Assembly (NCBI GenBank): GCA_013044245.1
Contig: JABEVK010000020.1
Coordinates: 2,209-66,208, forward strand
DNA length: 64,000 nt
Origin: Spirochaetales bacterium
GTDB taxonomy: Bacteria; Spirochaetota; Spirochaetia; JABEVK01
Direction: 5' to 3'
Shown here: piece by piece, positions 1 to 64,000 of the stretch
Position numbering within the stretch: the stretch's first letter is position 1
How the letters are laid out: every line of letters begins with the position of its first letter
Program-made: the position numbers and the translations under genes
The notes under the pieces: generated by a model
The model's database searches: none
Told to the model about the DNA's origin: nothing
What the model saw: the letters and a program-made list of their open reading frames with translations, nothing else

Positions 1-2
1 CT

Positions 3-1007
3 CCGTGTATTCAGGCCCTCAAAGATGCTGGTTTAACAGCGTCAGAAATCGATGAAGTCGTCTTGGTGGGAGGTTCTACTCGTATTCCCAAGGTTCAGGA
101 CATTGTCAAAGCCCTGTTCGGTAAGGAGCCTAACAAAGGTGTTAACCCCGACGAGGTTGTGGCTGTAGGCGCCGCTATTCAGGGCGGTATTCTGGGGGGC
201 GATGTTAAAGACGTTCTGTTGTTGGACGTAACGCCTCTCTCACTGGGGATTGAAACTCTGGGCAGTGTTTTTACCAAGTTAATTGACCGCAATACAACCA
301 TTCCTACCCGAAAGAGCCAGGTTTTCTCGACAGCATCGGATAACCAAAACGCTGTTTCGATTCATGTTCTGCAGGGTGAACGCGAAATGGCCTCGCAAAA
401 CCGCACTTTGGGTCGCTTTGACTTAACCGATATCCCCCCAGCTCCTCGCGGAGTCCCGCAGATTGAAGTTACCTTTGATATTGACGCCAACGGCATTGTT
501 CATGTTTCGGCTAAGGATCTTGGAACCGGAAAAGAACAAAAAATTCGTATTGAGTCGAGTTCGGGCTTAAACGAAGAAGAGATCAAGAAAATGGTCCGAG
601 AAGCGGAATCGCACGCTGCTGAAGACAAAGCCTTCCGAGAAACTGCCGAGGTTCGCAATGAGTCTGAGAATACCATTTATAGCCTCGAAAAGGCGATAAA
701 GGACGCCGGGGATAAGGTAGATAAGTCTGAGAAAGAAAAGGTTGCGGCCGCAATTTCCGACCTGAAGAAGGCTCTGGAAAGTTCTGATCTCGAGCAGATG
801 AAAAGTAAACTAGAGGCTTTGAAGTCGGCTAGCCATAAAATGTCCGAGGAACTCTACAAGGCACAAGCGGCAGGCGCCCCAGGAGCGGGACCACAAGGGC
901 CAGGGGCCGGATCCAGTGCTCAAGGTAACGCCGGTTCGGGGTCATCCACTAAAACCGCTGCTGAAGATGCTGATTATGAAGTCGTTGACGACGACGAGAA
1001 GAAATAG
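3..1007 (+). CDS. dnaK: Molecular chaperone DnaK (Hsp70), C-terminal ~335 aa; 5' end lies outside the window
   Basis: The frame is open from position 3. Translation reads ...[26 protein letters not shown]...[22 protein letters not shown]-like peptide-binding and lid region with a Gly/Ala-rich acidic tail ...EVVDDDEKK*. dnaJ lies immediately downstream. Confidence 0.95.
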
Positions 1008-1018
1008 TAATAAGGTTC

Positions 1019-1036
1019 GGGTCCCTTCGGGGACCC
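1019..1036 (+). terminator. dnaK-dnaJ intercistronic hairpin GGGUCCC-UUCG-GGGACCC (7 bp stem, UUCG tetraloop). Possible partial terminator or processing/attenuation structure.
   Basis: Perfect inverted repeat read directly. There is no strong U-tract after it, so full termination is unlikely. Confidence 0.35.
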
Positions 1037-1063
1037 TGTATTAGGTCTTTCCGGAGTGTGACT

Positions 1064-2179
1064 GTGGCAAAACGTGACTATTATGAAGTCTTGGGGGTAG
1101 CGAAAGGCGCCACCCAAGAAGAAATCAAGAAAGCTTATCGAAAGTTGGCCATTCAGTTCCATCCGGATAAGAACCCCGGTGACAAGGCCGCTGAAGAAAA
1201 ATTTAAAGAGGCTACCGAGGCCTACGAAGTGCTGTCTGATACAGAAAAACGCACCAGATACGACCAGTTCGGATTTGCTGGTGTGGACCCCTCTGCCGGG
1301 GGAGGGGGCGGTGGCTTTGGGTCGGCCGCATTCCGCGATTTTGAAGATTTATTTGGGGGCTTCGGCGATATTTTTGGTTCATTTTTTGGTTCCCGAGGGG
1401 GAAACAGCGGATCAAATCGGGGAAGTGACCTTCGCTACGACCTAGAAATTGACTTTAAAGAAGCTGTTTTTGGGACAAAAACCGAAATCACCTACAACCG
1501 GAACGCTCCCTGCAGTGTTTGTAATGGTTCGGGGGGAGAAGCTGGATCGCGGAGTAAAGTGTGCCCCACCTGTCAGGGTTCGGGTCAGGTTCGCCGTTCC
1601 AGTGGATTCTTTTCTATTGCCCAGCCGTGTTCTACCTGCGGTGGTGAAGGTCATATTATCGAGAAACCTTGCCGCGCTTGCCGGGGGTCAGGACTGGAAA
1701 AACAGCAAGTTAAGCGTACAATAGAGGTTCCTGCGGGAATTGAACAGGGAAAAAAGATCCGGATTACTGGGCTTGGTGAGGCAGCTCCCAACGCCGGTCA
1801 GCCGGGGGATCTTTACGTGGCTATTCATGTTCGTGAGCATGATTCCTTTGAGCGGAATGGCAATGATTTGTACTGCATGATTCCTGTGACCATTGTCCAA
1901 GCGGCTTTGGGTACCGAAGTTAATGTCACAACTCTGGATGATAAGAAGATAAAGCTCAAAGTTCCAGCAGGCACCCAAAACGGAAAGATGTTCCGTATTA
2001 AAGAGGCTGGAGTTCCTTACCTGCATATGAATGGCAAAAGAGGCGATCTCTACATTAAGATCCACGTTGAAGTACCCACAAGCTTAAGTGGAAAGTCGAA
2101 AGAGTTGCTTTCTCAGTTGGGTGAGCAGATCGGCGAGAATCTTGAACCTAAGCCGATTCGTTTGTCTCAAATCTCCTAG
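1064..2179 (+). CDS. dnaJ: Chaperone DnaJ (J domain, G/F-rich region, four CxxCxGxG zinc-finger repeats, C-terminal domain)
   Basis: [12 protein letters not shown]...HPDKNP J domain; [11 protein letters not shown] region; [32 protein letters not shown] repeats. Start chosen at GTG 1064 (canonical MAKRDYY N-terminus, GGAG 7 nt upstream). The ORF track's GTG 1058 is an alternative. Confidence 0.93.
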
Positions 2180-2466
2180 TGAAAGGGCACTTTTTAGCGG
2201 GAATGCCTAGGTCAGGTACCATGGGGAGCGGTTAACGTTACCACGAGTAGTGGTTAACAAAGGTAATGGCATGGTGGTTAAAACCACCACATGCCCAGCT
2301 TGAGGTAACCGGCTGATCCCAAGGCGTTCCATAAGAGGTCACCCCACATAACGACGAGGGGGAGGACAAAAACCCCCAGTGTTAAGAGCAATTTCGTTCG
2401 GCTTTTCATGGCTTGAGAATACTGCTTCCAAATTGAGACGTCAATCAAACCACCACGCCAAAAAAT

Positions 2467-2495
2467 TTGACGGCACAGTGATTACGCATAATAAT
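2467..2495 (+). promoter_or_regulatory. Sigma70-like promoter TTGACG-N17-AATAAT abutting the ATG at 2503, implying a leaderless or near-leaderless transcript for the acyl-CoA synthetase gene
   Basis: TTGACG at 2467-2472 and AATAAT at 2490-2495. Only 7 nt separate the -10 from the start codon and there is no SD. Confidence 0.4.
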
Positions 2496-2502
2496 AAATT
2501 TC

Positions 2503-4152
2503 ATGTCCCCTACATCTCCCTGGCCCACATTAGGCGAATTGTTTGAAAAATCCGTGCGGACTTTTCCTGACAGGCCTTTTTTATCCACCCACATCGGTTC
2601 CGAAAAAAAGATACTCTCCTATGCCGAAGCTCGAGTCCTGAGTCTCCGTTGGGCTGCCCTTTTTATCAGTTTGGGCATTCGACGAGGGCAGTCCATTGCG
2701 TTACGAGGAAAAAACTCACCCTCGTGGGTTTTAGCGTTTTTAGGTTGTGTGCAAGCGGGAGCTGTGGTTGTTCCCCTGGATGCGCAAATCTCGGATGCTG
2801 ATGCCGTCAAGCTTTCAATTGCGGGCGAATGTCGGCTTTTTGTGCATGACTCGGAGTCTAGCGGTGTGGTGTCGTTACTAGATGGAATTCCTTCGGTTAG
2901 TTTCGATACAGAACTGCCGCCAGAGTACGAAATAACTGTTGCCACCGCGCCACACGATATCGCCGCGATTTTGTTTACCAGCGGTACAACGGGTCACCCC
3001 AAAGGGGCGATGTTGACTCACGAGAACTTTACTAGTGACTGTTTGCTAGCTCAGCAACTCCTCAGTATTTCGGCAGAGGATGTTTTTTATGCGCTTTTGC
3101 CACTTCATCATGCTTATACCCTTCTTGCCGTATTCTTAGAAGCGGTGTCGGTGGGGGCCTCGTTGTTGTTTGCCGAAAAGTTAGCCGTCAGTGCTGTTTT
3201 AAGTGACCTCAAGCGGGGAAGTGTCACCATGTTCTTGGCCGTACCTCTTTTGTTCAATAAACTTTTGGATGGCTTGCTCCAAGCAGTAAGAAAAAAAGGT
3301 CTTGTTGTTTGGTTGTCGCTTCGTGCCTTAATGAAATTGTCGGGGATTGTCAAAAAGACCACGGGGCATAATCCCGGGCGAAAATGGTTTCGTTCGGTTC
3401 TTGAGCAAGCGGGACTAGCGTCCGTGCGCGTCTGTATTTCGGGCGGAGGCCCCTTGGCTCCTCAAGTGTTTCGTCGGCTGAACGAACTTGGGCTAGACTT
3501 TGTTCAAGGTTATGGACTTACGGAAACTTCGCCGATTCTTGCCTTAAACCCCGTTGTCAAATACAAGGAAAGCTCAGTGGGCCGGATTCTTCCTGGCGTC
3601 GAGGCGCGTTTGCGAGATACGGATGCGCAAGGACAGGGGGAACTTGTCGTTAAAGGCCCCATGGTTATGAAAGGCTATTTCCGCGATCCCGAAGCCACTG
3701 CTGCTGTTCTTCAAGACGGGTGGCTAAGGACAGGTGATGTTGGCCGCCTCGACGACGAAAATTACCTTTACTTAACAGGACGGGTCAAATCTCTCATCGT
3801 CTCGGAAGGAGGTAAAAATGTTTACCCTGAAGAAATCGAATATGCCTTTCAGATACACGCTGAAATCGAGCAGATTTTGGTTCGTGGCTGGCTAAAAAAC
3901 CCTGAAAAACGCACCGAAGGCATTGAAGCCCTCATTTACCCTAATCCCGACAGTGTCCGCTTTTGGGTGCAAGGGAAACCCGCCGACGATGCCCAGGCCG
4001 CAATTCACGAGGCTGTCGGCAACATTGTTGCACAGGTCAACCGAACGTTGTTGCCGTACCAAAAAATAGACCGTTTTACACTGTTAGAATCCCCGCTCGA
4101 AATGACCACAACTCGTAAGGTTCGCCGACTAGCGCCAGATTCTCACCTCTGA
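2503..4152 (+). CDS. AMP-dependent acyl-CoA synthetase (long-chain fatty acid CoA ligase family)
   Basis: AMP-binding motif LFTSGTTGHPKGAML; GYGLTET; ...TGDVG.LDDENYLYLTGRVKSLI; 549 aa. Confidence 0.85.
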   Translation: MSPTSPWPTLGELFEKSVRTFPDRPFLSTHIGSEKKILSYAEARVLSLRWAALFISLGIRRGQSIALRGKNSPSWVLAFLGCVQAGAVVVPLDAQISDADAVKLSIAGECRLFVHDSESSGVVSLLDGIPSVSFDTELPPEYEITVATAPHDIAAILFTSGTTGHPKGAMLTHENFTSDCLLAQQLLSISAEDVFYALLPLHHAYTLLAVFLEAVSVGASLLFAEKLAVSAVLSDLKRGSVTMFLAVPLLFNKLLDGLLQAVRKKGLVVWLSLRALMKLSGIVKKTTGHNPGRKWFRSVLEQAGLASVRVCISGGGPLAPQVFRRLNELGLDFVQGYGLTETSPILALNPVVKYKESSVGRILPGVEARLRDTDAQGQGELVVKGPMVMKGYFRDPEATAAVLQDGWLRTGDVGRLDDENYLYLTGRVKSLIVSEGGKNVYPEEIEYAFQIHAEIEQILVRGWLKNPEKRTEGIEALIYPNPDSVRFWVQGKPADDAQAAIHEAVGNIVAQVNRTLLPYQKIDRFTLLESPLEMTTTRKVRRLAPDSHL

Positions 4153-4184
4153 TGAGCTTTTGACAGAGGAATCGTGACCGTCGG

Positions 4185-4610
4185 TTAGCTACTCATTCCT
4201 TCTGGGCCTCGGTAACGTTTCACGAGGCTTCGCTGGCGTTTTGCCTGAAGACGTCTTTCTTGCGACGCGCGAGTTTTTTTTGTCGTCTTGCGGGGTGGGC
4301 GGATTTTGATGGCTTCGAGAATCAAGTGCAAGGCTTTTTCAAGCGCCTCCGACCGGTTCATAGCCTGAGCGCGGTGCTCCTGCGCTGTGAGGTAAAGACT
4401 GCCTTCCTTAACACGTGAAGAAAGACGTTCTCGCACAAGTGCCAATTCGTGGGGGTGTAGAACCGTCAAAGACTCAACAGGGAGAGTGAGGTGAACTTTT
4501 GTGTTCACTTTATTGACGTTCTGTCCCCCTGGCCCTCCCGCTTTAACAAATGTCCATTGACTGTTGGCCACAATTTCTTGAAAGAGAGCGTCTTGTCTCG
4601 ACAGATCCAT
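4185..4610 (-). CDS. arfB: Alternative ribosome-rescue factor ArfB (peptidyl-tRNA hydrolase, class I release factor-like GGQ domain)
   Basis: 141 aa. AGGPGGQNVNKVNTKVHL GGQ motif followed by a basic C-terminal tail (RPPRKTTKKTRASQERRLQAKRQRSLVK), the typical ArfB/YaeJ architecture. Confidence 0.8.
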   Translation of the reverse strand: MDLSRQDALFQEIVANSQWTFVKAGGPGGQNVNKVNTKVHLTLPVESLTVLHPHELALVRERLSSRVKEGSLYLTAQEHRAQAMNRSEALEKALHLILEAIKIRPPRKTTKKTRASQERRLQAKRQRSLVKRYRGPEGMSS

Positions 4611-4700
4611 ACCCCAGGGTAAAACGAAGTTGCAGAGGCGTCAACGGGAGTAAGAATGAGGCAAAGGGAAGGCCGAGATATTAATCCTGTTATTGACGGT

Positions 4701-4719
4701 ATACTGTTTAAAACAGTAT
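4701..4719 (+). promoter_or_regulatory. Perfect 9-bp inverted repeat ATACTGTTT-a-AAACAGTAT, 11 nt upstream of the padR-like start. Candidate PadR autoregulatory operator; it overlaps a TTGACG -35-like hexamer at 4693.
   Basis: Palindrome read directly. PadR-family repressors typically bind inverted repeats in their own promoters. Confidence 0.4.
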
Positions 4720-4729
4720 CTTTTCCTTC

Positions 4730-5074
4730 ATGACGAGAAAAAACGGTAGGCACATGCCTGCGTTTCTTTTGCTGTTTTTGGCACAAGAACCCCTGCACGG
4801 AGCTGCTTTGTTGTCCAAAATGGAAAACGACCTTCCTTTTTGTTTTGCTGACAGCGCGGGTTTATATCGCACCCTGCAGAGACTTGAAGCGGATGGTCTA
4901 ATTCACGGAAGCTGGGAGAATCTTGAAAGCGGAGCTCCTCGCAAAATTTATGCTATCACGCCTGCTGGTTTGCTTGAGCTTAAGGCTCAGGCCGAGGACC
5001 TGCGTCAGCGGCAAGAAAATATTCGCGTTTTTTTTGAGCGCCTGGAGGCGCTTCAGAACAAGGAGAGAGTATGA
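4730..5074 (+). CDS. PadR-family transcriptional regulator
   Basis: LYRTLQRLEADGLIHGSWE...GAPRKIYAITPAGL winged-helix PadR signature. The stop overlaps the MFS start (ATGA). An alternative start is ATG 4754. Confidence 0.75.
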   Translation: MTRKNGRHMPAFLLLFLAQEPLHGAALLSKMENDLPFCFADSAGLYRTLQRLEADGLIHGSWENLESGAPRKIYAITPAGLLELKAQAEDLRQRQENIRVFFERLEALQNKERV

Positions 5075-6285
5075 GCGATACCGCGATAGCGCGAAACCAG
5101 CGAGGTTTGGTTAGCCTTTCAATAACCTCTGTGGCTCACATGTTGAATGACATGTACAGCAACTTTTTACCCCAACTATTGCCGTTTTTGCTCGTTCTGA
5201 TGCCGGGCTTTACTGCTACCCAAGCGGCAATCTTGGTCGCCTCATTTAATATTTCGTCGTCGCTTTTTCAACCTATCTTTGGGTTTTTGGTTGACGCCAA
5301 GGGTCGTACGTGGTTGATTTACCTGGGAACCCTCTGGATGTCCGTCTTGTTAAGCCTTACCGGAGTTGCAGGAAGTTTTCCTCTGATGGTAGTTTTGGCT
5401 GCGACGGCGGGGCTGGGTACCTCGGCTTTTCATCCCCCGGCTTCCTCACTGGTTAATGGACTTAGTGTGCACCGAAAAGCCGTCTACCAATCCATTTTCG
5501 TTTCGGCAGGCAACCTAGGGTTCGCTTTAGCCCCTTTGCTTTTGGTGCCGTTGTTCCAAGCCGAGGGCTTGGGCGCAAGCACCTTGCTGTGGATTCCTGG
5601 CGTCGTTGCCGCGGCCTTATTATTTTTCTTCCTCCCCAAGTTAAAGCCAGCACCTCAAGTTTACACCTGGAAAGAAGTGGCCAACGCAATTTTTCATGCT
5701 CGACGTGACTTGGCGGTGGTTTTAGGGGTCATCGCGCTTCGCTCGGCTTCGTATACTGGGTTACTAACCCTGTTACCTTTGTTTTTCCATGCACATGGGG
5801 TAAGTCAAATCGAATCGGGCCGTTTGACAGGTCTTATGCTCCTTACCGGAGCTGTTGGCGGTCTCATTGGCGGCTGGCTGTCAGACCGCTGGGGACGTAA
5901 ACCGATTATTGTAGGCTCGCTGATTGTGGCTTCGCTCCTTTTTTGGGGGTTTTTACTCACCTCTGGCTGGATTAGTGTGGTTCTCTTGGGCCTAGCTGGG
6001 GCTTCTCTTTTGGCGAACTTTTCGGTCACGATTGTCGCCGTGCAAGAGACCCTGCCGCACCACAAAGCGATGGCGACCGGTTTAAGTATGGGCTTTGCGA
6101 ACGGGATCGGAGCCTTGGCTGTCGTGGGGATAGGCGGGTTGGCTGACCATTTCGGCCTGTTTTCAGCGGTCGGCCTGGCCGTGAGTTTGCCACTGATAGG
6201 CGGGATTTTGAGTTTGATGATGAGGAATGCTGTAAGTGATCGTGAAAAGCGCGCGCAATTGCCCCCTGCAACAGAACAGCGTTAG
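5071..6285 (+). CDS. MFS transporter (12 predicted TM segments), likely co-operonic with padR
   Basis: 404 aa, hydrophobic throughout, with a GxLaDr.Grk-like loop (FLVDAKGRTW; LSDRWGRKP). 4-nt overlap with the padR stop. Confidence 0.8.
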   Translation: MSDTAIARNQRGLVSLSITSVAHMLNDMYSNFLPQLLPFLLVLMPGFTATQAAILVASFNISSSLFQPIFGFLVDAKGRTWLIYLGTLWMSVLLSLTGVAGSFPLMVVLAATAGLGTSAFHPPASSLVNGLSVHRKAVYQSIFVSAGNLGFALAPLLLVPLFQAEGLGASTLLWIPGVVAAALLFFFLPKLKPAPQVYTWKEVANAIFHARRDLAVVLGVIALRSASYTGLLTLLPLFFHAHGVSQIESGRLTGLMLLTGAVGGLIGGWLSDRWGRKPIIVGSLIVASLLFWGFLLTSGWISVVLLGLAGASLLANFSVTIVAVQETLPHHKAMATGLSMGFANGIGALAVVGIGGLADHFGLFSAVGLAVSLPLIGGILSLMMRNAVSDREKRAQLPPATEQR

Positions 6286-6361
6286 TCGTAGCAGGCTTTG
6301 AGAAAAAAATCCCTTTACGGTTTAGCATTTGCCCGCCATAATCCTGGGGTGGAGGGGGCAA

Positions 6362-7096
6362 ATGCTCGAAACCGTCAGCGCCGTTTGCGCAACCTTGGCT
6401 GGGGCCGCCATCGTGGCTTTTCTACTTCTTTTGACAAGACTAAAATCGCTTAGGCGAAAACTGGACACCGAGAGGCGGACGACAGACGCTCTGACGGAGG
6501 TCGTGGTAGAGTTTGCTGAGTTTCGCGGGTCCCCTGATGCCGGACATGCTCGCAATGTGCGTCGGTATACTCAATTGCTTCTCGAAGAACTGCGTCTTCG
6601 GCAAGTTGCCCCCGAAATCCTTACCGAGCATTTTTGCCGTACCGTTGCGCGAGCGAGCACCCTGCACGATATTGGCAAATTATTTCTTCCGGCAGAAATC
6701 TTTTTAAAAAATGGTCCCCTGACGGTCGAAGAGCGCCGCCTCATGCAGACCCACTGTGAACGCGGTGAAGAGTTTCTGCGTTCTGCAGAAGAGCGTCTGT
6801 CCTTTTCTTCGTTTTTGGGGACAGCGCGTCACCTCGTCATATCCCACCATGAGTGTTGGAATGGCTCAGGGTATCCGTTTCAAATTTCTGGCGATGAGAT
6901 TCCTTGGGAAGGGAGGGTCATGGCCCTGGTGGATGTTTACGACGCCCTTCGTCGGCCCAAGGTCTACCGGGCAGCGGTGGGTCATGACGAATGCGTTCAT
7001 GCCATTCTGGCGCTTAGCGGTATTCAATTTGACCCCCAAGTTGTCGATGCTTTTTTAGCCCGTCAAGACGATTTTCGCCGACTGAGTGAGAGTTAA
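6362..7096 (+). CDS. HD-GYP domain protein (putative c-di-GMP phosphodiesterase) with an N-terminal TM helix
   Basis: HDIGKLFLP ... HHECWNGSGYPF (HD and GYP motifs). Start moved to ATG 6362, which has a GGAGGGGG RBS; the upstream ATG 6329 lacks an RBS. Confidence 0.8.
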   Translation: MLETVSAVCATLAGAAIVAFLLLLTRLKSLRRKLDTERRTTDALTEVVVEFAEFRGSPDAGHARNVRRYTQLLLEELRLRQVAPEILTEHFCRTVARASTLHDIGKLFLPAEIFLKNGPLTVEERRLMQTHCERGEEFLRSAEERLSFSSFLGTARHLVISHHECWNGSGYPFQISGDEIPWEGRVMALVDVYDALRRPKVYRAAVGHDECVHAILALSGIQFDPQVVDAFLARQDDFRRLSES

Positions 7097-7210
7097 AGCT
7101 CAAGATAAAAGAAAGAGAAGTCGGTTTTCTGGGAACCTGTGCTTGATTTCAGGCCCTTACGGGCTTATACTCGGGCGGCCGGGCCCGAAAGGCGCTGGGA
7201 AGGAGCCGTT

Positions 7211-7705
7211 ATGCAGATTACCGCGAACAAGGTCGCTGGTATCCACTATACCCTGAAAAACAAAAAAGGCGAAAAGATAGAGAGTTCTGTCGGCGCCGAG
7301 CCACTGGTGTACCTCCACGGGAACAGCAATCTGATCACCGGTCTTGAAACTGAGCTAGAAGGTAAAAAAGTTGGCGATAAGTTTACCGTTCAGGTCAAAG
7401 CCGCTGACGCCTACGGTGACTATGACGAAGAACTTATTGAGACCGTCGCCAAGGCTGATTTTGAAGATCAAAACGAATTGGCCGTCGGAAAAGAATTTCA
7501 ATACAGCGATGATGAGGGCGAGATCTACCACGTCCGTATTGTAAAAATTGAAGGTGAAACTGTTACCGTTGATGGCAATCATCCCCTGGCAGGTCAGGAT
7601 CTGACCTTTGAGGTTGAGGTGGTCTCGGTTCGCGATGCCAGTGAAGAAGAACTTGATCACGGGCATGTTCATGACGGCTCGGGGCATCACCACCATCATG
7701 ACTAA
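7211..7705 (+). CDS. slyD: FKBP-type peptidyl-prolyl cis-trans isomerase SlyD with a His-rich metal-binding tail
   Basis: MQITANKVAGIHYTLKNKKGE...LVYLHG FKBP fold and IF-domain pattern. C-terminus HGHVHDGSGHHHHHD. AGGAG RBS upstream of 7211. Confidence 0.85.
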   Translation: MQITANKVAGIHYTLKNKKGEKIESSVGAEPLVYLHGNSNLITGLETELEGKKVGDKFTVQVKAADAYGDYDEELIETVAKADFEDQNELAVGKEFQYSDDEGEIYHVRIVKIEGETVTVDGNHPLAGQDLTFEVEVVSVRDASEEELDHGHVHDGSGHHHHHD

Positions 7706-8468
7706 TCGCTGGTATGGGGTCACTGACCGTGGTACGGTTCGTGACCTCAACCAGGATGCCTTTTGCGCCCCCGGGATTCTCGTGGGGCGCCAGGATTCGG
7801 CGCGACGGGAAGGTGAGTTTTTGTTTGCCTCTCAGGCGCCGGCTCTTTGGGCTGTTTCCGATGGAATGGGCGGGCATGAGTTGGGCGAAGAGGCAAGCGC
7901 GCTTGCCATACAACTGTTGACCTGGGACGTTCAAAAACAGTGGTCGTCACTCTACAGTGAAGGCCAAGATCCCAAAACTTTTATTTCTCGTGCCCTGCGT
8001 GAGATAAGTCGAAAACTTAACGATCTGGCGCAAGATCAGCTGCGCCCGATGGGGTGCACGTTGACCGGCGTTTGGGTACCTGATGAAACCCCATCAGCAT
8101 GGGTTTTTCACGTCGGCGATACTCGTTTATGGAGAGCCAATTCCACAAAAAGATCCTTGCAATTGCTGACTCAAGATCACAACCTTGCCTTTGGCCGTTC
8201 GGATGGTCAGGGCAAAAATATTCTAGAATCCTGCTTGGGCGGGGGAATGGACGAGCAACGTATTGATGTTTTTCCGCTCGAGGTAGCCCGTGGCGATGTT
8301 TGGCTACTCGTTAGCGATGGGCTAGAGGACGGCCTAGACCAGGCCACCTTCGAAACCCTATTTTGGCAAAATGTTATGAGCCCGCCGATGTTGGCCGAAG
8401 CGTTACTGAACCAGTCTTTACCAAATTCCGCTGATAATATTACCCTTCTTGCCATAACTTGGGACTAA
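7698..8468 (+). CDS. PP2C-family Ser/Thr protein phosphatase
   Basis: YGVTDRGTVRDLNQDAF ... VSDGMGGHELGEEAS ... LLVSDGL motifs. The ATG at 7698 overlaps the slyD stop by 8 nt. Confidence 0.8.
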   Translation: MTNRWYGVTDRGTVRDLNQDAFCAPGILVGRQDSARREGEFLFASQAPALWAVSDGMGGHELGEEASALAIQLLTWDVQKQWSSLYSEGQDPKTFISRALREISRKLNDLAQDQLRPMGCTLTGVWVPDETPSAWVFHVGDTRLWRANSTKRSLQLLTQDHNLAFGRSDGQGKNILESCLGGGMDEQRIDVFPLEVARGDVWLLVSDGLEDGLDQATFETLFWQNVMSPPMLAEALLNQSLPNSADNITLLAITWD

Positions 8469-8582
8469 AAGCTTGTATCCCTCACTTTAGTACGTGTTTT
8501 TTACTCTGGAACTTTGTTTTATGCAAATAATGCCGAAAATAAGGGACGATACCTATAAAAAAACGCGCTGTCAGGAGGAGTC

Positions 8583-9197
8583 ATGTTTGATGTCTTGGTA
8601 AAGGGAGGGCCCATTCTGTGGCTGATCCTTCTGTTGTTTGTTCCCATTATTGCTATCACCATTGAACGCCTTTGGTTTTTCAAAAAGATTCACGGTGATG
8701 AAGATAAACTGTTTGCGCGTGTTCGTGCGGCGATTGAAAAACGGCACTACGATGAAGCTTTGGCCATTTGCGACACCGTTGAGGCTCCCTTGGCGGCCTT
8801 GGTTCGGACAGGTTTGGAATACCGCGATCGGCCGCAAGAGGTCCAAACCCGAATGATTGAAGAAACCGCCGCCCGCGAAGTCCCTCGGTTAGAACGAGCA
8901 ATCGGTTGGGTGAGTACCATAGCACAGATTTCACCCTTGTTAGGACTTCTAGGTACCGTGTCGGGCATCATCAATGCCTTTGGCATTTTAGGAAAGTTTG
9001 GCAATGTCACCGACCCCTCGGTTTTGGCCAAGGGGATTAGTGAGGCGCTTTTAACCACGGCGGCAGGAATTGTTGTTGCCGTTCCCGCCATGGTGATTTA
9101 TTACTTTCTTGCCGTGCGTGCCAACCGCGAAATTCAGCGTTTGGAAAGCCGCACCGGAGAGCTGTCCACCCTGTTTACCGGCAAGGGGGTATCATGA
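8583..9197 (+). CDS. MotA/TolQ/ExbB-family proton-channel protein
   Basis: 204 aa with 3 TM segments; LLTTAAGIVVAVPAMVIYYFL conserved C-terminal TM; GGAGGAG RBS. Confidence 0.85.
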   Translation: MFDVLVKGGPILWLILLLFVPIIAITIERLWFFKKIHGDEDKLFARVRAAIEKRHYDEALAICDTVEAPLAALVRTGLEYRDRPQEVQTRMIEETAAREVPRLERAIGWVSTIAQISPLLGLLGTVSGIINAFGILGKFGNVTDPSVLAKGISEALLTTAAGIVVAVPAMVIYYFLAVRANREIQRLESRTGELSTLFTGKGVS

Positions 9198-9610
9198 AAT
9201 TTCGTCGCAGTTTACCAACGGTACCGCCCCTTAACCTGACACCTCTGATTGATGTGATCCTGATGCTTCTTGTGTTTTTTCTTTTGGCCACGGTGTTTCG
9301 GGTGGGCCCGGGATTGGCTGTTCAGTTGCCAGTATCGTCAACAGCTAAAGCGGTGAGCATGACGACGGTGAGGTTGACGGTGGTTTCGGAATCAGAAATT
9401 TGGGTCGATGGACAAAAAGTAGCGTTGGCGGGTCTGGATGGGCTTTTGAAGCAAGACTTGGCGGGAAAAGACCGAGAGCACCTTAGGGTGGTTGTCGAAG
9501 GCGGTTACGACGCTCCTTATCAGCTGGTTGTCTCCGTGCTTGATCATTTGCGTCAAGCAGGCGTAAACGGTGTCAACCTGATGACGAGGCTGGCCAGGAG
9601 ACCCTCCTGA
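9194..9610 (+). CDS. ExbD/TolR-family biopolymer transport protein
   Basis: 138 aa; N-terminal LNLTPLIDVILMLLVFFL TM plus periplasmic domain. Overlaps the exbB stop (ATGA). Confidence 0.85.
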   Translation: MKFRRSLPTVPPLNLTPLIDVILMLLVFFLLATVFRVGPGLAVQLPVSSTAKAVSMTTVRLTVVSESEIWVDGQKVALAGLDGLLKQDLAGKDREHLRVVVEGGYDAPYQLVVSVLDHLRQAGVNGVNLMTRLARRPS

Positions 9611-10527
9611 TGTCTTGGGATACGTGGCGCGAAGCTCAGTACCACAAAAGAGCACAAATCAGCTGGGGAATTTCCTTAGGCGCAGTTCTCGTCACGGTGT
9701 TTGCCCTGTGGTTTGCAGGGCTCAACCACCTCATTCGTCTTAGTGATACCCAAGGCGACGCTATCGCCGTCAAGTTGGGTTCTCCCGACGGTGAAAATGT
9801 TCCGTTGAAGGTCAATCCGATTCCTGACCCTGCCTTTGTTCCGGAACAATCGGTTTCGTCGGTGTCTGAGGCCGTTTCGCAACCACCCCTGCCCAAGGCA
9901 CAAACCTCAAAAGTGACGTCAAGCAAAACTCAAACACCTTCTGAACCCAAGAAGGTTCAAACTCCGCCTCAGCCCCAGCAACAGGTTCGTGTCGTCAAAG
10001 GCAGTGAAACCGGCAATTCGATGGAAACTATCTTTCAGGGAGGGGCCGGGCACGTCGGACGAAGTCTGTATGTGCCAATTTACCTGTATATGCCGCTTCC
10101 CACGAGGCTTTCGCCTTCTTTGATTGCCAAGATTCCTGATAGTCAAGATGGTTTTGAAACCGCCCAACAACGCAAAGATGAGCTTTTGGCCTTTTATCGG
10201 CGCGAAGGGGGCCTTTGGCGTTTGACTGCTCAACCTCCTTTTGAGAGTAGGCCGCGATTGTGGCTGAGCCTCCAGGATGCTGGCTACAACTTAGCAGATG
10301 CCGAGTACAAACGAGGGAATACCCTTACTCCTGTTACTCTTAGTTTTACGCTGTCGGCGCCTCACAATGGTCAACCGCCTGTTCTCCTTAAGGTGACTCT
10401 TGACCGTTCCAGTGGAAACTCCGAGGTCGATGCCGCCGTACTCTATGGCTTTAGGATGTCGGCGTTTGCCAATGGGACCGGTAAAGATGCCCAAGGTTTG
10501 TTCACCTATGACTTTGACGAGAAGTAA
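9610..10527 (+). CDS. TonB/TolA-like energy-transducer candidate (N-terminal TM anchor, Pro/Gln/Lys-rich spacer, C-terminal beta-rich domain)
   Basis: TM ISWGISLGAVLVTVFALWFAGL; spacer PLPKAQTSKVTSSKTQTPSEPKKVQTPPQPQQQ. Positioned third after exbB-exbD with a TGATG overlap. C-terminal domain similarity to TonB is not verified. Confidence 0.45.
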   Translation: MSWDTWREAQYHKRAQISWGISLGAVLVTVFALWFAGLNHLIRLSDTQGDAIAVKLGSPDGENVPLKVNPIPDPAFVPEQSVSSVSEAVSQPPLPKAQTSKVTSSKTQTPSEPKKVQTPPQPQQQVRVVKGSETGNSMETIFQGGAGHVGRSLYVPIYLYMPLPTRLSPSLIAKIPDSQDGFETAQQRKDELLAFYRREGGLWRLTAQPPFESRPRLWLSLQDAGYNLADAEYKRGNTLTPVTLSFTLSAPHNGQPPVLLKVTLDRSSGNSEVDAAVLYGFRMSAFANGTGKDAQGLFTYDFDEK

Positions 10528-10566
10528 ACTCGTGTTATATTCCGTCGCATGAATGTCAGGAATCAC

Positions 10567-11763
10567 ATGAAAAAAAATCTTTTACTGGTGGCCTTTTTCG
10601 CTGGCGTCTTGGGTGCTCCGTTGTGGGGTGCTAGCAAGTGGGAAGTGATTCCCAGTGTGCATACTTGGGGCGGTGAGCTCGATGTTGGCTGGCGTCCGGT
10701 TAGCTTAATTCCCGGCCGGCAAACTACCTTTTGGGTAGGGGGAGCCGGGATTTTACAATTTTGGTCGTATTTTCATGATCCCGCGACGGGTCAGGCGCTT
10801 TTGTCGCCTAACTCTTCAGACGCCTCGGTTACTCAGCTTTTGGGTCAGTGGTTTGCTGGAGCTACCCAGGGTCTTGTCGCTCACTTGGCCGACAAAGGCT
10901 ACGGTGGTCAGCCCTGGGCTAGCCCCGATTTAATTGAGCTTTATGGTTTGTATCGTGGTACGGTCTGGGGTACTCTCGCCTCGGGGTCGTATTTAGCCAC
11001 CTCGTCCCAGCCAGACAAAAATGGTTACGTGCAAACGGCGTTTTTGGGGGGGGTGGACCTCAATATGCTGACGAAAACCAACAGCCATAATTTGCGGCAA
11101 GGGTTTATGGCCGAAGCCGCATGGGCAACGGCTCCTCGGGGTATTCAATCGGTGGATGTGGATTACAACCGTTTTACGGGAACCGTAAAAGGTTTTTTTC
11201 CGCTGTGGGACAGCGATCCTCTCCGTAAAGACAATCAGTTTAGCGTGGAGGGCGGGTTAGCGCTCGCTTGGGACCATTTGTGGGGTCACCGGATTCCTTC
11301 AGAAGAACTTCAGCTCATCGGCGGTCGCGCTCTGGGAGGGTTTACAGGGTGGGTGCAGGGGGTCGGTGGTCAAGTTCGTGGTCCTGACCAGGGAACATTC
11401 GATGGAACCGATAAGTTTATTGGAAACGTGGAATTGCGCTTCAACCTACCGGGTTTGGAACTGCCTTGGTTGGCTCAGGATTATTTTGGCCTGCCCACCA
11501 AGAGCCTTTTTGAAGGTCAAGTAATCCCCGGGTTTATCACGTTTTATGATTATGGGTATTGGAACGGCTTGTCGGGCTATACTGACGGCTATGTCGAATC
11601 TGAGGGCCTAGGGGTCTTCTGTAAGTTCTGGGACTTGGGGACGGTGGCCGCTTATGTCGAACGCTGGCAAGCGTACTGGGGAAATATTGGCCAAAACGGG
11701 ATCGGAACTCCCTTTGAAAGTCAGAATTTCGCCTATACGTTGAGCTTAGGACTGCAGTTCTAG
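10567..11763 (+). CDS. Outer-membrane beta-barrel protein, possibly a POTRA-less Omp85/surface-antigen-like barrel
   Basis: Signal peptide MKKNLLLVAFFAGVLGAPLWGA; C-terminus ...FAYTLSLGLQF (terminal Phe); LIGGRALGGF and FYDYGYW segments reminiscent of Omp85 loop-6 and terminal strands. Start set at ATG 10567. Confidence 0.45.
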   Translation: MKKNLLLVAFFAGVLGAPLWGASKWEVIPSVHTWGGELDVGWRPVSLIPGRQTTFWVGGAGILQFWSYFHDPATGQALLSPNSSDASVTQLLGQWFAGATQGLVAHLADKGYGGQPWASPDLIELYGLYRGTVWGTLASGSYLATSSQPDKNGYVQTAFLGGVDLNMLTKTNSHNLRQGFMAEAAWATAPRGIQSVDVDYNRFTGTVKGFFPLWDSDPLRKDNQFSVEGGLALAWDHLWGHRIPSEELQLIGGRALGGFTGWVQGVGGQVRGPDQGTFDGTDKFIGNVELRFNLPGLELPWLAQDYFGLPTKSLFEGQVIPGFITFYDYGYWNGLSGYTDGYVESEGLGVFCKFWDLGTVAAYVERWQAYWGNIGQNGIGTPFESQNFAYTLSLGLQF

Positions 11764-12249
11764 CTGTTCAAGCCGGAGTGTGGCCCGTGCCTCTCCGGCA
11801 GAATCACCGAGCACTTGGCAAACATCACGCAGGTTGAGCCAGCCATTTTCACTGTCGGGGTTTAACGCTACCGCGCGTTCAAACCGCTCTCTCGCCAAGG
11901 GGTAATCTTCGCGAATGAACGCTGTCACACCCCAGTTATTCCAGGCACGAAAAAATTCAGGCTCAAGCTCAATGGCCTTTTGATAGTACCGTTCGGCGGC
12001 CGAAAGACGGCCTTGCTCGTCGTAAATCAGTCCAATTTCGTTCCAGATTTCTGCTTTTTCAGGGGCCATCGTCAGGCTGTTTTCGAAGGCCTCAAGAGCT
12101 AACAAAAGGTGACCGGCACGTTTTTCTAACAACCCCAGGTTAAAATAAGTCAATGCTTCGGGTTTTTCACGAAGTCTTTCGTTGAGTTCTTGAATTTCTT
12201 CGTCATTCAGGTTGTTATCAAGATCCTCGAGGTTGGGCCAGTCCTGCAT
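11746..12249 (-). CDS. TPR-repeat protein
   Basis: 167 aa. Repeated A..Y..A/G..P..A helical-hairpin pattern (WNEIGLIYDEQGRLSAAERYYQKAIELEP; FRAWNNWGVTAF...ARERFERAVALNP). Confidence 0.7.
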   Translation of the reverse strand: MQDWPNLEDLDNNLNDEEIQELNERLREKPEALTYFNLGLLEKRAGHLLLALEAFENSLTMAPEKAEIWNEIGLIYDEQGRLSAAERYYQKAIELEPEFFRAWNNWGVTAFIREDYPLARERFERAVALNPDSENGWLNLRDVCQVLGDSAGEARATLRLEQLELQS

Positions 12250-12312
12250 AGACAGTGATTGTAGTCCGTTTTGGGACTGTGATACAATTCCTGATGTTCA
12301 CGAGGTGTGACA

Positions 12313-12993
12313 ATGTCAGAAGGACGGATCCTCGTTGTCGAAGACGAGGCTAAGATTGCCAATTTTATTCAAAAGGGTCTCAGAGAAGAAGGCTATACCG
12401 TTGAGGTGGCCTCGGATGGTGAGCAAGGTTTACGCCGGGTCCTTGCCGAACCATTTGACTTGATGGTGCTGGATTTGACGTTACCGGAAATGGATGGCCT
12501 TGAGGTTTGTCGTACCGTGCGCGACAAAGGCTTGCTCTTGCCTGTGGTGATGCTCACTGCTCGCGATGGCGTCGAGGACAAGGTCCGTGGCCTTGATATT
12601 GGTGCGGACGATTACGTCACCAAACCCTTTGAATTTGAGGAATTTTTGGCCCGTGTGCGTTCCCACCTTAGAAAGTCCCGCCAAAGTTCCCAAACGGTAC
12701 TCCATATCGCCGATCTGGTGTTGGATACGCGTTCCAGACGCGTGGAACGGGGGGGACGGCTGATTGAACTTTCGTTAAAAGAGATGTCTCTGCTTCAGTT
12801 TCTTATGGAACACCAGGGAGAAGTCTTGTCCCGGCTCGAAATCAGTGAACGGGTTTGGGATATCCATTTTGATACCACCACCAATGTGATTGATGTTCAC
12901 ATTAACCGTCTTCGTAAAAAAGTCGATTATGGGTACACTCCTCAGCTCATCCATACGGTGCGCGGTGCCGGTTATATGCTTAAAGAAGAATGA
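12313..12993 (+). CDS. OmpR-family two-component response regulator
   Basis: ILVVEDE...DLMVLDLTLP receiver domain (D at the phospho-acceptor position); C-terminal winged-helix LRKKVDYGY...IHTVRGAGY. GAGG RBS 7 nt before ATG 12313. Confidence 0.85.
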   Translation: MSEGRILVVEDEAKIANFIQKGLREEGYTVEVASDGEQGLRRVLAEPFDLMVLDLTLPEMDGLEVCRTVRDKGLLLPVVMLTARDGVEDKVRGLDIGADDYVTKPFEFEEFLARVRSHLRKSRQSSQTVLHIADLVLDTRSRRVERGGRLIELSLKEMSLLQFLMEHQGEVLSRLEISERVWDIHFDTTTNVIDVHINRLRKKVDYGYTPQLIHTVRGAGYMLKEE

Positions 12994-14471
12994 GTTTTTA
13001 TCAAAATAAAAGCATTCGTTTCATTTTAACCTTTCAGCTGACGCTGTTTTTGTTTGTCGTCTTAACACTGTTTGCGATTCTCATCCTTCAGCGCTTTCAA
13101 ACCAATCTTGATAGTGATGCCGATGTGCTTTTGACTTCGAAGATTGAAGGCCTTGAAGACTCGATCAATATCTACTGGGATGTCTACCGGCGGACTAGGG
13201 CCGCCGAAGAGAACTTTGCTCAGGTGGCCAGGGACTGGGTCGCAACGGGGTCTAGTAACAGTTTGATGAACGGGTTGCTCGTACGCATCTATCGGCCTGA
13301 TGGTGGCTTGGTCGCCGACAATCGCCGCGACCTTAATGATTTTCATTTTTCAAAAGAGCTCCTCAAAAAGATTCGTAAACAAAAACTCGTTTTTGAAAAC
13401 ACTTCGATCACGAACTTTATAGGGTTCGAGATCCGGTTTCGCAGTTGCTTTTTGTACGTCGAGTCGCGATGGCAACACTACATCCTTCAGACAGCCCTAG
13501 AAACCAAAAAAATTGAGCAACCTTTAGGACAGCTCCAGCTCGCGGTGATTTTGCTCTTACCGTTGTTTTTGCTCATCTCAGCCTTTTTTGAGTGGCTTTT
13601 AATTCGGCGTGCGTTGAACTCTCTCTTGAGTTTTATGGACAACGTCCGTGGTCTCGATATTGTGCATGTTAGGCAACCTTTTCATCCCGATCAATTTTCT
13701 GAAACTGAAATTCAAGAAATGGCCAAGGCGTTCAACACGCTATTGGCACGCATTGATGCGGCTTTTGATCAGCAAAGACGAGTTTTTGAGGATCTTTCTC
13801 ACCAGATGAAAACCCCGTTGGCCGTCATGCGTGGCGAGCTCGAGGTTGCGTTAAAAAAACAGCGCGCTCTGGCCGAATATCGCGAGATTCTTGCCTCGAA
13901 CCTCGAAGAAACAGAACGAATGTCCGCCATTGTCGAGAACCTTCTCAAATTAGCCCGCTTTGACGCACAAGAACTACAACTGGAAATTTCAGAGTTCAAC
14001 CTGGCGGAGGTTTTATCGGAGGTTGTGGCACAGCTTGAGAAGCTCGCTGATTCGCGTCACCTGAGTTTGGTTTTCGAGTGTCCCACTCTGCTCATGATCA
14101 GCGCTGATCGATTTAAGCTTCAGCAGGCGGTGTTCAACCTTGTCGATAACGCTATCAAGTACGCACGTCCCCGAACTGAAGTTCTGGTACGGGCGGTCGC
14201 GGACAGTATGGTGACCATCACGGTTCACGATGTTGGTTCTGTAATCCCTGCCGAAGAAACCGACCAGGTTTTTGAGAGGTTTTGGCGCTCAAAATCGACC
14301 ATGAAGGAAAAAGGTTATGGCCTGGGCCTTTCGATTGTCAAAGCCCTAATCGAAATGCATGGCGGCACGGTTTCGGTATCAAGTTCCGAGTCAAAAGGAA
14401 CGACCTTTACCTTAACGCTACCCCGTTCAAAAGACACTCTGCCCTGCCCAAAAGAGAATGTGTCGCATTGA
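12990..14471 (+). CDS. Sensor histidine kinase (two TM segments, HisKA, HATPase_c)
   Basis: H-box LSHQMKTPLAVMRGELE; N-box and G-boxes (LVDNAIKYA; GYGLGLSIVKALIEMHGG). Overlaps the response-regulator stop (ATGA). Confidence 0.85.
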   Translation: MSFYQNKSIRFILTFQLTLFLFVVLTLFAILILQRFQTNLDSDADVLLTSKIEGLEDSINIYWDVYRRTRAAEENFAQVARDWVATGSSNSLMNGLLVRIYRPDGGLVADNRRDLNDFHFSKELLKKIRKQKLVFENTSITNFIGFEIRFRSCFLYVESRWQHYILQTALETKKIEQPLGQLQLAVILLLPLFLLISAFFEWLLIRRALNSLLSFMDNVRGLDIVHVRQPFHPDQFSETEIQEMAKAFNTLLARIDAAFDQQRRVFEDLSHQMKTPLAVMRGELEVALKKQRALAEYREILASNLEETERMSAIVENLLKLARFDAQELQLEISEFNLAEVLSEVVAQLEKLADSRHLSLVFECPTLLMISADRFKLQQAVFNLVDNAIKYARPRTEVLVRAVADSMVTITVHDVGSVIPAEETDQVFERFWRSKSTMKEKGYGLGLSIVKALIEMHGGTVSVSSSESKGTTFTLTLPRSKDTLPCPKENVSH

Positions 14472-14505
14472 CCCCCAATCAAACGCTCGGCTAAAATAGT
14501 TTTCT

Positions 14506-16944
14506 ATGAGCAAGTATCCCTATGAAACCATTGAACCAAAGTGGCAGAGCTTTTGGGCTAAAAATAAAACTTTCCGGGCGGTAGAGGATCCTTCGGTTCC
14601 TCAGGACCGTCGGCTTTATGTTTTGGACATGTTCCCTTACCCTTCGGGAGCCGGTCTGCACGTTGGCCACCCCGAAGGTTATACTGCCACCGATATCTGG
14701 TGCCGCTTGCGTCGTCACCAGGGGTACAATGTTCTTCACCCTATGGGTTTTGATAGTTTTGGTTTGCCTGCTGAAAATTATGCGATCAAAACAGGAACCC
14801 ACCCTGAAGCAACCACAGTAGAGAATATTAATCGCTTCCGCCAGCAGATACAAAGCCTAGGTTTTTCGTACGACTGGGACCGTGAAGTCTCGACCCACAC
14901 CCCTGAATACTACCGCTGGACCCAGTGGATCTTTCTTCAACTGTTTAAAAAAGGGCTGGCCTACGAAGCCTTGATGCCCATTAACTGGTGCCCCAGCTGT
15001 CAAACGGGGTTGGCCAATGAAGAGGTCGTGGACGGAAAATGCGACCGCTGCGGAACGGTGGTCGAGCGTCGCAACCTGCGGCAGTGGGTACTCAAGATTA
15101 CCGCCTATGCTGACCGCTTAGAGAAAGATCTCGATCTTTTAGACTGGAGCGAGAGCATCAAAACCATGCAAAGGAACTGGATAGGCCGCTCAGAAGGCGC
15201 GGACGTTTTGTTCGAAGTCGAAAATCTTCGTGACGAGACGGGTAAACCCCTTTCCTTTTGGATCTTTACAACCCGCCCTGACACCCTTTATGGGGTGACC
15301 TACATGGTATTGGCTCCTGACCATGCGCTGGTTGACAAGATAACAACACCTGAACAGCGTCAGGCAGTGCGCGACTACCAAGAGCAGGCTCGTCGCAAGA
15401 GCGACCTTGAGCGGACAGACCTGGCCAAAGAGAAAACGGGTGTCTTTACTGGTGTCTATGCGATCAACCCGGTAAATGGTAAGCGTGTTCCCATTTGGAT
15501 TTCTGATTATGTTTTAGCCGGTTACGGCTTTGGTGCGATCATGGCTGTTCCTGCTCATGATACTCGGGACTGGGCGTTTGCCCGTCAGTTTGGGCTTGAG
15601 GTCATTCCTGTGATTTCACCCAGTGGCAAGCCCGAGTCTCTAACGGAATGTTATACAGGTCCCGGTGTGATGGTGAACTCTCAGGAGTTTGACGGCCAAC
15701 CCAGCGAAAAGGTCAAGAAAGCTGTAACGGCAAAGCTCGAAAAAGAGGGGAGGGGGCGTCTTTCGGTCAATTACAAACTGCGTGACTGGATCTTTAGTCG
15801 TCAGCGGTATTGGGGCGAACCCATCCCCGTTGTTCACTGCCCTGAACACGGCATTGTGCCTCTATCGGAAAGTGAACTTCCGCTTCGTTTACCCGAAGTG
15901 AAAAGTTACGCACCGACGGGAACCGGCGAAAGCCCTCTGGCCGCGATAGATAACTGGGTCAATACGAGCTGTCCGGTGTGTGGTAAACCTGCCAAGCGCG
16001 AGACCAACACCATGCCTCAATGGGCCGGTTCCTGCTGGTATTACTTACGCTACCTCGACCCCAAGAATACAGACGTCTTTGCCGACCCTAACAAAATTGC
16101 CTACTGGATGCCGGTTGATCTTTATGTCGGCGGGGCTGAGCACGCCGTCTTACACCTTTTGTATGCCCGTTTCTGGCACAAGGTCTTGTTTGACCTGGGG
16201 CTGGTGACTACTCCTGAGCCGTTCCAACGGCTGGTTAACCAGGGGATGATTCTGGGCGAGAACGGCCAAAAGATGTCTAAAAGTACTGGCAACGTCGTGA
16301 ATCCCGATGAGATTGTTCGAGAATACGGTGCCGATACCTTGCGGGTGTACGAGATGTTCATGGGGCCCCTGCAAGATTCAAAACCGTGGAACACCAACGG
16401 GGTGGCGGGTGCCTCAAGGTTTTTAAACCGAGTATGGCGCCTGGGCGAATCGTCCTTTTCTGACGAAGCCCCTACCAAGACTCAACTCAAGGTCTTGCAC
16501 AAAACCATCAAAAAAGTTACCCAAGACACCGAGAACTTAAGCTTTAACACCGCTATTAGCGCGATGATGGTCTTTTTGAACGAAGCGGACAGTTTTACGT
16601 CTTTTCCCCGTTCCCTTTGGCGGACGTTTGTGATTCTTGTTTCGCCCTACGCCCCACATTTAGCCGAGGAACTCTGGGAAAAGTTGGGTGAAAAACCCAG
16701 TGTTTCGCACGAGGCTTGGCCGGTGTGGGATGAGGCCCTTTGCCAGGATGACGAGATCGAAATGGTTTTTCAAATTAACGGCAAGATTCGTTCCCGCCTG
16801 ACCGTTCCTGCCGGGTTAACCCCAGCCCAGATGGAAGAACTTGCAAGACGGGATTCTCGGATCACGGCGCTGACCGAAGGGAAGACAGTCGTTAAGATTA
16901 TTACAGTTCCCAACAAGCTTGTTAATATTGTTGTACAAGGCTAA
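14506..16944 (+). CDS. leuS: Leucyl-tRNA synthetase
   Basis: 812 aa; HIGH-type motif HVGHPEGY; KMSKS motif; overall class I LeuS layout. Confidence 0.93.
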
Positions 16945-16974
16945 AAAAAGCCGATAAGAGAAGGGGGGTCGTTT

Positions 16975-18390
16975 GTGTCAGAAATTTCGCATTCTCAACG
17001 TCATCAAAAGTTGATTGAGGCGACCAAGCGCATCATGACCGAGCTTGATCTTACCTCCCTTCTTCAAACTCTTATCGACGAAACTTGCTCGGTCGTTGGT
17101 GCTGAGCGAAGCACCTTGTTTCTTATCGATGCAGATCGGGGACAACTATACTCCAAGGTTTTTTTGGGGTCTGGTATTCAAGAGATCCGCTTTGCCGTGG
17201 ACCGGGGCTTGGCAGGGTATGTGGCCCGTACGGGTGAAATTGTGAATATTGCCGACGCCTACGCCGATCCCAGGTTTAACCGAGAGATTGACCAGCAGAC
17301 TGGTTTTCATACGCAGGCTTTGTTAACCATGCCCATCCGGAACAAAGATGCGCACATCATCGGGGTAGTCCAGGTTTTGAATAAAGTGGGGGGCGGTGAG
17401 TTTACAGCCAATGATGTCGATGAGCTAGAAGCCTTTAGCTCACTCATGGCGATCAGCATTGAAAACGCTTTAGCCTACGAAAAGCTCCACCGAACGATGA
17501 AAGCCTTTGAGCTTTTTGTCCCTCACAAGTACCTAAAACGCATTACCAGGGACGGGGTCGAAAGAATCCGTTTGGGTGAAGCGGAAACCTGTGAAGCGAG
17601 TGTGCTTTTTTTAGATATTCGGTCATTTACCACTTTGGCCGAAGGCTTGGAGCCGCAAGAGATCACAGGCTTTTTGAATGACTACTTGGCCGAGATGAAC
17701 GACATCGTTCAATCGCACAATGGTGCCATCGATAAGTACCTGGGCGACGGGTTTATGGCGATTTTTGATCATAAGCACGCAGACGACGCGGTGCAAGCCG
17801 CCCTGGACATTCAACGACACCTGATTCGTTTCAATAAATCTCGCCGGGCAGCAGGTCAAAAAGAAATTTTAGTGGGCATGGGAATATCGAGTGGCTTTGT
17901 TGTGATCGGCACCGTCGGCTCTGTTTCGCGAATGGATTCAACCAGTATTGGTAACCCGGTTTCTGTCGCTAAGCGTGTCGAGACGCTCACTAAACTTTAC
18001 CACACCCGCATCTTGATCAGTCAATCGACCTTTCATGCTTTAGAGGACGCCGGTCAGTACAAAATTCGTGAAGTTGATTCAATTCGGGTTAAGGGACGCG
18101 AAACCCCGGAAGTCATCTACGAGGTATACGACTTCGATGACACGGCTACGGTGGCGAACAAAGATAATGCTTACCCGTTCTTGTTGTCGGGGATTGCCTT
18201 TTACAAAGCCCGCGAGTGGGACAAAGCGCTTTTGTCGTTGACTCGCAGTCTTGACTCCTATCCGGATGACCCGGTGGCGGCGCGGTACATGGAACGTTGT
18301 ATCTTTTTTAAACGTAACCCACCCGAGGCAAACTGGGATGGTATCGTCTCGCCTGACCAAGAGAACTTTTTGGTCTACCGGGTGATGTAA
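16975..18390 (+). CDS. GAF-domain class III adenylate/guanylate cyclase with a C-terminal TPR-like extension
   Basis: N-terminal GAF region (residues ~20-165); cyclase core FLDIRSFTTLAE...DKYLGDGFMAIF...GIGISSGFVVIGTVGS. GTG start with a GGGGGG RBS. Confidence 0.8.
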   Translation: MSEISHSQRHQKLIEATKRIMTELDLTSLLQTLIDETCSVVGAERSTLFLIDADRGQLYSKVFLGSGIQEIRFAVDRGLAGYVARTGEIVNIADAYADPRFNREIDQQTGFHTQALLTMPIRNKDAHIIGVVQVLNKVGGGEFTANDVDELEAFSSLMAISIENALAYEKLHRTMKAFELFVPHKYLKRITRDGVERIRLGEAETCEASVLFLDIRSFTTLAEGLEPQEITGFLNDYLAEMNDIVQSHNGAIDKYLGDGFMAIFDHKHADDAVQAALDIQRHLIRFNKSRRAAGQKEILVGMGISSGFVVIGTVGSVSRMDSTSIGNPVSVAKRVETLTKLYHTRILISQSTFHALEDAGQYKIREVDSIRVKGRETPEVIYEVYDFDDTATVANKDNAYPFLLSGIAFYKAREWDKALLSLTRSLDSYPDDPVAARYMERCIFFKRNPPEANWDGIVSPDQENFLVYRVM

Positions 18391-18425
18391 GAGCAGAGAT
18401 AGAACACGGGGGATAGAACATATCT

Positions 18426-19073
18426 ATGGACAGCTTGGGTTCGGGTTTACCGGTCGCGTTGTCTGGGTTAGGGCGGCGGCGTCAACTTGGGGCCGGAATG
18501 ATTTTGTTTCTTCAAGATGACCCCGCCGCTTATTGCTTTTTTGTCGAAGCCGGTGAGCTTTCGTTGCGTTTGTTGTCTCCGTCGGGTCATGAGGTGGAAC
18601 TAACGAAAATTGAAGCCGGTGATTGGTGTGCCGAAGCCCTGTTATTTGCCGAAAGTACGTATCCAGCTCAGGCCGTCGTTACCAAAGACTGTAGGTTGGT
18701 GCAGATTCACCGCGATGAAATTTTAAAAAATACCAACAGTGAAGTGACTGCTTTCTTTTTGAGACTTTTGGCCTACAAATGTTTAAGGCTCAATAAACGT
18801 ATCGAGCAATTAACCATCCTTGGGGCTCGCGAGCGCATCGTTCAATATATTCTTGGTTTGTGCCCTGCCCATAACGATGGCTGTCCGGGCAAACTTTCGC
18901 ACTGCCGCTTTCCCTTTCCGAAAAAGAAACTGGAAATTGCTCAGGAGCTGGGGATGACTCCCGAGACGCTTTCACGCATTTTTCGTCAGCTTGAAGGTGA
19001 AAACCTCATCGAGATCGAGGGGGCTACGCTTGGGGTGGTTTCGTGTGCGCGGCTTCGGCAGTCACAACAATAA
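18426..19073 (+). CDS. Crp/Fnr-family transcriptional regulator (cNMP-binding domain plus C-terminal HTH)
   Basis: 215 aa; beta-roll region GAGMILF.QDDPAAYCFFVEAGELSL; HTH LEIAQELGMTPETLSRIFRQLEGENLIEI. Confidence 0.8.
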   Translation: MDSLGSGLPVALSGLGRRRQLGAGMILFLQDDPAAYCFFVEAGELSLRLLSPSGHEVELTKIEAGDWCAEALLFAESTYPAQAVVTKDCRLVQIHRDEILKNTNSEVTAFFLRLLAYKCLRLNKRIEQLTILGARERIVQYILGLCPAHNDGCPGKLSHCRFPFPKKKLEIAQELGMTPETLSRIFRQLEGENLIEIEGATLGVVSCARLRQSQQ

Positions 19074-19131
19074 AAAAAAAAGCCAGCACCCGCATAGTGG
19101 CGCAAAACATTTCAGAACTTTTTGCGGCTTC

Positions 19132-19145
19132 TTGATCATGGTCAA
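19132..19145 (+). promoter_or_regulatory. FNR/CRP-type box TTGAT-CATG-GTCAA centred ~61 bp upstream of the hemerythrin-like ATG
   Basis: Inverted TTGAT/TTGAC half-sites with a 4-bp spacer. Immediately downstream of the crp/fnr-like gene. Confidence 0.4.
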
Positions 19146-19199
19146 GGAAATCCTTCGGAAAGGCCATTAAGCTGACCGTGTATCGAAACGGAGGAGCTT

Positions 19200-19814
19200 A
19201 TGGACGTTACCAAAAAACTGATGCAAGAGCATCAGCTGATATTACGCTACATTGCCTTGATCGGGCGAATGGCTGCCACGTGGGAGCCTGGCGTCAACGA
19301 TGACGAATATTTTTCTACTTTACGACAGATTGTTGATTTTATCAAAACCTACGCTGATCATTTCCATCACGCCAAAGAAGAAGATATTCTTTTTCGTCAT
19401 CTTGAAGGTCCCGGGGTGCTGACACACTGCAATCCTATTCCTGTTATGCTCTTTGATCACGAAGAAGGGCGCACTCTGACGGCGCGGTTACTCGAAGCCA
19501 TCGAGACTCAAAACCGAAACGACGCGCTTGCCTACGCCCAAGGATGGGGAGAACACCTGACCGGGCACATTTATAAAGAGGATAATGTTTTGTATCCCAT
19601 GGCCGAAGAGGGTTTATCTGACTTTGAAAAGTCGGTAGTTCTTCAGGAATATCAGGCGGCCGAAGAATCGCAAAAGGCAGGGTTAGAGGCCTTTTACGAA
19701 AAGCTTTTAACCGATTTAGAGAGCCAGCAAAAACTGTTGATGCGCGCGCAAGGCCCTGTCGATTCCAGGCCACCTTTGGTTCAGCTACACCGCGGTTGGC
19801 TTCCCAAAGTTTGA
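19200..19814 (+). CDS. Hemerythrin HHE cation-binding domain protein
   Basis: H..xxxE motifs: HFHHAKEEDILF, FDHEEGRTL, HIYKEDNVLYP. GGAGGAG RBS. Confidence 0.7.
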   Translation: MDVTKKLMQEHQLILRYIALIGRMAATWEPGVNDDEYFSTLRQIVDFIKTYADHFHHAKEEDILFRHLEGPGVLTHCNPIPVMLFDHEEGRTLTARLLEAIETQNRNDALAYAQGWGEHLTGHIYKEDNVLYPMAEEGLSDFEKSVVLQEYQAAEESQKAGLEAFYEKLLTDLESQQKLLMRAQGPVDSRPPLVQLHRGWLPKV

Positions 19815-19898
19815 CCAACGCATCTTGGACTAAGCCCTCGGCTTCGGTATTACGCCAGTGGACCAGGTGAGCCGGTGGACCAGGCAAATTATTGCCTT

Positions 19899-21179
19899 TT
19901 ATAGAATTTCTTTTGGGGAGGGAGCTAAAAGAATCCCGAACTCATCAAGCACGCTCTCGGCTTGTCCCGAACGGTGCAGGGTGAACCGCTCACCGATACG
20001 TACCATGTCTCGTTGTTCGCCATCAACCCAAAGTTCGTCAGCGGTCAACCATTGGTCGGCGCGGCCAGGGTTCATCGCCACTACTCTTTGCCCCTTACGA
20101 AGGGTATTCAAGGCCCGGCAAACGGCTTGGTTGGCTTCCCGTTGTTCAACCAAGCCTAACAACCGTCGGTCTTGCAGGCTGTTACGATGAGGTTGACCGC
20201 GCAGTTGACCGTCAGCGTCTGTCTTACGATCCGTTTGAAAATAGAATCCTGTGGTATATTCCCGGCGGCTGAGCAACTGTAATTCTGCGAGAACGGCCTC
20301 GTCGGGGGCCTGCGCGGCCATAGCCCTGTCTAAGGAATGGCGGTAGACTCGGGTTGCCGAGGCCGTGTACCAGGCGCTTTTCATCCGACCTTCAATTTTT
20401 AACGAGTTCACCCCTGCTTTAAGAAGTTCCTGAACGTGACGTGCCATGTTTAGGTCACGAGAACTAAGAATGGCGGTGCCGTAAGCGTCTTCTTCAATCG
20501 GTAAGGAGACTTCAGGACGCGATTGTTCCGCAAGGGCAAATTCCCAACGGCAAACCTGCGAGCAATCACCTCGGTTGGCGTCGCGAACGCCTTCTGCTTT
20601 TGGGTGCTCCGTCGAGAAGTAGTTCGATAAGAGGCACCGCCCCGAGTAGCTGATGCACATCGCGCCATGCACAAAGGCTTCGAGTTCAAGGCCCACGGCG
20701 TCGCGAAGCCCTCGGATCGCCTCTAACGAAAGCTCGCGTGCTAGGACAAGCCGCTTAACACCTAGTCGTTCGTAAAAGCGCGCGGTCCAAGAGTTTGTCG
20801 TATTCGCTTGCGTACTGACGTGAACGGCGAGATCAGGGTAGTTCGTGCGAACCCAATCTAAAAGTCCTAGATCGGCAACGATAATGCCGTCAAAGCCAAG
20901 GGGAGCCAGCTCGGCCATAAACTCTTGAAAGGGAGAAAGATCCTCATCGTGGGCCAGCAGGTTGGCGGCAAGATAGACTTGTTTTCCGCGCTCATGGGCC
21001 CAAGACAATCCTTCGGCAAAATCTTGGTAGGTCAGCTCATCGCCTCTGGCTCTAAGGGAAAACTTGGGAGCCCCGACATACACGGCGTCGGCCCCATAGG
21101 CAAAGGCGTACTTTAGCTTTTCAAGATTGCCCGCTGGCGATAAAAGCTCGGGCTTTGAGTTGAGGGGGAAAGAATTCAC
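19899..21179 (-). CDS. Peptidase U32 family protein (collagenase-like, PrtC/YhbU type)
   Basis: 426 aa; N-terminal PELLSPAGNLEKLKYAFAYGADAVYVGAPKFSLRAR..., characteristic of the U32 family. Confidence 0.8.
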   Translation of the reverse strand: MNSFPLNSKPELLSPAGNLEKLKYAFAYGADAVYVGAPKFSLRARGDELTYQDFAEGLSWAHERGKQVYLAANLLAHDEDLSPFQEFMAELAPLGFDGIIVADLGLLDWVRTNYPDLAVHVSTQANTTNSWTARFYERLGVKRLVLARELSLEAIRGLRDAVGLELEAFVHGAMCISYSGRCLLSNYFSTEHPKAEGVRDANRGDCSQVCRWEFALAEQSRPEVSLPIEEDAYGTAILSSRDLNMARHVQELLKAGVNSLKIEGRMKSAWYTASATRVYRHSLDRAMAAQAPDEAVLAELQLLSRREYTTGFYFQTDRKTDADGQLRGQPHRNSLQDRRLLGLVEQREANQAVCRALNTLRKGQRVVAMNPGRADQWLTADELWVDGEQRDMVRIGERFTLHRSGQAESVLDEFGILLAPSPKEIL

Positions 21180-21233
21180 GGTGTTACCCTAGGGGTAGAT
21201 TCGCTGTAGGTCAAGAGACTATCAAAGAATATG

Positions 21234-21262
21234 CCAAAATAAAAAAGCCCCCCGGAGGGGGC
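21234..21262 (-). terminator. Rho-independent terminator of the malK-like gene (GC stem GCCCCC/GGGGGC followed by UUUUUUAUUUU on the minus strand)
   Basis: Read directly. A second 7-bp hairpin, GTCAAAC-N6-GTTTGAC, lies at 21295-21314 immediately after the stop. Confidence 0.6.
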
Positions 21263-21315
21263 CTTAGGTTCAAAAACTTTTGCCGAGACACCAGTGTCAA
21301 ACGCGAAAGTTTGAC

Positions 21316-22437
21316 TTAGAGGGTGCGGGCTGCTTCTTCGTTGAACATGATAGCTTTTTCAGTATCCATGTCAAAGAAGTGAGCTTTTTCAATGTTAGGA
21401 ACAAAGTGGGCCACATCCCCAACATGGAACTGATAGTTGGGATCAACAGTGGCAACCATCTGGTGGTTCTGGGTTCCGACATAGAGGTGGATTTCGGCAC
21501 CGAGGGGCTCAACCACTTCAATGTTAGTACTCATGTTGTTCTTAGCACCGGCTTGAGGCTGGTACATCAGGTTCTCGGGGCGTATACCGAAGAGAATCTG
21601 CTTGCCAACATAGGGGCGAAGGCCTTCGGCCTGGGCACCTTCGACAGTCAGGCTAAAAGAGCCTTCTTCCAGAGTAACTTTACCATTTTTATCGACGACG
21701 TCCACGGTCATAATATTCATGGGAGGAGATCCGATGAATCCGGCCACGAAGCGGTTTATGGGGTGATTGTACAGGCCCAAGGGGGTACCGATCTGCTGAA
21801 TCAAACCATCTTTCAGAACAACGATCTTGTCGCCCATGGTCATAGCCTCGACCTGGTCGTGCGTAACGTAGATCATTGTTGCCTGCAGGCGGGTGTGCAG
21901 AGCCGAAATTTCAGCGCGCATCTGAACACGGAGCTTGGCGTCCAGGTTGGACAAGGGTTCGTCAAAAAGGAAGACCTTGGGCTTGCGGACAATGGCGCGG
22001 CCGACAGCCACGCGCTGACGCTGACCACCGGACAGAGCCTTGGGCTTCCGGTCGAGCAAAGCTTCGATATCGAGAATCTGAGCCGCTTCTTTAACGCGGT
22101 TCTGAATTTCCTGTTGAGGGTACTTGCGGATGCGTAGTCCAAATGCCATGTTCTCGAACACGGTCATGTGGGGGTACAAAGCGTAGTTTTGGAAAACCAT
22201 CGCAATGTCACGGTCTTTCGGCGCCAGATCGTTGACGACCTTTCCGTCGATATAGAGTTCACCACCGGAGATGTCTTCCAGACCGGCAATCATACGAAGA
22301 GTCGTAGTTTTGCCACAACCGGAAGGTCCGACGAAAACGCAGAATTCTTTGTCGTTGATGTGAATATTCACACTGTCGACGGCTTTGACATCACCTTCGT
22401 AAAGTTTGGTAATGTTCTTGAGAACGACTTCAGCCAT
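21316..22437 (-). CDS. ABC transporter ATP-binding protein, MalK/UgpC type (carbohydrate importer ATPase with C-terminal TOBE-like domain)
   Basis: Walker A GPSGCGKTT; signature LSGGQRQRVAVGRA; Walker B VFLFDEPLSNLD; 373 aa with a regulatory C-terminal domain. Confidence 0.88.
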   Translation of the reverse strand: MAEVVLKNITKLYEGDVKAVDSVNIHINDKEFCVFVGPSGCGKTTTLRMIAGLEDISGGELYIDGKVVNDLAPKDRDIAMVFQNYALYPHMTVFENMAFGLRIRKYPQQEIQNRVKEAAQILDIEALLDRKPKALSGGQRQRVAVGRAIVRKPKVFLFDEPLSNLDAKLRVQMRAEISALHTRLQATMIYVTHDQVEAMTMGDKIVVLKDGLIQQIGTPLGLYNHPINRFVAGFIGSPPMNIMTVDVVDKNGKVTLEEGSFSLTVEGAQAEGLRPYVGKQILFGIRPENLMYQPQAGAKNNMSTNIEVVEPLGAEIHLYVGTQNHQMVATVDPNYQFHVGDVAHFVPNIEKAHFFDMDTEKAIMFNEEAARTL

Positions 22438-22506
22438 TCAAGGCCTCCATTGAGGTTAGTTTAGAGTTCAATTGTGGAGGCAAAGCGATAAACTGTCAAC
22501 GCCTAT

Positions 22507-23736
22507 TTATTGAGGAGCTGACTCGCGATACCAGTGCTCAACGTCATCGTTGAGATTTTGTTTATGTTCCCCCAAGAGACTTTGATTTAGCCACGGTAAG
22601 AGCACTTTTTGCTTCAGTTCGGCCCATTCGAGGGGCCGAGGAGGAGGAAATCGTAGCAAGGATGGCGGAGGCACGCGACCGGTTAAATCGGGGTACAACC
22701 GAGGAAGAACCTGATCATTCACCTTGATTAACGAATCTAACCCCGAGGCCAAGCCAAACCCACGTGTATCCTTAGCATACGTCTCTAAGGCAAGCTCTTT
22801 TTGTGTTTTCTCTTGAAAATACCAGGTCAAAAAGGCCTGGGCAGCCGCCCGTGTTACGGCGCTTGAGGGGATACCTGCCCAGATAATGCTATCTTCTGCG
22901 GGAATGCCCTGCCCATCGTCCGGGTAGCGGAATTCCAGGCCTTGTCGTTCGTATTCCGGAAGCGTTAAAAAGCTGTTAAGTGTTGAAGCGGTAAAGAGTT
23001 CTCGGCCCTCTTGTAGCATTTGCAAAGGGTTGCTCTCTTGGTACTTTCGGGTAAAGTCTTTTTCGCGAGCGGGGTCTAAGCCTTGAATCCAGGTTTGAAG
23101 ACTGGTCACACTGGAGTTGAGCCGACCCTGATCCCACGACAGGCGTCCCCGAAAGTCTTCTCCGAAGGAAACCCCTTCGGCTTCAAGAGCTGTCAGCGCA
23201 AAGTTGTCCCAACGCGGTGAAAAGGCAAACCGATTAAAACCCGGTGGTGCCGAGGTGTCAAATTTTTTGCTGTACGCCTGAACCGCCGAAAATGACAGGA
23301 CCAACCCGTCCGGGTTGTCTAAAGCACCACGACGAAAGACGAGAATAGGCAGGTCAAAACTTAACGGAATTAACAAAGGAGTGTCGCCGTCAGAGCCAGA
23401 CGCCAGAAGTTGGGGGTAAAATTGTGCTTTGGTAATTCCTCCCCTATCAAAGAGAAACGATAAGGAGGTGAGGTTACTACGAACCTCTTTGCTATTCAGC
23501 CCCCGGGCTATTACCAGATCGGCTTTGGGGCCAGGGGTAAGGAGCAGTCGGGCTGGGTGAGCTTGGTATTCGAGCAGAATTTGCCATTGATTTTGTTCAG
23601 CGTTGAACTTTTCAACGTATCCGGCAACGTCAGGTATATTGGTCCATAAGGTAGAAACATGGGTAGAGGCTTGGCAAGAGGTGGCCAAAACGAGAACTAC
23701 TCCCCAGGCCACCAGGCTAAGGCCAGGTTTTTTCAT
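22507..23736 (-). CDS. Lipoprotein resembling a family-1 extracellular solute-binding protein
   Basis: Signal/lipobox-like MKKPGLSLVAWGVVLVLATSC; STLWTNIPDVAGYVEKFNAEQNQWQI pattern typical of sugar SBPs. 4-nt overlap with the upstream aminotransferase gene. Confidence 0.45.
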   Translation of the reverse strand: MKKPGLSLVAWGVVLVLATSCQASTHVSTLWTNIPDVAGYVEKFNAEQNQWQILLEYQAHPARLLLTPGPKADLVIARGLNSKEVRSNLTSLSFLFDRGGITKAQFYPQLLASGSDGDTPLLIPLSFDLPILVFRRGALDNPDGLVLSFSAVQAYSKKFDTSAPPGFNRFAFSPRWDNFALTALEAEGVSFGEDFRGRLSWDQGRLNSSVTSLQTWIQGLDPAREKDFTRKYQESNPLQMLQEGRELFTASTLNSFLTLPEYERQGLEFRYPDDGQGIPAEDSIIWAGIPSSAVTRAAAQAFLTWYFQEKTQKELALETYAKDTRGFGLASGLDSLIKVNDQVLPRLYPDLTGRVPPPSLLRFPPPRPLEWAELKQKVLLPWLNQSLLGEHKQNLNDDVEHWYRESAPQ

Positions 23737-25025
23737 GCCGAAAACAACCGTGCCGCGACAGCAAAGATCGTCGTGTACAACTCGGACAAATCCCGATTGT
23801 CTACCGATGAGTAGGCTATGCGCAAATAGTGGCCCTGAAGAGCTATAGTTCCTATCCCTTCTGTGCGTAGAAGTTCTTTTCGTAAAACTTCGGCATCGCC
23901 CTTGAGCAGTTCAAACGTCATAAAATAGCCTGAATTAAACGGCAGAGGCCGTAAAACCGCTGGAGCGGTTGCCACCAGGGCTCGTACCGACCGGTAGCGC
24001 TCTTCTAAAACTTTGGCAAATTTGTCTTTGATACCGTGATACACCAAGCTCGATAGTTCTTTGTACAGGAGCGTCTGTCCGACACGACTAGAGTTGGACA
24101 TCACCGTACGAATAGTCCCTAAGATTTTTTGGTCCAGAGCCGAAAAGTGTTCGGCCGATAAACCCTTCGCGGCCAGGGTCAAAAACGCGACGCGAAAGCC
24201 CCATACGTAGTCTTCTTTGGTGGCCCCATCAAGCTTTACTGCTAGCAGGTTTTCATGGGCATTGTAGAGGAGGTTGAAGAGGGAATGCTTATAAACATCC
24301 TTTTCATAAAACAGGCCAAAGTACGCATCATCAAAAAATACCACAAGATTGAGGCCTTCGGCGGCGAGAGCGGTAAGCTGTTGGGCTAAGTCTCGCGCCT
24401 CGGTTTCGGTTGGGGTATAGCCCGTGGGGTTGTGCGGGAAGTTCAAGACCAGTACGGCTTTATTGCGGCGCGCATTCGACCTCAGGGTGTCGACAATTCC
24501 TTTGACATTGAGTTTGTTCTCAGGGGTGAACAGTGAGAACGTCGCGCAGTGGGCTTGTGCCCGAGTGTCAAAAATAAGCGGATAGTTATCCCAGCAAAGG
24601 TCTGAAAAGACAACACAGTCGTCTTCATCAATAAAAAGATCGGCTGCGAGCGAGATTCCGGCGGTAATACCGGGGACCACCGCCGGCAGAGACAGCTGGT
24701 CTTCACTCAGCTGAGGGTTTTTGGCGATCAGAGAGGTTTTCCACAACGTCCGGAGGCGGGCATCACCACCCGTAGGGGCGTAATCGGTGGCCTCTGAGGG
24801 CGATAATCGCGGGAGGTTGTCTTGAATGGTGGGCAAAATCATGGGTTCGCCATCGGTCATGGCAATTCCCACCGTGGCGTTAAACGTGGTTGCCGATTTT
24901 TTTGCCTCGGCGGATTGAGCGACAATACCGCGCGGAAAATAAATGCGTCGGCCGAACTTGGTCAGCGTGCGACCCACAACAGTGGGTGCTAAAAAGGCGT
25001 TAAGTTCTTCAGCGAGGGGGTGCAT
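23733..25025 (-). CDS. PLP-dependent aminotransferase, class I/II
   Basis: 430 aa; NFPHNPTGY motif upstream of the PLP-lysine region; overall fold-type I layout. Confidence 0.75.
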   Translation of the reverse strand: MHPLAEELNAFLAPTVVGRTLTKFGRRIYFPRGIVAQSAEAKKSATTFNATVGIAMTDGEPMILPTIQDNLPRLSPSEATDYAPTGGDARLRTLWKTSLIAKNPQLSEDQLSLPAVVPGITAGISLAADLFIDEDDCVVFSDLCWDNYPLIFDTRAQAHCATFSLFTPENKLNVKGIVDTLRSNARRNKAVLVLNFPHNPTGYTPTETEARDLAQQLTALAAEGLNLVVFFDDAYFGLFYEKDVYKHSLFNLLYNAHENLLAVKLDGATKEDYVWGFRVAFLTLAAKGLSAEHFSALDQKILGTIRTVMSNSSRVGQTLLYKELSSLVYHGIKDKFAKVLEERYRSVRALVATAPAVLRPLPFNSGYFMTFELLKGDAEVLRKELLRTEGIGTIALQGHYLRIAYSSVDNRDLSELYTTIFAVAARLFSA

Positions 25026-25054
25026 GTTTTTTTCCTAACAGTTTCCCCCCTCCT

Positions 25055-25066
25055 TGTCAATTGACA
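25055..25066 (+). promoter_or_regulatory. Perfect 12-bp palindrome TGTCAATTGACA containing a TTGACA -35 hexamer, in the divergent region between the aminotransferase operon and the 523-aa hypothetical gene
   Basis: Read directly. A -10-like GATTAT/ATTATA lies 18-19 nt downstream, and the ATG is at 25104. Confidence 0.3.
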
Positions 25067-25103
25067 GCCAGCCACTCCTTAGCTGATTATAGAGAAAGAT
25101 ATT

Positions 25104-26675
25104 ATGGCCAAAGCCGCGACGCAAAAGTACAATCCTAAGTCCGATCAACCTCTTGGGTGGTTAGATCGCGTCCTCTCGCTTCTGGGTATGGAGCCTGATC
25201 CTGAAAGGGAAAAAAAGGCTCTTTTAAAAGACCTAAAGAACCAACTCAAAAAAGCGCATGGAAAGTTTGTAAAAATGCCCGATCAGGTGGATGTAGGGCT
25301 CGCCAAATTTTTTTATGAGATCTACGGGGTTATTGGCTCGGCTCAGACGTTGCTTCAGAACGCCGCGACCTCGCAAGCCTTAAAAATGATCTTTATTGAG
25401 CAGGTGCTGACGGCCAGCCAAAAGGCCCTGCAAGAAGAGCTGACAGACGTCGGCATTCGCGAACTGGCCAAAACCCTGCCACATGAACAACTTGTTGACC
25501 GCGTTCGCACAAGCCTGGTCGATTACACTGCCGCATTAGAGATCGAGACTCAAAAAAAGATCGATACCCAATACAACCTCTTTTTGACCTTTACCGATTT
25601 TATCACGTTCAATTTCTACTTTTTACTCAAAAAGTTTGATTCGATGCTTCCCGAACGAGACTTTGGGTATCTGCCTCGGTTTGAGCCGATTAACGGCGAG
25701 TACGTGGTAGAAGACCTCAAAGATTTTTTAACTGTAAGCGGACCGCTTTCGGCCTCGGCCGATTGGGATGGCCTTTTTGATGTGCTTCAATCTTACAAGA
25801 ATTTGGAAGTACTCAGTCGCCCTGGTTGGAAGAAGTTTTTATCTTCGCTGGCGACGATTCGGCGTTCCGGCATACTCCTGCAGATTATACAATACATGGG
25901 AAAAGACCCCTACTACCAACCCAAGTCAGAATTTCCCTCGGAACGAATCGTCGAGGCTTATTTAACACAAGTCAAAAATCAAGCGGAATCGGTTTTGGCC
26001 AAAATTACCGAAGAGCGTCGCAACGATAAACTCAACAATTTGATCCAGCAGGTTTTTGGTACCACGGGCATCAGCCGTACTAAGAACTACACCGAAAAAG
26101 CCAATATAGGTTTCTCGAAGAAACGAGTGTCTGGCTACCTCTTTGTTGAGCCGCTGAACTACCTCAAGGCTTTTCTTTTAGATTTTTACAAGCGTGATAT
26201 CCGAGAACTCGTCAACCTCCTGCTTGTCAAAGGTCAATGGATGTCAAACGCGATGGCCCAGCCAATGTCCGAGTCATTTCACAGTCTTATGGAAGTCTCC
26301 GATAACCTATCGACCTTTGATGAATCTTTGGCTGAGGATGCCGAACGCGGGCAAAAACTCAAGGTCCTTCTTACCCGCTCAGATAAAGACCAGAACGCGA
26401 TGATTTCGTTGAAGCAACAGCTAAAAGACATCAACAGCGGGGCCCGCACCATTATCACCGAGGCCGCGACACACTTGGTGATTATTGGCAAGCACATCAA
26501 GATGGCCATTGACGATCATGCGAAAACCAAACATGAACTCATCCTCAACTGGAAGTCGCTTGAGGCATCCACCGATCGCAAACTGCACGAATGGATGACT
26601 GATACCTATAAGCTTATCTATAACTTCGTTCAGCTGATGCAGTTCTTTGTTAAAGAGCGTCCTGCTCAGGAGTAG
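25104..26675 (+). CDS. Hypothetical protein, predicted all-alpha and Lys-rich (523 aa), no recognisable motif
   Basis: Long ORF with coding-like composition. No catalytic or binding motif recognised. Confidence 0.55.
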   Translation: MAKAATQKYNPKSDQPLGWLDRVLSLLGMEPDPEREKKALLKDLKNQLKKAHGKFVKMPDQVDVGLAKFFYEIYGVIGSAQTLLQNAATSQALKMIFIEQVLTASQKALQEELTDVGIRELAKTLPHEQLVDRVRTSLVDYTAALEIETQKKIDTQYNLFLTFTDFITFNFYFLLKKFDSMLPERDFGYLPRFEPINGEYVVEDLKDFLTVSGPLSASADWDGLFDVLQSYKNLEVLSRPGWKKFLSSLATIRRSGILLQIIQYMGKDPYYQPKSEFPSERIVEAYLTQVKNQAESVLAKITEERRNDKLNNLIQQVFGTTGISRTKNYTEKANIGFSKKRVSGYLFVEPLNYLKAFLLDFYKRDIRELVNLLLVKGQWMSNAMAQPMSESFHSLMEVSDNLSTFDESLAEDAERGQKLKVLLTRSDKDQNAMISLKQQLKDINSGARTIITEAATHLVIIGKHIKMAIDDHAKTKHELILNWKSLEASTDRKLHEWMTDTYKLIYNFVQLMQFFVKERPAQE

Positions 26676-27831
26676 TCATAACTGTTCTCTGAAAATTGCG
26701 GGTCAGAATCTGGTGGCCTTCAATCCAGGACAGTTCCAGCTCGGGTTGCTGAAGAGCTTCCCAAATCCGAGGAAAGTTTTTGCCATCAGCCTGGAATCCA
26801 TTGACGGCCGTGACTTGTGCGCCCAGAGCGGGCAGGCCTGTTAGGCCGGGAAGTACTTCGGAAACAATAACTGTCCAGCCGCCTTCAATAAGATAAAGTC
26901 CCAAACCAAAACCATAGGATGCGGTTTTGGAGGCGAGCCACTGTTGGTCTGGTTTGACCAAAAACTCAGGGGACTGAGTCGCCGTTCGTCCCAAAAAGAC
27001 GCACCAGTCGGTGCCCCGAAAAAAACTAAACCCCAGACGTCCTGCGAATGCTCCTTTGGGCTCATTCAAAACGGGAAGAGCCGGCCAGCTTAGCGGCCCC
27101 AGTTGGATTGGGGAACTCGAATACAAAGAAAGGTTCCAGGTATCGCCACCGGGGGCAATCCCCCTGACCGGTATGGGGGCAGAACCTTCAGCGCCTTGTA
27201 GCCGAGCAAAGCTCGAGCCGTTGCCGGTATCCAGCAAAAAGCGAGCTGGTTGACCGGCTAAGTTCCCGTCAAACACTAAGGACGGGCCGGCATCTTGGCG
27301 TTCTATCAGGGAACAAGGCAGGTCGACACCATGAAAACGCGGCTTCTGGAGGCTGATCGTCAGAGTATGGGCAGCTGCTTTCCAGCTCAACCAGTGCTGG
27401 GCCAGAGCATCGGCCCCTAATACTAAGGCGCGAGGGTAGTCCCGACCGGCGTTACGATAACGGCCGACACGCAAGGTTAACTCAGAAAAGGTCGCACCTC
27501 CCAGGGTTACATGATCAAAGGTCAAAGACTGAGAGCCCTGCTGTATTGGTGGCCCGACTAGCCTGAGAAAACGCTGGGCTTCTTCGGAGGGATAAATATA
27601 GCTGAAAGGCGAGCCCGTATCGGCAATTACCAAGAGCTTTTGACCAGAAAGAGTGACAAACCCCGCTGCTAAGTAGGGCGGAGCCCCAGGCTCCCATGTC
27701 AGAGTTAGGCTCTGCGGTTTTGGCTTCACCGGTACCGGCGAAGGTAAGCTCTTAGAGGGGGCAGGATGGCTAACGGTAGCACACGAGCTAGCCAAAAGGG
27801 TAACAAAGAAGGCGGTCAAAAAAAATTTCAT
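26650..27831 (-). CDS. Secreted or lipoprotein aspartic protease with two DTG active-site motifs (tandem retropepsin-like lobes) and a C-terminal PDZ-like domain
   Basis: LLVIADTGSPFSYI and FLLDTGNGSSFARL (two D-T-G motifs ~120 aa apart); C-terminal GLGLYLIEGGWTVIVSEVLPGLTGLPALGAQVTAVNG PDZ-like region. Signal MKFFLTAFFVTLLASSC. The ORF extends to an alternative ATG at 27891. Confidence 0.6.
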   Translation of the reverse strand: MKFFLTAFFVTLLASSCATVSHPAPSKSLPSPVPVKPKPQSLTLTWEPGAPPYLAAGFVTLSGQKLLVIADTGSPFSYIYPSEEAQRFLRLVGPPIQQGSQSLTFDHVTLGGATFSELTLRVGRYRNAGRDYPRALVLGADALAQHWLSWKAAAHTLTISLQKPRFHGVDLPCSLIERQDAGPSLVFDGNLAGQPARFLLDTGNGSSFARLQGAEGSAPIPVRGIAPGGDTWNLSLYSSSPIQLGPLSWPALPVLNEPKGAFAGRLGFSFFRGTDWCVFLGRTATQSPEFLVKPDQQWLASKTASYGFGLGLYLIEGGWTVIVSEVLPGLTGLPALGAQVTAVNGFQADGKNFPRIWEALQQPELELSWIEGHQILTRNFQRTVMTTPEQDAL

Positions 27832-28156
27832 GGAAGACTCATTATAAAAAAAAAGGCGCATCTGGTGTAGATGCGCCACTCGCTTCGTCAAGCCAGGACA
27901 TTGATTTCTGTGCCCCTTGCCTCATCTTGGTTGGCTTTCCGGTCGGTTTCCCTGATTTCTTCTGACGAAATCTTTTGGGTTGCTTGCGCTTGGCCGGAGG
28001 GGCGGTCCGTCGCGGTTGACGGTCGTATTAGGAGCGGGTCCGAGCCGCTCGCTTTTTCTATTGTCATTGCACCTCCCAATTCAAAATTTAATCCCGGTAC
28101 CGAGAATTGTCCAGTGTTTCTTGCTGAATTTTAGGGGCCGTGCTATCCTGGCGCCC

Positions 28157-29815
28157 ATGAATGGCCGTGTTCGTTTTGGAGGCTGGCTCATCAGCCTGCT
28201 TTTGGTGATGGCAACTCCGTTGTTTGCCCAAGAGACGCCCCCCCAAAAGACGTTTCGCTTTACGCGCCTCACCTTGGATGGGGGTTATCGATTTGTGGGG
28301 CGGTACCCGCTTTTGGGCTCCGACTGGAAGGCCAGCGATTGCTGGGCTGTGACCACGGTTCAAGGACAGGTGAAAGAGGTAGATTATTTTCGCCGTGGCG
28401 TCAATGCTCCTGCTCCTAACACCGGCGTGGCTCGAATCGTCGTGACAGAAGACGGCAATTGGGAAATTCGGACCAATGAAAACCCTCAGGGCCTCGTCAT
28501 TGAAGATTGCGACGGAATAGCCGTTCGTCGTCTAAAAAAGGACGCCTCGGGAGCCTTTGTGGCGATGTTTCAGTATGACCGTGCCGGGAACCTCAAAGAT
28601 GATAGCTCGGGGATTAGTGCCTATTTGTGGGTACCCGATAGCCAAGGTCGCCGTGTGCGTTCGATACGCTTAGACAAGAGTGGAGAACGTACCGTTAATA
28701 AAGCCGGTGTAGCAGAAATAGACTTTACCTATGATAACCAGGGTAACCGTTTGACGGCGCAACTTTTAGATATCAACGGCAAACCGATGGCGGAACCTAC
28801 CGGTGTCGCGTCGTTTGCGTGGACTTATGACGAAGCGGGTAACCCGGTCAGCGAGACGAGGCTGAATCTACAGGGTCAGCCGGTGGGTGGCTGGAATGGC
28901 ATTGCCCGCTGGACCAAGGTTTGGGACTCACAGGGCCGTATTCAAGAACAGGATTTTTGGGATGCGCAGGGCCGCCCCATTACTGACAAGACTGGGGTTG
29001 CCCGTTACGTCTGGCAGTACAATGATGCCTTGCATTGGACCAGAGTCTGGCACTACGACACAGAAGGACAATTGACCTTGGATGATCGGGGGGCTGCGAT
29101 GGTCAAGACTCAGTGGTTTGATCAGTCTAATCAAAAAGAACAAGACATTTACGGGCTAGAGATTAACCCGTACTATGCCGCTCTCCCCTCGGTTCAAAAG
29201 TCTGTTTCGGAACGTTATGAGCTGAAAGACGACGTGGACGGAATCGCCGTCAGGCGCTGGACGTACGACCAAGAGGGAAACCCCATCACGTTCAAAACCT
29301 ATAACGCTCAACTTCAGCCGGTTCCTAACCGTCACGGGGTGATGATTGTTCGCCGCCAGTATAATGTACGGGGTCAGCTAACCCAAGAACGTTTTGAATC
29401 AGCTCCCGGACAACTCATGGAGGCCAATAACGGCTTGGCTGGCTACCGTTGGACGTATGACGGCCAGGGACATTTGCTTCGTCAGGATAATCTCGGGCTG
29501 GACGGTCAGTTAAAACTTGACCCTCAAGGAGTAGCCTCCTACCAGTGGACATACGATGAGCGTGGCTTACGGATTAAGCAGAAGAACCTGGGAACTCTCG
29601 GGCAACTGAAAGATGACAACCGGGGAGTCGCGATTTATTTGTGGAAATACGACAAGTTTGGTGATTTGAGCGAAGAAGCCCATGACGGTATCGATGAACG
29701 GCCTACTGTGGATACCTCAGGCGTTTATATCTACCGCTATAGGCCCTCGGCCGGGGGAACGTTGGCTTTGGTGCAGAGTTTTGATCTTAATGGAAACCCA
29801 ATAGGGGGGAATTAA
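28157..29815 (+). CDS. Secreted repeat protein with ~45-aa YD/RHS-like repeats
   Basis: Signal MNGRVRFGGWLISLLLVMATPLFAQ. Recurrent G(V/I)A.Y.W.YD..G unit, e.g. GVASFAWTYDEAGNP, GVARYVWQYNDALHW, GLAGYRWTYDGQGHL, GVASYQWTYDERGLR, GVAIYLWKYDKFGDL. Confidence 0.6.
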   Translation: MNGRVRFGGWLISLLLVMATPLFAQETPPQKTFRFTRLTLDGGYRFVGRYPLLGSDWKASDCWAVTTVQGQVKEVDYFRRGVNAPAPNTGVARIVVTEDGNWEIRTNENPQGLVIEDCDGIAVRRLKKDASGAFVAMFQYDRAGNLKDDSSGISAYLWVPDSQGRRVRSIRLDKSGERTVNKAGVAEIDFTYDNQGNRLTAQLLDINGKPMAEPTGVASFAWTYDEAGNPVSETRLNLQGQPVGGWNGIARWTKVWDSQGRIQEQDFWDAQGRPITDKTGVARYVWQYNDALHWTRVWHYDTEGQLTLDDRGAAMVKTQWFDQSNQKEQDIYGLEINPYYAALPSVQKSVSERYELKDDVDGIAVRRWTYDQEGNPITFKTYNAQLQPVPNRHGVMIVRRQYNVRGQLTQERFESAPGQLMEANNGLAGYRWTYDGQGHLLRQDNLGLDGQLKLDPQGVASYQWTYDERGLRIKQKNLGTLGQLKDDNRGVAIYLWKYDKFGDLSEEAHDGIDERPTVDTSGVYIYRYRPSAGGTLALVQSFDLNGNPIGGN

Positions 29816-29817
29816 AC

Positions 29818-30618
29818 GTGGATGTGTTTTTTGTGCTTTCGAAAGTTATTCCTTTGCTCTTGTATCCTCTGCCTTTAGCCTTGTTGATTCTTTTCGTGGG
29901 CTCTTTCGTGGCTACGCCACGCTATGATCGTGAAAAGGGTCGAGCGTTTCGTCGAACGGTTCGGTTCACAGCTTTGGCCCTTTGGCTCCTCGCTAGCCCT
30001 TGGTTTACGAATTTGCTGGTCAAAGTCTGGGAATACCCCCGTCAACCACTGTCAGCTTTGCCGACGGTCTCTGATGCCGCCATTGTTTTGGGTGGGCTAA
30101 GTGACCCGGTAATTTCTACACCCACCCACCTCGAGTTCAATGAAGCCGCCGAGCGGATCACGGAAGCTGTCCAGTTGTATCGCGAAGGCAGGGTTAAAAA
30201 CCTGGTAATTTCTTCGGGAAGCGGTGATCTGACACATCCTCATGCCGCCGAGGCCCCCGGCCTGGCTACGTGGGCCGAAAGTATGGGGGTTAATCCCGAA
30301 AACATTTTTGTCGAAGATCGGTCGCGAAACACTCGCGAGAATGCCGAGTTTTCGCGCCAAATTTGCGACGCTCAGGGCTTTCATAGTTTTGTTCTTATTA
30401 CGTCGGCCTTCCACATGCCTCGAGCCTTGGCTGTCTTTAAAAAAGCAGGGTTCGAGGATGGTGGGCGCCACCTGATACCTTGGCCGGTCGATACGCGTGA
30501 AGACTCCCAAGGGTTTCCTTTCAACCTTGTTCCCACGCCCCATGACCTAGACACGGTTCAAACCTTTGTCAAAGAAATGGTGGGAATGTTGGTTTATCAC
30601 CTCATGGGGTTTGCATAA
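29818..30618 (+). CDS. DUF218 (YdcF/ElyC/SanA-like) envelope-associated protein
   Basis: N-terminal TM; AIVLGG...; LVISSGSGDL...SRNTRENAEFS...VLITSAFHMPRA pattern typical of DUF218. GTG start 3 nt after the repeat-protein stop. Confidence 0.65.
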   Translation: MDVFFVLSKVIPLLLYPLPLALLILFVGSFVATPRYDREKGRAFRRTVRFTALALWLLASPWFTNLLVKVWEYPRQPLSALPTVSDAAIVLGGLSDPVISTPTHLEFNEAAERITEAVQLYREGRVKNLVISSGSGDLTHPHAAEAPGLATWAESMGVNPENIFVEDRSRNTRENAEFSRQICDAQGFHSFVLITSAFHMPRALAVFKKAGFEDGGRHLIPWPVDTREDSQGFPFNLVPTPHDLDTVQTFVKEMVGMLVYHLMGFA

Positions 30619-30644
30619 GACCGGGTTTTGCACGAAAGCCGTAT

Positions 30645-31793
30645 TTAGTCGGGGTCATCGCGGTCGCGAAAGAATTCTTGCACGACCGACTCTATGTCGT
30701 AGGGGCAAGTCAGTCGCCAATCAGCAAACTCCTGAGAAAGCTGTTGGGCCTCAAGAAGGCGGCCGCTTTCTTCGAGGCAGGCCTGTGACCATAAAAAGGT
30801 TTCGGCCAGGTGGGCGTAGTATTGAAACCCCCAGTCTACTGGATGTTTTCCTAAATCTTGGGCCGCCTGGCCAAATTCTTCACGCTCAGCGAGTAAGATA
30901 AGCCTGAGTTTGTCAAGAATTTTAAGAGCTCGCGCAAAATCTTGAACGTCATAGGCAACCCAGGCCAAGTTGAGGCCGTAATAGGCCAAGTTGAAGCCAA
31001 TGGACCGCAACTCAGCCAAGCCCCCCTCGGTGGCGGTGCGGCAGGTGAAGTACCACACTGTTTCCAAAAAAGTAATCGCACGGTCCGAGGGGCGTTCTTC
31101 TAACAGCTTGAGGGCAATATTGCCCAAAGCATCATAGTAGCGGTCATCCGCCAGGTACTCGAGGTTGTCTTCTAATACGGTAAGGGCTTCGTGGGCATCG
31201 TGGAAGGAATGGTAGGTTACGAGGTTGTAGGCACTGTAGCCAATCCGTTCCCTGTCGCCGCTTTGACGCGCTTTTTCGAGGCCTTGGACTGCCAGCAAGT
31301 ACGAGGGCATGCCCGGATTTTCGGGGTCAAACGAAAAGCTAAACAACCACTGATACAAATCACACGCCATGGCTGGTTCTTTCGTCAGGGGGAGGTACTG
31401 TTCCACGAGCGACGTCAAAACTAACGGGGGAGTATCACGGGCCAGCTCATGAAGGACAATTAACAACAGTTCTAAGGCATCTTGACTACCCAGGGGGTTG
31501 TCACCACTGCCGTACTCTCGAATGGTTCGATCTAAGAGCCACCGGAGGATAACTTGCATTTCGTCGGACGAAAAATCCAAAAGAAGACGCCAAAGCTCAT
31601 ATTCCGCTTCGGTGACGAGCTTGGTGGGCTCATCCCAAAACGTAATCCATTCTTTGAGGTTGAGTGGCCGTTGATCAGCTTCGACGAGGAGTGCTACGGG
31701 CCGTTGAAGTACCGAGCGATATTCAGGGTTTTCGACAAGTGCTTCTAAAAAAGATGAAAAGCGAGTGATTTCAAAGAGATGATTCAGTGCCAA
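30645..31793 (-). CDS. Hypothetical protein (382 aa, helical), no motif recognised
   Basis: Long ORF, co-directional with the downstream methyltransferase gene. Confidence 0.5.
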   Translation of the reverse strand: MALNHLFEITRFSSFLEALVENPEYRSVLQRPVALLVEADQRPLNLKEWITFWDEPTKLVTEAEYELWRLLLDFSSDEMQVILRWLLDRTIREYGSGDNPLGSQDALELLLIVLHELARDTPPLVLTSLVEQYLPLTKEPAMACDLYQWLFSFSFDPENPGMPSYLLAVQGLEKARQSGDRERIGYSAYNLVTYHSFHDAHEALTVLEDNLEYLADDRYYDALGNIALKLLEERPSDRAITFLETVWYFTCRTATEGGLAELRSIGFNLAYYGLNLAWVAYDVQDFARALKILDKLRLILLAEREEFGQAAQDLGKHPVDWGFQYYAHLAETFLWSQACLEESGRLLEAQQLSQEFADWRLTCPYDIESVVQEFFRDRDDPD

Positions 31794-31798
31794 AAGGC

Positions 31799-32644
31799 TT
31801 ACTCCTTACGGGCCACAGCCGCGATCCAGCCTGTGGAAGCGCAGGGTTGACCCTCTAGCCCGCCATACCACTCTACCGACCAGCCGGCTAAGAGTTCCTG
31901 CAAATGGGAAATCTCGTGCCAACGGTACCAAAAGGCAAAACGACGAAGACGGGAAGACTCCAACACCGTCCAAACGCGGGCGAAAGTCCTCAGTTTAGGA
32001 TAAACATACTGACGATTCAAGACAAGGTGGTCCTCGTTCGACCAGAAACCTGGCCCACGGTGGACTTTCCAGGTCTCGGCTTTTCGTCGTTCAGCCTTCC
32101 ACCAGCGGTGGTTAAAGGTATCAAAAATCAAAAGGCCGCCCGGGTTCAGGGCCTCACGACACTGTTGAAGCCACCTTTGGGTCTGTGCCGGTGAAAAAGT
32201 CCCCAATGTCCCATAGGTCATGAGGATCAGGTCAAAACCTTTGAAAAACTCCCAGGTATGAAGGTCAGCGGTAAGAAAGTGGGCATCAAGCCCTTCATCT
32301 TCAGCCTGCTCGGCAGCATAGGCAACCGCCGTCGATGACAAATCGACACCCCATACTGACCAACCCCGACGGGCGAGCTCATGGGCGTAGAGGCCTGGAC
32401 CACTGCCCAGGTCGAGGGCCTTGAAGGTCGCCTGGGCACTCAAGGAAGCTCGAGCGCGCTCATCAATCCAGGCGCATTCCCGTTCGATTTGCGCCAAAGG
32501 CCGACTAGCGTCGTCGTCGCGAGAGTCAAGATGAGCGTAAAGAATATGAGACGCCATGTAGGGCTCGTTCCAGATCGGGCCATCGAGGGGGTCAAAGGGA
32601 ACCGGACGCGTGTCAGATTCTGCAAGGCGGATCCAGTCAGTCAT
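31799..32644 (-). CDS. Class I SAM-dependent methyltransferase
   Basis: Motif I LDLGSGPGLYAHELARRGWSVWGVDLS; motif post-I/II (LILMTYGTLG). Confidence 0.75.
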   Translation of the reverse strand: MTDWIRLAESDTRPVPFDPLDGPIWNEPYMASHILYAHLDSRDDDASRPLAQIERECAWIDERARASLSAQATFKALDLGSGPGLYAHELARRGWSVWGVDLSSTAVAYAAEQAEDEGLDAHFLTADLHTWEFFKGFDLILMTYGTLGTFSPAQTQRWLQQCREALNPGGLLIFDTFNHRWWKAERRKAETWKVHRGPGFWSNEDHLVLNRQYVYPKLRTFARVWTVLESSRLRRFAFWYRWHEISHLQELLAGWSVEWYGGLEGQPCASTGWIAAVARKE

Positions 32645-32735
32645 AACACTCCTGAAGTCACATACAAGTGCGGACGTTCCGCGAGACTACAATTTCTGAT
32701 ATTTTAACGGGGAGAAAAGAAAAGAGGAAGAAAGC

Positions 32736-33869
32736 ATGAACTTGGAGCTAAGCGCCCTATGCCCTTTTGGTGTTGAAAAGTTAGTGAAGGACGAATTGAA
32801 AGGTCTTGGCTACCACGTCGTGAGTTCCAGTCCGGGAAGAGTGGATTTTCAGGGGCCCTGGGAGGCCATCTACCGTGTTAACCTTGGTTCTCGGACTGCT
32901 GAACGGCTTTTGATCCGACTGGTAAAAGCTCAGGCACAAGATTTTGACCAGTTGTTCGAAGCTACACGCTCGGCGGCTTGGGAAGACTGGTTAACGCCAG
33001 CGGTGACAATTCATATTGAAAAGGTGCGCTTGTATCAGTCCCAGTTAACGAGTGTCCCTGCTGTACAAAGCATGGTGCAAAAGGCGGTCTTTGAAACACT
33101 ATGCCGTCGCTTTCGTTTGACACGACTTCCTCAGAACGGTCCCGTTGTCGCGTTGCGGGTAACCTTAGCCAAAGATCAACTGGAGGTTTTTCTCGATACC
33201 ACGGGAGCCGCTTTGCACAACCGAGGCTATCGGCAGGACACGGGCGAAGCCCCCCTCAAAGAAAATCTAGCGGCGGCGCTGGTGTTGTTTTCGGGGTGGC
33301 GGCGTAAGTACCCGTTGGTTGATCCGTTTTGCGGCTCTGGCACCATTCTTACCGAAGCCCTCTTGTATGCTTATGACCTCCCCCCGGGGCTTAAGCGGTC
33401 GTTTGCTTTTGAACATCTTCGACCTTTTTCGGCCCCTGACTGGGATCATCTTCGAGACGATGCCCGTCAGAAAACCGACCTTTCACATCGGGTGCGAATT
33501 TTTGGTAGCGATAAGGACCCCGTCGTTTTGCGCGCCGCGCGAAAAAATATTCAAGCCCTGGGGTTGGAAGATCACTTGCGTCTTGAGGTGAAAGCCATGG
33601 AAGGTGTCTCAGCGAGATTTTGGGGGATAGAGGAACCGGGATTCGTGGTGACGAACCCCCCATACGGCGAACGCTTAGAAACGGTTGCGGCTGCCCGAGA
33701 CCTCTCGCGGGCTATGGCCAGCTGGGAACGAGATTTTCCTGACTGGTCGATTGGGGTCCTAACTCCGCTTGAGAGTTTGTCCCAGGATATGGGCAGGGAC
33801 CCTTTTGTTGTCCGAGAGCTTTCAAATGGGCCTCTCAGAGTAAAATTCTTTCAGTTTGCCAAAAAATAG
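32736..33869 (+). CDS. THUMP-domain RNA (guanine/adenine-N) methyltransferase (RlmL/Trm14-like)
   Basis: N-terminal THUMP-like region; SAM-binding DPFCGSGTIL; catalytic NPPYGERL motif. Confidence 0.8.
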   Translation: MNLELSALCPFGVEKLVKDELKGLGYHVVSSSPGRVDFQGPWEAIYRVNLGSRTAERLLIRLVKAQAQDFDQLFEATRSAAWEDWLTPAVTIHIEKVRLYQSQLTSVPAVQSMVQKAVFETLCRRFRLTRLPQNGPVVALRVTLAKDQLEVFLDTTGAALHNRGYRQDTGEAPLKENLAAALVLFSGWRRKYPLVDPFCGSGTILTEALLYAYDLPPGLKRSFAFEHLRPFSAPDWDHLRDDARQKTDLSHRVRIFGSDKDPVVLRAARKNIQALGLEDHLRLEVKAMEGVSARFWGIEEPGFVVTNPPYGERLETVAAARDLSRAMASWERDFPDWSIGVLTPLESLSQDMGRDPFVVRELSNGPLRVKFFQFAKK

Positions 33870-33892
33870 CAAACGATTGCCTTTGGTTAAAT

Positions 33893-33921
33893 TGACAGAA
33901 AAAGCTGGTGATTCTATAGTT
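33893..33921 (+). promoter_or_regulatory. Sigma70-like promoter TTGACA-N17-TATAGT upstream of the GH94 phosphorylase gene
   Basis: Read directly: TTGACA at 33893-33898 and TATAGT at 33916-33921. The ATG follows ~50 nt downstream with GGAG. Confidence 0.45.
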
Positions 33922-33971
33922 TTTCGTAGGTTTTTGTCACAGATTTCAGATCTGGGCAACAAGGAGTCCCC

Positions 33972-36434
33972 ATGCCACATCTCAACCCTTACGGGCATTT
34001 TGACGACGCGAACCGCGAATACGTCATGGTCCGGCCCGATACCCCTCTGCCCTGGCTGAATTATCTTGGCCAGGATGAATTCTTTGGTTTGTGCACCAAT
34101 ACCGCAGGCGGTTATACGTTTTGGAAAGACGCTAAACTACGGCGCCTGACCCGCTACCGGTACAATAATATTCCCTATGACTTGGGTGGGCGCTACCTGT
34201 ACGTCCGTGACGGTGATTTCGTGTGGAACCCTGGCTGGAAGCCTGTAAAGACGGTCTTGGATTCGTACGAATGCCGCCATGGTCTAGGCTATACCACCAT
34301 TACTGGTGTTAAAAATCAGTTATCCGTGTCGCAGACCATGCTGGTTCCCCCTGGTGAAAATCTTGAGCTGTGGAAGGTGACGGTAAAAAACCTTTCGGGC
34401 GCCCGGAAACAGGTCAAACTCTACTCTTTTCAAGAGTTCGCCTTCTACGAAGCTCTTAACGATATGACGAACTACCAAAGAACCTACTCGATAGGCGAGG
34501 TCGAGGTCGAAGATGGCGTGATTTATCACAAAACCGAATACCGCGAACGCCGTAACCACTACACGTTGTTTGCTTGCACCGGGCCGGTGACAGGTTTTGA
34601 TACCAGTCGCGATGTGTTTGTGGGGGTTCATGAAGGTCTTCACGAAGCCCAGGTTCCCATGAAGGGAAAAGCCGGTAACTCCTTGGCGTTCGGCTGGAAC
34701 CCCATTGGTAGTCACGAGGTGACGCTCAGCCTAAAGCCAGGCGAAGAAACCTCGTTTGCTTTCATCTTGGCGTATGTTGACCATGATTTAGCGGGTTTTA
34801 CCGGCCCCAAGTTCAGTGCTCCTATGGTGATGAACAAAGAGTTGGGACGGCAACTGGTCGCCAAATACCGCCGAATCGAGGCTGTGGACGACGCCCTCGC
34901 GCGGTTGAAGGCCTACTGGGACGAAAATCTTTCGCATTTTCAAGTGGAAAGCCCCGATCCTCATGCCACCCGTATGGCCAATATTTGGAATCAGTACCAG
35001 TGTATGGCAACCTTCAATATGAGTCGTTCGGCGTCACTGTATGAAACAGGCATAGGCCGAGGAATGGGTTTTCGCGATTCTAACCAGGACTTGTTAGGGT
35101 TTGTTCATATGATTCCCTCTCGGGCCCGTGAACGAATTTTAGACATTGCGGCAACCCAACTGTCCGATGGAACGTGTTTTCATCAATATCAGCCGCTCAC
35201 AAAAAAGGGAAACTCCGAAATTGGTGGAGACTTTTACGATGACCACCTTTGGCTTGTCCTGTCGACGGTGAGCTACATCAAAGAAAGTGGTGATGTTTCA
35301 ATTCTTGAAGCCCCCTGCGGGTACGCCGACAAGGATTATACCAGCGTCCAAAAAGAGAATTTGTTACATCATCTGGAAACGTCCCTTGCCTACACCATGG
35401 CCAAAAGGGGTCCGCATGGCCTGCCGTTGATTGGCCACGCCGACTGGAACGATTGTCTCAACCTGAACTGTTTTTCGACAGAGCCCAATGAAAGCTTTCA
35501 AACCGCTGGCGATGTTAACGGCTCATCGGCAGAATCGGTGATGATTGCGGGGTTGTTCCTGTACGCGGCCCGTGATCTATCACAGCTTTACGAATTTCTG
35601 GGCCGGAACGACGATGCCCAACGGATTAATACCTTCAGGCAAACTATGCTCGACACCGTAGAAAAAGTGGCATGGGATGGGGCCTGGTACACCAGAGCCT
35701 ACGATGCGGCTGGTAAGGTCATCGGCTCTCATACCAATGATGAAGGACAAATCTTTATTGAAAGCCAAGGTTGGGCAGTTTTGGGTGGCGCCGGTGCCGA
35801 GAACGGGCGGGCACGACAGGCGCTAGAAAGCGTTCATCAACGCTTGTATACCGCTAACGGTATAGTCCTGCAACAGCCTCCGTATAGCACCTATCGTAAG
35901 GAATATGGTGAGGTCACCTCGTACCCGCCGGGGGTCAAAGAGAATGCAGGGATTTTTAGCCATAATAATACCTGGATACATTTGGGTTGGTGCTTGCTCG
36001 GCGAAGGTGACCGAGCCTTAGAGTACTACCACTCGATTTGCCCTTCGAAAAAAGAGGAACAAATCGATACCTACCGGTCCGAACCCTACGTCTATGCTCA
36101 AATGACGGCCGGCAAAGATGCCCCTTGTTTTGGTGAAGCTAAAAACTCTTGGCTGACGGGCACTGCCGCTTGGACGTTTGTCGTTGTGAGTCAGGGAATC
36201 TTTGGCATCAAACCGCACTTTCAGGGCCTTCAGATTGACCCGTGCGTGCCTCGTGGGTGGAAGGAGTTCCGGGCGAAGCGTACCTTTCGTGAAGGAACCT
36301 TCGAGATCCACGTCACAAACCCCAAGGGCGTTTCTAAGGGGGTTGCATCGGTCACGGTTGATGGCAAGCCGATAGCGGGAAATATCATTCCCGCCTTGTC
36401 AGGAAAACACAGTGTCGAAGTCGTAATGGGCTAG
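33972..36434 (+). CDS. Glycoside hydrolase family 94 phosphorylase (cellobiose/chitobiose phosphorylase type)
   Basis: 820 aa. N-terminal YGHFDDANREYVMVRPDTPLPWLNYLGQDEFFGLCTNTAGGYTFWKDAKLRRLTRYRYNNIPYDLGGRYLYVRDGD closely follows the conserved GH94 N-terminal domain; size is typical. Confidence 0.85.
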   Translation: MPHLNPYGHFDDANREYVMVRPDTPLPWLNYLGQDEFFGLCTNTAGGYTFWKDAKLRRLTRYRYNNIPYDLGGRYLYVRDGDFVWNPGWKPVKTVLDSYECRHGLGYTTITGVKNQLSVSQTMLVPPGENLELWKVTVKNLSGARKQVKLYSFQEFAFYEALNDMTNYQRTYSIGEVEVEDGVIYHKTEYRERRNHYTLFACTGPVTGFDTSRDVFVGVHEGLHEAQVPMKGKAGNSLAFGWNPIGSHEVTLSLKPGEETSFAFILAYVDHDLAGFTGPKFSAPMVMNKELGRQLVAKYRRIEAVDDALARLKAYWDENLSHFQVESPDPHATRMANIWNQYQCMATFNMSRSASLYETGIGRGMGFRDSNQDLLGFVHMIPSRARERILDIAATQLSDGTCFHQYQPLTKKGNSEIGGDFYDDHLWLVLSTVSYIKESGDVSILEAPCGYADKDYTSVQKENLLHHLETSLAYTMAKRGPHGLPLIGHADWNDCLNLNCFSTEPNESFQTAGDVNGSSAESVMIAGLFLYAARDLSQLYEFLGRNDDAQRINTFRQTMLDTVEKVAWDGAWYTRAYDAAGKVIGSHTNDEGQIFIESQGWAVLGGAGAENGRARQALESVHQRLYTANGIVLQQPPYSTYRKEYGEVTSYPPGVKENAGIFSHNNTWIHLGWCLLGEGDRALEYYHSICPSKKEEQIDTYRSEPYVYAQMTAGKDAPCFGEAKNSWLTGTAAWTFVVVSQGIFGIKPHFQGLQIDPCVPRGWKEFRAKRTFREGTFEIHVTNPKGVSKGVASVTVDGKPIAGNIIPALSGKHSVEVVMG

Positions 36435-36436
36435 GG

Positions 36437-37396
36437 CTATACCTCGGGGGCAGGGGGGTGAATGGCATCATGATCCTTACGAGTTTCAAGATGCGTGGTC
36501 ACCATACAGCCGGGAAACGATGCGGCGAGCGTTTGTTCGATCCGCGTCGCTGACCGGTGAGCATCACGAAGGCGGGCGTTGTCGTCAAACAGCAGGTGGA
36601 CTTGGATCCAGTACCGGTTGCCTGAATTGCGAAAACGCGCTTCGTGATACCCTGCTTTTTCTGCTTGGCAGGCGGCGGCTAAAACGTCTTCGAGTTTTCG
36701 TTCCTCGTCGGGAGTAACGCGGTCCATGAGACCCGAAAACGATCGTCGCATGAGTTTTCCGCCTTCGGACAAGATATTTAAGGCGGCTAAGACGGCAAAG
36801 ATTGGGTCAAAATAGGCCGGGTCAAACGTCCAGGTGCCCACCTGGATCCAATTTTTGGGAAAAAACAAAACCAACAACAAACCGATTAAAATCCCACCCG
36901 AGGTGACGGAATCCGTCAGCACGTGGCGCCCATTGGCTTCGAGAATCAAATTCTTTTTTCGTTTGCCAAGTTGAATCAGACCTAGGCCCAAAACCCCATT
37001 GACGACAAGAACAACCCCACTGATGATCGTACCGACATCGACATCACTTAAGCGTGGACCTTCAATAAATTTGAGTACAGCTTCGTAAATGATGAACAAG
37101 GCCGCCAGAACAATCATGGCTCCTTCAAACCCGGCGCTGAAAAAGCTGATGCGGTCGTACCCAAACTGATGGGATTTGTCTGACCGTTTAGCTGAAAGTT
37201 TGAGGCTGTAAAAAGCAAAGGTGACGGCGACGACGTGTACCACAGACTCGGCGGCGTCAGACATGATCGCGGCCGAATTGGTGATGACATACGCGGTCAT
37301 CTTGGTAATCAGCATCAAAAACCCGATGGTGAGGCTGAGCAACATGGCTCGCCCCAGGGTTTTATCGGCTGTAGGGGGGGCGGGGGCGAACATCAT
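36437..37396 (-). CDS. Cation diffusion facilitator (CDF) family metal efflux transporter
   Basis: Six TM segments with SDAAESVVHVV...; C-terminal cytoplasmic domain. Start set at ATG 37396 (GAGGA RBS 5 nt upstream). The ORF's first ATG at 37462 would overlap the upstream gene by 100 nt. Confidence 0.8.
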   Translation of the reverse strand: MMFAPAPPTADKTLGRAMLLSLTIGFLMLITKMTAYVITNSAAIMSDAAESVVHVVAVTFAFYSLKLSAKRSDKSHQFGYDRISFFSAGFEGAMIVLAALFIIYEAVLKFIEGPRLSDVDVGTIISGVVLVVNGVLGLGLIQLGKRKKNLILEANGRHVLTDSVTSGGILIGLLLVLFFPKNWIQVGTWTFDPAYFDPIFAVLAALNILSEGGKLMRRSFSGLMDRVTPDEERKLEDVLAAACQAEKAGYHEARFRNSGNRYWIQVHLLFDDNARLRDAHRSATRIEQTLAASFPGCMVTTHLETRKDHDAIHPPAPEV

Positions 37397-40300
37397 GAAA
37401 ATCCTCGCTTTTTTCGAGTGAAAGGTCATAAACCGCCGAAGTTTTGCGGTTTTTGTTTTCAACGTAGTGAATTGTACAAATATAATCTTCTACCACATTA
37501 ATTTTATCCAGAGGAGTCACGACCATCAACTGAAGATTCATCTGTTCAAAGAGTTTCATCGCGAATTTTGAGTTTTCAGGGTCGACCTTGCTAAAAGCTT
37601 CGTCCACCACGGCAAACCGCAGGGAACGCGACCCCGCCGTGCCACGAATGCCAAACTGGTGGGCGATCGCACTTGCCAAAATGGTGTAGGCCAGCTTGGC
37701 CTTTTCACCGCCCGAGAGACTCTGGCTGTCCTGGTAATACTGCCGTTGAGAACCATCTTCGGCGTAACGTTCCACGGCCGCGAACTGAAGCCAATGGCGC
37801 ACGTCGGTGACCTTTTTTCGCCAAAGCTCATCGTCGGACAGGGCTTGGATGATGGCGCGAATGCGATGAAAGGCTTGTTCGAGGTCACTGTCGCCTGCCA
37901 GGGCCTCTTTGAGCATGCGCCGAAAGTCGCGGATTTGTAGGTCGCGGCTGTCCTCGGCCTGAAGTTGAATAAAGGTGGCGGGAAGGCTGTTGTAGGTGAT
38001 AGTTTTTAACGATGAGTTGAGTTCCCGCACGGTTTCTTGAATGGCCCGCAGATGATTTTCTAACGAAGTTCGAAAATCAGCGATGTCTTCGAGCAACCTT
38101 TGGTTGAGCCAATCCTTAAACCGTTTCTGGTACCCGGGGAGGTCTTCACGCCGAATACGGTCGTACCGCTGGCGAAACTCGTCCAAGTTGTCAGCCTTGG
38201 CCATCAATGAGGCCGTCTCGCCTGTCCACTCGGGAAATCGTGCGGCCAACTCAGCCCCCGGGTTGATGTACCGATGCAAGGCGGTTTCTAGCTCGCGTTC
38301 CACCATTTTAAGTTCGTCGATGGTTCGTTTTCGTTCCCCCGCCAGGGTACGACTGACTTCGTCGCGGACTTTGACCAAAGACCCTAGGTCGAGCAAGATG
38401 TTCACTTGTTTGAGCCACGGTTCGAGGCGTCGATGGCCCTCTTCTAAATCAAAACCCGCAAAGTCGAGCAGAATGCGCTGGGCCGCAGACTCTTCCATTT
38501 CATACTCTTCAAGGGTCTTGCGGAGTCGCCCCGACTGAGCGGTCGTTTCATCTTTTTCGCGGGTTTTGTCTTTGAGGGCAACTTTGAGCTCTGCTAAGCG
38601 TTGGTGCAGTTGGTCGGTGCCGCTATCGCCTGTTAGGGCCTTCTTGCGTTCCGCCAGCTTGGCGAGCTCGGCAGTTTCCGTCTCGGTATCCAGTTGGTTC
38701 CAGGCGGTAAAATCGAGAAGCTTTTCTAAAAGGATCCGTCGGTTATCGGTCTGACGGCGTTTGTCTTCTAAAGCGGATTGTTGAGCCTCAAGGCGTGTCA
38801 GTTCAGCTTGAGCGGTTTCGCGGCGCTGAAACAGGGCCTTGCGCTGAACCTCATTCTCCCAACCAAGGACAAAGCACCCTGGGTCTTCCCAACCGGGGGA
38901 TGGGCGACTCCACAGACGCCCATCACGAATCCAGCCGTCTTGGGTAAATCCCCGCTGGGTTCGTGAAAGTTGATCGCGTTCGCAAGCCTGAAAATCGTAG
39001 GTCCGTCGCAACCAGGCGGCTAGACGTTCCCCCCAAGGTGCCAAGCGACGAAACTCTAAAAGGTCCGAGAGTTGGTCCCTCTCTTCCGAGACAAAGAATT
39101 GTTCTTCGGCGGAGTCGCGCAAAACCAGGATTTTTCCGGGGTGTTCATCGACCCAAGTTCGTATGGCGGACTCGTGTTCAGGGTCAACGATCACCGCCAA
39201 AAGGACATCGCCCAAAAGTCGCTCTACCGCTGGCCTCCACGCGGGGTCGAGAACCCGGACCAACGCGGCCGCAAACGGAAGTTTTTCGGGGTCCATGTCG
39301 AGGTCCGCAGCCATCCGGTCGCGCCACTGCCTGCGATCGCGGGGAATCGCATCCGAATGATGACGAAGGCTTTCTAGCTCTTGAGACAGTGCCTCGGCTT
39401 CCTCACTGGCGGCAAGAAGTCGGTTTCGTCCTTCGGCCCAGGCGACGCTGGCGGGAGCCACTTGTTCTTCGAGAGCCGATTTTTGTCGGACGGCTTCTTC
39501 GCGGTGCTCCCAAAAGCCAGGTTCTCCCTGTACCGGGCCAAACCCCAGTGCCTTGGCCAAACTGTCATACTCGTGTCTTAAACGCTCTTTTCCGGCGAGA
39601 ATATCGCGGCGATGGGCCACGTCGCGCTCTAAGGCGTCCAAGAGTCCGCTTTGACTTTTGTCGCGAAGGGCGAACTCCCAATCTCGTTCCTGGCGGCGCA
39701 AATCTTCGAGCTGAAGTTCTAGACTGTCCTTTTGAGCTTCGACGGCCGCCAAACGTACTTGCTCACGGTTTTTGGCTTCGGCGAGAAGTCGTTTTTCTTG
39801 GGCCGCAAAAACGGGAGCTACAGCGTCCCAAGCCTGATCCTGCTCGGCTTTTTGCTGACTGAGTGTTTCCCAGCGCTCGCCGGCCAGCATGGCCGGTTCC
39901 AACAAACGAAGCTGTTCACGAGCCTTTTCAATCTGCTGATGAGCCCCCAAAAGGTCTTCATAGTTCTTTTTGAGTTTGGCGAAGTCTTCTTCCATATCCG
40001 CCGCATCGAGCATATTGTCGCGGATAAACTCGTTCAGGTCGCCTAATACTTTAACACCGACCACATGCGAGAACAAACTAAGGGCTTTGTCGCTTTTTAG
40101 TCCAAACAAGCTTGAAAAGGTTTGCCCATAAAGAGCAAAGGTATCGAAGAATTTCACCGGATGCCGGGCGGTGAGGGCTTTTTTCCAAGCGGGTCCCCCG
40201 TCAAAAGGCAGTAAATCTTCAGAGCAAAGACCGGCGTTGGCCACCAGGTAGAGCCGTTTCAGTGTGCCTGCCGACCACCAACGCAGTTGGGCCAACGTTG

Positions 40301-40688
40301 CTTCTTGTTGAAAGCTCTCATTGGCAAAGCTGGCTAAAAGGAGAGAAAAATCGTCTTTACCGCGTAAGTATTGCGTTTCGCCTGTGGTGCTGTCTTCATC
40401 GCGAAGGGTACCGTAGGCCCCCAGTACATACGAAGTTTCATCCCGTTCCCGTTTTTTGTCCGCCCCCGACGACTGGTTGTAGTGACGTTTGCCTGGAGGA
40501 ACCAGCAGGGTAACTAGGGCATCGACCACGGTGGTCTTACCTGAACCGTTGGCGCCCGTGAGGAGGGAGTTTTTACCGCGAGGGGCCAAGCGGTAAATCT
40601 TGTCGTGAAAGGTGCCCCAGTTATAAATCTCGAGAGTATTCAGATGCCAGCCAGCGCTTTGAACATCTGTTTCAAAGAGAGTAGACAT
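37362..40688 (-). CDS. MukB/MksB/JetC-like SMC-family ATPase (long coiled-coil, N-terminal Walker A head and C-terminal signature/Walker B head)
   Basis: 1108 aa. N-terminus LEIYNWGTFHDKIYRLAPRGKNSLLTGANGSGKTTVVDA (MukB-like NW...GxNGxGKTT). Central region rich in heptad-like E/L/R/K. C-terminus LSGGEKAKLAYTILASAIAHQ...LRFAVVDEAFSKVD. Confidence 0.7.
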   Translation of the reverse strand: MSTLFETDVQSAGWHLNTLEIYNWGTFHDKIYRLAPRGKNSLLTGANGSGKTTVVDALVTLLVPPGKRHYNQSSGADKKRERDETSYVLGAYGTLRDEDSTTGETQYLRGKDDFSLLLASFANESFQQEATLAQLRWWSAGTLKRLYLVANAGLCSEDLLPFDGGPAWKKALTARHPVKFFDTFALYGQTFSSLFGLKSDKALSLFSHVVGVKVLGDLNEFIRDNMLDAADMEEDFAKLKKNYEDLLGAHQQIEKAREQLRLLEPAMLAGERWETLSQQKAEQDQAWDAVAPVFAAQEKRLLAEAKNREQVRLAAVEAQKDSLELQLEDLRRQERDWEFALRDKSQSGLLDALERDVAHRRDILAGKERLRHEYDSLAKALGFGPVQGEPGFWEHREEAVRQKSALEEQVAPASVAWAEGRNRLLAASEEAEALSQELESLRHHSDAIPRDRRQWRDRMAADLDMDPEKLPFAAALVRVLDPAWRPAVERLLGDVLLAVIVDPEHESAIRTWVDEHPGKILVLRDSAEEQFFVSEERDQLSDLLEFRRLAPWGERLAAWLRRTYDFQACERDQLSRTQRGFTQDGWIRDGRLWSRPSPGWEDPGCFVLGWENEVQRKALFQRRETAQAELTRLEAQQSALEDKRRQTDNRRILLEKLLDFTAWNQLDTETETAELAKLAERKKALTGDSGTDQLHQRLAELKVALKDKTREKDETTAQSGRLRKTLEEYEMEESAAQRILLDFAGFDLEEGHRRLEPWLKQVNILLDLGSLVKVRDEVSRTLAGERKRTIDELKMVERELETALHRYINPGAELAARFPEWTGETASLMAKADNLDEFRQRYDRIRREDLPGYQKRFKDWLNQRLLEDIADFRTSLENHLRAIQETVRELNSSLKTITYNSLPATFIQLQAEDSRDLQIRDFRRMLKEALAGDSDLEQAFHRIRAIIQALSDDELWRKKVTDVRHWLQFAAVERYAEDGSQRQYYQDSQSLSGGEKAKLAYTILASAIAHQFGIRGTAGSRSLRFAVVDEAFSKVDPENSKFAMKLFEQMNLQLMVVTPLDKINVVEDYICTIHYVENKNRKTSAVYDLSLEKSEDFHDVRPRPPYSR

Positions 40689-40763
40689 AGCCCCACTCTA
40701 GGGGGAGGCAAGCCCCCTGTCAACGAGGGGGGGCAAACCAAACAGCGGTGTCAACGAAACGAT

Positions 40764-42008
40764 TTAGAGATGACTGCCCAGAGCATCGACAATATGGAGT
40801 TTCCCTGCCCTTCGTGCGGGGAGCCATGCCCCCAAAACAGCAATCAATGCTGACCCTGCGATCGCAAGCACAAACGGCAACGGTTGATAGACAGGCTTCA
40901 AAAGGCTGGTAAACGGAATGGGCATATTTTCGGGGAGGAGTTTTCGTACATCGATGCCTCCAGCGAAGGCGATTCCCAGGGCCAAAGCCGCCAGCACCCC
41001 AACAATACCACCGAGAGCTCCCAGCAAGAGACCTTCGGTCAAAAAAAGCCGCCGGAGGTTTTTTCGCTTCATGCCCAAAGCACGAAGGGTACCGATTTCA
41101 CGAAAGCGTTCCTGAACCGACATTGACAAGGAATTGAGTATCCCTACCGCCACCAACAGAACCAAAATACCCAACATGAGGGTAAGTATTCGGATCCGAC
41201 TGTCGATGGAACTGACTACCGTTTGAGCAAACTCTTTCCATTCGTAGACCTTGAGAGGTTGACCAGCTAAGGTGGCATTTCTTTTTAGGGCGCGAATGGT
41301 TTCGGCAGTGTCGGCTGCCGTGTCATTCCCGTGAAAGCGAAGAACCACGCGGGTCGCGAAATCGGGGCGTAACGAGAGGGCTTCCCGAGCCTTGTCGAGG
41401 GTGGTGAAAATAATATGATGGTCAAAGAGGGCAAACCCCAACGAAAAGATGCCCGAGATGGTCCCCGAAACAAGGTTGCGAACGCCATAGCGATCCAGCG
41501 CGGTCAAAAAAACCTGCTGTCCCACGTGCAGACCCAAAGTGGCGGCAAGACCGCTGCCGACCACGATGTCATTGGGGCCTTTCATCCAGGTACCAGCAGT
41601 GAGGTTGCGGGCAATGGTGGTGAGTTTTGGTTCCGCTCGGGGGTCAACTCCTCGAACCTGTACTGGAACTGACGTGACTCCATTGCTGATTCCTGCCGCG
41701 TAGTCGATGCGAGCTCCTACAGCCTCCAGACCGGGGAGGGTGTGAGCAAAAGTTTCGACAGCCTTGGTGTCGGTGATGCCCAAATCCAGCGGAAGACGAA
41801 CACTTTCGGCCTCGTAGCCTCGGTTGAGTATCTGAACATCCGCCGTGTCGATATCGCGTTGGGTTTGGTAGACGGTCTGTTCCATGCCGATGATCCAGGC
41901 TTGCATACTGATCAGGACCATCACTCCCAAGGCAATGGCAATGACGTTTAAAAACGTTCGCCGGGGGTTACGGAAAACATTGCGTAGTGCGACCTTGAAG
42001 ATTTCCAT
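40764..42008 (-). CDS. ABC transporter permease, FtsX/MacB/LolC-E family
   Basis: 414 aa; N-terminal TM, large periplasmic domain, C-terminal 3-TM FtsX domain (LRALGMKRKNLRRLFLTEGLLLGALGGIVG). Confidence 0.8.
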   Translation of the reverse strand: MEIFKVALRNVFRNPRRTFLNVIAIALGVMVLISMQAWIIGMEQTVYQTQRDIDTADVQILNRGYEAESVRLPLDLGITDTKAVETFAHTLPGLEAVGARIDYAAGISNGVTSVPVQVRGVDPRAEPKLTTIARNLTAGTWMKGPNDIVVGSGLAATLGLHVGQQVFLTALDRYGVRNLVSGTISGIFSLGFALFDHHIIFTTLDKAREALSLRPDFATRVVLRFHGNDTAADTAETIRALKRNATLAGQPLKVYEWKEFAQTVVSSIDSRIRILTLMLGILVLLVAVGILNSLSMSVQERFREIGTLRALGMKRKNLRRLFLTEGLLLGALGGIVGVLAALALGIAFAGGIDVRKLLPENMPIPFTSLLKPVYQPLPFVLAIAGSALIAVLGAWLPARRAGKLHIVDALGSHL

Positions 42009-42071
42009 ACCAGCTCCTTTATTCTCATAACCTAAACTTTTGTCATGCCAAGTCTTTTATAGGTACGTTAG

Positions 42072-43301
42072 CTATAGGTACGTTAGCGCATCGATGACGC
42101 TCTTTTTGGCCGCGACTCTGGCGGCGTAAAAGGTTGACGCCAAGGCAATGACAATTCCCGCTGCCCCATTAGCCACAATATCAGTCACCTTAAGAACGGG
42201 GTAAATTCGGCTGGCAAAACCCAAGTATTCGGTGGCTGACCCCACATCGACCCCAACCTTGGCCAAAATGGCAACGGCGCTGGCGCCAAAAATCAAGCCG
42301 CAGAGCGCACCCAGAGCCCCTAACAGGCCTCCCTCGGCGAGCAACATCGCCAACAACTGCCGCCGTTTTAGGCCGATTGCCCGCAGGGTGCCATGTTCTC
42401 GCATTCGCTCGAAGATGGACATTAGGATCGAGTTGGCAATGACAGAGGTGGCCACGATGATAAAAAAGATGCGGATAATGGCCGAAACAACATCTAAAAG
42501 CTTGAGGATGGTAAGGAGTGACCCAAAGGTTTCTTGCCAGACGTCGATTTCGTAGTGTTGTGGCGGAAACTCTGAGAGCAAACTTTGGCGAACCGCATAG
42601 CTATCGGCAGGATTTTTTAAAACCAGCCGAATTTCGCGAGTCATCCCTTGTGCGTCCAAAAGCGACTCGGCAGTCGCCGTGGACACGAAAAACAAGCTGT
42701 CATCGGTTAAATCGCTTCCTGAACGGTACAAACCCGTGATTTTTAGCTCTTGGTACCAGGGATTATTGTCTCGGTCGGTGGTGAGTACCATCACCGAACC
42801 GCCATACTTGACCCCCAACAGCTTGGCCGCACTCTCGGACAAAAGAATGCCCTCACCTTGGGGCAGAAAGCTACCTTGGGTGATTCCTTGGCGGATGTTA
42901 GAATAAAAAGCCGTGGAGGGCGAAACTCCTTGCCCCATCATGCCGAGATTTTTGGCATCCGCTTTGCTGTCCACTGGTACCGGTTGAACCACCAGGGCAG
43001 GAAAGCTCAAGATTTTTTCTTTGATCAGCACCCGAGGGTCCTGAATCTGGGCCAAAAGCTTGTTGGCGTGGGGCAAAAGGTACTTGAGGTCCTGGGGGTT
43101 CACAGCATTATCAGAACCAGCGGCCTTGATTTCAATATGGCCAGCCGTGGGTAAAATGCTGTCCAAAAAGGTTGCCGTGAGCCCACTGAGGACACCGCTG
43201 ATGAGAGTGAGGACCCCCACGGCGATGAGCACAGCAAAAAAAACCACTAAGGACCGTTTACTGTGCTTAAAAATATTGAGCCAGGCCAGTTTAAAGAACA
43301 T
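42072..43301 (-). CDS. ABC transporter permease, FtsX/MacB/LolC-E family (second copy)
   Basis: 409 aa; same architecture (LRAIGLKRRQLLAMLLAEGGLLGALGALCG); GGGGAGA RBS. Confidence 0.8.
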   Translation of the reverse strand: MFFKLAWLNIFKHSKRSLVVFFAVLIAVGVLTLISGVLSGLTATFLDSILPTAGHIEIKAAGSDNAVNPQDLKYLLPHANKLLAQIQDPRVLIKEKILSFPALVVQPVPVDSKADAKNLGMMGQGVSPSTAFYSNIRQGITQGSFLPQGEGILLSESAAKLLGVKYGGSVMVLTTDRDNNPWYQELKITGLYRSGSDLTDDSLFFVSTATAESLLDAQGMTREIRLVLKNPADSYAVRQSLLSEFPPQHYEIDVWQETFGSLLTILKLLDVVSAIIRIFFIIVATSVIANSILMSIFERMREHGTLRAIGLKRRQLLAMLLAEGGLLGALGALCGLIFGASAVAILAKVGVDVGSATEYLGFASRIYPVLKVTDIVANGAAGIVIALASTFYAARVAAKKSVIDALTYL

Positions 43302-43303
43302 GG

Positions 43304-43987
43304 TTAGTTCTCCCCGACGATCAGTCCATCTTTGAGACGAATGATCCGTGTCGCATACTTTTCAATCAAGGCGTTGTGAGTCGAAAAGATGAAGCTGACT
43401 TTTTCTTCTTCATTGAGGCGTTTCATCACCTCCATAATTATGGTTGAGGTCACTGAGTCGAGGTTGGCCGTCGGTTCGTCCGCAATGACCAGGCGCGGAC
43501 GGTTGACGAGGGCCCGGGCGATTGCTACCCGTTGCCGTTGTCCCCCAGAAAGCTCATCGGGTTTGTGTTTAACAAACTCTCCCAAGCCCACCACATCAAC
43601 CAAGTGGTCGACAATCTTTTGCCGTTCCTTGGAGCCTACTTTGCGCATCAAAAGGGGAAACTCAATGTTCTCGCGGATATTGAGGACGGCGATCAAGTTA
43701 AACGATTGAAAGATGAAGCCGATTTCGTTAAGCCGGATTTCGGCCTCCTGGTCATCATTCAGGGTGGCAAGATCGCGGCCCTGAAAGTGCACACTACCAC
43801 TGGTTGGCTTGTCGATACAGCCAAGAATATTCAGTAACGTTGTTTTGCCACAGCCGGAGGGGCCCACAATCGACAAAAAATCACCGGTGTCAATGGTGAA
43901 GCTGACGCCCTTAAGGGCGGGAATAATGGTTTTTCCTAGCTGGTAGTTCTTGGTAACCTCGCGGATCGTAAGGACGGGTTCGGCCAT
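43304..43987 (-). CDS. ABC transporter ATP-binding protein, LolD/MacB type
   Basis: Walker A GPSGCGKTT; signature LSGGQRQRVAIARAL; Walker B LVIADEPTANLD. Start set at ATG 43987 (AAGGAG RBS 6 nt upstream); the ORF's GTG at 44011 is an alternative. Confidence 0.88.
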   Translation of the reverse strand: MAEPVLTIREVTKNYQLGKTIIPALKGVSFTIDTGDFLSIVGPSGCGKTTLLNILGCIDKPTSGSVHFQGRDLATLNDDQEAEIRLNEIGFIFQSFNLIAVLNIRENIEFPLLMRKVGSKERQKIVDHLVDVVGLGEFVKHKPDELSGGQRQRVAIARALVNRPRLVIADEPTANLDSVTSTIIMEVMKRLNEEEKVSFIFSTHNALIEKYATRIIRLKDGLIVGEN

Positions 43988-44011
43988 GGATGACTCCTTA
44001 ATTTTGAGCAC

Positions 44012-45223
44012 TTAAAAGTGATAACGGGTTTGAAAGATGACGACATAACGCGCGGTCTGCGTATTTGGAGGGGGCAGCGGCACGCTGTTCCAGGCATCGG
44101 TAACGGCCCCGGTTGCCGCCTGAAAGCTCCCCACCAAGTCAAGACTATCCCAGGGAGTAAGGGTGAGGCTGGCCTGGTAGAGGGCGCTCCCGTCTTGAAG
44201 GTCCACCAAACAAAAGCCTGCCAAATCAAACGTGTCGCTCGAATTAGCATCCAGGTGAAAGATAGCATTGTACCGATCACGAAGCGTAGGTCGAATTGTC
44301 GACACGCTGGTTCCAGAAAGCTCGTTAGCTTGGGCCACTTGGCTGGACGTCCATCCTTGCCCCCAGTACAAGGTTTCCCCTTGAACCGTGAGGTCGATGT
44401 CGCCTAGCGACCAGGTGTAACGGGCCCCTACCGAGCCGGATGGGGCGGGTTGGGTCCAAGCCGTGGGGGCGGTCCAGGTACTGACAAGGCCCGACGCTGG
44501 TACGAGGCCTTGAGGCAGAAACTCCACAGCACCTTCGGCCGTAAGAATGACGCCGCTTACGTCGTACGAAACCCCTAGTGCGGGGTTGAACGTTTCGTTA
44601 GGACTGAAACACAGGCTTGCGGTTCCTTGAAAGCGGCCCGTTTGAAGGCTGAGTTGCGTTGCCCCGGCCAGGTTATTGGCAGAAAATACCGGGAGCGGTA
44701 CTGCACTCCCCGGGGTGTTCCCCAGCTCACGTTCCAGTGAGATTCCGCCTGTCCACCCCAACCAGGCGTTCGGCGACCAGGCCCAGGTTGCTCCTCGAAA
44801 ACCGCTTTTTTGGTCAAAGAAGTTAATCGCGGGGTTGATCGAGTCTCCCACGGTGAAGGTTTGTCCCACACCGAGGTTGAGTCGTTTTTTACCGAAAGTC
44901 AAATCCAGTCCCGAAAAAGGGGTGAGCCTTACGTAAGCTTCGGCGATATCGAAGAGGGCTTGGCCTGCCTGAAGGGAGTTCCCCAGCGGCAAATAGGCCG
45001 AACCGTCAAGGATGAAGGCGGCTGCCCCTTGCGAAAAGCTGAGTCGACCGTTGAGGTCCAACAGCCACTGCGTTGTGGCCCCCGAGTTCCAATCGGGGGC
45101 CGACCCAAGAAGAATTTGCCCCGCATCGGCGACATAATTAAAACCGGGTTCGTCTTGAGCAGAAAGAGGAAGCCCCGCCAGTCCCAGAAAAAGAACACCC
45201 CAAAGGGGGGCCAGCTTCTTCAT
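44012..45223 (-). CDS. Outer-membrane beta-barrel protein (hypothetical)
   Basis: Signal peptide MKKLAPLWGVLFLGLAGLPLSAQ; alternating amphipathic beta-strand pattern; C-terminus ...VVIFQTRYHF. Confidence 0.55.
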   Translation of the reverse strand: MKKLAPLWGVLFLGLAGLPLSAQDEPGFNYVADAGQILLGSAPDWNSGATTQWLLDLNGRLSFSQGAAAFILDGSAYLPLGNSLQAGQALFDIAEAYVRLTPFSGLDLTFGKKRLNLGVGQTFTVGDSINPAINFFDQKSGFRGATWAWSPNAWLGWTGGISLERELGNTPGSAVPLPVFSANNLAGATQLSLQTGRFQGTASLCFSPNETFNPALGVSYDVSGVILTAEGAVEFLPQGLVPASGLVSTWTAPTAWTQPAPSGSVGARYTWSLGDIDLTVQGETLYWGQGWTSSQVAQANELSGTSVSTIRPTLRDRYNAIFHLDANSSDTFDLAGFCLVDLQDGSALYQASLTLTPWDSLDLVGSFQAATGAVTDAWNSVPLPPPNTQTARYVVIFQTRYHF

Positions 45224-45226
45224 GGG

Positions 45227-46015
45227 CTACCTCGTTAAAGCGTTCAGATTGAACAGCTCGTCGGGAATATCCTGCCGAACTTTCATACTGTGGATTACTA
45301 ACGTCGACGTCGTGCCGGTTTGATCCAGCGACACCATCTGCATTTCGGTAGCTCGTAAGCGGCCCGCCATCTCTTTATAATGACTGAGGACCATTTTTCG
45401 GTACAGGAGGCCCGACTTGGCATAGTAATCGAACTTGAGCGGCAAAAGATCCCCTTGACGGACCCACATTTCAATCCATCCGTAGGCGGCTTCCGGCCTT
45501 TTGGCAATGGCTCGCAACTGCCAAACTTTGACTTTGCCAAACTCGGGGTGATCAATCACTTCAGCTTTTTCAAAAACCCCACGGTAGTCGTCTAGAAAGG
45601 AGGTGCGTGAAACATCCGAGTTAGAAAAGGCCGAACCCTGAAATGAATCCCGGGGGGCCAGACGAAGGGGACGGTTAGAACCAGAGTGGGGGTTATAAAG
45701 CCACAGGCTCCCGGTTTCTGTTAACATCCGTGTGCCACGGGAACGAGGGGGCGACAGGATTTGTAAAAAACTGCCTAGGCCTTTTTTATGCGTAACTTCC
45801 ATGCTCATCACTTTGGGATCTTCACCTTGGGTGACGGTTGTCAGCGTTACCTGCATAGTGAAATCTTCAGGAAAACGGATTTCGTCAATCCGGGCTAAAA
45901 GGGTGTTGCCGTCAGGCACCGACTGGGCTACGGCAAAAGGGGCGCCCAGGCACAAGAGTATCAAAAGTACTACCAGCCGGGGCGGGCGTTGAAAATCACG
46001 AATGAGCAGATTCAT
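45227..46015 (-). CDS. LolA-like outer-membrane lipoprotein-sorting/carrier domain protein
   Basis: Signal MNLLIRDFQRPPRLVVLLILLCLGAPFAVAQ; periplasmic beta-barrel-like ~230 aa, of the kind commonly encoded beside MacB-type ABC systems. AAGGAG RBS before ATG 46015. Confidence 0.55.
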   Translation of the reverse strand: MNLLIRDFQRPPRLVVLLILLCLGAPFAVAQSVPDGNTLLARIDEIRFPEDFTMQVTLTTVTQGEDPKVMSMEVTHKKGLGSFLQILSPPRSRGTRMLTETGSLWLYNPHSGSNRPLRLAPRDSFQGSAFSNSDVSRTSFLDDYRGVFEKAEVIDHPEFGKVKVWQLRAIAKRPEAAYGWIEMWVRQGDLLPLKFDYYAKSGLLYRKMVLSHYKEMAGRLRATEMQMVSLDQTGTTSTLVIHSMKVRQDIPDELFNLNALTR

Positions 46016-46169
46016 GAAATCTCCTTTAATTTCGAAACCACTTCTCTGAGAACGTATAAAGTTACATTGTATCACAAATCAGAGATGGGGTAACTTGAAA
46101 AGTTTGGCAAGGGGGACCAAGATAGAACCAAACACAGAGGGGTAAACCTTTGTGTTCAAGGAGGCCTGT

Positions 46170-46646
46170 GTGAAAATTCCACGCGCGACCAAAAAGATCC
46201 TGGCTCTTCAGTCCCAGGTGATTGAAGATTTTACCCAACAGATTCCGGTTGAACTCTGGGATGTCCGTCGGGGGCCTGAAGTCTGGACGCTTAGGGAGCA
46301 CCTGTACCATTTGGCCGATGTCCAAAAACTGCTTCTGGGACGGATCAAACTGATTCTCGCCGAAGAGCGGCCGGTGATTCAGCCGTATTTTCCTGATAAC
46401 GAGCCGGCTTTGGGTGAGCTTTTTCCCTCGATTGGCGCCGCCCTTACGACTTACCGACGCGTACGGGACAAGCAATTGAAGCTTTTTGCTAAAGCGCGTA
46501 AATCAGACTGGAAAAAGCAAGCCTTGCATGGTGAGTATCGACTGTATTCCTTGAGCATCATTGCCCGGCACTTAGTGATTCACGACGACTGGCACCTGTA
46601 CCGCATGGAAGAAATTTGGCTAACGAAGGACGAATACTTTCATTAA
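46170..46646 (+). CDS. DinB/YfiT-like (DinB_2) metal-dependent four-helix-bundle protein
   Basis: HLYHLADVQKLLLGRI ... HLVIHDDWHLYRMEEI His-rich helix motifs. AAGGAGG RBS 5 nt before GTG 46170. Confidence 0.6.
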   Translation: MKIPRATKKILALQSQVIEDFTQQIPVELWDVRRGPEVWTLREHLYHLADVQKLLLGRIKLILAEERPVIQPYFPDNEPALGELFPSIGAALTTYRRVRDKQLKLFAKARKSDWKKQALHGEYRLYSLSIIARHLVIHDDWHLYRMEEIWLTKDEYFH

Positions 46647-46688
46647 AAAATATACGACTGTAATCAGTAACGGTCAAAGGGGAAAAAA

Positions 46689-47081
46689 TTGAGTGAACCG
46701 GTTCTTGTCGGCCTGTTATTTGCCGATCGTGTCATTATTGAAAACAACGGAAAACGAGGGATCATTGGCACGTTCAATGTCTTTCATTCGCAAAGCTTTC
46801 CCGCCCTGTTCCCGCCATGGTTTATCTACGCGGCGGTCACCAACTTAACGGGTAAGCATAGCTTTGCGTTGACGCTTGTGCACGAGGAGTCTCAACAAGT
46901 CGTTGTCCCCTTTAACGGCGACTTTGAATCGCCTGAAGCGGAGGTTGTCGTTGAGCTAACACCAGCCCTCATGAACGTGACCTTTCCCCGCCCTGGAACC
47001 TATTTGCTCAGCTTTAGCGTGGACGGTGAACTATTAGGAACCCGAATTTTGTACGTTCGTCAGGCGCCACCCGGTCGATAA
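46689..47081 (+). CDS. Hypothetical protein (130 aa, beta-rich)
   Basis: TTG start preceded by AAAGGGGA. Convergent with, and overlapping by 22 nt, the 3' end of the mksE-like gene. Confidence 0.4.
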   Translation: MSEPVLVGLLFADRVIIENNGKRGIIGTFNVFHSQSFPALFPPWFIYAAVTNLTGKHSFALTLVHEESQQVVVPFNGDFESPEAEVVVELTPALMNVTFPRPGTYLLSFSVDGELLGTRILYVRQAPPGR

Positions 47082-47656
47082 GTCGCTAAACGAGTCTTGA
47101 GGTCATCGAGCTGCGCCGCACCCAGCTTGACCTTGAGGATGCGCATGACCTGGTAGACCTTGCGACCCTGGTCGCCTGGGTCAGGCGAAGCTGTCTCGCG
47201 TAAGAAGCCCAGCTTAACCATGTGGCCCAGCGATCGTTCAAACTGTTTCCAAGCGCGAGCTTCATCAAATCGGCCCTCTGTATAGGGAGCTAGGCGGGCT
47301 TGCAGGTCACGAGCTGTTATAAATAGGTCACGGCTGTCGGTATTGGTGAGGTCAAACTCTTCTAGGGCGTCACGCAGGATTACCGCTAAAACGGTGGCGT
47401 CATAGCCCAAGGGGGCCCGTTTCACTAACCGTGGCAGAGTATCTTCTTCGCCCCCAGGCTGAGTCAAATACGCCAGGCCCTCTTCTGTTACCAGCATCAG
47501 TCTCAACCCGATACGAGCAAACCACTCTTGGACAGCTCCAGTGTTATCCAGCAAGAGGGCCCACAGCTTGATATCATCGTCGTAAAGGGGACCTTGAAGC
47601 AGTTTAAGAATGACAGAGGCGTACGAGAGCACCGGAAGCTCAGTTTCATCAGACAT
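47060..47656 (-). CDS. MksE/JetB-like (DUF4194-type) condensin accessory subunit
   Basis: ~198 aa. YASVILKLLQGPLYDDD.KLWALLLDNTGAVQEWFARIGLRLMLVTEEGLAYL matches the conserved MukE/MksE-like core. ATG 47656 overlaps the upstream stop (ATGTCTGA). Confidence 0.6.
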   Translation of the reverse strand: MSDETELPVLSYASVILKLLQGPLYDDDIKLWALLLDNTGAVQEWFARIGLRLMLVTEEGLAYLTQPGGEEDTLPRLVKRAPLGYDATVLAVILRDALEEFDLTNTDSRDLFITARDLQARLAPYTEGRFDEARAWKQFERSLGHMVKLGFLRETASPDPGDQGRKVYQVMRILKVKLGAAQLDDLKTRLATYRPGGA

Positions 47657-49091
47657 GGCCAAACTCCACTCGGGGGGATCGAAGCCGAAAGTGCTCGTCC
47701 ACCGGCAAAAAGGTTGTCTCGTCAGGATTAACGTGTCCTGTGGGCGAAAATGACGCAATTTCTAAATACGCAAGAACCTCAGATAGTCCTTGTTCGGGGG
47801 GCCAGCGCGTAAGAATTTCGTCTAGGGTCGCATGGCCTTGGCGAGTACTCTCGGCCACGCGACGGCGAAGTTTAAGAAGGTCAATACTAAACTGACCGGT
47901 GAGGACGGCACGACTTTCAGCCGGTAGAGTCTGGCTTTCTCGCTGGGGGCGACGGTCCTTCCAACGGCCTTCGGGAGGTTCGCTCCAGGGGCGGTCGGCT
48001 ACCATGCTCAACTCAGCATCTCCTTCGACTTCCCAAATAAAGTCAGCGGGGGGCGAGGCATGGTGACGGGCAAACTCTTCTTTCAACGAGGCCAAAAGCG
48101 TCCGAAGCCGTTCATGATGATGAATGTCTTGTTCCGATAAAAGTTTATTCAGCTTTTCGGCGAGCAACCTGTTGCCGGCGATCACTTTGCGACCGGCTAA
48201 ATGCAGATGCGTTTTGAGATGACGTAAAACTTCGTCATGAGGACTACGATTTTGCGCATCGAGCAAGGCAAAAAGTTCGCCTAAGCGCTCGGGGAGTGAC
48301 TCCTGTTCGCCTTCACGAATCAGGTGTTCCCAAAAGGCATAAAAACTGCGGCCCTGAGGACTCTGGCGAAGTTCTTCGGCGGCGTCCAAGGTATAACCAA
48401 GAATATCGCCGCGACTAAAACCTTCTTGCGCTTGTTGTTCATAAATCCGTCGGACCAAAGCCTGAAAGTTTTGCTCAACCTGTTTAAAATCTCCCAACAG
48501 GGCCCGTGACAAGCGGTTGAGGGCGCTAACACGTTCTTCGAGCTGAACATCCGTCCACTGTGGGGGCTCAAGACCGTTCTTGAGCTTTTGAATTTCTAAG
48601 TCCAAGGCGGCTTTCTTTTTTTCGAGACGCCGGATGCGGGACTGCGGGTCAGGGTCAAGCTTCAAGACCAAGTCATCTAACCGCTGAAGGATTTCATCAA
48701 ACCGGCTTTCGGTCCCGACTAGAGTGTCGTCGAGGGTTTCGATCCATTGGAACACCCGTTGTGTCCATGGGGTGGCTTCAACCCAAACTTGGCCATTTTC
48801 GTCGGCAAATCGCCTCAGGTAACGAATCTCGTCGCGGCACCAATGGTCCAAGAGTAGTTTGGCACGGCGGTGACGATCACCCTGCGCCAAGGGAATTTCG
48901 TCAGCTTCGAGACCGCATTCTTCAAAAAAGCTCGCTAGACGCCCTTCTAAAAGGTCGCTTTCGACCATAGGAATAGGGTCTTCATAGAACATTTTTCGAA
49001 AAAAGAGCAAAAGAAAGAGCACGTGGGGGTTACGCAAGAGGCGCAAAGAAGGGTTGTCCGTCAAGCTTCGGCGTAAACGCTCGGCATCCAT
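47649..49091 (-). CDS. MksF/JetA-like (DUF3375-type) kleisin-like subunit
   Basis: 480 aa. N-terminal NPSLRLLRNPHVLFLLLFFRKMF...LDHWCRDEIRYLRRFADENGQVWVEATPWTQRVFQWIETL follows the pattern I recall for JetA/MksF N-terminal domains; coiled-coil middle. 8-nt overlap with the mksE-like gene. Confidence 0.6.
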   Translation of the reverse strand: MDAERLRRSLTDNPSLRLLRNPHVLFLLLFFRKMFYEDPIPMVESDLLEGRLASFFEECGLEADEIPLAQGDRHRRAKLLLDHWCRDEIRYLRRFADENGQVWVEATPWTQRVFQWIETLDDTLVGTESRFDEILQRLDDLVLKLDPDPQSRIRRLEKKKAALDLEIQKLKNGLEPPQWTDVQLEERVSALNRLSRALLGDFKQVEQNFQALVRRIYEQQAQEGFSRGDILGYTLDAAEELRQSPQGRSFYAFWEHLIREGEQESLPERLGELFALLDAQNRSPHDEVLRHLKTHLHLAGRKVIAGNRLLAEKLNKLLSEQDIHHHERLRTLLASLKEEFARHHASPPADFIWEVEGDAELSMVADRPWSEPPEGRWKDRRPQRESQTLPAESRAVLTGQFSIDLLKLRRRVAESTRQGHATLDEILTRWPPEQGLSEVLAYLEIASFSPTGHVNPDETTFLPVDEHFRLRSPRVEFGHV

Positions 49092-49097
49092 GGCTCT

Positions 49098-49126
49098 ATT
49101 ATTCCGGGAATCTGCTTGGCACGCAA
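49098..49126 (-). promoter_or_regulatory. Sigma70-like promoter TTGCGT-N17-AATAAT only 6 nt upstream of the mksF-like ATG (leaderless-type arrangement)
   Basis: Minus-strand reading of 49126..49098. ATG at 49091; no SD possible. Confidence 0.35.
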
Positions 49127-49194
49127 GGCCGTAAAGAGGGATAAAACCGGTTAGGTCAAAGGGATTTCATGCCGAAAAAAGAACGGGAGAGTCC

Positions 49195-49797
49195 ATGCAC
49201 TTGCGATATAACGCCCCAGTCACCTTCAGTTTCGCCCTCATCTGCACCGTGGTGCTACTCATTGACCAATACGTGGCGCCCGGCTTTGTCGCCACCTATT
49301 TGCGTGCCCCCGGTGCCGACTTTCAAGCCAGTCAACCGCAAAACTGGTTTGCGTTGATCTTTTATGTTTTTGGTCACGAAAACTGGACACACTTATGGAA
49401 CAATCTGTTGTTTTTGATTTTGCTGGGTCCCATTCTCGAAGAAAAATATGCCCCAAAAGCAATGTTGTTTATGATGACCGCGACAACGTTGGTAGCGGGA
49501 ATTTTTAACGTGTTGCTACGCCAGCCGCCGCTGGTAGGGTCTTCGGCAATCGTCTTTATGATGATCATGCTGGTGAGCTTTGCCCGAACCAAGCAAGGCG
49601 AAATTCCGGTTTCGTTTCTGTTAGTCTTTATCCTGTTTATGCTGGCTGAAATTACCCGAGGAGCCGCTCCAGGGAGTCATGACGTGTCCAGTGTTGCCCA
49701 CGTCGTCGGGGGTGTGTGTGGAACAATCTTTGGCTTTTTAAAGATGGCAGCCGGTCAGGGGGGAGCTCCTGCGCCAGGAGGGCCCCCTAAAAGTTGA
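49195..49797 (+). CDS. Rhomboid-family intramembrane serine protease
   Basis: 6 TM; GHENWTHLWNNLLFLILLGPILE; GSSAIVFMM (catalytic Ser region); AHVVGGVCG (catalytic His region). Confidence 0.7.
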   Translation: MHLRYNAPVTFSFALICTVVLLIDQYVAPGFVATYLRAPGADFQASQPQNWFALIFYVFGHENWTHLWNNLLFLILLGPILEEKYAPKAMLFMMTATTLVAGIFNVLLRQPPLVGSSAIVFMMIMLVSFARTKQGEIPVSFLLVFILFMLAEITRGAAPGSHDVSSVAHVVGGVCGTIFGFLKMAAGQGGAPAPGGPPKS

Positions 49798-49810
49798 CGC
49801 TACCACAGGG

Positions 49811-50326
49811 TTAAGAACCGGGTACAAAATCTCCCGGTTCGTCCTCGGGTGGGGGCGGTAGGGGACGGCCTTCACGCTGGGCTTGACGACGAGACTCCAT
49901 ATAATCATGGTCCCGCCAGACTTCCCAAACCAAGCGAGCCAACGGCATTGATAGGTTGTTGGTGGTACTCGTGGCAAACGCGATCCCTTTTGGGTTAGCA
50001 ACATTTTTCTTCACCAGATCGACCAGCCCGAACAGCTCTTTTTTATCAAAACCGTGTAAATAGAGAACCCGCTGATTTTCACGGCCGGGGATCCGTGCTG
50101 GCTGACCAGAACTTGTCGATGCGGCTAGTTGCGCGGCGTCTGTTTCACGGTGAACCAATCGTACGAGGTCTTGCAAGGCGAGTTTTAAATGATGGTCTCG
50201 AGTGGTGGCAAAAATAAGCGGCTGGTGATCGTCATGGTGCAAAACCCCTTCAAGCTGAGCGATCTCGTCAGGAGAAAACCCGTGTGCGATAACGGTCCGT
50301 TCTTGAGACGCGGGGGTTAGGCTCAT
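49811..50326 (-). CDS. Hypothetical protein (171 aa), co-operonic with dcd
   Basis: 4-nt overlap with the dcd stop. No motif recognised. Confidence 0.5.
   Translation of the reverse strand: MSLTPASQERTVIAHGFSPDEIAQLEGVLHHDDHQPLIFATTRDHHLKLALQDLVRLVHRETDAAQLAASTSSGQPARIPGRENQRVLYLHGFDKKELFGLVDLVKKNVANPKGIAFATSTTNNLSMPLARLVWEVWRDHDYMESRRQAQREGRPLPPPPEDEPGDFVPGS
49815..49840. terminator. Possible bidirectional hairpin GAACCGGG-N10-CCCGGTTC between the convergent rhomboid and 171-aa genes
   Basis: 8-bp perfect stem read directly. It overlaps the last ~9 codons of the minus-strand gene and has no clear U-tract. Confidence 0.25.
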
Positions 50327-50859
50327 GAAAATTTTCCTTCAAAGTCTTTGTAAAGCAAACTGGGTTGAATACCGTGGTTATTTTGGTACTTGCCGCTGGA
50401 ATACGATACGTAATCCCCTTCGACAGTGTGGTAGTAGATTTGGCAAATCTCGACTCCAGGGTAAACGATGACCGGCTGGACGCACAAAATCTCAAGGGTC
50501 CAAAAGCCCTGAAAGCCGACGTCGCCAAACCCTGCGGTGATATGAATGAATAAGCCCAGCCGCCCTACGGACGAGCGGCCTTCTAGCATGGGAACCAGCC
50601 CTTTGGTAGCGGTATACTCCATGGTTCTTCCCAAGTAGAGTTTGCCCGGTTCCAGGCGCAACCCTTCTGCGGGAATTTTTACCAGGCTGTAGGGATTGGG
50701 CTTGGCCATATCCAGAAGGTCGTTAGTGTAAACCATCAGTTCGTCTGACAAACGCAAGTTATAGCTGTTCGGATTGAGCTGAGCTGGCCGAAACGGCTCG
50801 ATGATGATATCCGTACCCAAGCGTTTCTGAATCTCTATCCCTGTCAGAATCATGAACAA
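50323..50859 (-). CDS. dcd: dCTP deaminase
   Basis: 178 aa; MILTGIEIQKRL... and ...LEPGKLYLGRTMEYTA...GRSSVGRLGLFIHITAGFGDVGFQG trimeric dUTPase-like fold motifs. Confidence 0.85.
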   Translation of the reverse strand: MFMILTGIEIQKRLGTDIIIEPFRPAQLNPNSYNLRLSDELMVYTNDLLDMAKPNPYSLVKIPAEGLRLEPGKLYLGRTMEYTATKGLVPMLEGRSSVGRLGLFIHITAGFGDVGFQGFWTLEILCVQPVIVYPGVEICQIYYHTVEGDYVSYSSGKYQNNHGIQPSLLYKDFEGKFS

Positions 50860-50909
50860 TCTCCCCTGGTGAACTATTCATGGAAAATCGCTTGGGGTCA
50901 AGTTAGGCA

Positions 50910-52109
50910 TCATGGCTGGGTGGGGTGCGCTGCTTTCCAGGCGGCTACCAAAGGAGGTAGGGGCGCCCCATCCGGAACAAAGATCATCGCCGCTGAGTTA
51001 ATGCAGTAGCGTAGACCTGTTCCTTCAGGAAAAGACGGTGAAGCGTCTGGCCCATCGTTAAAGACATGCCCCAGGTGACTACCGGACGAAGAATCTAGAA
51101 CCTCAATTCGGCTCATTCCATGACTATCGTCCTGCCGTAAGATAATACCACGGCCGGTGATGGGTTTTGAGAAGCTGGGCCACCCGCACCCGGAATCAAA
51201 TTTATCTTGCGAGCGAAAGAGCGGTTCCCCCGTGGCGGCACTGTAGTAGGTGCCCGGGCGATGTTCGTTCCAGGTAGCGCCGGTAAAGGGGGCCTCGGTG
51301 TCTGCACGGCGGAGAACTCCCCAGGCTTGGTTTCCCAGTAATTTTTTCCAATCGGTATCAGAATGATGCACGGGAACGACGGGAGTCTGGCTGGGTTGGA
51401 GAACAATAAGCCCATGCCAAACCTTGGTCGGTGTATCCGTAGCGGCAGGCGACCCTGGTTTAACGAGTTCCGGATACATGCTCACCAGACGACTTAACTT
51501 GGGAAGATCGCATTGTACGATATAGGGCGAGTCTGGGTGCTCTTCCAAATAATGTTGATGATAAGCTTCGGCCGAATAAAACTTCTTCAAAGGAACGACT
51601 TGCGTAACAATGGGCCTGGGAAAAACTTTCTTTTCGGTAAGAATCTGAATGTATTGTTTTGCCTGCTGAGCCTGCGCGTCAGATTCGGTGAAGATGGCTG
51701 AGCGGTAATTGGTGCCCACGTCAGGACCTTGTCTGTTGAGCTGGGTCGGGTCATGCACCACAGAAAAAAAGATTTTGAGAAGTGTCCCGTACGAAATAAT
51801 CTGGGGATCAAAGGTCACTTGAACCGATTCGGCGTAACCGGTTGTTCCCGTGCTAACTTCCTCGTAGGTGGGGTTAGGGGTCGTACCCCCCGCATACCCC
51901 GAAACTGCTGAGGTAACACCTTTTAAGGATTCAAAAACAGCCTCTACACCCCAAAAACAACCCCCGGCAAAAACGGCTGTTTCGAGCGAAACCGGTGAAG
52001 CCGTCGAGGGAGGGGGATCAGGAAACGTCGCTGGGGCTGGGGATGAAGCGGAAGATCGGGTACAAGCTGTCATAAACAAAAAAAGGACGGTCAAGGTCTT
52101 ATAACGCAC
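50910..52109 (-). CDS. msrAB: Secreted bifunctional peptide-methionine sulfoxide reductase MsrA-MsrB fusion
   Basis: Signal/lipobox MRYKTLTVLFLFMTAC; MsrA motif GGCFWGVEAVF; MsrB motif region SGCGWPSF...HLGHVFNDGP. GTG start with a GGAGG RBS. Confidence 0.85.
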   Translation of the reverse strand: MRYKTLTVLFLFMTACTRSSASSPAPATFPDPPPSTASPVSLETAVFAGGCFWGVEAVFESLKGVTSAVSGYAGGTTPNPTYEEVSTGTTGYAESVQVTFDPQIISYGTLLKIFFSVVHDPTQLNRQGPDVGTNYRSAIFTESDAQAQQAKQYIQILTEKKVFPRPIVTQVVPLKKFYSAEAYHQHYLEEHPDSPYIVQCDLPKLSRLVSMYPELVKPGSPAATDTPTKVWHGLIVLQPSQTPVVPVHHSDTDWKKLLGNQAWGVLRRADTEAPFTGATWNEHRPGTYYSAATGEPLFRSQDKFDSGCGWPSFSKPITGRGIILRQDDSHGMSRIEVLDSSSGSHLGHVFNDGPDASPSFPEGTGLRYCINSAAMIFVPDGAPLPPLVAAWKAAHPTQP

Positions 52110-52182
52110 CGTCGCACCTCCGTAATAAAAATAGAGCGCGGGGGGTCACTCGTCAACAAAGATTAGTAAATAAATCGGAAAT

Positions 52183-52323
52183 TGTGATCGCAAAACGTCC
52201 TGATTGAGTCTTGAAACTGTTTCAACTGTGATTATATCACGACGCAAAATAGACTCAAAGTTCTGCAGATTGAATCACAAAGTTGGCGAGTTTGTGATTG
52301 CAAACAACTGTCAACAAATCACA
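52183..52323. promoter_or_regulatory. Cluster of five TGTGAT(T/C) heptamers in both orientations within 140 bp upstream of msrAB
   Basis: TGTGAT at 52183, 52227 and 52293 (plus orientation) and ATCACA at 52274 and 52318. One copy forms the palindrome TGTGA-TTATA-TCAC, and a 15-nt element TGTGATyGCAAAMHA repeats at 52183 and 52293. Confidence 0.4.
52231..52258 (-). promoter_or_regulatory. Extended -10 promoter (TTGAGT-N16-TGaTATAAT) reading toward msrAB, embedded in the TGTGAT cluster
   Basis: Minus strand: TTGAGT (plus 52253-52258), TGATATAAT (plus 52231-52239). The -10 is flanked by the GTGAT/ATCAC palindrome. Confidence 0.45.
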
Positions 52324-52379
52324 AAGTTTTTTTTGGGTAAATCAAGAGGTTTTTTTGCCTTGAAGCGGGGGGGGAGTTA

Positions 52380-52452
52380 TGGACGATAGTGGATTCGAAC
52401 CACCGACTTCTACCGTGTGAAGGTAGCACTCTAACCGCTGAGTTAATCGTCC
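52380..52452 (-). tRNA. tRNA-Val (anticodon CAC)
   Basis: Minus-strand sequence GGACGATTAACTCAGCGGTTAGAGTGCTACCTTCACACGGTAGAAGTCGGTGGTTCGAATCCACTATCGTCCA folds as a cloverleaf (7-bp acceptor, GGTTCGAATCC T-arm, anticodon loop UUCACAC). CCA is not encoded. Confidence 0.9.
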
Positions 52453-52458
52453 GTGGGG

Positions 52459-53784
52459 TTAATATACCGGGTTGCCTCGGCTTTCGTCAAGTTCGGCCAG
52501 TAATGCCGTCTCGGGGATTTCCCAAACTCGTAAGAGGGTATCTTTGCCGCGAATTTTGATTTCACCATGGTCGATGCCTGCCAAGGATTCCCAGTGACCT
52601 TCACGCCACACTTCATCCGATACCAAGAGACTCGTGCCAAGGTCTTTGTTGAGGCTTTCAAGGCGGCTGGCCGTGTTAACGACGTTTCCGATCACCGTGT
52701 ACTCGCGACGTTGAAGTGAACCAACCGTACCGGTAACAGCTGGTCCCGAATGTATTCCAATTCCAATCCTAGTCGGGGGTGTTTGGCCAAGCCGCACGCG
52801 CTCGGCTAACTCTGAGCGCAACTCCAGAGCGGCTCTTAGGGCATTTTGGGCCGAATTGCCTTCGTGAAGAGGCGCACCAAAGACCGCCAAAAAACCGTCC
52901 CCCAGGAACTTATTGACAATACCGTGGTTTCTGTTGATGACATCAATCATAAAGTCAAAAAGATGATTCAAATAATTCACGACTTCTTCGGGCGATCGCT
53001 TTTCGGCAAAGCCAGTAAAGTTACGAATGTCCAGAAAAAGAATGGTCACCGGAAGGTTTTCGCTGAGCAATTCTTGCGGTTGGTCGAGCAGTTTTTGAAC
53101 GACAGCGGGCGAAACATGTTGCCCAAAGAGGTTCATGATGCGGTTTTTATCTTCAAGACTTCGCCAGGCCGCAAAAACACTGGCGCGAACACGGCCACTG
53201 ACAAACGCTGAAAGAATCCCCGCCAGCAACAACAGGCCGTCGCGCATAAGCATCAAGGCAAAATCGGGCGTCTGGAGAGGCAAGAGAAGGACCCCGGCCA
53301 CCAAATATTCTACGGTGGCGACGGCAGACGTGAAAATAGTCAGGAGAGGGTTCATCCGAAGGGCAGAAAGGATAATGAACAAGAAATACAGCGCATAAAA
53401 GGGGCTAGACATTGCCGAGGAGGGGTCAAAGGAATGGGCGGCCACCGCAAGGGCGATAGTAGGAATCGAAGTTTCTAAAAGGGCGTTGCCGAACCGGACA
53501 AAGGGCGGCAAGGCGTGGCCTTTTTTTAGACGGCGCGTCAAAAAAAAGAAGAATGAAATTTCATAGGCGGTAAATAAGCTTGACCCGAGAAAAGAGGGCA
53601 GAGTAGGAAAGCGATGCGAAAACAGATGGTCAATCAGCCCCGGAAAAGCCAGGTGAAGCAGGGTGTTAGCAAACAAAAAGAGGGCGAGGACAGCCAAGAT
53701 GAGCGCCGAGCGTTGGCGTTCACTGCGGATCATCTGAGCTTCGCCTTCGTTTTCGATCCTATTAAACCAAGTGTTCTGAGTCAT
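52459..53784 (-). CDS. Membrane-anchored class III adenylate/guanylate cyclase (N-terminal multi-TM domain)
   Basis: Cyclase core LFLDIRNFTGFAE...NKFLGDGFLAVFG...GIGIHSGPAVTGTVGS; ~6 N-terminal TM helices. Confidence 0.8.
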   Translation of the reverse strand: MTQNTWFNRIENEGEAQMIRSERQRSALILAVLALFLFANTLLHLAFPGLIDHLFSHRFPTLPSFLGSSLFTAYEISFFFFLTRRLKKGHALPPFVRFGNALLETSIPTIALAVAAHSFDPSSAMSSPFYALYFLFIILSALRMNPLLTIFTSAVATVEYLVAGVLLLPLQTPDFALMLMRDGLLLLAGILSAFVSGRVRASVFAAWRSLEDKNRIMNLFGQHVSPAVVQKLLDQPQELLSENLPVTILFLDIRNFTGFAEKRSPEEVVNYLNHLFDFMIDVINRNHGIVNKFLGDGFLAVFGAPLHEGNSAQNALRAALELRSELAERVRLGQTPPTRIGIGIHSGPAVTGTVGSLQRREYTVIGNVVNTASRLESLNKDLGTSLLVSDEVWREGHWESLAGIDHGEIKIRGKDTLLRVWEIPETALLAELDESRGNPVY

Positions 53785-53838
53785 GAGGTGAGTTTAGCCT
53801 AGGAATGCTGGACAGTCGAGAAGTCTTTTTCGTATTCT

Positions 53839-54831
53839 TTGCTTATGTCGTTTTGGAGTACTCTACCGCCAGCCTTCAGGGTGCTGGCACCCATGGAAGA
53901 TGTTACCGACAAAGTGTTTCGCCGCCTGGTGGCTGACCATGGTGAACCCGACGTCCTGTACACGGAATTTACCAGTGCCGAGTATCTTTGTTCCTCGCAA
54001 CCTGAAAAAGCCCTTGTACGTTTAGAAATCTACGAAAAAGAACTGGGTCGTCGCCCGTTGGTAGCGCAAATTTGGGGGGGCAACCCCGAGCAAATGTACC
54101 GGGCGGCCCGCCTAGTCGCCGAAAGAGGTTTTGCTGGGGTTGATATCAATATGGGCTGTCCGGTTAAAAAGATCTCACGCAAAGGGGCTTGTAGTGCCCT
54201 CATTCGTATGCCGAGTGTGGCCCTTGAGCTGATTCAGGCTGTCAAAGAGGGGGCTCGCTCCGTGTCACCTCAGATCGGCATCAGTGTTAAAACCAGAATT
54301 GGTTGGAGCAAGGTAGAGACTCAAGAGTGGTGCGGTCTGTTGTTAGAACAACAGTTGGACGCTCTTACGGTCCATGGCCGGATCGCCAAGCAGATGTCCG
54401 AAGGCTGGGCTGACTGGCAAGAAATCGCCAAGGTTGTGCAGTTGCGGAATGCCTCTGGCTGGTCAACGCGCATCATCGGCAACGGAGACTTGACCTGGCC
54501 ACAGTTAGAACCGCGTTTACAAGAAACAGGCGTTGATGGTCTGATGATCGGCCGCGGTGTTTTTTCGGATATCGGCATCTTTCGTCGCGAGGGCTACCGT
54601 CCGTACGATACCTGGAGTCGCGAAGAAAAACTGAACCTTTTGGAACGACACATTCGCGACCATTTTGAAGCTTGGGGACAAACCAAAGATTACGAAAAGC
54701 TAAAGAAGTTTTTTAAGGTGTATACCTCCGGCTGGGAGGGCGCTCTCGACCTGCGCGCCCAGCTTATGAGCACACACCGCCACGAAGAAAGCCTGGCGGT
54801 GCTGGCGTCTTACCGCGCTTTTGCTCCTTGA
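53839..54831 (+). CDS. tRNA-dihydrouridine synthase (Dus family)
   Basis: LAPMEDVTDKVFRRL...DINMGCPVKK...catalytic Cys region; TIM-barrel plus helical domain; 330 aa. Confidence 0.85.
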   Translation: MLMSFWSTLPPAFRVLAPMEDVTDKVFRRLVADHGEPDVLYTEFTSAEYLCSSQPEKALVRLEIYEKELGRRPLVAQIWGGNPEQMYRAARLVAERGFAGVDINMGCPVKKISRKGACSALIRMPSVALELIQAVKEGARSVSPQIGISVKTRIGWSKVETQEWCGLLLEQQLDALTVHGRIAKQMSEGWADWQEIAKVVQLRNASGWSTRIIGNGDLTWPQLEPRLQETGVDGLMIGRGVFSDIGIFRREGYRPYDTWSREEKLNLLERHIRDHFEAWGQTKDYEKLKKFFKVYTSGWEGALDLRAQLMSTHRHEESLAVLASYRAFAP

Positions 54832-56030
54832 GAATGGTTTTGCTGGTAACGTTCGACTGTTTCGCCGTAAAGCTTTTCAATCTTGACGGCCATTTTTGCC
54901 GCTGTCCAGTTTTGGGCATACTGGTAGGCTTCTTCGGACTTAGCCCGGTAGACAGCAGGGTCAGACAGCAAACGGATTACGGCCGCTGAAAACGGCTCAA
55001 CATCATCGTCAACCATAAAGCCGCCGTTGTCTCCGTTCATGACCTCTTTTGTGCCCATCAATCCGATCGCCACGGCCGGGGTGTGGCACATCATGGCTTC
55101 AATGGTGACCAGACCTTGAGTTTCGGTTTTAGAGGCAAACGTAAAAACATCCGCCAACGAATACAGGTGTTTAAGCTCTTTTCGATCAACATACCCCAGG
55201 CAGAGTACCAAGTCATCGAGACCACGTTCTTTGATTTTGGTTTTAAAGTCTTCCAAGTAGGGGCCATTTCCTGCCACCACGAGAGTCGCCTTGGGAACTT
55301 TGATTTGGACTTGCTCGACCACGTCCAAGAGGAAATCTAGGTTTTTTTCTTGACCGACGCGCCCGACGTAGAGCATGAGCTTTCGTCCGCGAAGGCGTGG
55401 AAATTGCAAAAGCCAACGGGAATGAACATGCTCTTCATCCTTGTTGGTACCTTTAAAATCATTTTCTTGAATTCCTGTGGGAATGACTTCGATGGGGCAG
55501 GTGATTCCGTAGCTTTCAAGGACTCCCTTCATCGGGACCGTAGGGGAAATGATCGCGTCCGCTTTATTGAAAAGCTGATAGGTCAGTTTACGGGCCCAGG
55601 CTTTGCCGGCTTTTTCGGGCAGTAAGGGCAGGTAGTAATGAATATACTGTTCAAAATACGTGTGGCACGTTTGAATCACCGGAACCTGGTGTTTTCTCGC
55701 CCAGGCGTGCGCCATGAGCGAGGTGGTAAATTCGGTCTGGACATGAATAATCTCGGGCTGAAACTCAGTTAATTCATGAAAGAACCTACCTCGCTGGAAG
55801 GGGCTGACCAGGCGGTCCTCTTTTGAAAAGAATAGCCCCCATGATTTAAGCCGCGAAACGCGAGGATCCGCATGGTGCATGCCCTTGGTGTCTTCTGGTT
55901 CGGGGTAGGTCGGCGTCCAAAGGCGCAAAGTGTGCCCCAGTTTCGTCAGCTCGTCGAGAAAGATATTGGTCGAAACGGTCACACCGTTAATGCGAGGCCA
56001 ATAAACATCAGATGTAAACGCAATTTTCAT
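54810..56030 (-). CDS. Glycosyltransferase family 4 (GT-B, group 1)
   Basis: MKIAFTSDVYWPRINGV... N-terminus; C-terminal ...FTFASKTETQGLVTIEAMMCHTPAVA E-x7-E-like motif. Start set at ATG 56030 (GGAG RBS); the ORF track start 56138 overlaps the upstream gene. Confidence 0.8.
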   Translation of the reverse strand: MKIAFTSDVYWPRINGVTVSTNIFLDELTKLGHTLRLWTPTYPEPEDTKGMHHADPRVSRLKSWGLFFSKEDRLVSPFQRGRFFHELTEFQPEIIHVQTEFTTSLMAHAWARKHQVPVIQTCHTYFEQYIHYYLPLLPEKAGKAWARKLTYQLFNKADAIISPTVPMKGVLESYGITCPIEVIPTGIQENDFKGTNKDEEHVHSRWLLQFPRLRGRKLMLYVGRVGQEKNLDFLLDVVEQVQIKVPKATLVVAGNGPYLEDFKTKIKERGLDDLVLCLGYVDRKELKHLYSLADVFTFASKTETQGLVTIEAMMCHTPAVAIGLMGTKEVMNGDNGGFMVDDDVEPFSAAVIRLLSDPAVYRAKSEEAYQYAQNWTAAKMAVKIEKLYGETVERYQQNHSQGAKAR

Positions 56031-56050
56031 AGATTTTCTCCCGTGTGCCT

Positions 56051-57823
56051 TTACCAGCGGTTTTTCCAAGTCAGCACCGTTTGCAGGTCGCTTACCGGCG
56101 CGCTGATGATATGATTTTGATTCCAAACTGTTGCCCAATCAAGGCTCAAACTTAGACTCGACTCGGAGCCACCGGGGGCTAACAGTGTCCCTTGTAAGAG
56201 GTCGGGGCCCGCTTCGGCGGTAAGAATCACCTGCTGGGTCAAAACGGCTGTGCCAGTGGGGGATACCCAGCTCAAGTACCCGGTCGTTCCGTAAAGAGGG
56301 TTGGTGGTGTTCGTCCAGGGGTCGGTTTTTAAGGTCGGTGCGGGGGTATAAATCGAATTGTCCCCTTGTGCGGTGAAGGGCGCCGTTAACGAAAGCTTCC
56401 AACGGCGGGGGTTTTCAGCCTTAAGCGACACGACTGCTGTGATACTGTCGGGACCTGCCGCCAAACCAAAAGGACGACCGACGAGAAAAATTCCCTCGCC
56501 TCCCGAGCCTTGGTACGTGGTCTGGTAGCGCTGATAATACACGGCGTTGACATCGGGGTTTAAGTACAGAAACGGATCGGCATAGGTCCCTTCGGTTTGA
56601 AAGGACCACACGGTGTCACCGACGGTCCAGACCCGGCGCAAACCGGCAAGGTAGGCCATCGCCAGCGGGTTGGCATCGCCAAACTCGGCACTTTTAAAGG
56701 CGGTACGGATGTAGTCGCCATAGATTTGGCCGTAGAGGTTCCAACCGGGAGCCGCCGCCCAGTCAAGGTCAAGGGCAATATCGGAATTGGCGTTGGATTG
56801 CAAAAGCCAATTATGACCGGGAAAGAACGGGTTGAAATACTGGGGGTCAAAACTACTCATGTCCACCAATAGGATTTCGCTGACGGTGAGGTTTAAGCGG
56901 CTAAAAAGACGAAAGTCAAGGCGGTGATCGATAAAGTAGGTGGTCGAGGCCGGCATGTAGGTGGCCCCATTGTTGTTGTTAGCACTAGCTTGCTGATCAA
57001 GCGGGGTAGTTTTGTAATACCCTCCGTAGTAGGTCTGTCCCGGCGTGATGGCGTAGTCTGAAAAGGGGATCACCAGAAAGTTGTAGGTAAAGCCCTTCCA
57101 CCAGGTCGAAAAGCCCAACTGATCGACCGTGCCTAAACTGGTAGAAAGGGCGGCGTTGGTAAAGCCTGCCTGGGTGCCTACCTTGCCTCGAAGAAAGCGC
57201 ACATCCCAATGGTCACCGCCGAACACCATTCCGGCGGTGTCCGGCCACATCCACTCCAGTTCAGAGCCAGACAGGGGAATGTTCGAAACGGGTTGAAGTT
57301 GATCAAGGTCGGTGAAGTAGTCTTTTTTCAAATCGAGGTCAAACCCGGCCCAGACCCAATTGCCCACGCTGGCTTCGAGTTTTATGTCGTACAAATTGGG
57401 GCGGGTGTTGTAGCCGTCATACCACGGGAGCAACGTCCCCAGCGAGGCAAAACCCTGGGGGTTGAAATCCTGGGTTATGCGGGCTGAAAAAGCACCCTCA
57501 TGATACGTTTGAGGGCGCCCCAGGATGGTCGTGCGAATAGCGGAGGCTAACTGGGCTTGGCCTCGGTCAAATTGTGACGAATCCAAAAGACTCAGTTCCC
57601 ACAAAACCTGGCGTATGGTAGACGGCGCAAACCGTGTCGGTAAAGTTTGTCCCTGCGAGGCGAACAAATCGGCCAACCACCCATAAACAGGAGAATCGGC
57701 GGCGACAGGGCGTTCTAGGTCTTGGGCCGTTCCTTGAGGGGCTTCTTGCGCTGTAAGGGGAGCGACCCAGCATAAAACTCCGCCAAGAACAAAAAAGGTG
57801 AAGGCAATGAGTGATTTTCGCAT
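56051..57823 (-). CDS. Large outer-membrane protein (hypothetical, 590 aa), upstream of and co-directional with the GT4 gene
   Basis: Signal peptide MRKSLIAFTFFVLGGVLCWVAPLTAQEA; Gly/Tyr/Trp-rich beta-strand pattern; ends ...VLTWKNRW. Confidence 0.5.
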   Translation of the reverse strand: MRKSLIAFTFFVLGGVLCWVAPLTAQEAPQGTAQDLERPVAADSPVYGWLADLFASQGQTLPTRFAPSTIRQVLWELSLLDSSQFDRGQAQLASAIRTTILGRPQTYHEGAFSARITQDFNPQGFASLGTLLPWYDGYNTRPNLYDIKLEASVGNWVWAGFDLDLKKDYFTDLDQLQPVSNIPLSGSELEWMWPDTAGMVFGGDHWDVRFLRGKVGTQAGFTNAALSTSLGTVDQLGFSTWWKGFTYNFLVIPFSDYAITPGQTYYGGYYKTTPLDQQASANNNNGATYMPASTTYFIDHRLDFRLFSRLNLTVSEILLVDMSSFDPQYFNPFFPGHNWLLQSNANSDIALDLDWAAAPGWNLYGQIYGDYIRTAFKSAEFGDANPLAMAYLAGLRRVWTVGDTVWSFQTEGTYADPFLYLNPDVNAVYYQRYQTTYQGSGGEGIFLVGRPFGLAAGPDSITAVVSLKAENPRRWKLSLTAPFTAQGDNSIYTPAPTLKTDPWTNTTNPLYGTTGYLSWVSPTGTAVLTQQVILTAEAGPDLLQGTLLAPGGSESSLSLSLDWATVWNQNHIISAPVSDLQTVLTWKNRW

Positions 57824-57864
57824 GGCGGCGTTTAACTTAACACAAGGTTATTTCTGACGCAACT

Positions 57865-58761
57865 CTAGGCGTACAGATCAAGAAGTGCTTGAGCGCCCCG
57901 AACAATGAAATCACCGTGAACCTGCGGGTCGACCTCGGTTATACGAATGCTTAACCGCTCACGTTGCCCAGCTTCGCGCCAGGTTGTTTCCCATTTTTTC
58001 ACCCGTAGGGGAAAAAGCACCAAATTATCTATTCCTGAGTCTCGGTGAAACGGTAAAAGCAGGGGGTGGCCAACTAAGTTGCCGCCAACGCCTGCTTCCT
58101 CATGACATTCCATAACCGCTACTTGCGCAGGCGTTAGGCCTTTTTCGGGTTGTCCTTTAGGAAAAATCCAGCGTGATGAACCGCGAGTTGTTTCGGAACC
58201 ACGGGTAGAAATGATGACCAGCTCGGTTTGCCCACCTTTTTGGCGAAACGGCAGGCCTCCAAAGGCCCAGGTTGCCGAAGCCTCTGCCGAAAGGGGAAGC
58301 GTGGGTTGGGGCTGGGCGAGAGACTGTTCCCGAAACCGGGGGTCAAAAGTTAGTTCATAGCCAAAGTAACGCGGGGGGCGGAATAGTCGTGCTTGTTCGG
58401 GTGATGCAAATCTCACCACTGCAGTCTTCAAGCCAGCCAAGGGACCAGCATAGAAAAAAAGTTCCCCGGAGAGCTTTTTTCCTCGAGAAACTATTTTTTC
58501 GAGGGGAACTCCATGCCGCACAATCCGGTCAGGGGCTTGTTCCCACAAGTCAGCAGATGCCTCTTGGTCCAGCAAAACCTTGGTACGTTTCAAAGACTGG
58601 TCTTGCTGAAGGCTCAATTCGAGGGCGGGCGGGAGAGAGTTTTGCTTGAGTAGGCGCATATCCCAGAGGCCCGTGTTGGGCAAAAAGGCCAATTCTTCGG
58701 ATCGGCAGAACTTTTCAGAGGGTCGTGAACCGGTCCAGAAAAACGTTCGCTCATAACTCAA
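57865..58761 (-). CDS. Nudix hydrolase domain protein with an unassigned ~190-aa N-terminal region
   Basis: Nudix box GQPEKGLTPAQVAVMECHEEAGV (Gx5Ex7REUxEExGU-like) near the C-terminus. Confidence 0.6.
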   Translation of the reverse strand: MSYERTFFWTGSRPSEKFCRSEELAFLPNTGLWDMRLLKQNSLPPALELSLQQDQSLKRTKVLLDQEASADLWEQAPDRIVRHGVPLEKIVSRGKKLSGELFFYAGPLAGLKTAVVRFASPEQARLFRPPRYFGYELTFDPRFREQSLAQPQPTLPLSAEASATWAFGGLPFRQKGGQTELVIISTRGSETTRGSSRWIFPKGQPEKGLTPAQVAVMECHEEAGVGGNLVGHPLLLPFHRDSGIDNLVLFPLRVKKWETTWREAGQRERLSIRITEVDPQVHGDFIVRGAQALLDLYA

Positions 58762-60161
58762 GGGGTTTCTCCGGGATAGGGCTTGAGGCTCTGTAAAAGG
58801 GCAAAAGCCTTGCGAAGCCGGGGTGCGGCCAATCGCAACAGCGATCTATGAACCTGCCATTGCATTTGACGGGCTTCTGCCCAAAGGGTGCCCCATAGAA
58901 CGCCTCGGGGCAGGGGTGCTACTGCTGTCTTTTTGGCGTCAAGGTCGCTCGTGACGCGGCGCAAAATCACTGAAAGGTCCTGAAAAGCCCCGAGACGGTC
59001 TTGCAAAGCACGGATTTCTTTAACGAGCACGGCATAAACTTTGGGAGGGCACCAATAGCCCAAGACTTCTAAGCTATAGCGGCCTTTTTTGAGTTGGATT
59101 CGGGCCTGGTGAAGCTGTTCTACGGATGGTGACGATCCGAGTTCGCGAGGAATTTTTCGTAGCTTGGCAAGCTGCGCTAAGAGCGGTAAGGCCGCTTCTT
59201 CCATGGCAGGACCAGGAACCGATAAGCTGTCGAGGCCCTGCGTGAACTCCTCGATGAGTTTTTGGTAGCTTTCGGATTTAAGCCAGCTTTTCCAAGCCCG
59301 AGACTCTGTTTGCCTTTGTTTTTCGAGAGCCGCTTTCCAGAGCGTCCAGTCATTGGCAAATTCGGGGGGTAATAAGCGGATAAAGCTTTGCCAACTGGTC
59401 AAAAGAACATCGAGGTCTCGTAATTCATTGCTGGGACGCATGAGGGCTTGAAGTTGTTGCGACAAGGCTTTGAGCGAAGAGCCAAAGAGCTTTTGTCCCA
59501 GGCGAACAATCGACCTTGCGCGCCTGAGGCGGGTACGGTACCGATGCAGACACTCGGTATCAACACTGTTTAACATTCCCTTTTCGTATTGGCGAGCCAG
59601 AGTAAACTCTCGGCGAAGGCAGGTCACAAAGTAGCTGGATGCGCTCTCGCCTTCAATTGGTTTGCTCCAGCTCGGCCACACGAAGCTATGACGCAAGGGT
59701 GCAACGAGAGACGTTCCCCGGTCGGTGATACGTTCCAATTCGTGAGATAAACTCTCGAGGATGACCGGAGCTAAGGGGTCATCTGTTTCCCCCAAGGCCA
59801 AAAACGTTCCGTGACGGCTGTGGGTTAGCCAACCCTGTAAGGACCGCATCGAACCTGTCGAAAACCTTACTTCTTGAATTGTTAAGTGAGCTTTAGCCCA
59901 TAAGACGGGCCTTTGAAGGCCAAAATCCGACCAAGAACCTGGTAAAGCCCGCCACGAAGGGGGTTGAACAAGAAATGGCGCAGAGGTTTCGTTTTGCACC
60001 CAGGCTTTGCCTTCTCTTCCCCAGTGGCCATCATAGGTATCCCAGAACTCCCAAGTTGTTGATTGAGCTGGTCCTAAAACTCCGGGGTACCGTAAAAAAA
60101 AGACTTCAAGAAAGTGCGCAAGGGAACGATTGCTCCTGAGGCGAAAAACTTCATCCGGCAT
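58758..60161 (-). CDS. CHAD-domain protein (467 aa)
   Basis: Recurrent LH..R...KR.RY..E-type helices in the C-terminal half (ECLHRYRTRLRRARSIVRL; QLHQARIQLKKGRYSLEVL). N-terminal domain not assigned, and CYTH is not evident. 4-nt overlap with the Nudix gene. Confidence 0.5.
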   Translation of the reverse strand: MPDEVFRLRSNRSLAHFLEVFFLRYPGVLGPAQSTTWEFWDTYDGHWGREGKAWVQNETSAPFLVQPPSWRALPGSWSDFGLQRPVLWAKAHLTIQEVRFSTGSMRSLQGWLTHSRHGTFLALGETDDPLAPVILESLSHELERITDRGTSLVAPLRHSFVWPSWSKPIEGESASSYFVTCLRREFTLARQYEKGMLNSVDTECLHRYRTRLRRARSIVRLGQKLFGSSLKALSQQLQALMRPSNELRDLDVLLTSWQSFIRLLPPEFANDWTLWKAALEKQRQTESRAWKSWLKSESYQKLIEEFTQGLDSLSVPGPAMEEAALPLLAQLAKLRKIPRELGSSPSVEQLHQARIQLKKGRYSLEVLGYWCPPKVYAVLVKEIRALQDRLGAFQDLSVILRRVTSDLDAKKTAVAPLPRGVLWGTLWAEARQMQWQVHRSLLRLAAPRLRKAFALLQSLKPYPGETP

Positions 60162-60284
60162 GCTGAACTCCTAGTTTGAGGCCTTAGGCGCCGCGTATGC
60201 CGTGATTATGCCAAGCAAAAACAGACCTGCCCAGGTGCTAGACAATTCTTAATAAAATTTTGACGAAGTCCTCACATATCCTGC

Positions 60285-60596
60285 ATGGAAAAAAAGAATA
60301 CTCCCCAGGAAACCGCCCGAGAAAGCGAGGAAAAAATGATCTACCACGATTTGGTTCGGGTCAGCCGCAAGTTGTTGGAGCCCTCGGTTCGTGAGTTTCT
60401 TCCTGTTGAGCTATGGGAAGAAGCCTTTGAGGCCTGCGCCTCTGGCCCGGAGTGGGAAGAGTTTTGTCGACAACGGCAACAAGCGCCAGAATGGCCTTTT
60501 GTGCAAAATTTGTGGGAACACTCGCGCCAGCCGTTTTGCAAACCAAAAAAGTCGGTGAGTCTAGCGCCACTGGACACCTGTGGTCTCCTTCATTAA
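60285..60596 (+). CDS. Hypothetical small protein (103 aa, several Cys, acidic)
   Basis: ORF only; no RBS and no motif. Confidence 0.3.
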   Translation: MEKKNTPQETARESEEKMIYHDLVRVSRKLLEPSVREFLPVELWEEAFEACASGPEWEEFCRQRQQAPEWPFVQNLWEHSRQPFCKPKKSVSLAPLDTCGLLH

Positions 60597-60631
60597 AAAT
60601 GATAGCGCCCAATTCGTGAAGAGTTTTCGTA

Positions 60632-60669
60632 GCAACAAAGAATTTCTTGAGCAATAAAGAATTTCTTAA
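60632..60669 (+). repeat. Tandem 19-nt direct repeat (GCAACAAAGAATTTCTTGA / GCAATAAAGAATTTCTTAA) ~65 nt upstream of leuC
   Basis: 17/19 identical and directly adjacent. A GGGG-TTATT-CCCC hairpin and a GAGGAGG RBS follow. Confidence 0.5.
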
Positions 60670-60732
60670 GAGACGGAGCCTTTTCAGGCGGTGGGTGTAT
60701 TCGGGGTTATTCCCCTGACGAGGAGGAGCGGT

Positions 60733-61998
60733 ATGGGAAAAACCATCGCTCAAAAAATCTTTGAGGCCCATCTTGTCGATAGGCCGTTTGGCGAAGCGTG
60801 GGTTTTAAAACTTGACGCTGTGTTTTGCCATGAAATCACCACCCCCATTGCCATTGCGGACTTGATGGAAAAAGGGATGGATAGGGTTTTTGACCCTACG
60901 AAAATCAAGGCGGTCATCGATCATGTGACACCTGCCAAGGATTCTAAGACCGCTTTGCAGGGTAAGATGCTTCGGGATTGGGCTCGGCGGCACGACATCA
61001 AGGATTTTTTTGACATTGGCCGCAATGGGGTTTGTCATGCCTTGTTCCCTGAAAAGGGCTTTGTCCGCCCCGGCTACACCATCATTATGGGCGATAGCCA
61101 TACGTGTACTCATGGCGCGTTTGGGGCCTTTGCCGCTGGTGTGGGAACCACCGACCTCGAAGTGGGCATTTTGAAAGGTGTCTGCGCGTTTCGTGAGCCC
61201 AAGACCATCAAGGTCGAATTGACGGGAAAGTTACCAGCCGGAGTTTTTGCCAAGGACGTGATTCTTAAAGTCATTAGCAGTCTGGGGGTGAATGGAGCAA
61301 CGGACCGAGTTCTGGAGTTTACAGGCCCGGTTGTCGAGGCCTTGTCGATGGAAGGCCGCATGACGCTGGCGAATATGGCCATTGAAGCCGGGGGGACCTC
61401 GGGAATTTGTGCCCCTGATATGACGACTGTTGAGTACCTCTGGCCGTTCATTCAAAACGAGTTTTCTTCGAAAGAAGAGGCTTTAGCCCATTACCGCCGT
61501 TGGGTCTCGGACTCTGATGCTGTCTACGATAGTGTGCTCAGCCTCGATGTTTCACGCTTGGAGCCTGTCGCGACCTTTGGCTACAAACCCGATCAGGTCA
61601 AAACGCTTAAGGAACTCAAGGGTACAAGGGTGGATCAAGTCTACATCGGCAGTTGTACCAATGGCCGTATTGAGGACCTTCGTCAGGCGGCAGGCATTCT
61701 TAAAGGAAAGCGCGTTGCCGAACACGTACGCGGAATTGTTAGTCCGGCAACCCCGGCGGTCTACCAGCAAGCCCTCAAAGAGGGCCTGATTGAGATTTTT
61801 ATGGACGCAGGATTTTGCGTCACCAACCCTACCTGTGGCGCTTGCTTAGGAATGTCGAACGGCGTGTTGGCCGAAGGCGAAGTGTGTGCTTCGACCACCA
61901 ATAGAAACTTTTTTGGCCGGATGGGAAAGGGCGGAATGGTGCACCTGATGAGTCCCGCCAGTGCCGCATTAACGGCAATAACCGGCGAAATTGCCTAA
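60733..61998 (+). CDS. leuC: 3-isopropylmalate / homoaconitate-type dehydratase large subunit (aconitase family, short archaeal-type LeuC)
   Basis: ~421 aa; Fe-S ligand Cys region SCTNGRIEDL...CGACLGM; MGDSHTCTHGAFGAFA. GAGGAGG RBS before ATG 60733. Confidence 0.85.
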   Translation: MGKTIAQKIFEAHLVDRPFGEAWVLKLDAVFCHEITTPIAIADLMEKGMDRVFDPTKIKAVIDHVTPAKDSKTALQGKMLRDWARRHDIKDFFDIGRNGVCHALFPEKGFVRPGYTIIMGDSHTCTHGAFGAFAAGVGTTDLEVGILKGVCAFREPKTIKVELTGKLPAGVFAKDVILKVISSLGVNGATDRVLEFTGPVVEALSMEGRMTLANMAIEAGGTSGICAPDMTTVEYLWPFIQNEFSSKEEALAHYRRWVSDSDAVYDSVLSLDVSRLEPVATFGYKPDQVKTLKELKGTRVDQVYIGSCTNGRIEDLRQAAGILKGKRVAEHVRGIVSPATPAVYQQALKEGLIEIFMDAGFCVTNPTCGACLGMSNGVLAEGEVCASTTNRNFFGRMGKGGMVHLMSPASAALTAITGEIA

Positions 61999-62027
61999 GG
62001 CCTTAAAAGGCTTGTAAAGAGGAAAAG

Positions 62028-62552
62028 ATGAAAAATTTTAACGGCAAGGTCCTTTTTTTGGACCGAAACGATATTAATACCGACGAAATCATTCCCGCCA
62101 AGTACCTGACGGAAGTTACAAAATTAGCATTGAAGCCCTATTGCTTAGAAGACCTCAAGCTTGAGAGTTTTCAACCGCAACGGGATGTGCCGGGAAAAAC
62201 CGTGGTGGTGAGTCGGGACAACTTTGGTTGTGGATCCAGCCGGGAGCATGCTCCTTGGGCGTTAGAAGTGAACGGAATTTATGCGGTGGTGGCTTCGGGC
62301 TTTGCGCGCATTTTTCGTGGAAACATGTTCAACGGTGGTCTGATGGCGGTTACCTTAACAGCATCGCAAATCGACGAGCTGTTTGGCACCTTTGCGGGCC
62401 AAGCCTGCACGATGTCCACGGATTGGTCGGCTCAGACGATCACCTTTTCGGCAGGAAAGACCCAAAAAACTTATGACATTGGCCTGGGCGGGTTTGAAAA
62501 AGCCCTCGTTGAAGCCGGTGGTTGGGTTGAATACGCCGCGGCGCATTATTAA
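62028..62552 (+). CDS. leuD: 3-isopropylmalate dehydratase small subunit (LeuD, swivel domain)
   Basis: 174 aa; VVSRDNFGCGSSREHAPWAL motif. Confidence 0.85.
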   Translation: MKNFNGKVLFLDRNDINTDEIIPAKYLTEVTKLALKPYCLEDLKLESFQPQRDVPGKTVVVSRDNFGCGSSREHAPWALEVNGIYAVVASGFARIFRGNMFNGGLMAVTLTASQIDELFGTFAGQACTMSTDWSAQTITFSAGKTQKTYDIGLGGFEKALVEAGGWVEYAAAHY

Positions 62553-62627
62553 CGATCGGGCCACGGGCCCTGAGTACCCTTACATCAGTGAGTCAATTTT
62601 GCTACAATGACTCTGTGAGGATGCGTA

Positions 62628-64000
62628 TGCCCAAGGAACTTTTAGCTGGTCTTGACGTTGGTTCTACCACCGTCAAGATCGCTGTGCTCGACCCCCAGTC
62701 CAAAGAGTTGCTGTTTGCTGATTACCGGCGACATAATGCCGATCAAGGCGGCATGGTCGAAACTCTTTTGCGAGAGACGCATCGCCGCTTTCCCGACCAC
62801 CCCCTGCGCCTAACCTTTTGCGGTAGCGCGGGCGAACCCTATTCGCGTTTAACGGGGGCCTTCTTTGTTCAGGAGGTTGTCGCCAACACCATTGCCATCA
62901 AAGAACTGCATCCGCAAACCAGTGTCGCGGTAGAACTCGGCGGACAGGATGCCAAGGTCGTATTTTTTCGTGCTGATGAGCGTACGGGCAAGCTCGTGGC
63001 ATCGGATATGCGCATGAATGGTAGTTGTGCCGGTGGAACTGGGGCATTTATTGATCAAATCGCCGAGCTTTTAGAAATTCGCATTGAAGATTTTAACAGT
63101 TTAGCCGCACAGGGAAAAACTGTTTATGATATTTCGGGGCGCTGCGGCGTTTTTGCCAAAACCGACATTCAACCGCTGTTAAATCAGGGTGTCGCCAAGG
63201 CCGACATCGCGTTGTCGAGCTTTCACGCCATCGCGAAACAAACCATTGGCGGGCTGGCCCAGGGTATGGACATTAAGCCACCCGTAATCTTTGAAGGTGG
63301 GCCAATGACCTTCAATCCCATCTTGGTGAAGGTGTTTCAAAGCCGTCTCAATCTGATGGACCACCAAATTGTTATACCTGAGCGGCCCGAAGTGATTGTT
63401 GCCTATGGTGCCGCTTTGGCCGGCGAAACTCTCTATGGTGACCGCCCCGTCGGCTACCAGGGGTTGTCGGTTCTGGACGGTTTTCAAGCCGCTCGCGAAA
63501 AGCTTGATGCCGAAAACCGGCGCAATGCGGCTCACTTTTTTGAGTCGCCCAGCGACCGACAACAATTCGAGGAGCGTTACCCCGCTTCCTCCTGGAAACC
63601 CGTTCCGCCAACACCGGGTATGGTTCGTGCGTACTTGGGTGTCGATGGTGGTTCGACGACAACTAAGTTCATCTTAATGGATGAATCGGGCCACGTCATC
63701 GATAAGTTCTATAAAAACAATACAGGTGACCCCTTAAAGGTGCTTCAGTCTGCCCTCCTTGAGATGCGCCAGAAATACTTGGATGCTGGTAGCGACCTTG
63801 AGATTCTGGGCTGTGGTACAACCGGCTATGCTGAAAACCTCTTTGCTAAGGCTCTGCACGCTGATTTTCACACGGTAGAAACGGTATCCCATGCCGAAGC
63901 GGCTCGTTCCTTAAAGCCGGACGCAACCTTTATTTTGGATATTGGCGGTCAGGACATGAAGGCCATCTTTTTAAATAAAAGTGTGGTCACGGGAATTGTC
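62628..64000 (+). CDS. CoA-substrate-specific enzyme activase (BadF/BadG/BcrA/BcrD-type double ATPase, HgdC-like); 3' end outside the window
   Basis: Two actin-fold ATPase modules: LAGLDVGSTTVKIAVL and AYLGVDGGSTTTKFILM, with ASDMRMNGSCAGGTGAFID. The frame is open to the window end; the ORF track omits it because no stop lies within the window. Confidence 0.75.

Follow-up and report, generated by a model that had tools for sequence, protein, structure and literature searches.

Whether a proton-motive-force (PMF) transducer of the ExbB-ExbD-TonB kind can be dedicated to an Omp85-type outer-membrane barrel, instead of a TonB-dependent transporter, is the question raised by a locus in the genome of a Spirochaetales bacterium, where genes for both lie next to each other within the 64,000-nt stretch of contig JABEVK010000020.1 analyzed here (the window). 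An earlier note on this DNA had described four co-directional open reading frames (ORFs) and proposed that the transducer encoded by the first three serves the barrel encoded by the fourth. All four are present, and the features of the locus are as follows:

8573..8578, + strand: ribosome-binding site (AGGAGG), spaced 4 nt from the start codon (ATG) of the exbB-like gene, read from the sequence
8583..9197, + strand: ExbB/TolQ-type proton-channel subunit, 204 aa (Pfam MotA_ExbB, PF01618, 1.3e-32)
9194..9610, + strand: ExbD/TolR-type subunit, 138 aa (Pfam ExbD, PF02472, 2.3e-25)
9610..10527, + strand: TonB-like anchor protein, 305 aa, with an N-terminal transmembrane (TM) helix, a disordered linker, and a globular region (125-305)
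10514..10541, + strand: candidate sigma-70-like promoter for the barrel gene, TTGACG, 16 nt, TG-T-TATATT (extended -10, TGTTATATT)
10549..11763, + strand: POTRA-less ("noNterm") Omp85-superfamily outer-membrane barrel, with a signal peptide, loop-6 VRG, FxDxG, and the C-terminus ...LGLQF
11746..12249, - strand: convergent cytoplasmic TPR protein, 167 aa (Pfam TPR_1, 2.5e-21)

The first two products are, as had been claimed, a MotA/TolQ/ExbB-type channel and an ExbD/TolR-type protein, with full-domain scores of 112.7 bits for MotA_ExbB (Pfam gathering threshold, 22.9) and 89.5 bits for ExbD (threshold, 25.4). Among the NCBIfam models, the channel subunit matches tolQ (8.9e-26) and exbB (5.8e-21) with scores well short of the equivalog cut-offs, and its partner matches tolR (7.8e-17) and ExbD (5e-10), again below the cut-offs. 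The conserved acidic residue in the TM helix of the ExbD-like protein is Asp20, within LIDVILMLLVFF (LIDVIL), and its role is presumably the one known from E. coli ExbD D25 and TolR D23. The exbB-like and exbD-like genes overlap at an ATGA (9194-9197), and the exbD-like and tonB-like genes at a TGATG (9608-9612); the overlaps described earlier hold for these two junctions but not for the barrel gene, which begins 21 nt (ATG 10549, 404 aa) or 39 nt (ATG 10567, 398 aa) past the tonB-like stop codon at 10525-10527. The operon promoter for the trio probably lies within the 114-nt AT-rich intergenic region that precedes the AGGAGG site, and a consensus promoter scan made no + strand call within these 114 nt.

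The third product has the TonB/TolA architecture assigned to it in the earlier note. In the AF2 model, the N-terminal helix spans residues 3-46 and is followed by a disordered linker at residues 44-121 (pLDDT <50), whose 78 residues are rich in Pro, Ser, Val, Gln, and Lys (13 Pro, 11 Ser, 7 Lys, and 7 Gln), and the globular region, residues 125-305, is conserved. The absence of a TonB/TolA fold was looked for as a point against the transducer assignment; instead, the last ~90 residues appear to have the fold of the TonB C-terminal domain, without a sequence-level match. Neither Pfam TonB_C nor any NCBIfam TonB model matches the protein, and a sequence-profile search of the family against the PDB gave a weak match (E 0.0019) only to the low-complexity N-terminal part of TonB. 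Ahead of the TonB fold, residues ~125-205 (KGSExGNS...GRSLYVPIYLYMPLP) form an extra conserved module of ~80 residues, for which no match was found.

This extra module and the missing TonB_C and NCBIfam TonB matches set the anchor apart from the TonB of the Ton system, with which it shares the N-terminal TM segment, the Pro-rich spacer, and the exbB-exbD partners. The SHLS motif is a feature of the TM segment of E. coli TonB, and the TM segment of the window anchor is without its Ser-x3-His. A further difference from the Ton system is that no TonB-dependent transporter (TBDT) was identified nearby: neither the window nor 770 kb of fetched related loci yielded one, and when the window and all 99 loci were screened for long ORFs whose last residue is aromatic, the candidates proved to be a pyruvate-formate-lyase-like protein or had no hit. 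With no such transporter seen, the trio may have a non-canonical target. It is also possible, if doubtful, that the trio is a Tol-like (TolQ-TolR-TolA) envelope-integrity or division system rather than one for Ton nutrient uptake, with the barrel still an unrelated neighbor. For the motor subunits, the tolQ/tolR models give slightly higher scores than exbB/exbD, although none of these scores comes near the equivalog cut-offs; the setting of the trio is stand-alone and housekeeping-style, and the C-terminal domain of TolA has the same fold. In contrast to Tol-Pal, there is no tolB, pal, or cpoB at the locus, and the linker is disordered and Pro-rich, whereas domain II of TolA is a long helix. 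A canonical Tol-Pal locus, looked for as a point against the earlier reading, would have tolB/pal immediately downstream, and the cassette was rejected as one. The TPR protein was likewise rejected as CpoB-like, its gene being convergent and the protein lacking a signal peptide. The Agl-Glt gliding machinery of Myxococcus combines a TolQR-like motor, the TonB-C-domain proteins GltG and GltJ, and non-TBDT outer-membrane barrels. It offers an earlier example of TonB-fold anchors and an ExbBD/TolQR-type motor acting on barrels other than TBDTs, but the likeness is conceptual only: the window has no other Glt-type components, and its barrel is an Omp85-type one. A search of the literature for a link between Omp85 proteins and ExbBD/TonB turned up none.

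The fourth product is a POTRA-less Omp85-superfamily barrel, in agreement with the earlier description of a signal-peptide barrel that is Omp85-like, lacks POTRA domains, and ends in Phe. Signal-peptide cleavage falls between MKKNLLLVAFFAGVLGAPLWGA and S, and predicted strand 1 starts at residue 31, 2-3 residues past the cleavage site. The mature barrel thus has no periplasmic N-terminal extension and, because of this, no TonB box; the segment WEVIPSV at the barrel N-terminus was considered as one and rejected, because it is predicted to be strand 1 and varies even among the linked barrels. Of the two segments previously likened to Omp85 motifs, FYDYG (332-336) is the FxDxG strand motif and falls on the second of the strands that follow loop 6 (predicted strand 325-339), whereas GGxxxGGF is not the loop-6 motif; this is V276-R277-G278, ~10 residues downstream and inside the long loop 246-287. 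Among 54 barrel relatives, R277 and D334 are invariant, and G278 and G336 are conserved in at least 90%. FxDxG is the strand-13 motif and the lid-lock partner of the loop-6 Arg, as defined in PMC11358297.

POTRA-less Omp85 proteins are a class already described (PMC4104836, PMC11358297). The noNterm Omp85 proteins (Heinz & Lithgow 2014, PMC4104836; Leptospira LIC12252/LIC12254/LIC12258, Bettin et al. 2024, PMC11358297) consist, as the window protein probably does, of an Omp85-fold barrel of ~370-400 residues; like it, they carry a signal peptide but neither POTRA nor any other periplasmic domain, have the loop-6 xRGx and strand-13 FxDxG lid-lock in common with the window barrel, and, like the window family, occur as several paralogs per spirochete genome in variable neighborhoods. 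The relation is distant, however. The window barrel scores 27.8 bits against NF047779 (cut-off, 200); the fourth loop-6 position in its family is Pro, Ile, or Val and deviates from the usual aromatic of (V/L/M)RG(F/Y/W); and the AF2 model, of low to moderate confidence (pLDDT 59.9), has 14 strands, not the 16 of the Omp85 fold. A Pfam search of the barrel ORF, proposed earlier as a check, returned no hit, including none to PF01103, and with no Pfam hit, no DUF5982-type N-terminal signature was detected. Among the 54 relatives, 46 match NF047779 (best, 2.2e-21) and 4 match PF01103, which is transitive support only. Because the barrel itself reaches neither PF01103 nor NF047779 and the matches of its relatives are only transitive, it is filed at the level of the superfamily and not in the curated families. 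A PDB sequence-profile search with the barrel family gave nothing at E<=10, and of the known porin families looked for as a point against an Omp85 assignment (porin, OprD, and FadL), the barrel belongs to none. The family comprises ~194 clusters at 50% identity, with several paralogs per genome; of the 194 representatives, the best 150 all stay within ~465 aa, with 340-420 aa for most of those that are full-length.

The distribution of the cassette, another of the checks proposed earlier, shows the trio kept without the barrel and the four-gene arrangement restricted to one narrow clade. In all 45 related loci with enough upstream DNA, the tonB-like gene has ExbB and ExbD ahead of it, and a hidden Markov model (HMM) built from the 54 barrel relatives found the barrel family downstream of the trio in 0/53 other loci, counting only those with at least 1300 nt downstream. 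Clustering of the genes neighboring the trio revealed no conserved outer-membrane partner; the recurrent neighbors, each of them confined to part of the loci, were limited to histidine kinases, adenylosuccinate lyase, SSB, IclR, and the like. The trio is a conserved, stand-alone, housekeeping-style module of one lineage of Spirochaetota. In the window, it is followed by the barrel gene and by genes for the convergent TPR protein, an OmpR-type regulator, a histidine kinase, and LeuS, and the barrel gene, counted through its stop codon, shares 18 nt with the 3' end of the TPR gene. A TPR homolog lies 3-131 nt past the tonB-like stop in six barrel-less relatives (L014, L022, L023, L026, L042, and L091) and within 345-1477 nt of it in four more; L014 also has the upstream FKBP-type gene in common with the window, as well as the downstream two-component genes in a different arrangement. 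The TPR gene, which in the nearest outgroups comes straight after the tonB-like gene, is the ancestral right-hand neighbor of the trio and marks the insertion site of the barrel gene.

The search for barrel-related loci, for which a 12-sequence alignment was used, found the barrel adjacent to the trio in five genomes only: the window, L015 (95%), L016 (82%), and L017 and L099 (59%). The linked barrels are monophyletic and nested among unlinked relatives in the barrel tree, and the linked clade therefore reflects a single relocation event. There are ~9 independent barrel contexts without exbBD; unlinked barrels neighbor S8 peptidase, PilZN3, BacA, radical SAM/MFS, DUF2127, and sugar-nucleotide genes, and one metagenome-assembled genome (clean382) encodes three barrel paralogs, only one of them near exbBD.

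The promoter candidate directly before the barrel gene has 10/12 consensus matches plus the TG in a consensus scan, and only 7 nt separate the end of its extended -10 element from ATG 10549, a spacing suggestive of a leaderless or near-leaderless barrel mRNA. Conservation of the TGTTATATTCC block, and of its distance from the ATG, extends to 5/5 linked genomes, although the barrel proteins are only 59% identical, and in two unlinked relatives (L006 and L011) a TATAAT stands 6 nt ahead of the barrel ATG. From the consensus match, backed by this conservation, we infer promoter function, and the barrel gene is likely to be expressed as a leaderless mRNA from this extended -10 promoter of its own. 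Read-through co-transcription from the trio is also likely, since the genes share a strand, the gap is only 21-39 nt, and a scan of this gap region in the window found no convincing terminator; L017 has an 11-bp hairpin directly 3' of the tonB-like stop.

Given the evidence presented here, the association of barrel and trio is most likely accidental, and we put the probability that they are two independent units, a trio operon and a recently relocated, separately transcribed barrel gene, at roughly 0.7. As the barrel looks like a neighbor of this kind rather than a dedicated partner, ordinary gene order probably accounts for the pairing. Judging by family membership, the ExbB/ExbD inner-membrane proton channel would drive the TM-anchored TonB-like protein, whose flexible Pro/Ser-rich linker would carry the TonB-fold domain and the ~80-residue module through the periplasm toward a target whose gene lies elsewhere. 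The barrel gene, one of several paralogs with the loop-6 Arg/strand-13 Asp lid-lock, would have been relocated once, in the ancestor of the narrow clade, into the gap between the tonB-like and convergent TPR genes, and its product, by analogy with its family, may act in outer-membrane protein insertion or secretion without energy from the Ton-like motor. A point against accidental neighbors is that the adjacency has outlasted what is often usual for purely neutral linkage.

The same persistence, in five genomes down to 54-59% protein identity, is consistent with a lineage-specific coupling, in which the TonB-like protein was recruited to energize the POTRA-less barrel and the four genes make up one PMF-driven outer-membrane machine, with the TonB-like protein, for example, pulling open the lid-lock or a lateral gate for secretion or uptake. 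The short same-strand gap without a strong terminator, the lack of a TBDT nearby, and the extra conserved periplasmic module of the TonB-like protein also fit such a machine. However, the other trio loci and the outgroup arrangement are without the barrel, the family recurs in independent contexts away from exbBD, the linked clade goes back to one relocation, a conserved promoter-like element sits directly before the barrel gene, and the barrel offers neither a periplasmic extension nor a TonB box; in addition, the TonB-like protein of the linked clade has no distinguishing C-terminal changes relative to its unlinked relatives. The dedication of the transducer to the barrel, as proposed in the earlier note, is not supported by an adjacency confined to one narrow clade, and we consider coupling unlikely; that the TonB-fold protein, perhaps via its extra module, delivers PMF to the barrel in this clade seems very improbable.

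If coupling were true, this would be the first energized Omp85-type insertase or secretion pore and a Ton-like system whose client is not a plug-containing TBDT, and it would overturn the view that Omp85 machines need no energy input. With the barrel and trio as independent neighbors, what the locus presents is a spirochete-restricted, previously uncharacterized family of POTRA-less Omp85 barrels, all of them falling short of the curated models, and a conserved spirochete ExbB-ExbD-TonB-like trio with an unrecognized ~80-residue module in its anchor. Neither would surprise a specialist, and both are useful leads for the annotation of the spirochete envelope.

Four co-directional open reading frames are present at 8583-11763, and the locus continues into a convergent TPR gene:

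8583-9197, + strand, gene 1, ExbB-like, with an upstream AGGAGG read from the sequence
9194-9197, + strand, ATGA overlap of genes 1 and 2
9194-9610, + strand, gene 2, ExbD-like
9608-9612, + strand, TGATG overlap of genes 2 and 3
9610-10527, + strand, gene 3, TonB-like (305 aa)
9982-10224, + strand, extra conserved module of gene 3 (residues ~125-205, KGSExGNS...GRSLYVPIYLYMPLP), preceding the TonB-fold domain
10514-10541, + strand, promoter candidate TTGACG-16-TATATT with TG upstream, from a consensus scan
10549-11763, + strand, gene 4, the barrel
11746-12249, - strand, TPR gene

The tight packing described in the earlier note holds for genes 1 to 3, but gene 4 overlaps nothing upstream, its ATG at 10549 lying 21 nt past the gene 3 stop and an alternative ATG at 10567 (MKKNLL) 39 nt past it. 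The barrel stop codon and the 3' end of the TPR gene overlap by 18 nt (11746-11763), leaving no space for a terminator on either strand. The G+C content is ~51% across the window, with composition unbroken at this locus, and the close relatives are metagenome-assembled genomes labelled Spirochaetales.

Elsewhere in the window, a split set of Wadjet type I genes occupies 36437-49091 on the - strand, along with several other recognizable genes:

27980-29815, RHS-repeat protein
33972-36434, GH94 (cellobiose/chitobiose phosphorylase-type) enzyme
37362-40688, - strand, JetC (1.1e-271)
47060-47758, - strand, JetB (2.5e-44)
47649-49091, - strand, JetA (1.3e-95)
58758-60161, CHAD-domain protein

JetA and JetB lie ~6.4 kb from JetC, separated by five co-directional genes, among them one ABC ATPase-like and two resembling LolE/MacB-type permeases. 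Following JetC, a 341-aa ORF (36437-37462) in the candidate JetD position had no PADLOC match, and the 590-aa ORF at 56051-57823, which ends in Trp, had no Pfam match.

Genes 1 and 2 are of the ExbB and ExbD types, matching Pfam MotA_ExbB (1.3e-32) and ExbD (2.3e-25) far over the gathering thresholds. The TonB/TolA architecture claimed for gene 3 is supported at the level of fold, although not by sequence models, as neither Pfam nor NCBIfam returned a match. Some of its 25 database homologues are named 'energy transducer TonB' at source, and in the family alignment a TM segment is followed by a variable spacer rich in Pro, Ala, and Ser and then by ~180 C-terminal residues that are well conserved. 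An AlphaFold2 model built on this alignment has a helix at 3-46 and disorder at 44-121 (pLDDT <50), and it folds residues 125-305 confidently into a globular region. The module at residues ~125-205 is specific to the spirochete TonB-like family; it is highly conserved, with a near-invariant GRSLYVPIYLYMPLP segment, and modelled with confidence, yet it matches nothing in Pfam and no PDB structure over noise.

The ranking of TonB over TolA C-terminal domains as fold matches to gene 3, its disordered, Pro-rich spacer, and the lack of a following tolB or pal, which also sets the locus apart from a canonical Tol-Pal operon, together favor a Ton-like reading of the trio (genes 1 to 3). That the trio is instead Tol-like, with an envelope role, we consider unlikely, even though the NCBIfam tolQ and tolR models are marginally closer to genes 1 and 2 than exbB and exbD (all scores far under equivalog cut-offs), the trio contexts are housekeeping in character, and neither the window nor ~770 kb of related loci contains a visible receptor.

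The barrel is a 'noNterm' Omp85, the class defined by Heinz and Lithgow (PMC4104836), as its mature N-terminus lies 2-3 residues ahead of predicted strand 1 and it therefore has no periplasmic domain. It has only 11 close homologues, none annotated; a profile searched against 1.84 billion representatives brings in 194 relatives, of which the 150 listed do not exceed ~465 aa (most full-length ones 340-420 aa), so that none of these has a POTRA-sized N-terminal domain. The window barrel has no Pfam match and only a weak match to NF047779, 'Omp85 family outer membrane protein' (1.7e-6; 27.8 bits, cut-off 200), but this model is matched by 46 of 54 diverse relatives (best 2.2e-21), and Pfam Omp85 and BamA models by four each. 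All 45 Foldseek matches at E<=1e-3 are BamA, TamA, Toc75, or Sam50 except one FepA model, and R277 (loop-6 VRG) and D334 (strand-13 FxDxG, in FYDYG), the residues that define the Omp85 lid-lock (PMC11358297), are invariant in the 54-sequence alignment. These data agree on an Omp85 identity rather than a well-known porin family, although the fourth loop-6 residue is non-aromatic and the low-confidence model has 14 strands instead of 16. The absence of POTRA domains is no oddity on its own, since such proteins are described in the spirochete Leptospira (Bettin et al., PMC11358297).

Comparative context shows that the trio stands alone, conserved without the barrel. Metagenomes scanned for the TonB-like family gave 76 loci, to which three more were added; in all 45 with enough upstream sequence, the TonB-like gene lies behind ExbB and ExbD, and an HMM of the 54 barrel relatives found the barrel family in none of the 53 with at least 1300 nt downstream. 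When all neighboring ORFs were clustered, nothing resembling a conserved outer-membrane partner emerged. A convergent TPR homologue lies 3-131 nt past the tonB-like stop in six barrel-less relatives (L014, L022, L023, L026, L042, and L091) and within 1.5 kb of it in four more, so the barrel sits in a gap that is empty in outgroups, and the trio with its convergent TPR gene is the ancestral arrangement. L014 and the window also have an FKBP-type gene upstream in common, and L014 likewise carries two-component genes downstream, differently arranged.

The barrel adjoins the trio only in the window and four related loci (L015, 95% identity to the window barrel; L016, 82%; L017 and L099, 59%, where TonB-like identity is 54%). 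In a neighbor-joining tree without bootstrap, the linked barrels cluster as a single group within unlinked relatives, so this narrow linkage probably originated once, by one relocation. Unlinked relatives neighbor S8 peptidase, PilZN3, BacA, radical SAM/MFS, or DUF2127 genes, or a sugar-nucleotide cluster. One genome, clean382, encodes three paralogues (L016; L018, 46%; and L020, 47%), one beside exbBD, resembling the multi-paralogue pattern of Leptospira noNterm Omp85s (PMC11358297). A distant member lies in a co-directional sugar-nucleotide/surface-polysaccharide run (L098, 1-13194: rmlA/C/D-like, UDP-glucose dehydrogenase, and glycerophosphotransferase-like genes), a setting that may be a clue to what some family members do.

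All five linked genomes keep the TGTTATATTCC block 7 nt from the barrel ATG, whereas the spacer has otherwise diverged; in L017 an 11-bp hairpin (-19.4 kcal/mol) immediately follows the tonB-like stop. In members of the barrel family, a -10-like hexamer (TATATT/TATAAT; 10533-10551 in the window, taken together with the start codon region) ends 6-7 nt from the ATG and is preceded by TG in the linked clade, which suggests leaderless mRNAs for this family in these spirochetes. As TATAAT also ends 6 nt ahead of the ATG in the unlinked L006 and L011, a leaderless-type promoter seems, to judge from sequence conservation, to travel with the gene.

The earlier proposal that a proton-motive-force transducer is devoted to the Omp85 barrel is thus unsupported, the barrel being missing from all 53 other trio loci and linked in five genomes only. 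A lineage-specific coupling could draw on the shared strand and short gap, the lack of a convincing terminator between the tonB-like gene and the barrel in the window, and adjacency kept in five genomes. The absence of a TonB-dependent transporter from the window and the ~770 kb of related sequence is a weak point in its favor, since that sample is biased towards trio and barrel loci. Such coupling is nevertheless improbable given the apparent single relocation, the TPR gene in the barrel's position in outgroups, the unrelated contexts of other barrel relatives, and the promoter-like element conserved in the linked clade. In addition, the barrel offers TonB nothing to grip, as it has no N-terminal periplasmic segment able to serve as a TonB box. 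We propose instead that a conserved spirochete ExbB-ExbD-TonB-like operon would have acquired a neighboring noNterm Omp85 paralogue, moved beside it once in a narrow clade and presumably transcribed independently. Both the operon and the barrel were previously unannotated, and each is of a known type.

Follow-up and report, generated by a model that had tools for sequence, protein, structure and literature searches.

Retropepsins carry, in one account of them, a single lobe per chain and obtain their catalytic dyad by dimerising (PMC12239564). A predicted gene of a Spirochaetales bacterium departs from this scheme, with two copies of the catalytic tripeptide D-T-G in one chain, followed by a glycine-rich C-terminal segment. 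The question raised by this locus is whether such a chain folds as one protease made of two retropepsin-sized lobes, and whether the same organisation exists elsewhere. The gene was studied within a stretch of 64,000 nucleotides, hereafter called the window. Taken as a whole, the protein is likely to be a lipid-anchored, exported aspartic endopeptidase of clan AA, in which two lobes would form a pseudo-dimer and a PDZ domain would capture the substrates.

Gene model, family and catalytic motifs

In the list of open reading frames of the window, the gene is a 413-amino-acid ORF of the minus strand beginning at a TTG codon (26650..27891), and a preliminary interpretation of the DNA (the sequence-only reading) had kept these limits with a length of 393 to 413 amino acids. 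All the full-length homologues begin at the residues MK, corresponding to an internal ATG at position 27831 and to a protein of 393 amino acids. The 60-nt extension that begins at the TTG contains a terminator-like hairpin with a T-run. Because the homologues start at the ATG and the hairpin sits within the extension, the TTG at 27891 was rejected as the start codon and the coding sequence was placed at 26650..27831 (Table 1). The ORF and the length of 393 amino acids are thus retained, and the TTG start is abandoned. The protein corresponds to the accession number NNM53522.1 from a Spirochaetales MAG, where it is annotated as "hypothetical protein". At its 3' end, the gene shares 26 bp with a convergent DUF5312 gene.

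Table 1. Features of the protease gene, with positions counted from the first nucleotide of the window.
Feature	Position	Strand	Basis
Protease CDS, 393 aa (including stop codon)	26650..27831	-	ATG 27831, homologue starts, translation
Signal peptide with lipobox-like LASS-C (Cys17), predicted lipoprotein anchor	27781..27831	-	Inspection only
Pro/Ser/Lys-rich linker, residues 18-40	27712..27780	-	Translation, pLDDT <50, weak conservation
N-terminal retropepsin-like lobe, residues 41-165	27337..27711	-	Pfam, AF2 model, superposition
First catalytic motif IADTGSPFS, D71-T72-G73	27613..27621	-	Translation
First hydrophobic-hydrophobic-Gly (psi-loop) motif V137-L138-G139, in LVLGADAL	27415..27423	-	Translation
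C-terminal retropepsin-like lobe, residues 168-294	26950..27330	-	Pfam, profile match to 9iy9
Second catalytic motif LLDTGNGSS, D201-T202-G203	27223..27231	-	Translation
Second hydrophobic-hydrophobic-Gly motif R265-L266-G267	27031..27039	-	Translation
C-terminal PDZ-like domain, residues 296-383	26683..26946	-	Fold, sub-threshold profile matches
YGFGL, putative carboxylate-binding (GLGF-type) loop	26902..26916	-	Translation, alignment to PDZ domains

Three close relatives display 68-81% identity with the protein of the window. Scanning all 1.84 billion cluster representatives with HMMER revealed only three more true relatives (P0005, P0006 and P0008). Two other candidates from the searches, P0007 and P0009, were rejected as repeat proteins with unrelated Pfam content. 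Two profile searches of a set of 5.8 billion sequences added only P0010 and P0011. The family comprises about a dozen members, the distant homologues being 25-29% identical, and Spirochaetales MAGs are the origin of those members for which a source is named. A search of NCBIfam was negative for the protein of the window and for its distant homologues, and from the searches carried out the family is a sequence orphan. The protease gene is under strong purifying selection, with dN/dS values of 0.10-0.15 against three orthologues (five ortholog pairs were computable) and a synonymous divergence ranging from a dS of 0.68 to saturation.

The two D-T-G motifs announced by the sequence-only reading, IADTGSPFS and LLDTGNGSS, are indeed present in the single chain, at D71 and D201; their spacing is 130 residues and not about 120 as had been proposed. 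In the first motif, Asp and Thr are invariant across the homologues and Gly is replaced by Ala (DTA) in the close homologue P0004, a change from DTG to DTA being associated with a loss of activity in some pepsin homologues. In the second motif, none of the nine sequences departs from D201 or G203, and Thr is replaced by Ser (DSG) in P0011. Both motifs remain D-[TS]-[GA] in every homologue of the family, down to 25% identity. A chance origin of the two tripeptides is discounted because they are kept in nine members covering 25-100% identity. The motif LVLG, located after the first Asp, is invariant in the family and corresponds, in alignments, to the motif ILG in ASPRV1 and in a Candida pepsin. 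In the second lobe, G267 is invariant and is preceded by Leu, Val, Phe or Ile in all members; the motif R265-L266-G267 is aligned with the LGMDF motif of the PDB entry 9iy9.

A pseudo-protease with the same fold, where the cleft and the PDZ domain would only bind ligands as in proteins of the binding or inhibitor type (the xylanase inhibitor TAXI, Bla g 2 or the basic 7S globulin), is an unlikely interpretation of these motifs: known pseudo-proteases have lost the catalytic and psi-loop residues, whereas both Asp, the Thr or Ser and the psi-loop Gly are kept here at only 25% identity, which is hard to explain without catalysis.

Gene surroundings

The divergent neighbour (about 28157..29815, plus strand) matches the Pfam family RHS_repeat with an E-value of 5.9e-13 and has a signal-peptide-like start, in agreement with its initial description as a secreted YD-like repeat protein. 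The two genes are arranged head-to-head, about 325 bp apart, and the same arrangement is found in the relative L002, whose protease is 68% identical. This could indicate that the two genes form one unit, with a protease dedicated to the processing or maturation of the secreted RHS/YD-repeat protein. We regard this as improbable, since the pairing is confined to the close group, whereas the homologues at 25-29% identity adjoin unrelated genes (Fer4-like and GH3 in one case, thioredoxin-like in another and DNA_alkylation in a third); moreover, RHS proteins are generally self-cleaving. The synteny as a whole (DUF5312, aminotransferase, RHS-repeat and DUF218) is held only among the orthologues at 68-81% identity, and the gene neighbourhood was rejected as a functional clue because this synteny has disappeared in the distant homologues.

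A segment of about 235 nt upstream of the protease gene and on the same strand (about 27846..28082) shows 94% and 90% nucleotide identity with two orthologous loci; for the protease CDS next to it, the identity with these loci falls to 81% and 67%. This element includes a promoter-like site, a Shine-Dalgarno sequence and a 59-codon ORF, and it is closed by a strong intrinsic terminator whose end lies 14 nt before the protease ATG. The synonymous divergence of the 59-codon ORF is 0.07-0.18, compared with 0.68 to >2 in the protease, and its dN/dS values are 0.4-1.0. Synonymous sites being conserved like the non-synonymous ones, this ORF is unlikely to be a protein gene, and its low dS combined with these dN/dS values indicates a constraint on the nucleotides rather than on a peptide. 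The element folds somewhat better than shuffled sequences (z of -2.56), one compensatory pair is observed among four sequences, and Rfam gave no match at E<=1. The element probably represents either a small RNA or a leader that acts in cis on the protease gene.

Fold of the lobes, predicted export signal and PDZ-like domain

Each lobe has a size of about 125 residues. The whole protein matches the Pfam model Asp_protease_2 (PF13650) in two stretches, the best one covering residues 189-270, with 24.4 bits and an E-value of 4.9e-5, barely above the gathering cut-off of 24.3 bits. When the lobes are submitted separately the matches are weak (E-values of 0.045 for the N-lobe and 0.011 for the C-lobe); the N-lobe of the homologue P0005 reaches 0.0013, and six of the nine family members match the model at E<=1. 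A profile of the C-lobe matches both DTG lobes of 9iy9 (E-value of 3.2e-4). The Pfam pepsin model PF00026 has no match on the protein at E<=10. Because of the lack of a PF00026 match and the lobes of about 125 residues, the protein, as judged from its sequence, is not a member of the pepsin family A1, although it would work in a pepsin-like manner.

Structure prediction by AF2 from nine sequences gave a best model with a pLDDT of 73.8 and a pTM of 0.69, the four other models being between 42 and 60; with only the four close sequences, the pLDDT was 41. In the best model, the N-lobe is a beta-rich lobe with pLDDT values of 77-90, and an acid-protease beta-barrel fold is predicted. A Foldseek search against the PDB with this model placed 9iy9 first (E-value of 1.5e-9), followed by fungal, plasmodial and mammalian pepsins and by single-chain or tethered HIV-1 protease dimers (target TM of 0.53-0.58); 208-218 residues of the model superpose on 9iy9 and on the pepsins.

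That only one DTG belongs to a protease fold, the other being a chance tripeptide in a protein that homodimerises like the ordinary bacterial retropepsins, is very improbable, even if the N-lobe profile has exclusively sub-threshold matches (a Candida pepsin and 9iy9, best E-value of 0.53) and the similarity of the lobes to each other is weak, being restricted to a stretch of 21 residues that surrounds the DTG (hhalign P of 0.003, probability 10%). The similarity of the two lobes of pepsin is likewise confined to the surroundings of the Asp (PMC2761423). The sequence-only reading had proposed a pseudo-dimer of retropepsin-sized lobes, and the fold matches, the conserved pairs of motifs and the two Asp_protease_2 stretches all support it; of the verifications that it had suggested, the Pfam search brought the family model to its gathering score, and the structure prediction gave a best model, out of five, that resembles 9iy9 and the pepsins, in which both lobes would pack around one cleft.

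The N-terminal sequence MKFFLTAFFVTLLASSC ends in a lipobox-like Cys17 (LLASS-C17), as judged by eye from the translation. A Cys is found at the equivalent position in all seven full-length homologues (P0002-P0005, P0010 and P0011 among them), in lipobox contexts that read, also by eye, AGC, FSC and AAC. The earlier qualification of the ORF as lipoprotein-like is consistent with these observations. Residues 1-36 have pLDDT values below 50, and the linker of residues 18-40, which is poorly conserved in the family alignment, is predicted to be a disordered tether joining the lipid anchor to the protease. On the basis of its sequence, the protein is a probable membrane-anchored aspartic protease.

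The C-terminal segment of about 88 residues (296-383) holds 11 Gly, and its size, glycine content and predicted fold correspond to the PDZ-like segment of about 90 residues that had been described at first; a Pfam match to PDZ, on the other hand, is absent. The Pfam PDZ models gave no significant match on either the protein or its isolated C-terminal segment, and one of the eight C-terminal segments of the family matches PF00595, with an E-value of 0.24. Among the sub-threshold PDB matches of two profiles, PDZ domains represent 9 of 14 and 8 of 9, respectively; they place YGFGL on the carboxylate-binding loop, and this indication of PDZ from the sequence is weak but consistent. In the model, the domain is predicted as a beta-sandwich with a helix flanking a peptide groove, and its fold is closest to the PDZ domain of C-terminal-processing proteases. 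The putative carboxylate-binding loop, of the form x-Phi-G-Phi, is YGFGL and is aligned with YGFSL of Tiam1 and YGFFL of NHERF3. This loop is conserved in part: in Y306-G307-F308, F308 is invariant, and four distant homologues have Pro in the place of Gly (F-P-F).

In the lipid-anchored endopeptidase that we favour, the two lobes, each with its D-T-G and psi-loop and fused in one chain, would fold onto each other as a pepsin-like pseudo-dimer. D71 and D201 would then jointly constitute the catalytic dyad that single-lobe retropepsins obtain by homodimerising. The lipid anchor would hold the exported protease at the envelope. The PDZ domain would most likely catch envelope proteins by their C-terminus or by a strand that is exposed, and it may pass the captured proteins to the active-site cleft or gate this cleft.

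Relation to known proteases and origin of the architecture

The closest structure, 9iy9, is described as "putative endopeptidase" or "Exported protein" of Bacteroides fragilis (420 amino acids, released 2025-08-06). It has two DTG lobes, like the protein of the window, with which it shares 15-16% identity; its lobes begin at about residue 150, contrary to those of the spirochaete protein. L003, a Parabacteroides homologue of 9iy9, also has two DTG lobes, located after an N-terminal domain that looks helical by inspection, and a PDZ domain was not detected in it. Tandem lobes without PDZ are found in the Acidisarcina protein WP_161557696.1.

The search for homologues with the same domain order, as the sequence-only reading had recommended, was successful: the order lobe-lobe-PDZ is common to WP_004367449.1 of Prevotella nigrescens and to two metagenomic ORFs (2791-4083 of L004 and 1498-2691 of L011). 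Like the protein of the window, these proteins of 397-431 amino acids have a signal or lipobox-like start, a DTG lobe, a DTG or DSG lobe and a PDZ domain. WP_004367449.1, annotated as "aspartyl protease family protein", has two DTG lobes and matches PF00595 with an E-value of 0.0023, under the gathering score. The 431-aa ORF of L004, which belongs to an uncultured bacterium, combines a lipobox-like start with a DTG, a DSG and a clear Pfam PDZ_6 match (E-value of 9e-8); the best PDB sequence match of its PDZ domain is the Tiam1 PDZ, as for the family of the window. The layout of the L011 ORF was recognised by inspection, and an ORF of L015 displays it with both Asp lost. In this group, Pfam is clear on the first lobe (E-values of 1e-10 to 1e-20) and on the PDZ domain, whereas for the protein of the window it is borderline on the lobes and negative on the PDZ domain.

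Full-length homology between the spirochaete family and the lobe-lobe-PDZ group was not found by hhalign (1.9% with a single sequence). Against a profile of two sequences, the probability was 14.6% and the alignment was out of register, the C-lobe of the window protein being placed on their N-lobe; homology to the Bacteroidota-type proteins by profile comparison was rejected, as non-significant and out of register. From these comparisons, the shared layout may reflect common descent or convergence, neither of which is preferred. A literature search on retropepsin with PDZ, tandem retropepsin, Asp_protease_2 with PDZ, or 9IY9 found nothing relevant. The architecture had been presented as not commonly described, and this holds for the literature but not for its occurrence, as the layout is present in other bacteria. 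The lobe-lobe-PDZ architecture is thus not new, and the spirochaete protein is a divergent member of an existing uncharacterised kind.

Compared with the lobes of about 125 residues observed here, those of the pepsin family (MEROPS A1) are larger, at about 165 residues. The protein of the window also differs from the pepsins by its lipoprotein signal and PDZ domain, and by a propeptide that is not evident. Asp_protease_2 and the same set of motifs are found in APRc of Rickettsia and in RloA-C and RimB of Pseudomonas, which are exported or envelope-associated retropepsin-like proteases (PMC4140852, PMC12239564, PMC11957791). In the window protein, contrary to the homodimeric retropepsins, a covalent connection unites the two lobes, which have become different from one another. 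The engineered tethered HIV-1 protease dimers (1hvc, 4ep2 and 3ka2) are artificial, have identical halves and are devoid of extra domains. CtpA, CtpB and Prc, DegP and DegS, and RseP bear PDZ domains but are serine or metalloproteases, whereas the catalytic module of the window protein is aspartic; by analogy with these Ctp, Deg and RseP proteases, its PDZ domain may recognise substrate termini or act in gating.

According to a long-standing view, pepsin originated when a retropepsin-like half was duplicated and the copies were fused (PMC2761423). Proteases that naturally unite retropepsin-sized lobes in one chain are living examples of the intermediate in this origin. At the root of the spirochaete family, a single-lobe retropepsin-like gene may even have been duplicated and fused separately, in an event independent of those behind the lobe-lobe-PDZ proteins of Bacteroidota, 9iy9 and pepsin. 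We consider such an independent origin doubtful, yet conceivable enough to be kept in mind, because the family has no detectable full-length homology with the other tandem proteins and is restricted to a small number of Spirochaetales MAGs. If true, it would represent a natural replicate of the event proposed for pepsin, at a small-lobe stage and with a PDZ domain recruited convergently.

In practical terms the value of the protein is modest, as it is less a surprise than a candidate for biochemical work. With it, the small set of bacterial examples gains a spirochaete lineage of high divergence, and the lobe-lobe-PDZ layout is seen to extend across phyla that are far apart. An aspartic protease guided by its PDZ domain would bring a new catalytic class to the PDZ-bearing proteases of the envelope.

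The element upstream of the protease gene

In the interval that separates the RHS-repeat gene from the protease gene lies an element of about 235 nt (Table) which contains a promoter-like site, a 59-codon ORF preceded by a Shine-Dalgarno sequence, and a strong intrinsic terminator whose end lies 14 nt before the protease ATG. From the comparison with the orthologous loci, we observe that the identity of this element is of 90-94%, whereas that of the adjacent protease coding sequence is of 67-81%. The dS of the 59-codon ORF is comprised between 0.07 and 0.18 and its dN/dS between 0.4 and 1.0; therefore, it is the nucleotides of the element that are constrained. One compensatory pair was detected in the element, and the comparison with Rfam gave no match. 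Its likely function is that of a small RNA or of a regulatory leader.

A perfect TATAAT is localized 9 nt before the start codon of the protease, with no Shine-Dalgarno sequence discernible ahead of this codon. Three of the four orthologous loci retain the TATAAT, at a variable distance from the ATG. The protease may be translated from a near-leaderless transcript or expressed via read-through of the terminator.

Features of the protease locus and of the compared loci
Feature	Position	Strand	Remark
Upstream element	window 27846..28082	-	between RHS-repeat and protease genes
59-codon ORF	window 28067..27888		in upstream element
TATAAT	window 27840..27845	-	directly 3' of terminator T-run
RHS-repeat gene	window about 28157..29815	+	Pfam RHS_repeat, E 5.9e-13
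DUF5312 gene	window 25104..26675	+	convergent with protease gene
Protease/DUF5312 overlap	window 26650..26675
P0004	L002 6001..7188		68%-identical orthologue
Parabacteroides tandem retropepsin	L003 253..1572	+	homologue of PDB 9iy9
Metagenomic ORF, 420 aa	L015 953..2215	+	lobe-lobe-PDZ layout

Neighboring genes

The divergent RHS-repeat gene encodes a secreted product of about 552 aa, with RHS/YD repeats along nearly its whole length. Typical Rhs toxins are far longer, and neither a toxin tip nor an Rhs core was evident among the Pfam hits. At its 3' end, the protease gene shares 26 bp with the DUF5312 gene, an overlap that is retained at three orthologous loci (L001, L002 and L016).

Variation among tandem retropepsins

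In the orthologue P0004, DTG is replaced by DTA in the first lobe and is intact in the second. The metagenomic ORF of L015 lacks both catalytic Asp motifs, with ADLYGG and FELGNV in their place, and seems to represent a pseudo-protease form of the lobe-lobe-PDZ architecture. Instead of the PDZ domain, the Bacteroides and Parabacteroides tandem retropepsins (PDB 9iy9 and L003) display an N-terminal, helical-looking domain of about 150 aa; the accessory domain of the single-chain proteases is therefore variable.

What the first reader, a model, noticed from the sequence alone, without database searches (positions are those of the whole stretch)
37362..49091. Split MksF-MksE ... MksB (JetA-JetB ... 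JetC-like) SMC complex with no JetD/MksG, interrupted by a 6.3 kb LolA/MacB-type ABC operon
Three genes carry the hallmarks of a MukBEF/MksBEF/Wadjet-type SMC complex. The 480-aa protein has a JetA/MksF-like N-terminal pattern. The ~198-aa protein has a MukE/MksE-like core and its start overlaps the upstream stop (ATGTCTGA), which suggests translational coupling. The 1108-aa ATPase has a MukB-like NW...GANGSGKTT head and a C-terminal LSGGEKAK...VVDEAF head. In known systems these genes are contiguous as F-E-B(-G). Here the ATPase gene lies 6.4 kb downstream on the same strand, after two convergent plus-strand genes (DinB-like and a 130-aa ORF) and a five-gene LolA-like/OMP/ABC operon. It is followed only by a CDF transporter. 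No Toprim/DUF2220-like JetD/MksG candidate is seen anywhere in the window. This could be a chromosomal condensin-type MksBEF that was split by a rearrangement, or a Wadjet-like defence locus that has lost its nuclease and been invaded by another operon. Either way the organisation is atypical, and the ATPase gene may be driven by read-through from the ABC operon (75-nt gap containing a GGGGG-N7-CCCCC hairpin).
Basis: partly seen in the sequence, partly recalled or inferred. Interest (0 to 1): 0.75.

Follow-up and report, generated by a model that had tools for sequence, protein, structure and literature searches.

The report
Split Wadjet SMC genes lacking nuclease
A small lineage of uncultured spirochaetes keeps the three DNA-motor genes of a Wadjet/MksBEF-type SMC complex intact and under strong selection, but has no nuclease gene nearby and has the genes split into two separately promoted units. 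This makes it a possible example of a plasmid-defence machine turned into a housekeeping chromosome organiser, though that function has not been tested.

Summary
On the minus strand, 47649-49091 is JetA (DUF3375), 47060-47656 is JetB (DUF4194, with an ATGTCTGA overlap onto jetA), and 37362-40688 is a full-length type-I JetC. Seven unrelated genes (6.4 kb) separate jetB from jetC. No JetD is detectable anywhere in the 64 kb.

The arrangement is not a recent accident. Two other Spirochaetales MAGs have the same layout. A relative with about 50% JetC identity has jetAB and jetC split by a different 5.4 kb block. In relatives with about 70% identity, neither visible 10 kb flank carries the partner genes. 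None of these loci has JetD.

This lineage is monophyletic and sister to a Saprospiraceae JetABCD clade. Across 121 loci the median jetB-jetC gap is 20 nt, and only this lineage exceeds 1.5 kb. dN/dS is 0.04-0.06, the same as the housekeeping neighbours.

jetA and jetC each have a conserved promoter-like site whose -10 element ends 6-7 nt before the ATG. This points to separate, leaderless transcription rather than read-through from the ABC operon.

My best reading is a nuclease-less derivative of type-I Wadjet, inherited vertically and working as a MksBEF-like loop extruder. A jetD gene elsewhere in the genome cannot be excluded.

The parts
47649..49091 (-). jetA (kleisin; DUF3375), 480 aa
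   Evidence: Pfam DUF3375 5e-77. PADLOC JetA1 1.3e-95. Closest solved structures are type-I JetA chains 8q72, 8as8 and 8dk1. dN/dS is 0.042 against L002.
47060..47656 (-). jetB (KITE; DUF4194/MksE-like), 198 aa from the ATG that overlaps the jetA stop (ATGTCTGA)
   Evidence: Pfam DUF4194 2.5e-31 and MksE 9e-9. PADLOC JetB1 2.5e-44. The overlap is read directly, and L070 has the same 8-nt overlap. dN/dS is 0.062.
37362..40688 (-). jetC (SMC-like ATPase), 1108 aa, with all ATPase motifs intact
   Evidence: PADLOC JetC1 1.1e-271 over the full length. AAA_29 and SbcC_Walker_B. Motifs are visible in the translation. Closest solved structures are JetC chains 9qxt, 8as8 and 8dk2. dN/dS is 0.048.
40695..40723 (-). 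promoter-like site of jetC: TTGACA-17-TAGAGT, with the -10 ending 6 nt before the ATG (implies a leaderless mRNA)
   Evidence: Found by the scan. Conserved in L001, L002 and L069, although L069 has a different, divergent upstream gene. L070 and L071 have TATAAT 6-7 nt before the ATG.
49098..49126 (-). promoter-like site of jetA: TTGCGT-17-AATAAT, with the -10 ending 6 nt before the ATG
   Evidence: Sequence read. Conserved in L001, L002 and L072. Function is inferred, not shown.
46689..47081 (+). DUF6941 gene, convergent with jetB and overlapping its 3' end by 22 nt. Part of the intervening block, not a Jet subunit.
   Evidence: Pfam DUF6941 2e-20. It lies next to jetB in L001, L002 and L072. 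The family is spirochaete-wide and also occurs without any jet genes. The predicted fold is a beta-sandwich, not a nuclease.
46152..46646 (+). DinB_2-family gene (intervening block)
   Evidence: Pfam DinB_2 4.5e-13.
40764..46075 (-). Five-gene LolA-like / 403-aa unknown / ABC ATPase / two FtsX-MacB permeases operon lying between jetB and jetC
   Evidence: Pfam LolA_like, ABC_tran, FtsX and MacB_PCD. NCBIfam LolC/E-like, below cut-off. The same genes lie between jetB and jetC in L001 and L002. A similar cluster lies near DUF6941 in L140, a spirochaete locus with no jet genes.
36437..37345 (-). CDF cation-efflux gene whose ATG lies 16 nt after the jetC stop, so it is probably co-transcribed with jetC
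   Evidence: Pfam Cation_efflux and ZT_dimer. Junction sequence read. An orthologous CDF follows jetC in L001, L002, L003 and L069.
49195..49797 (+). Rhomboid gene, divergent from jetA (synteny anchor)
   Evidence: Pfam Rhomboid. A Rhomboid gene lies in the same position in L072 and L074.
32736..33869 (+). RlmL-like methyltransferase gene, antisense and downstream of jetC (synteny anchor)
   Evidence: Pfam UPF0020, RlmL_1st and THUMP. The same family lies antisense downstream of jetC in L070 and L071.

Best explanation
This is a nuclease-less derivative of a type-I Wadjet (JetABCD) system that has become an ordinary, vertically inherited chromosomal gene set in a small Spirochaetales lineage.

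JetA (kleisin), JetB (KITE) and JetC (SMC ATPase) still assemble into one ATP-driven DNA loop-extruding complex. Without JetD the complex cannot cut DNA. It therefore most likely organises or segregates DNA in the way MksBEF does in Pseudomonas aeruginosa, rather than restricting plasmids by cleavage.

The genes are expressed as two independent units, jetA-jetB (translationally coupled) and jetC-cdf. Each unit starts from its own promoter with a leaderless start codon. This layout resembles the unlinked smc and scpAB genes of housekeeping condensins.

Shown here: gene identities, intact motifs, the conserved split, absence of JetD near any member of the lineage, purifying selection, and the conserved promoter-like sites. 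Inferred: complex formation, loop extrusion, a chromosomal rather than anti-plasmid role, and leaderless transcription.
For: Identity.

The split is conserved. L001 and L002 share the window's layout. L070 has jetA-jetB, then a 5.4 kb block of different genes, then jetC. In the relatives at about 70% identity, L069 shows jetC with no jetAB in the 10 kb upstream, and L072 shows jetAB with no jetC in the 10 kb downstream. Their jetA and jetC genes lie on different contigs in three assemblies.

The three genes co-diverge, as expected of a matched set. JetA/JetB/JetC identities are about 95/92/96% to L002, 67/65/70% to L072 and L069, 44/44/50% to L070, and 36/40/39% to Saprospiraceae.

The lineage is monophyletic and sister to a JetABCD clade, with no unusually long branch.

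No JetD was found in the window, L001-L003 or L069-L074. By contrast, 68 of 77 loci with enough downstream sequence have it.

dN/dS is 0.042, 0.062 and 0.048 at dS 0.5-0.7, the same range as the neighbouring genes (0.03-0.08).

The neighbourhood is housekeeping: Rhomboid, dCTP deaminase, MsrAB, tRNA-Val, Dus, RlmL-like and DnaJ. Composition is ordinary and no flanking repeats were found.

Promoter-like sites are conserved.

Against: Only 64 kb of this genome, and at most 10 kb flanks of the relatives, could be searched. In a lineage that already tolerates unlinked jet genes, jetD could also be unlinked.

The test of the JetD-docking loop was inconclusive. The residue equivalent to E. coli JetC F919 lies in a Gly/Asp-rich loop that varies within this lineage. 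However, E. coli has an equally short loop, and some lineage members keep a Val or Leu there.

There is no functional, expression or localisation evidence. Whether these genomes also carry Smc-ScpAB is unknown. The lineage is small and known only from MAGs and metagenome contigs.
Confidence: 0.55

Rival explanations
1. It is still a complete Wadjet plasmid-restriction system. jetD exists but lies elsewhere in the genome, unlinked like jetC, and the four proteins still cut small circular DNA.
For: The lineage demonstrably tolerates unlinked subunit genes. All JetABC motifs are intact and under selection. Only part of each genome could be inspected.
Against: JetD lies within about 5 kb of jetC in 68 of 77 informative loci. 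It is missing near jetC and near jetAB in every member of this lineage: six jetC loci and three jetAB loci, including 37 kb downstream of jetC and 15 kb upstream of jetA in the window. The loop that docks JetD in E. coli is not conserved within the lineage, although that test is inconclusive.
Confidence: 0.2
2. It is a nuclease-independent defence or silencing complex. JetABC alone recognises small circular or foreign DNA by complete extrusion. It then blocks replication, segregation or expression of that DNA without cutting it, or recruits an unrelated host nuclease.
For: JetABC is the sensor part of Wadjet and recognises plasmids without JetD (PMC10586767; bioRxiv 10.1101/2023.11.03.565488). 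The intact, selected genes fit any ATP-dependent role.
Against: No defence genes or mobile-element genes were found nearby. The stable chromosomal position, vertical inheritance and neighbour-like evolutionary rate are not typical of defence islands. The conserved neighbours (DUF6941, a beta-sandwich; CDF) are not nuclease-like.
Confidence: 0.17
3. These are decaying remnants of a disrupted Wadjet operon with no remaining function.
For: The operon is broken and the effector gene is missing.
Against: All three ORFs are full length in every member of the lineage where they can be seen. dN/dS is 0.04-0.06 at unsaturated dS. Motifs are intact. Promoter-like sites are conserved. The genes have been retained across divergence down to about 50% identity.
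Confidence: 0.03

Closest known systems
Type-I Wadjet / JetABCD (E. coli GF4-3, PDB 8as8/8bfn/8q72; P. aeruginosa PA14, PDB 8dk1-3; C. glutamicum MksBEFG)
   Same: JetA, JetB and JetC belong to the same families, and the best PADLOC models are JetA1, JetB1 and JetC1. The closest solved structures are these JetA and JetC chains. Sizes, motifs and the jetA-jetB coupling match.
   Different: No JetD nuclease gene lies in the locus. jetC is separated from jetAB by 6.4 kb of unrelated genes. The position is chromosomal, stable and vertically inherited. jetA and jetC have separate promoter-like sites.
MksBEF of Pseudomonas aeruginosa (nuclease-less condensin, mksFEB operon)
   Same: It is a three-subunit MukBEF-like complex without MksG/JetD. 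[quoted passage not shown] The Pfam MksE model hits JetB.
   Different: mksFEB is a contiguous operon, whereas the genes here are split. The lineage here nests beside a Saprospiraceae JetABCD clade, so the JetD loss may well be a separate event. The relationship to the Pseudomonas MksBEF sequences was not tested, because no sequence was available in the tools.
Saprospiraceae / Bacteroidota JetABCD loci (L004-L013, L042, L046, L048, L051)
   Same: This is the sister clade, at about 36-40% identity for all three proteins. Some members also carry extra genes between jetB and jetC (0.4-1.4 kb) or between jetC and jetD (0.6-5 kb).
   Different: All members with enough downstream sequence keep JetD. 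Their inserts are single same-strand genes rather than a multi-operon block.
Smc-ScpAB and MukBEF housekeeping condensins
   Same: Same SMC + kleisin + KITE architecture. Having the SMC gene unlinked from a kleisin-KITE gene pair resembles the usual separate smc and scpAB loci (established knowledge).
   Different: No sequence-level membership. Pfam MukB N-terminal scores 20.9 bits, below its cut-off of 23, and SMC_N scores 36.9, below its cut-off of 40.

Membership tests
Wadjet type I (JetABCD) | JetA kleisin (DUF3375) | tested here: met
   Pfam 5e-77 and PADLOC JetA1 1.3e-95.
Wadjet type I (JetABCD) | JetB KITE (DUF4194) | tested here: met
   Pfam 2.5e-31 and PADLOC JetB1 2.5e-44.
Wadjet type I (JetABCD) | JetC SMC-like ATPase with intact Walker A, signature and Walker B motifs | tested here: met
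   PADLOC JetC1 1.1e-271 over the full length. Motifs are visible.
Wadjet type I (JetABCD) | JetD nuclease (DUF3322 + JetD_C/Toprim) encoded with JetABC | tested here: not met
   No hit at E<=10 in six frames of the 64 kb window, or in L001-L003 and L069-L074. hhalign probability is below 1% for the two unannotated JetD-sized ORFs. The rest of the genome could not be searched.
Wadjet type I (JetABCD) | Contiguous jetA-B-C-D operon | tested here: not met
   The jetB-jetC gap is 6.4 kb and holds seven genes. The median gap in 121 loci is 20 nt.
Wadjet type I (JetABCD) | Restriction of small circular plasmids by DNA cleavage | not testable with these tools
   Needs an experiment.
MksBEF-type nuclease-less condensin | MksF/E/B-like subunits present with no MksG/JetD | tested here: met
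   The absence of JetD is shown only for the sequence available.
MksBEF-type nuclease-less condensin | Contiguous mksFEB operon | tested here: not met
MksBEF-type nuclease-less condensin | Common descent with Pseudomonas MksBEF | not tested
   No Pseudomonas MksBEF sequence was available. The tree places the lineage beside a JetABCD clade, which leaves an independent origin possible.
MksBEF-type nuclease-less condensin | Role in chromosome folding or segregation | not testable with these tools
   Needs Hi-C, microscopy or genetics.
MukBEF | MukB N-terminal domain, MukE and MukF families | tested here: not met
   Pfam MukB scores 20.9 bits, below its cut-off of 23. No MukE or MukF hits.

The most novel reading that the evidence does not exclude
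This may be an independent conversion of a type-I Wadjet plasmid-defence machine into a housekeeping chromosome-organising SMC complex in spirochaetes. The lineage would be caught at a stage where the nuclease is gone, the SMC gene has separated from the kleisin-KITE pair (as with smc and scpAB), and each unit has its own promoter. That would make it a natural replicate of the proposed route from Wadjet to MksBEF and MukBEF.
Probability: 0.35. Interest if true: 0.65.

Novelty: new variant of a known kind. Interest (0 to 1): 0.45.

Why it matters
Reviews propose that MksBEF and MukBEF descend from Wadjet through loss of JetD (PMC10586767). Examples that show intermediate steps are scarce. This lineage offers a phylogenetically clear case: it has a JetD-bearing sister clade, intact and selected JetABC genes, a stable chromosomal position, and dispersed subunit genes.

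It could be used in two ways:
- to ask which sequence changes accompany loss of the nuclease, for example at the JetD-docking loop;
- to test whether a type-I JetABC motor alone organises chromosomes.

There is also a practical point. As far as I know, annotation tools that require four adjacent genes will miss such systems. The interest is moderate, because nuclease-less MksBEF is already known and these organisms are uncultured.

Tried and rejected
1. DUF6941 as a JetD substitute or Jet partner. It is conserved next to jetB, but the family is spirochaete-wide and occurs without jet genes. Its confident model (pLDDT 96) is a beta-sandwich resembling the Wzt carbohydrate-binding domain and UNC119/RhoGDI, not a nuclease.

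2. The GGGGG-N7-CCCCC hairpin as a terminator or attenuator. It has no T-tract, the fold z-score is -0.95, and it is not conserved in L069.

3. A recent mobile-element insertion. No meaningful flanking repeats, no transposase or integrase genes, and no compositional shift were found.

4. The JetC residue equivalent to E. coli F919 as a marker of JetD loss. The loop is variable and Gly-rich in this lineage, but E. coli has an equally short loop, so the result is inconclusive.

5. Extending the contig beyond the window by looking up edge genes. This returned only short Logan contigs.

6. The metagenome scan for more members of the lineage. It found only distant relatives at 40% identity or less.

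7. The two JetD-sized ORFs without Pfam hits (10549-11763 and 30645-31793). They are not JetD.

8. Petrushenko 2011 (PMC3179180). The paper is not held.
Full report
**What is there**

- On the minus strand, 47649-49091 encodes a 480-aa DUF3375 protein (Pfam 5e-77; PADLOC JetA1 1.3e-95).
- 47060-47758 encodes a DUF4194/MksE-like protein (2.5e-31; JetB1 2.5e-44).
- 37362-40688 encodes an 1108-aa ATPase that matches a PADLOC JetC1 model end to end (1.1e-271), together with AAA_29 and SbcC_Walker_B.
- Pfam MukB N-terminal and SMC_N hits are below their cut-offs.
- The closest solved structures are the type-I JetC and JetA chains of E. coli GF4-3 and P. aeruginosa PA14.
- JetC has Walker A GANGSGKTT, signature LSGGEK and Walker B VVDEAF.
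- The likely jetB start is the ATG at 47656, inside ATGTCTGA, which overlaps the jetA stop. L070 has the same 8-nt overlap.

Seven genes lie between jetB and jetC:
- DUF6941 and DinB_2 on the plus strand;
- LolA_like, a 403-aa protein with no Pfam hit, an ABC ATPase and two FtsX/MacB permeases on the minus strand.

A CDF transporter gene starts 16 nt after the jetC stop.

**No JetD**

I built a JetD HMM from 26 JetD proteins found directly downstream of jetC in related loci. Four of these were checked against Pfam and matched DUF3322 + JetD_C. The HMM finds nothing at E<=10 in any frame of the 64 kb window. The two JetD-sized ORFs that lack Pfam hits score below 1% probability against a JetD profile.

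**Relatives**

A scan of one genome per species gave 68 loci. The protein database and contig look-ups added intermediates.
- Two Spirochaetales MAGs, L002 (96% JetC identity) and L001 (89%), have exactly the window's layout, including the CDF gene after jetC.
- L003 and L069 (67-70%) have jetC-CDF. In L069 the 10 kb upstream is a divergent TonB-receptor/ExbBD cluster with no jetAB.
- L072 carries the matching jetA-jetB (67% and 65%). These are followed by DUF6941 and unrelated genes, with no jetC in the next 10 kb.
- For this species, jetA and jetC lie on different contigs in three assemblies.
- L070 (50% JetC, 44% JetA and JetB) has jetA-jetB, then 5.4 kb of entirely different genes (Band_7, Metallophos and others), then jetC followed by GGDEF/EAL genes.
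- None of these loci has a JetD hit.

In a JetC tree this lineage is monophyletic. It is sister to a Saprospiraceae JetABCD clade (about 39% identity) and does not sit on an unusually long branch. JetA, JetB and JetC diverge in step across all comparisons, so they remain a matched set.

**How unusual**

The metagenome scan added 61 more loci. Across 121 loci that show both jetB and jetC, the median gap is 20 nt and the 95th percentile is 964 nt. Only the window, L001, L002 and L070 exceed 1.5 kb.

JetD is present in 68 of 77 loci with at least 1.5 kb downstream of a complete jetC. Six of the nine exceptions are this lineage.

The sister clade already shows loosening. Some members carry single extra genes between jetB and jetC or between jetC and jetD.

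**Functional state**

Against L002, where dS is 0.5-0.7 and therefore unsaturated, dN/dS is 0.042 for jetA, 0.062 for jetB and 0.048 for jetC. The neighbouring genes fall in the same range, 0.03-0.08. The genes are therefore maintained by selection and are not remnants.

The neighbourhood is housekeeping:
- Rhomboid, a dCTP-deaminase-like gene, MsrAB, tRNA-Val and Dus lie on the jetA side.
- CDF, a GH94 gene and an RlmL-like methyltransferase lie on the jetC side.
- DnaJ and aconitase-family genes lie further out.

Rhomboid is divergent from jetA in L072 and L074 as well. The RlmL-like gene lies antisense downstream of jetC in L070 and L071 as well. Base composition is flat across the region and there are no meaningful flanking repeats. 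All of this points to an old event and vertical inheritance.

**Expression signals**

The 75-nt gap before jetC contains TTGACA-17-TAGAGT, with the -10 element ending 6 nt before the ATG.
- The two hexamers, their spacing and their distance to the ATG are conserved in L001, L002 and L069. In L069 the -10 reads TACAGT, the rest of the intergenic region does not align, and the upstream gene is divergent.
- L070 and L071 have TATAAT 6-7 nt before the ATG.
- jetA has TTGCGT-17-AATAAT with 6 nt to its ATG, and this is conserved in L001, L002 and L072.
- This geometry implies leaderless transcripts. About 7-9 of 52 ORFs in the window show a similar pattern, so it looks like a normal start type for this organism.
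It has no T-tract, the region folds no better than shuffled sequence (z = -0.95), and it is not conserved in L069.

Read-through from the ABC operon is not excluded, but it is not needed. These inferences come from sequence alone.

**Interpretation**

The lineage descends from a type-I JetABCD system, has no nuclease gene nearby, and has dispersed subunit genes. [quoted passage not shown]

The present case works, most likely, in the same way: as a JetABC loop extruder without a cutting subunit. The layout, a kleisin-KITE gene pair plus an unlinked SMC gene, resembles that of smc and scpAB (established knowledge). I put this reading at about 0.55.

The main rival is that jetD exists elsewhere in the genome. 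I could not test this, because only the window and 10 kb flanks were accessible.

One published marker for JetD docking is E. coli JetC F919, which inserts into the JetD aCAP pocket (bioRxiv 10.1101/2023.11.03.565488). It maps to a loop that is Gly/Asp-rich and variable in this lineage. In the sister clade the same loop is well conserved (PDPAKLIQG), and in most other JetD-bearing systems it reads TEGxLTGS. However, E. coli has an equally short loop, and some lineage members keep a Val or Leu there. I therefore count this test as inconclusive.

**Side checks**

DUF6941 is conserved next to jetB, but it is a spirochaete-wide family that also occurs without jet genes. Its predicted fold is a beta-sandwich. 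It is not a Jet partner or a nuclease.

**Verdict**

Its nature is a new variant of a known kind: a nuclease-less MksBEF-like derivative of Wadjet. The interest is moderate.

Noticed in passing
window 46689-47081 (+); L140 6001-6390; L141 6001-6399: DUF6941 is a highly conserved spirochaete-wide family. Members are 50-98% identical to the window protein and include Leptospira and Brucepastera, and dN/dS is about 0.02. The AlphaFold model is very confident (pLDDT 96) and is an all-beta sandwich. It weakly resembles the Wzt O-antigen carbohydrate-binding domain and the UNC119/RhoGDI lipid-binding folds. The gene overlaps the 3' end of jetB by 22 nt, in convergent orientation.
   Followed up: yes
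window 36437-37345 (-) with 37362-40688 (-); L001, L002, L003, L069: A CDF cation-efflux gene follows jetC by 16-48 nt in every member of the lineage with at least 67% JetC identity, so it is probably co-transcribed. This is an odd but conserved pairing of an SMC ATPase with a metal transporter. It is not seen in L070 or L071.
   Followed up: partly
L010 8907-9953; L046 9076-9933; L004, L011, L046 and L051 between jetC and jetD: The Saprospiraceae sister clade of JetABCD often carries one extra same-strand gene between jetB and jetC (348 aa in L010, 285 aa in L046). It can also carry genes between jetC and jetD, for example a CcbP-like protein or an HTH-S24 repressor, spanning up to 5 kb in L051. 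The inserts differ between loci.
   Followed up: partly
window, e.g. starts at 10549, 12249 (-), 14506, 21179 (-), 53784 (-), 40688 (-), 49091 (-): Roughly 7-9 of 52 large ORFs have a -10-like hexamer 6-8 nt upstream of the start codon and no Shine-Dalgarno motif. Leaderless mRNAs therefore look common in this spirochaete.
   Followed up: partly
L059 (Bacteroides sp. MAG), L110, L062: Other exceptions lie outside the spirochaete lineage. L059 and L110 have contiguous jetABC with no JetD in 5-10 kb downstream. In L062 the JetC match stops at residue 314 and is followed by a 514-aa ORF, which may indicate a disrupted gene.
   Followed up: no
L074 2116-2681: In a relative with 58% JetA identity, a MazE/PemK toxin-antitoxin pair sits between the conserved Rhomboid gene and jetA.
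   Followed up: no
window 30645-31793 (-), 10549-11763 (+), 56051-57823 (-), 44012-45223 (-): Four sizeable ORFs (382, 404, 590 and 403 aa) have no Pfam match. In L140 the counterpart of the 403-aa protein has a faint DUF1302 hit, so the window protein may be an outer-membrane protein.
   Followed up: partly

Follow-up and report, generated by a model that had tools for sequence, protein, structure and literature searches.

In the window, by which we mean the whole 64-kb stretch of DNA that was analysed, the intergenic region upstream of msrAB contains a cluster of TGTGAT repeats. We interpret it tentatively, at a probability of roughly 45%, as a set of phased operators at which one sequence-specific DNA-binding protein would bind, centred on a strain-specific distal promoter, P2. 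A cis-regulatory role is the best reading of the array, because the repeats are ordered, non-random and wrapped round a strong extended -10 promoter that points toward msrAB.

The msrAB gene (50910-52109, minus strand, GTG start at 52109) encodes fused PMSR and SelR domains behind a lipoprotein-type signal peptide, in agreement with the first-pass annotation, which had called the product secreted. The protein is a 100% match to NNM53543.1 from a 'Spirochaetales bacterium' MAG. Beyond one 90%-identity cluster, the nearest MsrAB homologues are at most 59% identical and belong to other spirochaetes. A gap of 270 bp, which contains the array, separates msrAB from its upstream boundary, the tRNA-Val(CAC) gene (52380-52452, minus strand). 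Upstream of the tRNA gene lies a gene for a membrane class III cyclase (52459-53784, minus strand). The other neighbours are Dus, glycosyltransferase, dCTP deaminase, DUF3783 and rhomboid genes. No regulator gene was found adjoining the array, and no binding protein was matched to it. A good promoter match for tRNA-Val, TTGACG-18-TATATT, lies at 52461-52490 on the minus strand, inside the cyclase gene at its 3' end. Downstream of tRNA-Val no terminator was called, so that read-through from the tRNA gene toward msrAB is possible. Farther downstream of the msrAB-dcd-DUF3783 block, genes for MksE-like (DUF4194) and DUF3375 proteins, components of MksBEF-type condensin/defence systems, were seen at 47060-49091. 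Another ORF in the window, of 590 aa (56051-57823, minus strand), had no Pfam match at an E value of 0.001 or better.

Five copies of TGTGAT are present where the first-pass annotation had placed them, three on the plus strand (52183, 52227 and 52293) and two on the minus strand (52274 and 52318). It had called the repeat a heptamer; the unit common to all five is a hexamer, and a heptamer, AATCACA, does occur in four copies (52227, minus; 52273, plus; 52293, minus; 52317, plus). A longer element that it gave as 15 nt proved to be 13 nt long (TTGTGATYGCAAA, at 52182 and 52292), as position 15 differs. The array unit therefore exceeds the hexamer, and AACTTTGTGATT likewise occurs as two perfect 12-mers. 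One of these, S5 (52317-52328, minus strand), holds TGTGAT and the plus-strand heptad AATCACA and is repeated 44 bp away as S4 (52273-52284, minus strand). S3 (52288-52304, plus strand; GAGTTTGTGATTGCAAA) merges both longer versions of the motif, with a third AACTTTGTGATT-type copy nested within it, and forms perfect 9-bp inverted repeats with S4 (N9) and with S5 (N17). A variant repeat, AACTTTGAGTCT (52251-52262, minus strand), is in register with S4, 22 bp downstream of it, and overlaps the P2 -35 hexamer. S2 (52226-52241, plus strand; CTGTGATTATATCACG) is a GTGAT-N3-ATCAC palindrome over the P2 -10 element and discriminator; the reported TGTGA-N5-TCAC pair over TGaTATAAT on the minus strand is found there, at 52227-52240. 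Repeat copies thus cover both the P2 -35 and the P2 -10/discriminator. S1 (52182-52194, plus strand; TTGTGATCGCAAA) lies 44 bp from S2, at the junction of 202 bp absent from the window. Segmental or tandem duplication is ruled out as the origin of the repeats, since they include inverted copies and are separated by unrelated DNA.

Across the whole window, TGTGAT occurs 20 times against 20.1 expected, so the hexamer is not enriched globally, and 5 of the 20 fall inside 141 bp. When the 270-bp intergenic region was shuffled with its dinucleotides preserved, just 41 of 5000 shuffles contained any hexamer in at least five copies, bearing out the earlier view that the half-site density is above chance. 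Any 9-mer reached at least three copies in 11 of 5000 shuffles of the same region, where AATCACAAA is observed three times. That the motif might be common in intergenic DNA, a possibility raised with the first-pass annotation, was checked: global enrichment is absent, and 665 kb of fetched loci contain no other TGTGAT cluster of more than two copies per 150 bp. A search of the 64-kb window with the 13-mer, the 12-mer and TTGTGAT found nothing above chance outside the msrAB region and no other intergenic array, so no regulon is visible within it. No second copy of the array module was found in the window or in any fetched locus. All of these array statistics are post hoc.

The copies are also phased. 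Same-strand spacings are 44, 66 and 44 bp, all multiples of 22, and the variant copy is 22 bp from S4. When the minus strand is written in rows of 22 nt, the forward copies all stand at offset 0 and the reverse copies (nATCACA) at offsets 8-14. Under random placement, the probability that all three spacings are multiples of 22 is 7e-5, or 0.0045 when any period from 9 to 24 is allowed. The start-to-start distance from the P2 -35 to its -10 is also 22 bp. Part of the register could therefore reflect repeated promoter-like hexamers (TTGTGA, TGCAAT) rather than sites for a factor.

A promoter scan found two minus-strand promoters upstream of msrAB. The distal one, P2 (52231-52258; TTGAGT-16-TG-a-TATAAT), matches at 10 of 12 positions and has all the sequence features of a sigma-70 extended -10 promoter: a -35-like hexamer, a spacer within 16-18 nt, TGn and a TATAAT-like -10. 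Its predicted start site is at about 52222-52224. A perfect 7-1-7 palindrome, TTGAAAC-t-GTTTCAA, read from the sequence at 52211-52225, spans this start site; its RNA fold was not significant, and the relatives have a different inverted repeat, ATCGA...TCGAT, at nearly the same position. The proximal promoter, P1 (52128-52156; TTGACG-17-TATTTT), is followed by a ribosome-binding site, GGAGGTG (52115-52121), and the GTG start at 52109. The P1 hexamers and their spacing are invariant in 6 of 6 related upstream regions but the sequence of the spacer is not, which is the footprint of a working promoter. An AT-rich TTTACTAA block and the ribosome-binding site are also invariant there. P1 is probably the main msrAB promoter, as no other upstream element is conserved throughout the close relatives. 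The strong extended -10 element reading toward msrAB in the first-pass annotation is thus real, but it is probably not that of the main promoter. Elsewhere in the window, TGTGATACAAT, with an extended -10 of the form TG-n-TACAAT, occurs at 12278-12288 (plus strand) before an OmpR-type response regulator gene and at 46067-46077 (minus strand) at the start of a LolA-like gene. Both are likely promoters, so TGTGAT can arise simply within the extended -10 promoters of this organism.

Nine related loci (L082-L090) were recovered from the same MsrAB cluster. All of them share the invariant P1 features, but upstream of P1 the alleles diverge between strains. GTDB genomes offered no usable orthologous msrAB upstream region, the nearest MsrAB from outside the clade being 58% identical, in another context and without the motif, and the msrAB start region of the clade had 0 matches in a metagenome scan. 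In L083 and L086, the upstream DNA is unrelated to the array and has palindromes of its own made from GCGATAATT and AATTATCGC. These are nested (in L083 at 2739-2839, and also in L086), with direct copies 21 bp apart. L082, L085 and L087-L090 have instead a region of about 500 bp with two palindromes of 26-28 bp (CAACCTGTTAA...TTAACAGGTTG) 305 bp apart. In the form CAACCTGTTAA-N-TTAACAGGTTGA, the palindromes lie at 1119-1145 and 1424-1450 in L085 and at 126-153 and 430-457 in L087. Each of them overlaps a TTGAC/TTGAG -35-like hexamer, and the pair brackets a segment homologous to the array. The array (52181-52359) aligns with this segment without gaps over 179 nt, at 59% identity to L085 and 58% to L087. 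The window lacks both palindromes as well as 202 bp between the module and P1, and S1 sits on the junction.

Conservation within the module is partial. Across three lineages CAACTTTG, the P2 -35 block CTTTGAGTC and the TCAC/GTGA cores at S1, S2, S3 and S5 are conserved, and CTTTGAGTC is invariant among the window, L082, L085 and L087. In the relatives, the S5 core is kept as GGTGAC, the S3 core as GTCAC(A/G) and the S2 core as GTCACCATC, and the S1 position reads (A/G)TCACCATC. At S4, AACTTTG is kept but TGTGAT is replaced by TGAGGT or TGAGAT. The relatives have GTCAC(C) where the window has ATCACA, and in the places of S2 and S1 they carry a perfect GTCACCATC pair with a spacing of 44 bp. The copies thus resemble each other more within a lineage than across lineages. 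The P2 -10 in the relatives is AACAGT or TACCGT, compared with a perfect TATAAT here, so P2 strength is specific to this strain. Because the cores and their spacing are kept while TGTGAT and the -10 are not, the site positions are old, and the exact motif and the strength of P2 strain-specific. By a hand count on the alignment, the hexamer positions are 70-73% identical versus 56-57% for the rest of the module, a weak enrichment in an alignment that may have been partly seeded by the TCAC/GTGA cores. The module contains no conserved small ORF: stop codons break every frame in one lineage or another, and the mismatches with L085 lack a 3-base periodicity (27/26/21).

These comparisons also bear on a serious rival, that the array has no dedicated function. 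The repeats would then be neutral leftovers of promoter-like hexamers, small conversions and a deletion junction, and P2 would be fortuitous or a recent gain. The identity of about 59% between the module and its relatives is, in our judgement, roughly that of unconstrained DNA, given that msrAB itself is 87% (L085) and 83% (L087) identical at the nucleotide level. The loss of TGTGAT in the relatives, the position of S1 at the 202-bp deletion junction and the hypervariability of the whole tRNA-Val/msrAB region among strains are all consistent with such a relic, and the copy-number statistic alone is borderline once about 50 intergenic regions per window are allowed for. On the other hand, a copy number this high and an exact 22-bp register are both improbable, and largely independent of each other. 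Unrelated DNA separates the 12-mers and 9-mers, which are themselves perfect, and core positions and gapless spacing have been retained across the three lineages. We consider neutral origin somewhat unlikely.

Each strain has a different gene content between tRNA-Val (or another upstream feature) and the regulatory region of msrAB, from which we conclude that this interval is a recombination hotspot. For example, L082 has a truncated AhpC-TSA_2 gene (1402-2545), L085 a full AhpC-TSA_2 gene (159-976), L088 an Anthrone_oxy gene and small ORFs (2-1000), and L083 a PIN toxin pair and an 81-aa secreted ORF (700-2689). The window has no genes in this interval. Within the one 90% MsrAB cluster, there are at least three upstream forms, unrelated or strongly diverged, and each of them repeats a short motif of its own, at intervals of 21-22 or 44 bp or as long-range palindrome pairs; the form in L082, L085 and L087 combines GTCACCATC pairs with two AACCTGTTAA-N6-TTAACAGGTT palindromes. 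It is conceivable, although quite unlikely, that the msrAB upstream region of the clade consists of interchangeable regulatory cassettes above one invariant core promoter. If each array has a cognate binder, regulatory input to an oxidative-repair gene would be swapped at the strain level, in a hotspot linked to tRNA-Val.

In the first-pass annotation, the repeats were connected with CRP because TGTGA is the CRP-family half-site. TGTGAT equals the extended CRP half-site; the E. coli CRP consensus is AAATGTGATCTAGATCACATTT. Bound by the Crp/Fnr protein encoded at 18426-19073 or by another CRP, they would link msrAB to the cyclases. CRP dimers need TGTGA-N6-TCACA, a 22-bp dyad site. No such site occurs in 52110-52380, even with two mismatches, and the sole near-pair, the S2 near-palindrome, has N5 spacing and TCACg instead of TCACA. 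The array as observed is therefore unsuitable for a CRP dimer. When gaps of 4-8 were allowed, exact TGTGA/TCACA pairs in the window were found at 12885 and 22359 only, and its CRP-type sites (16 versus 20.8 expected) are not enriched. The class III cyclase gene just upstream speaks for a CRP-family regulator, as does the position of S1, whose centre lies about 64 bp before the predicted P1 start and thus near the class I position; the relatives, however, carry GTCACC and not TGTGA.

An Arg in the CRP recognition helix reads TGTGA, and the FNR/DNR type, which lacks it, reads TTGAT-N4-ATCAA. The Crp/Fnr protein has cNMP-binding and HTH_Crp_2 domains and is the only cNMP-HTH protein of the window. 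It lacks a CRP-type Arg-Glu...Arg recognition helix: its helix reads PETLSR versus PETFSR in DNR of Pseudomonas aeruginosa (3dkw), its best solved relative. From its sequence, its predicted specificity is of the FNR/DNR type. An FNR-type box, TTGATCATGGTCAA (TTGAT-N4-GTCAA), lies at 19132-19145, downstream of its gene and 55 bp before the hemerythrin start; no FNR/DNR box, TTGAT-N4-ATCAA with at most one mismatch, occurs in 52110-52380 upstream of msrAB. With no N6 site, a DNR-type helix and a box of the protein's own elsewhere, the CRP link is not supported, and we regard control by CRP as very unlikely. The array shares with CRP sites the TGTGAT with T-rich 5' flanks, a promoter-overlapping copy and an adjacent cyclase gene, but it differs in having no inverted partner at the obligatory 6 bp and in having copies 19-47 bp apart in mixed orientation. 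The presence of TGTGAT-rich DNA beside genes for a cyclase and a Crp/Fnr protein does not by itself make a CRP regulon, and an easy mis-annotation is corrected here.

Several features around the DNR-like regulator were noted separately. Together with a GAF-domain class III cyclase gene (16975-18390) and the hemerythrin gene (19200-19814), its gene forms a cluster (16975-19814) that, by predicted content, looks like a small NO/O2-sensing unit. At residues ~145-160, the dimerisation helix of the regulator is separated from the HTH by a Cys-rich insertion, CPAHNDGCPGKLSHC. It exceeds the aligned DNR segment in both length and Cys content and could be a metal or redox site. TTGAT-N4-ATCAA with at most one mismatch occurs 7 times in the window (7569, 13681, 14971, 19132, 20013, 25777 and 57293) versus 1.9 expected, a number reached in 0 of 100 shuffles; all but the hemerythrin site are apparently within ORFs. 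The sequence at 22359-22372 is a perfect 14-bp palindrome, TGTGAATATTCACA (TGTGA-N4-TCACA), near the 5' end of the ORF at 21316-22437, and may be an operator of some other factor.

Another class of binder would be an architectural or array-binding protein: IHF/HU-like, a ribbon-helix-helix protein of the omega/ParR type, or a recombinase whose arm-type sites would have been left by an element that used the adjacent tRNA-Val. Omega, the RHH ParB protein of pSM19035, binds 7-10 contiguous 5'-WATCACW-3' heptads; contiguity is required, and a lone heptad is bound weakly (PMC9499535). The four perfect AATCACA heptads of the array fit this heptad and, as in omega arrays, are direct and inverted and overlap a promoter. 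In contrast to omega arrays, they are chromosomal and dispersed on a 22-bp lattice, the nearest being 19 bp apart, so that not even two are contiguous, and no integrase, RHH, par or ParA gene was found among the neighbours. The region abuts the 3' end of a tRNA gene where gene content is strain-variable; the module, however, stays with msrAB and not with the tRNA or the variable genes, and it occurs once in the window and fetched loci. For IHF, AATCACAAAGTTG at S4 is one base off the consensus WATCARNNNNTTR, but all 4 exact matches in the window fall outside the msrAB region. We therefore judge an architectural role improbable. Several AATCACA heptads were also seen beside a palindrome on unrelated metagenome contigs (L099 at 10321-10392 and L138 at 2957-3030; also L167 and L175). 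Some of these are contiguous (AATCACAAATCACAAAA), and together they resemble a true omega-like array of another organism.

The inverted 9-mers could also act at the RNA level, as alternative hairpins of a terminator or attenuator, in tRNA-Val read-through or in a plus-strand transcript that would end at a run of eight T (52327-52334). On the plus strand, TTTGTGATT-N17-AATCACAAA is followed by this run, and the middle arm is able to pair with either neighbour. Nevertheless, the fold energies are no better than those of shuffles (z -0.17 and +0.98), Rfam finds the tRNA only, no plus-strand promoter or gene feeds in, and the terminator scan made no call. Nor are the arms kept as pairs in the relatives. 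A role in RNA is extremely unlikely, and a riboswitch, an sRNA and a terminator are ruled out by the Rfam result and the non-significant z-scores. A metagenome scan for AATCACAAA-N9-TTTGTGATT gave 93 matches; most were AT-rich hairpins or terminators from unrelated DNA, and they had no context in common. The N17 version gave 7 viral matches.

An origin of replication and a sigma-54 site were rejected. No TTATCCACA-like box with at most one mismatch occurs in the region and the GC skew is positive across the whole window, against an oriC/DnaA cluster. A sigma-54 reading of TTGTGATTGCA fails because the GG-to-GC spacing, measured by eye, amounts to 13 nt at S3 and to 11 nt at S1; the required spacing is 10. 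LytTR-type direct repeats, 9-mers 21-22 bp apart, may be a further parallel: AAAGTT resembles the LytTR core, but no LytTR gene was seen.

For the operator array, we infer protein binding, use of P2 and its repression as follows. The TGTGAT copies would be the cores of a recognition element of ~12 bp, with a consensus of about AAnTTTGTGATT, that occurs six times in both orientations and in strict 22-bp (two helical turns) register over ~150 bp. A binder, not encoded nearby, would occupy one face of the DNA, with one copy over the P2 -35, one over the -10/discriminator, three more upstream and one downstream. With copies over both promoter elements and others flanking them, the likeliest action would be cooperative occlusion or looping that leads to P2 repression. 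P2 may then add inducible msrAB transcription on top of the conserved P1, reading through P1. An oxidative-stress regulator, the other suggestion of the first-pass annotation, is a possible binder. In support of operators, the copy number exceeds that of shuffles with no comparable cluster in 665 kb, perfect 12-mers and 9-bp inverted repeats stand amid unrelated DNA, and the -35 block and 4 of 5 site cores are kept in a gapless alignment. Against them, half-site centres 18-47 bp apart misfit a simple dimer, P1 rather than P2 is conserved, and TGTGAT itself is not.

If the repeats are a true operator set, they define a recognition motif and a target promoter for a regulator in a spirochaete lineage that is uncultured. 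Near-identical strains would then differ by a rewired control of a periplasmic protein-repair enzyme, through loss of two palindromic operators, gain of a perfect -10 and a different repeated motif.

Features of this kind are familiar, and the array adds a new case. As a promoter, P2 is no different from other extended -10 sigma-70 promoters; it has TTGAGT, a spacer of 16 nt and a perfect TATAAT with TG one base before it; its strength is not conserved, and it lies upstream of the conserved P1. Multi-operator repressors (DeoR, GalR, LacI looping) and ParR-parC iteron blocks that flank a promoter likewise have several phased copies on one helical face. One copy covers the core promoter, the rest lie on either side of it, and integral helical turns suit cooperativity or looping. 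Those systems use palindromic operators or 10-11-bp iterons and a known protein, whereas the unit of the msrAB array is asymmetric and is repeated in both orientations 22 bp apart.
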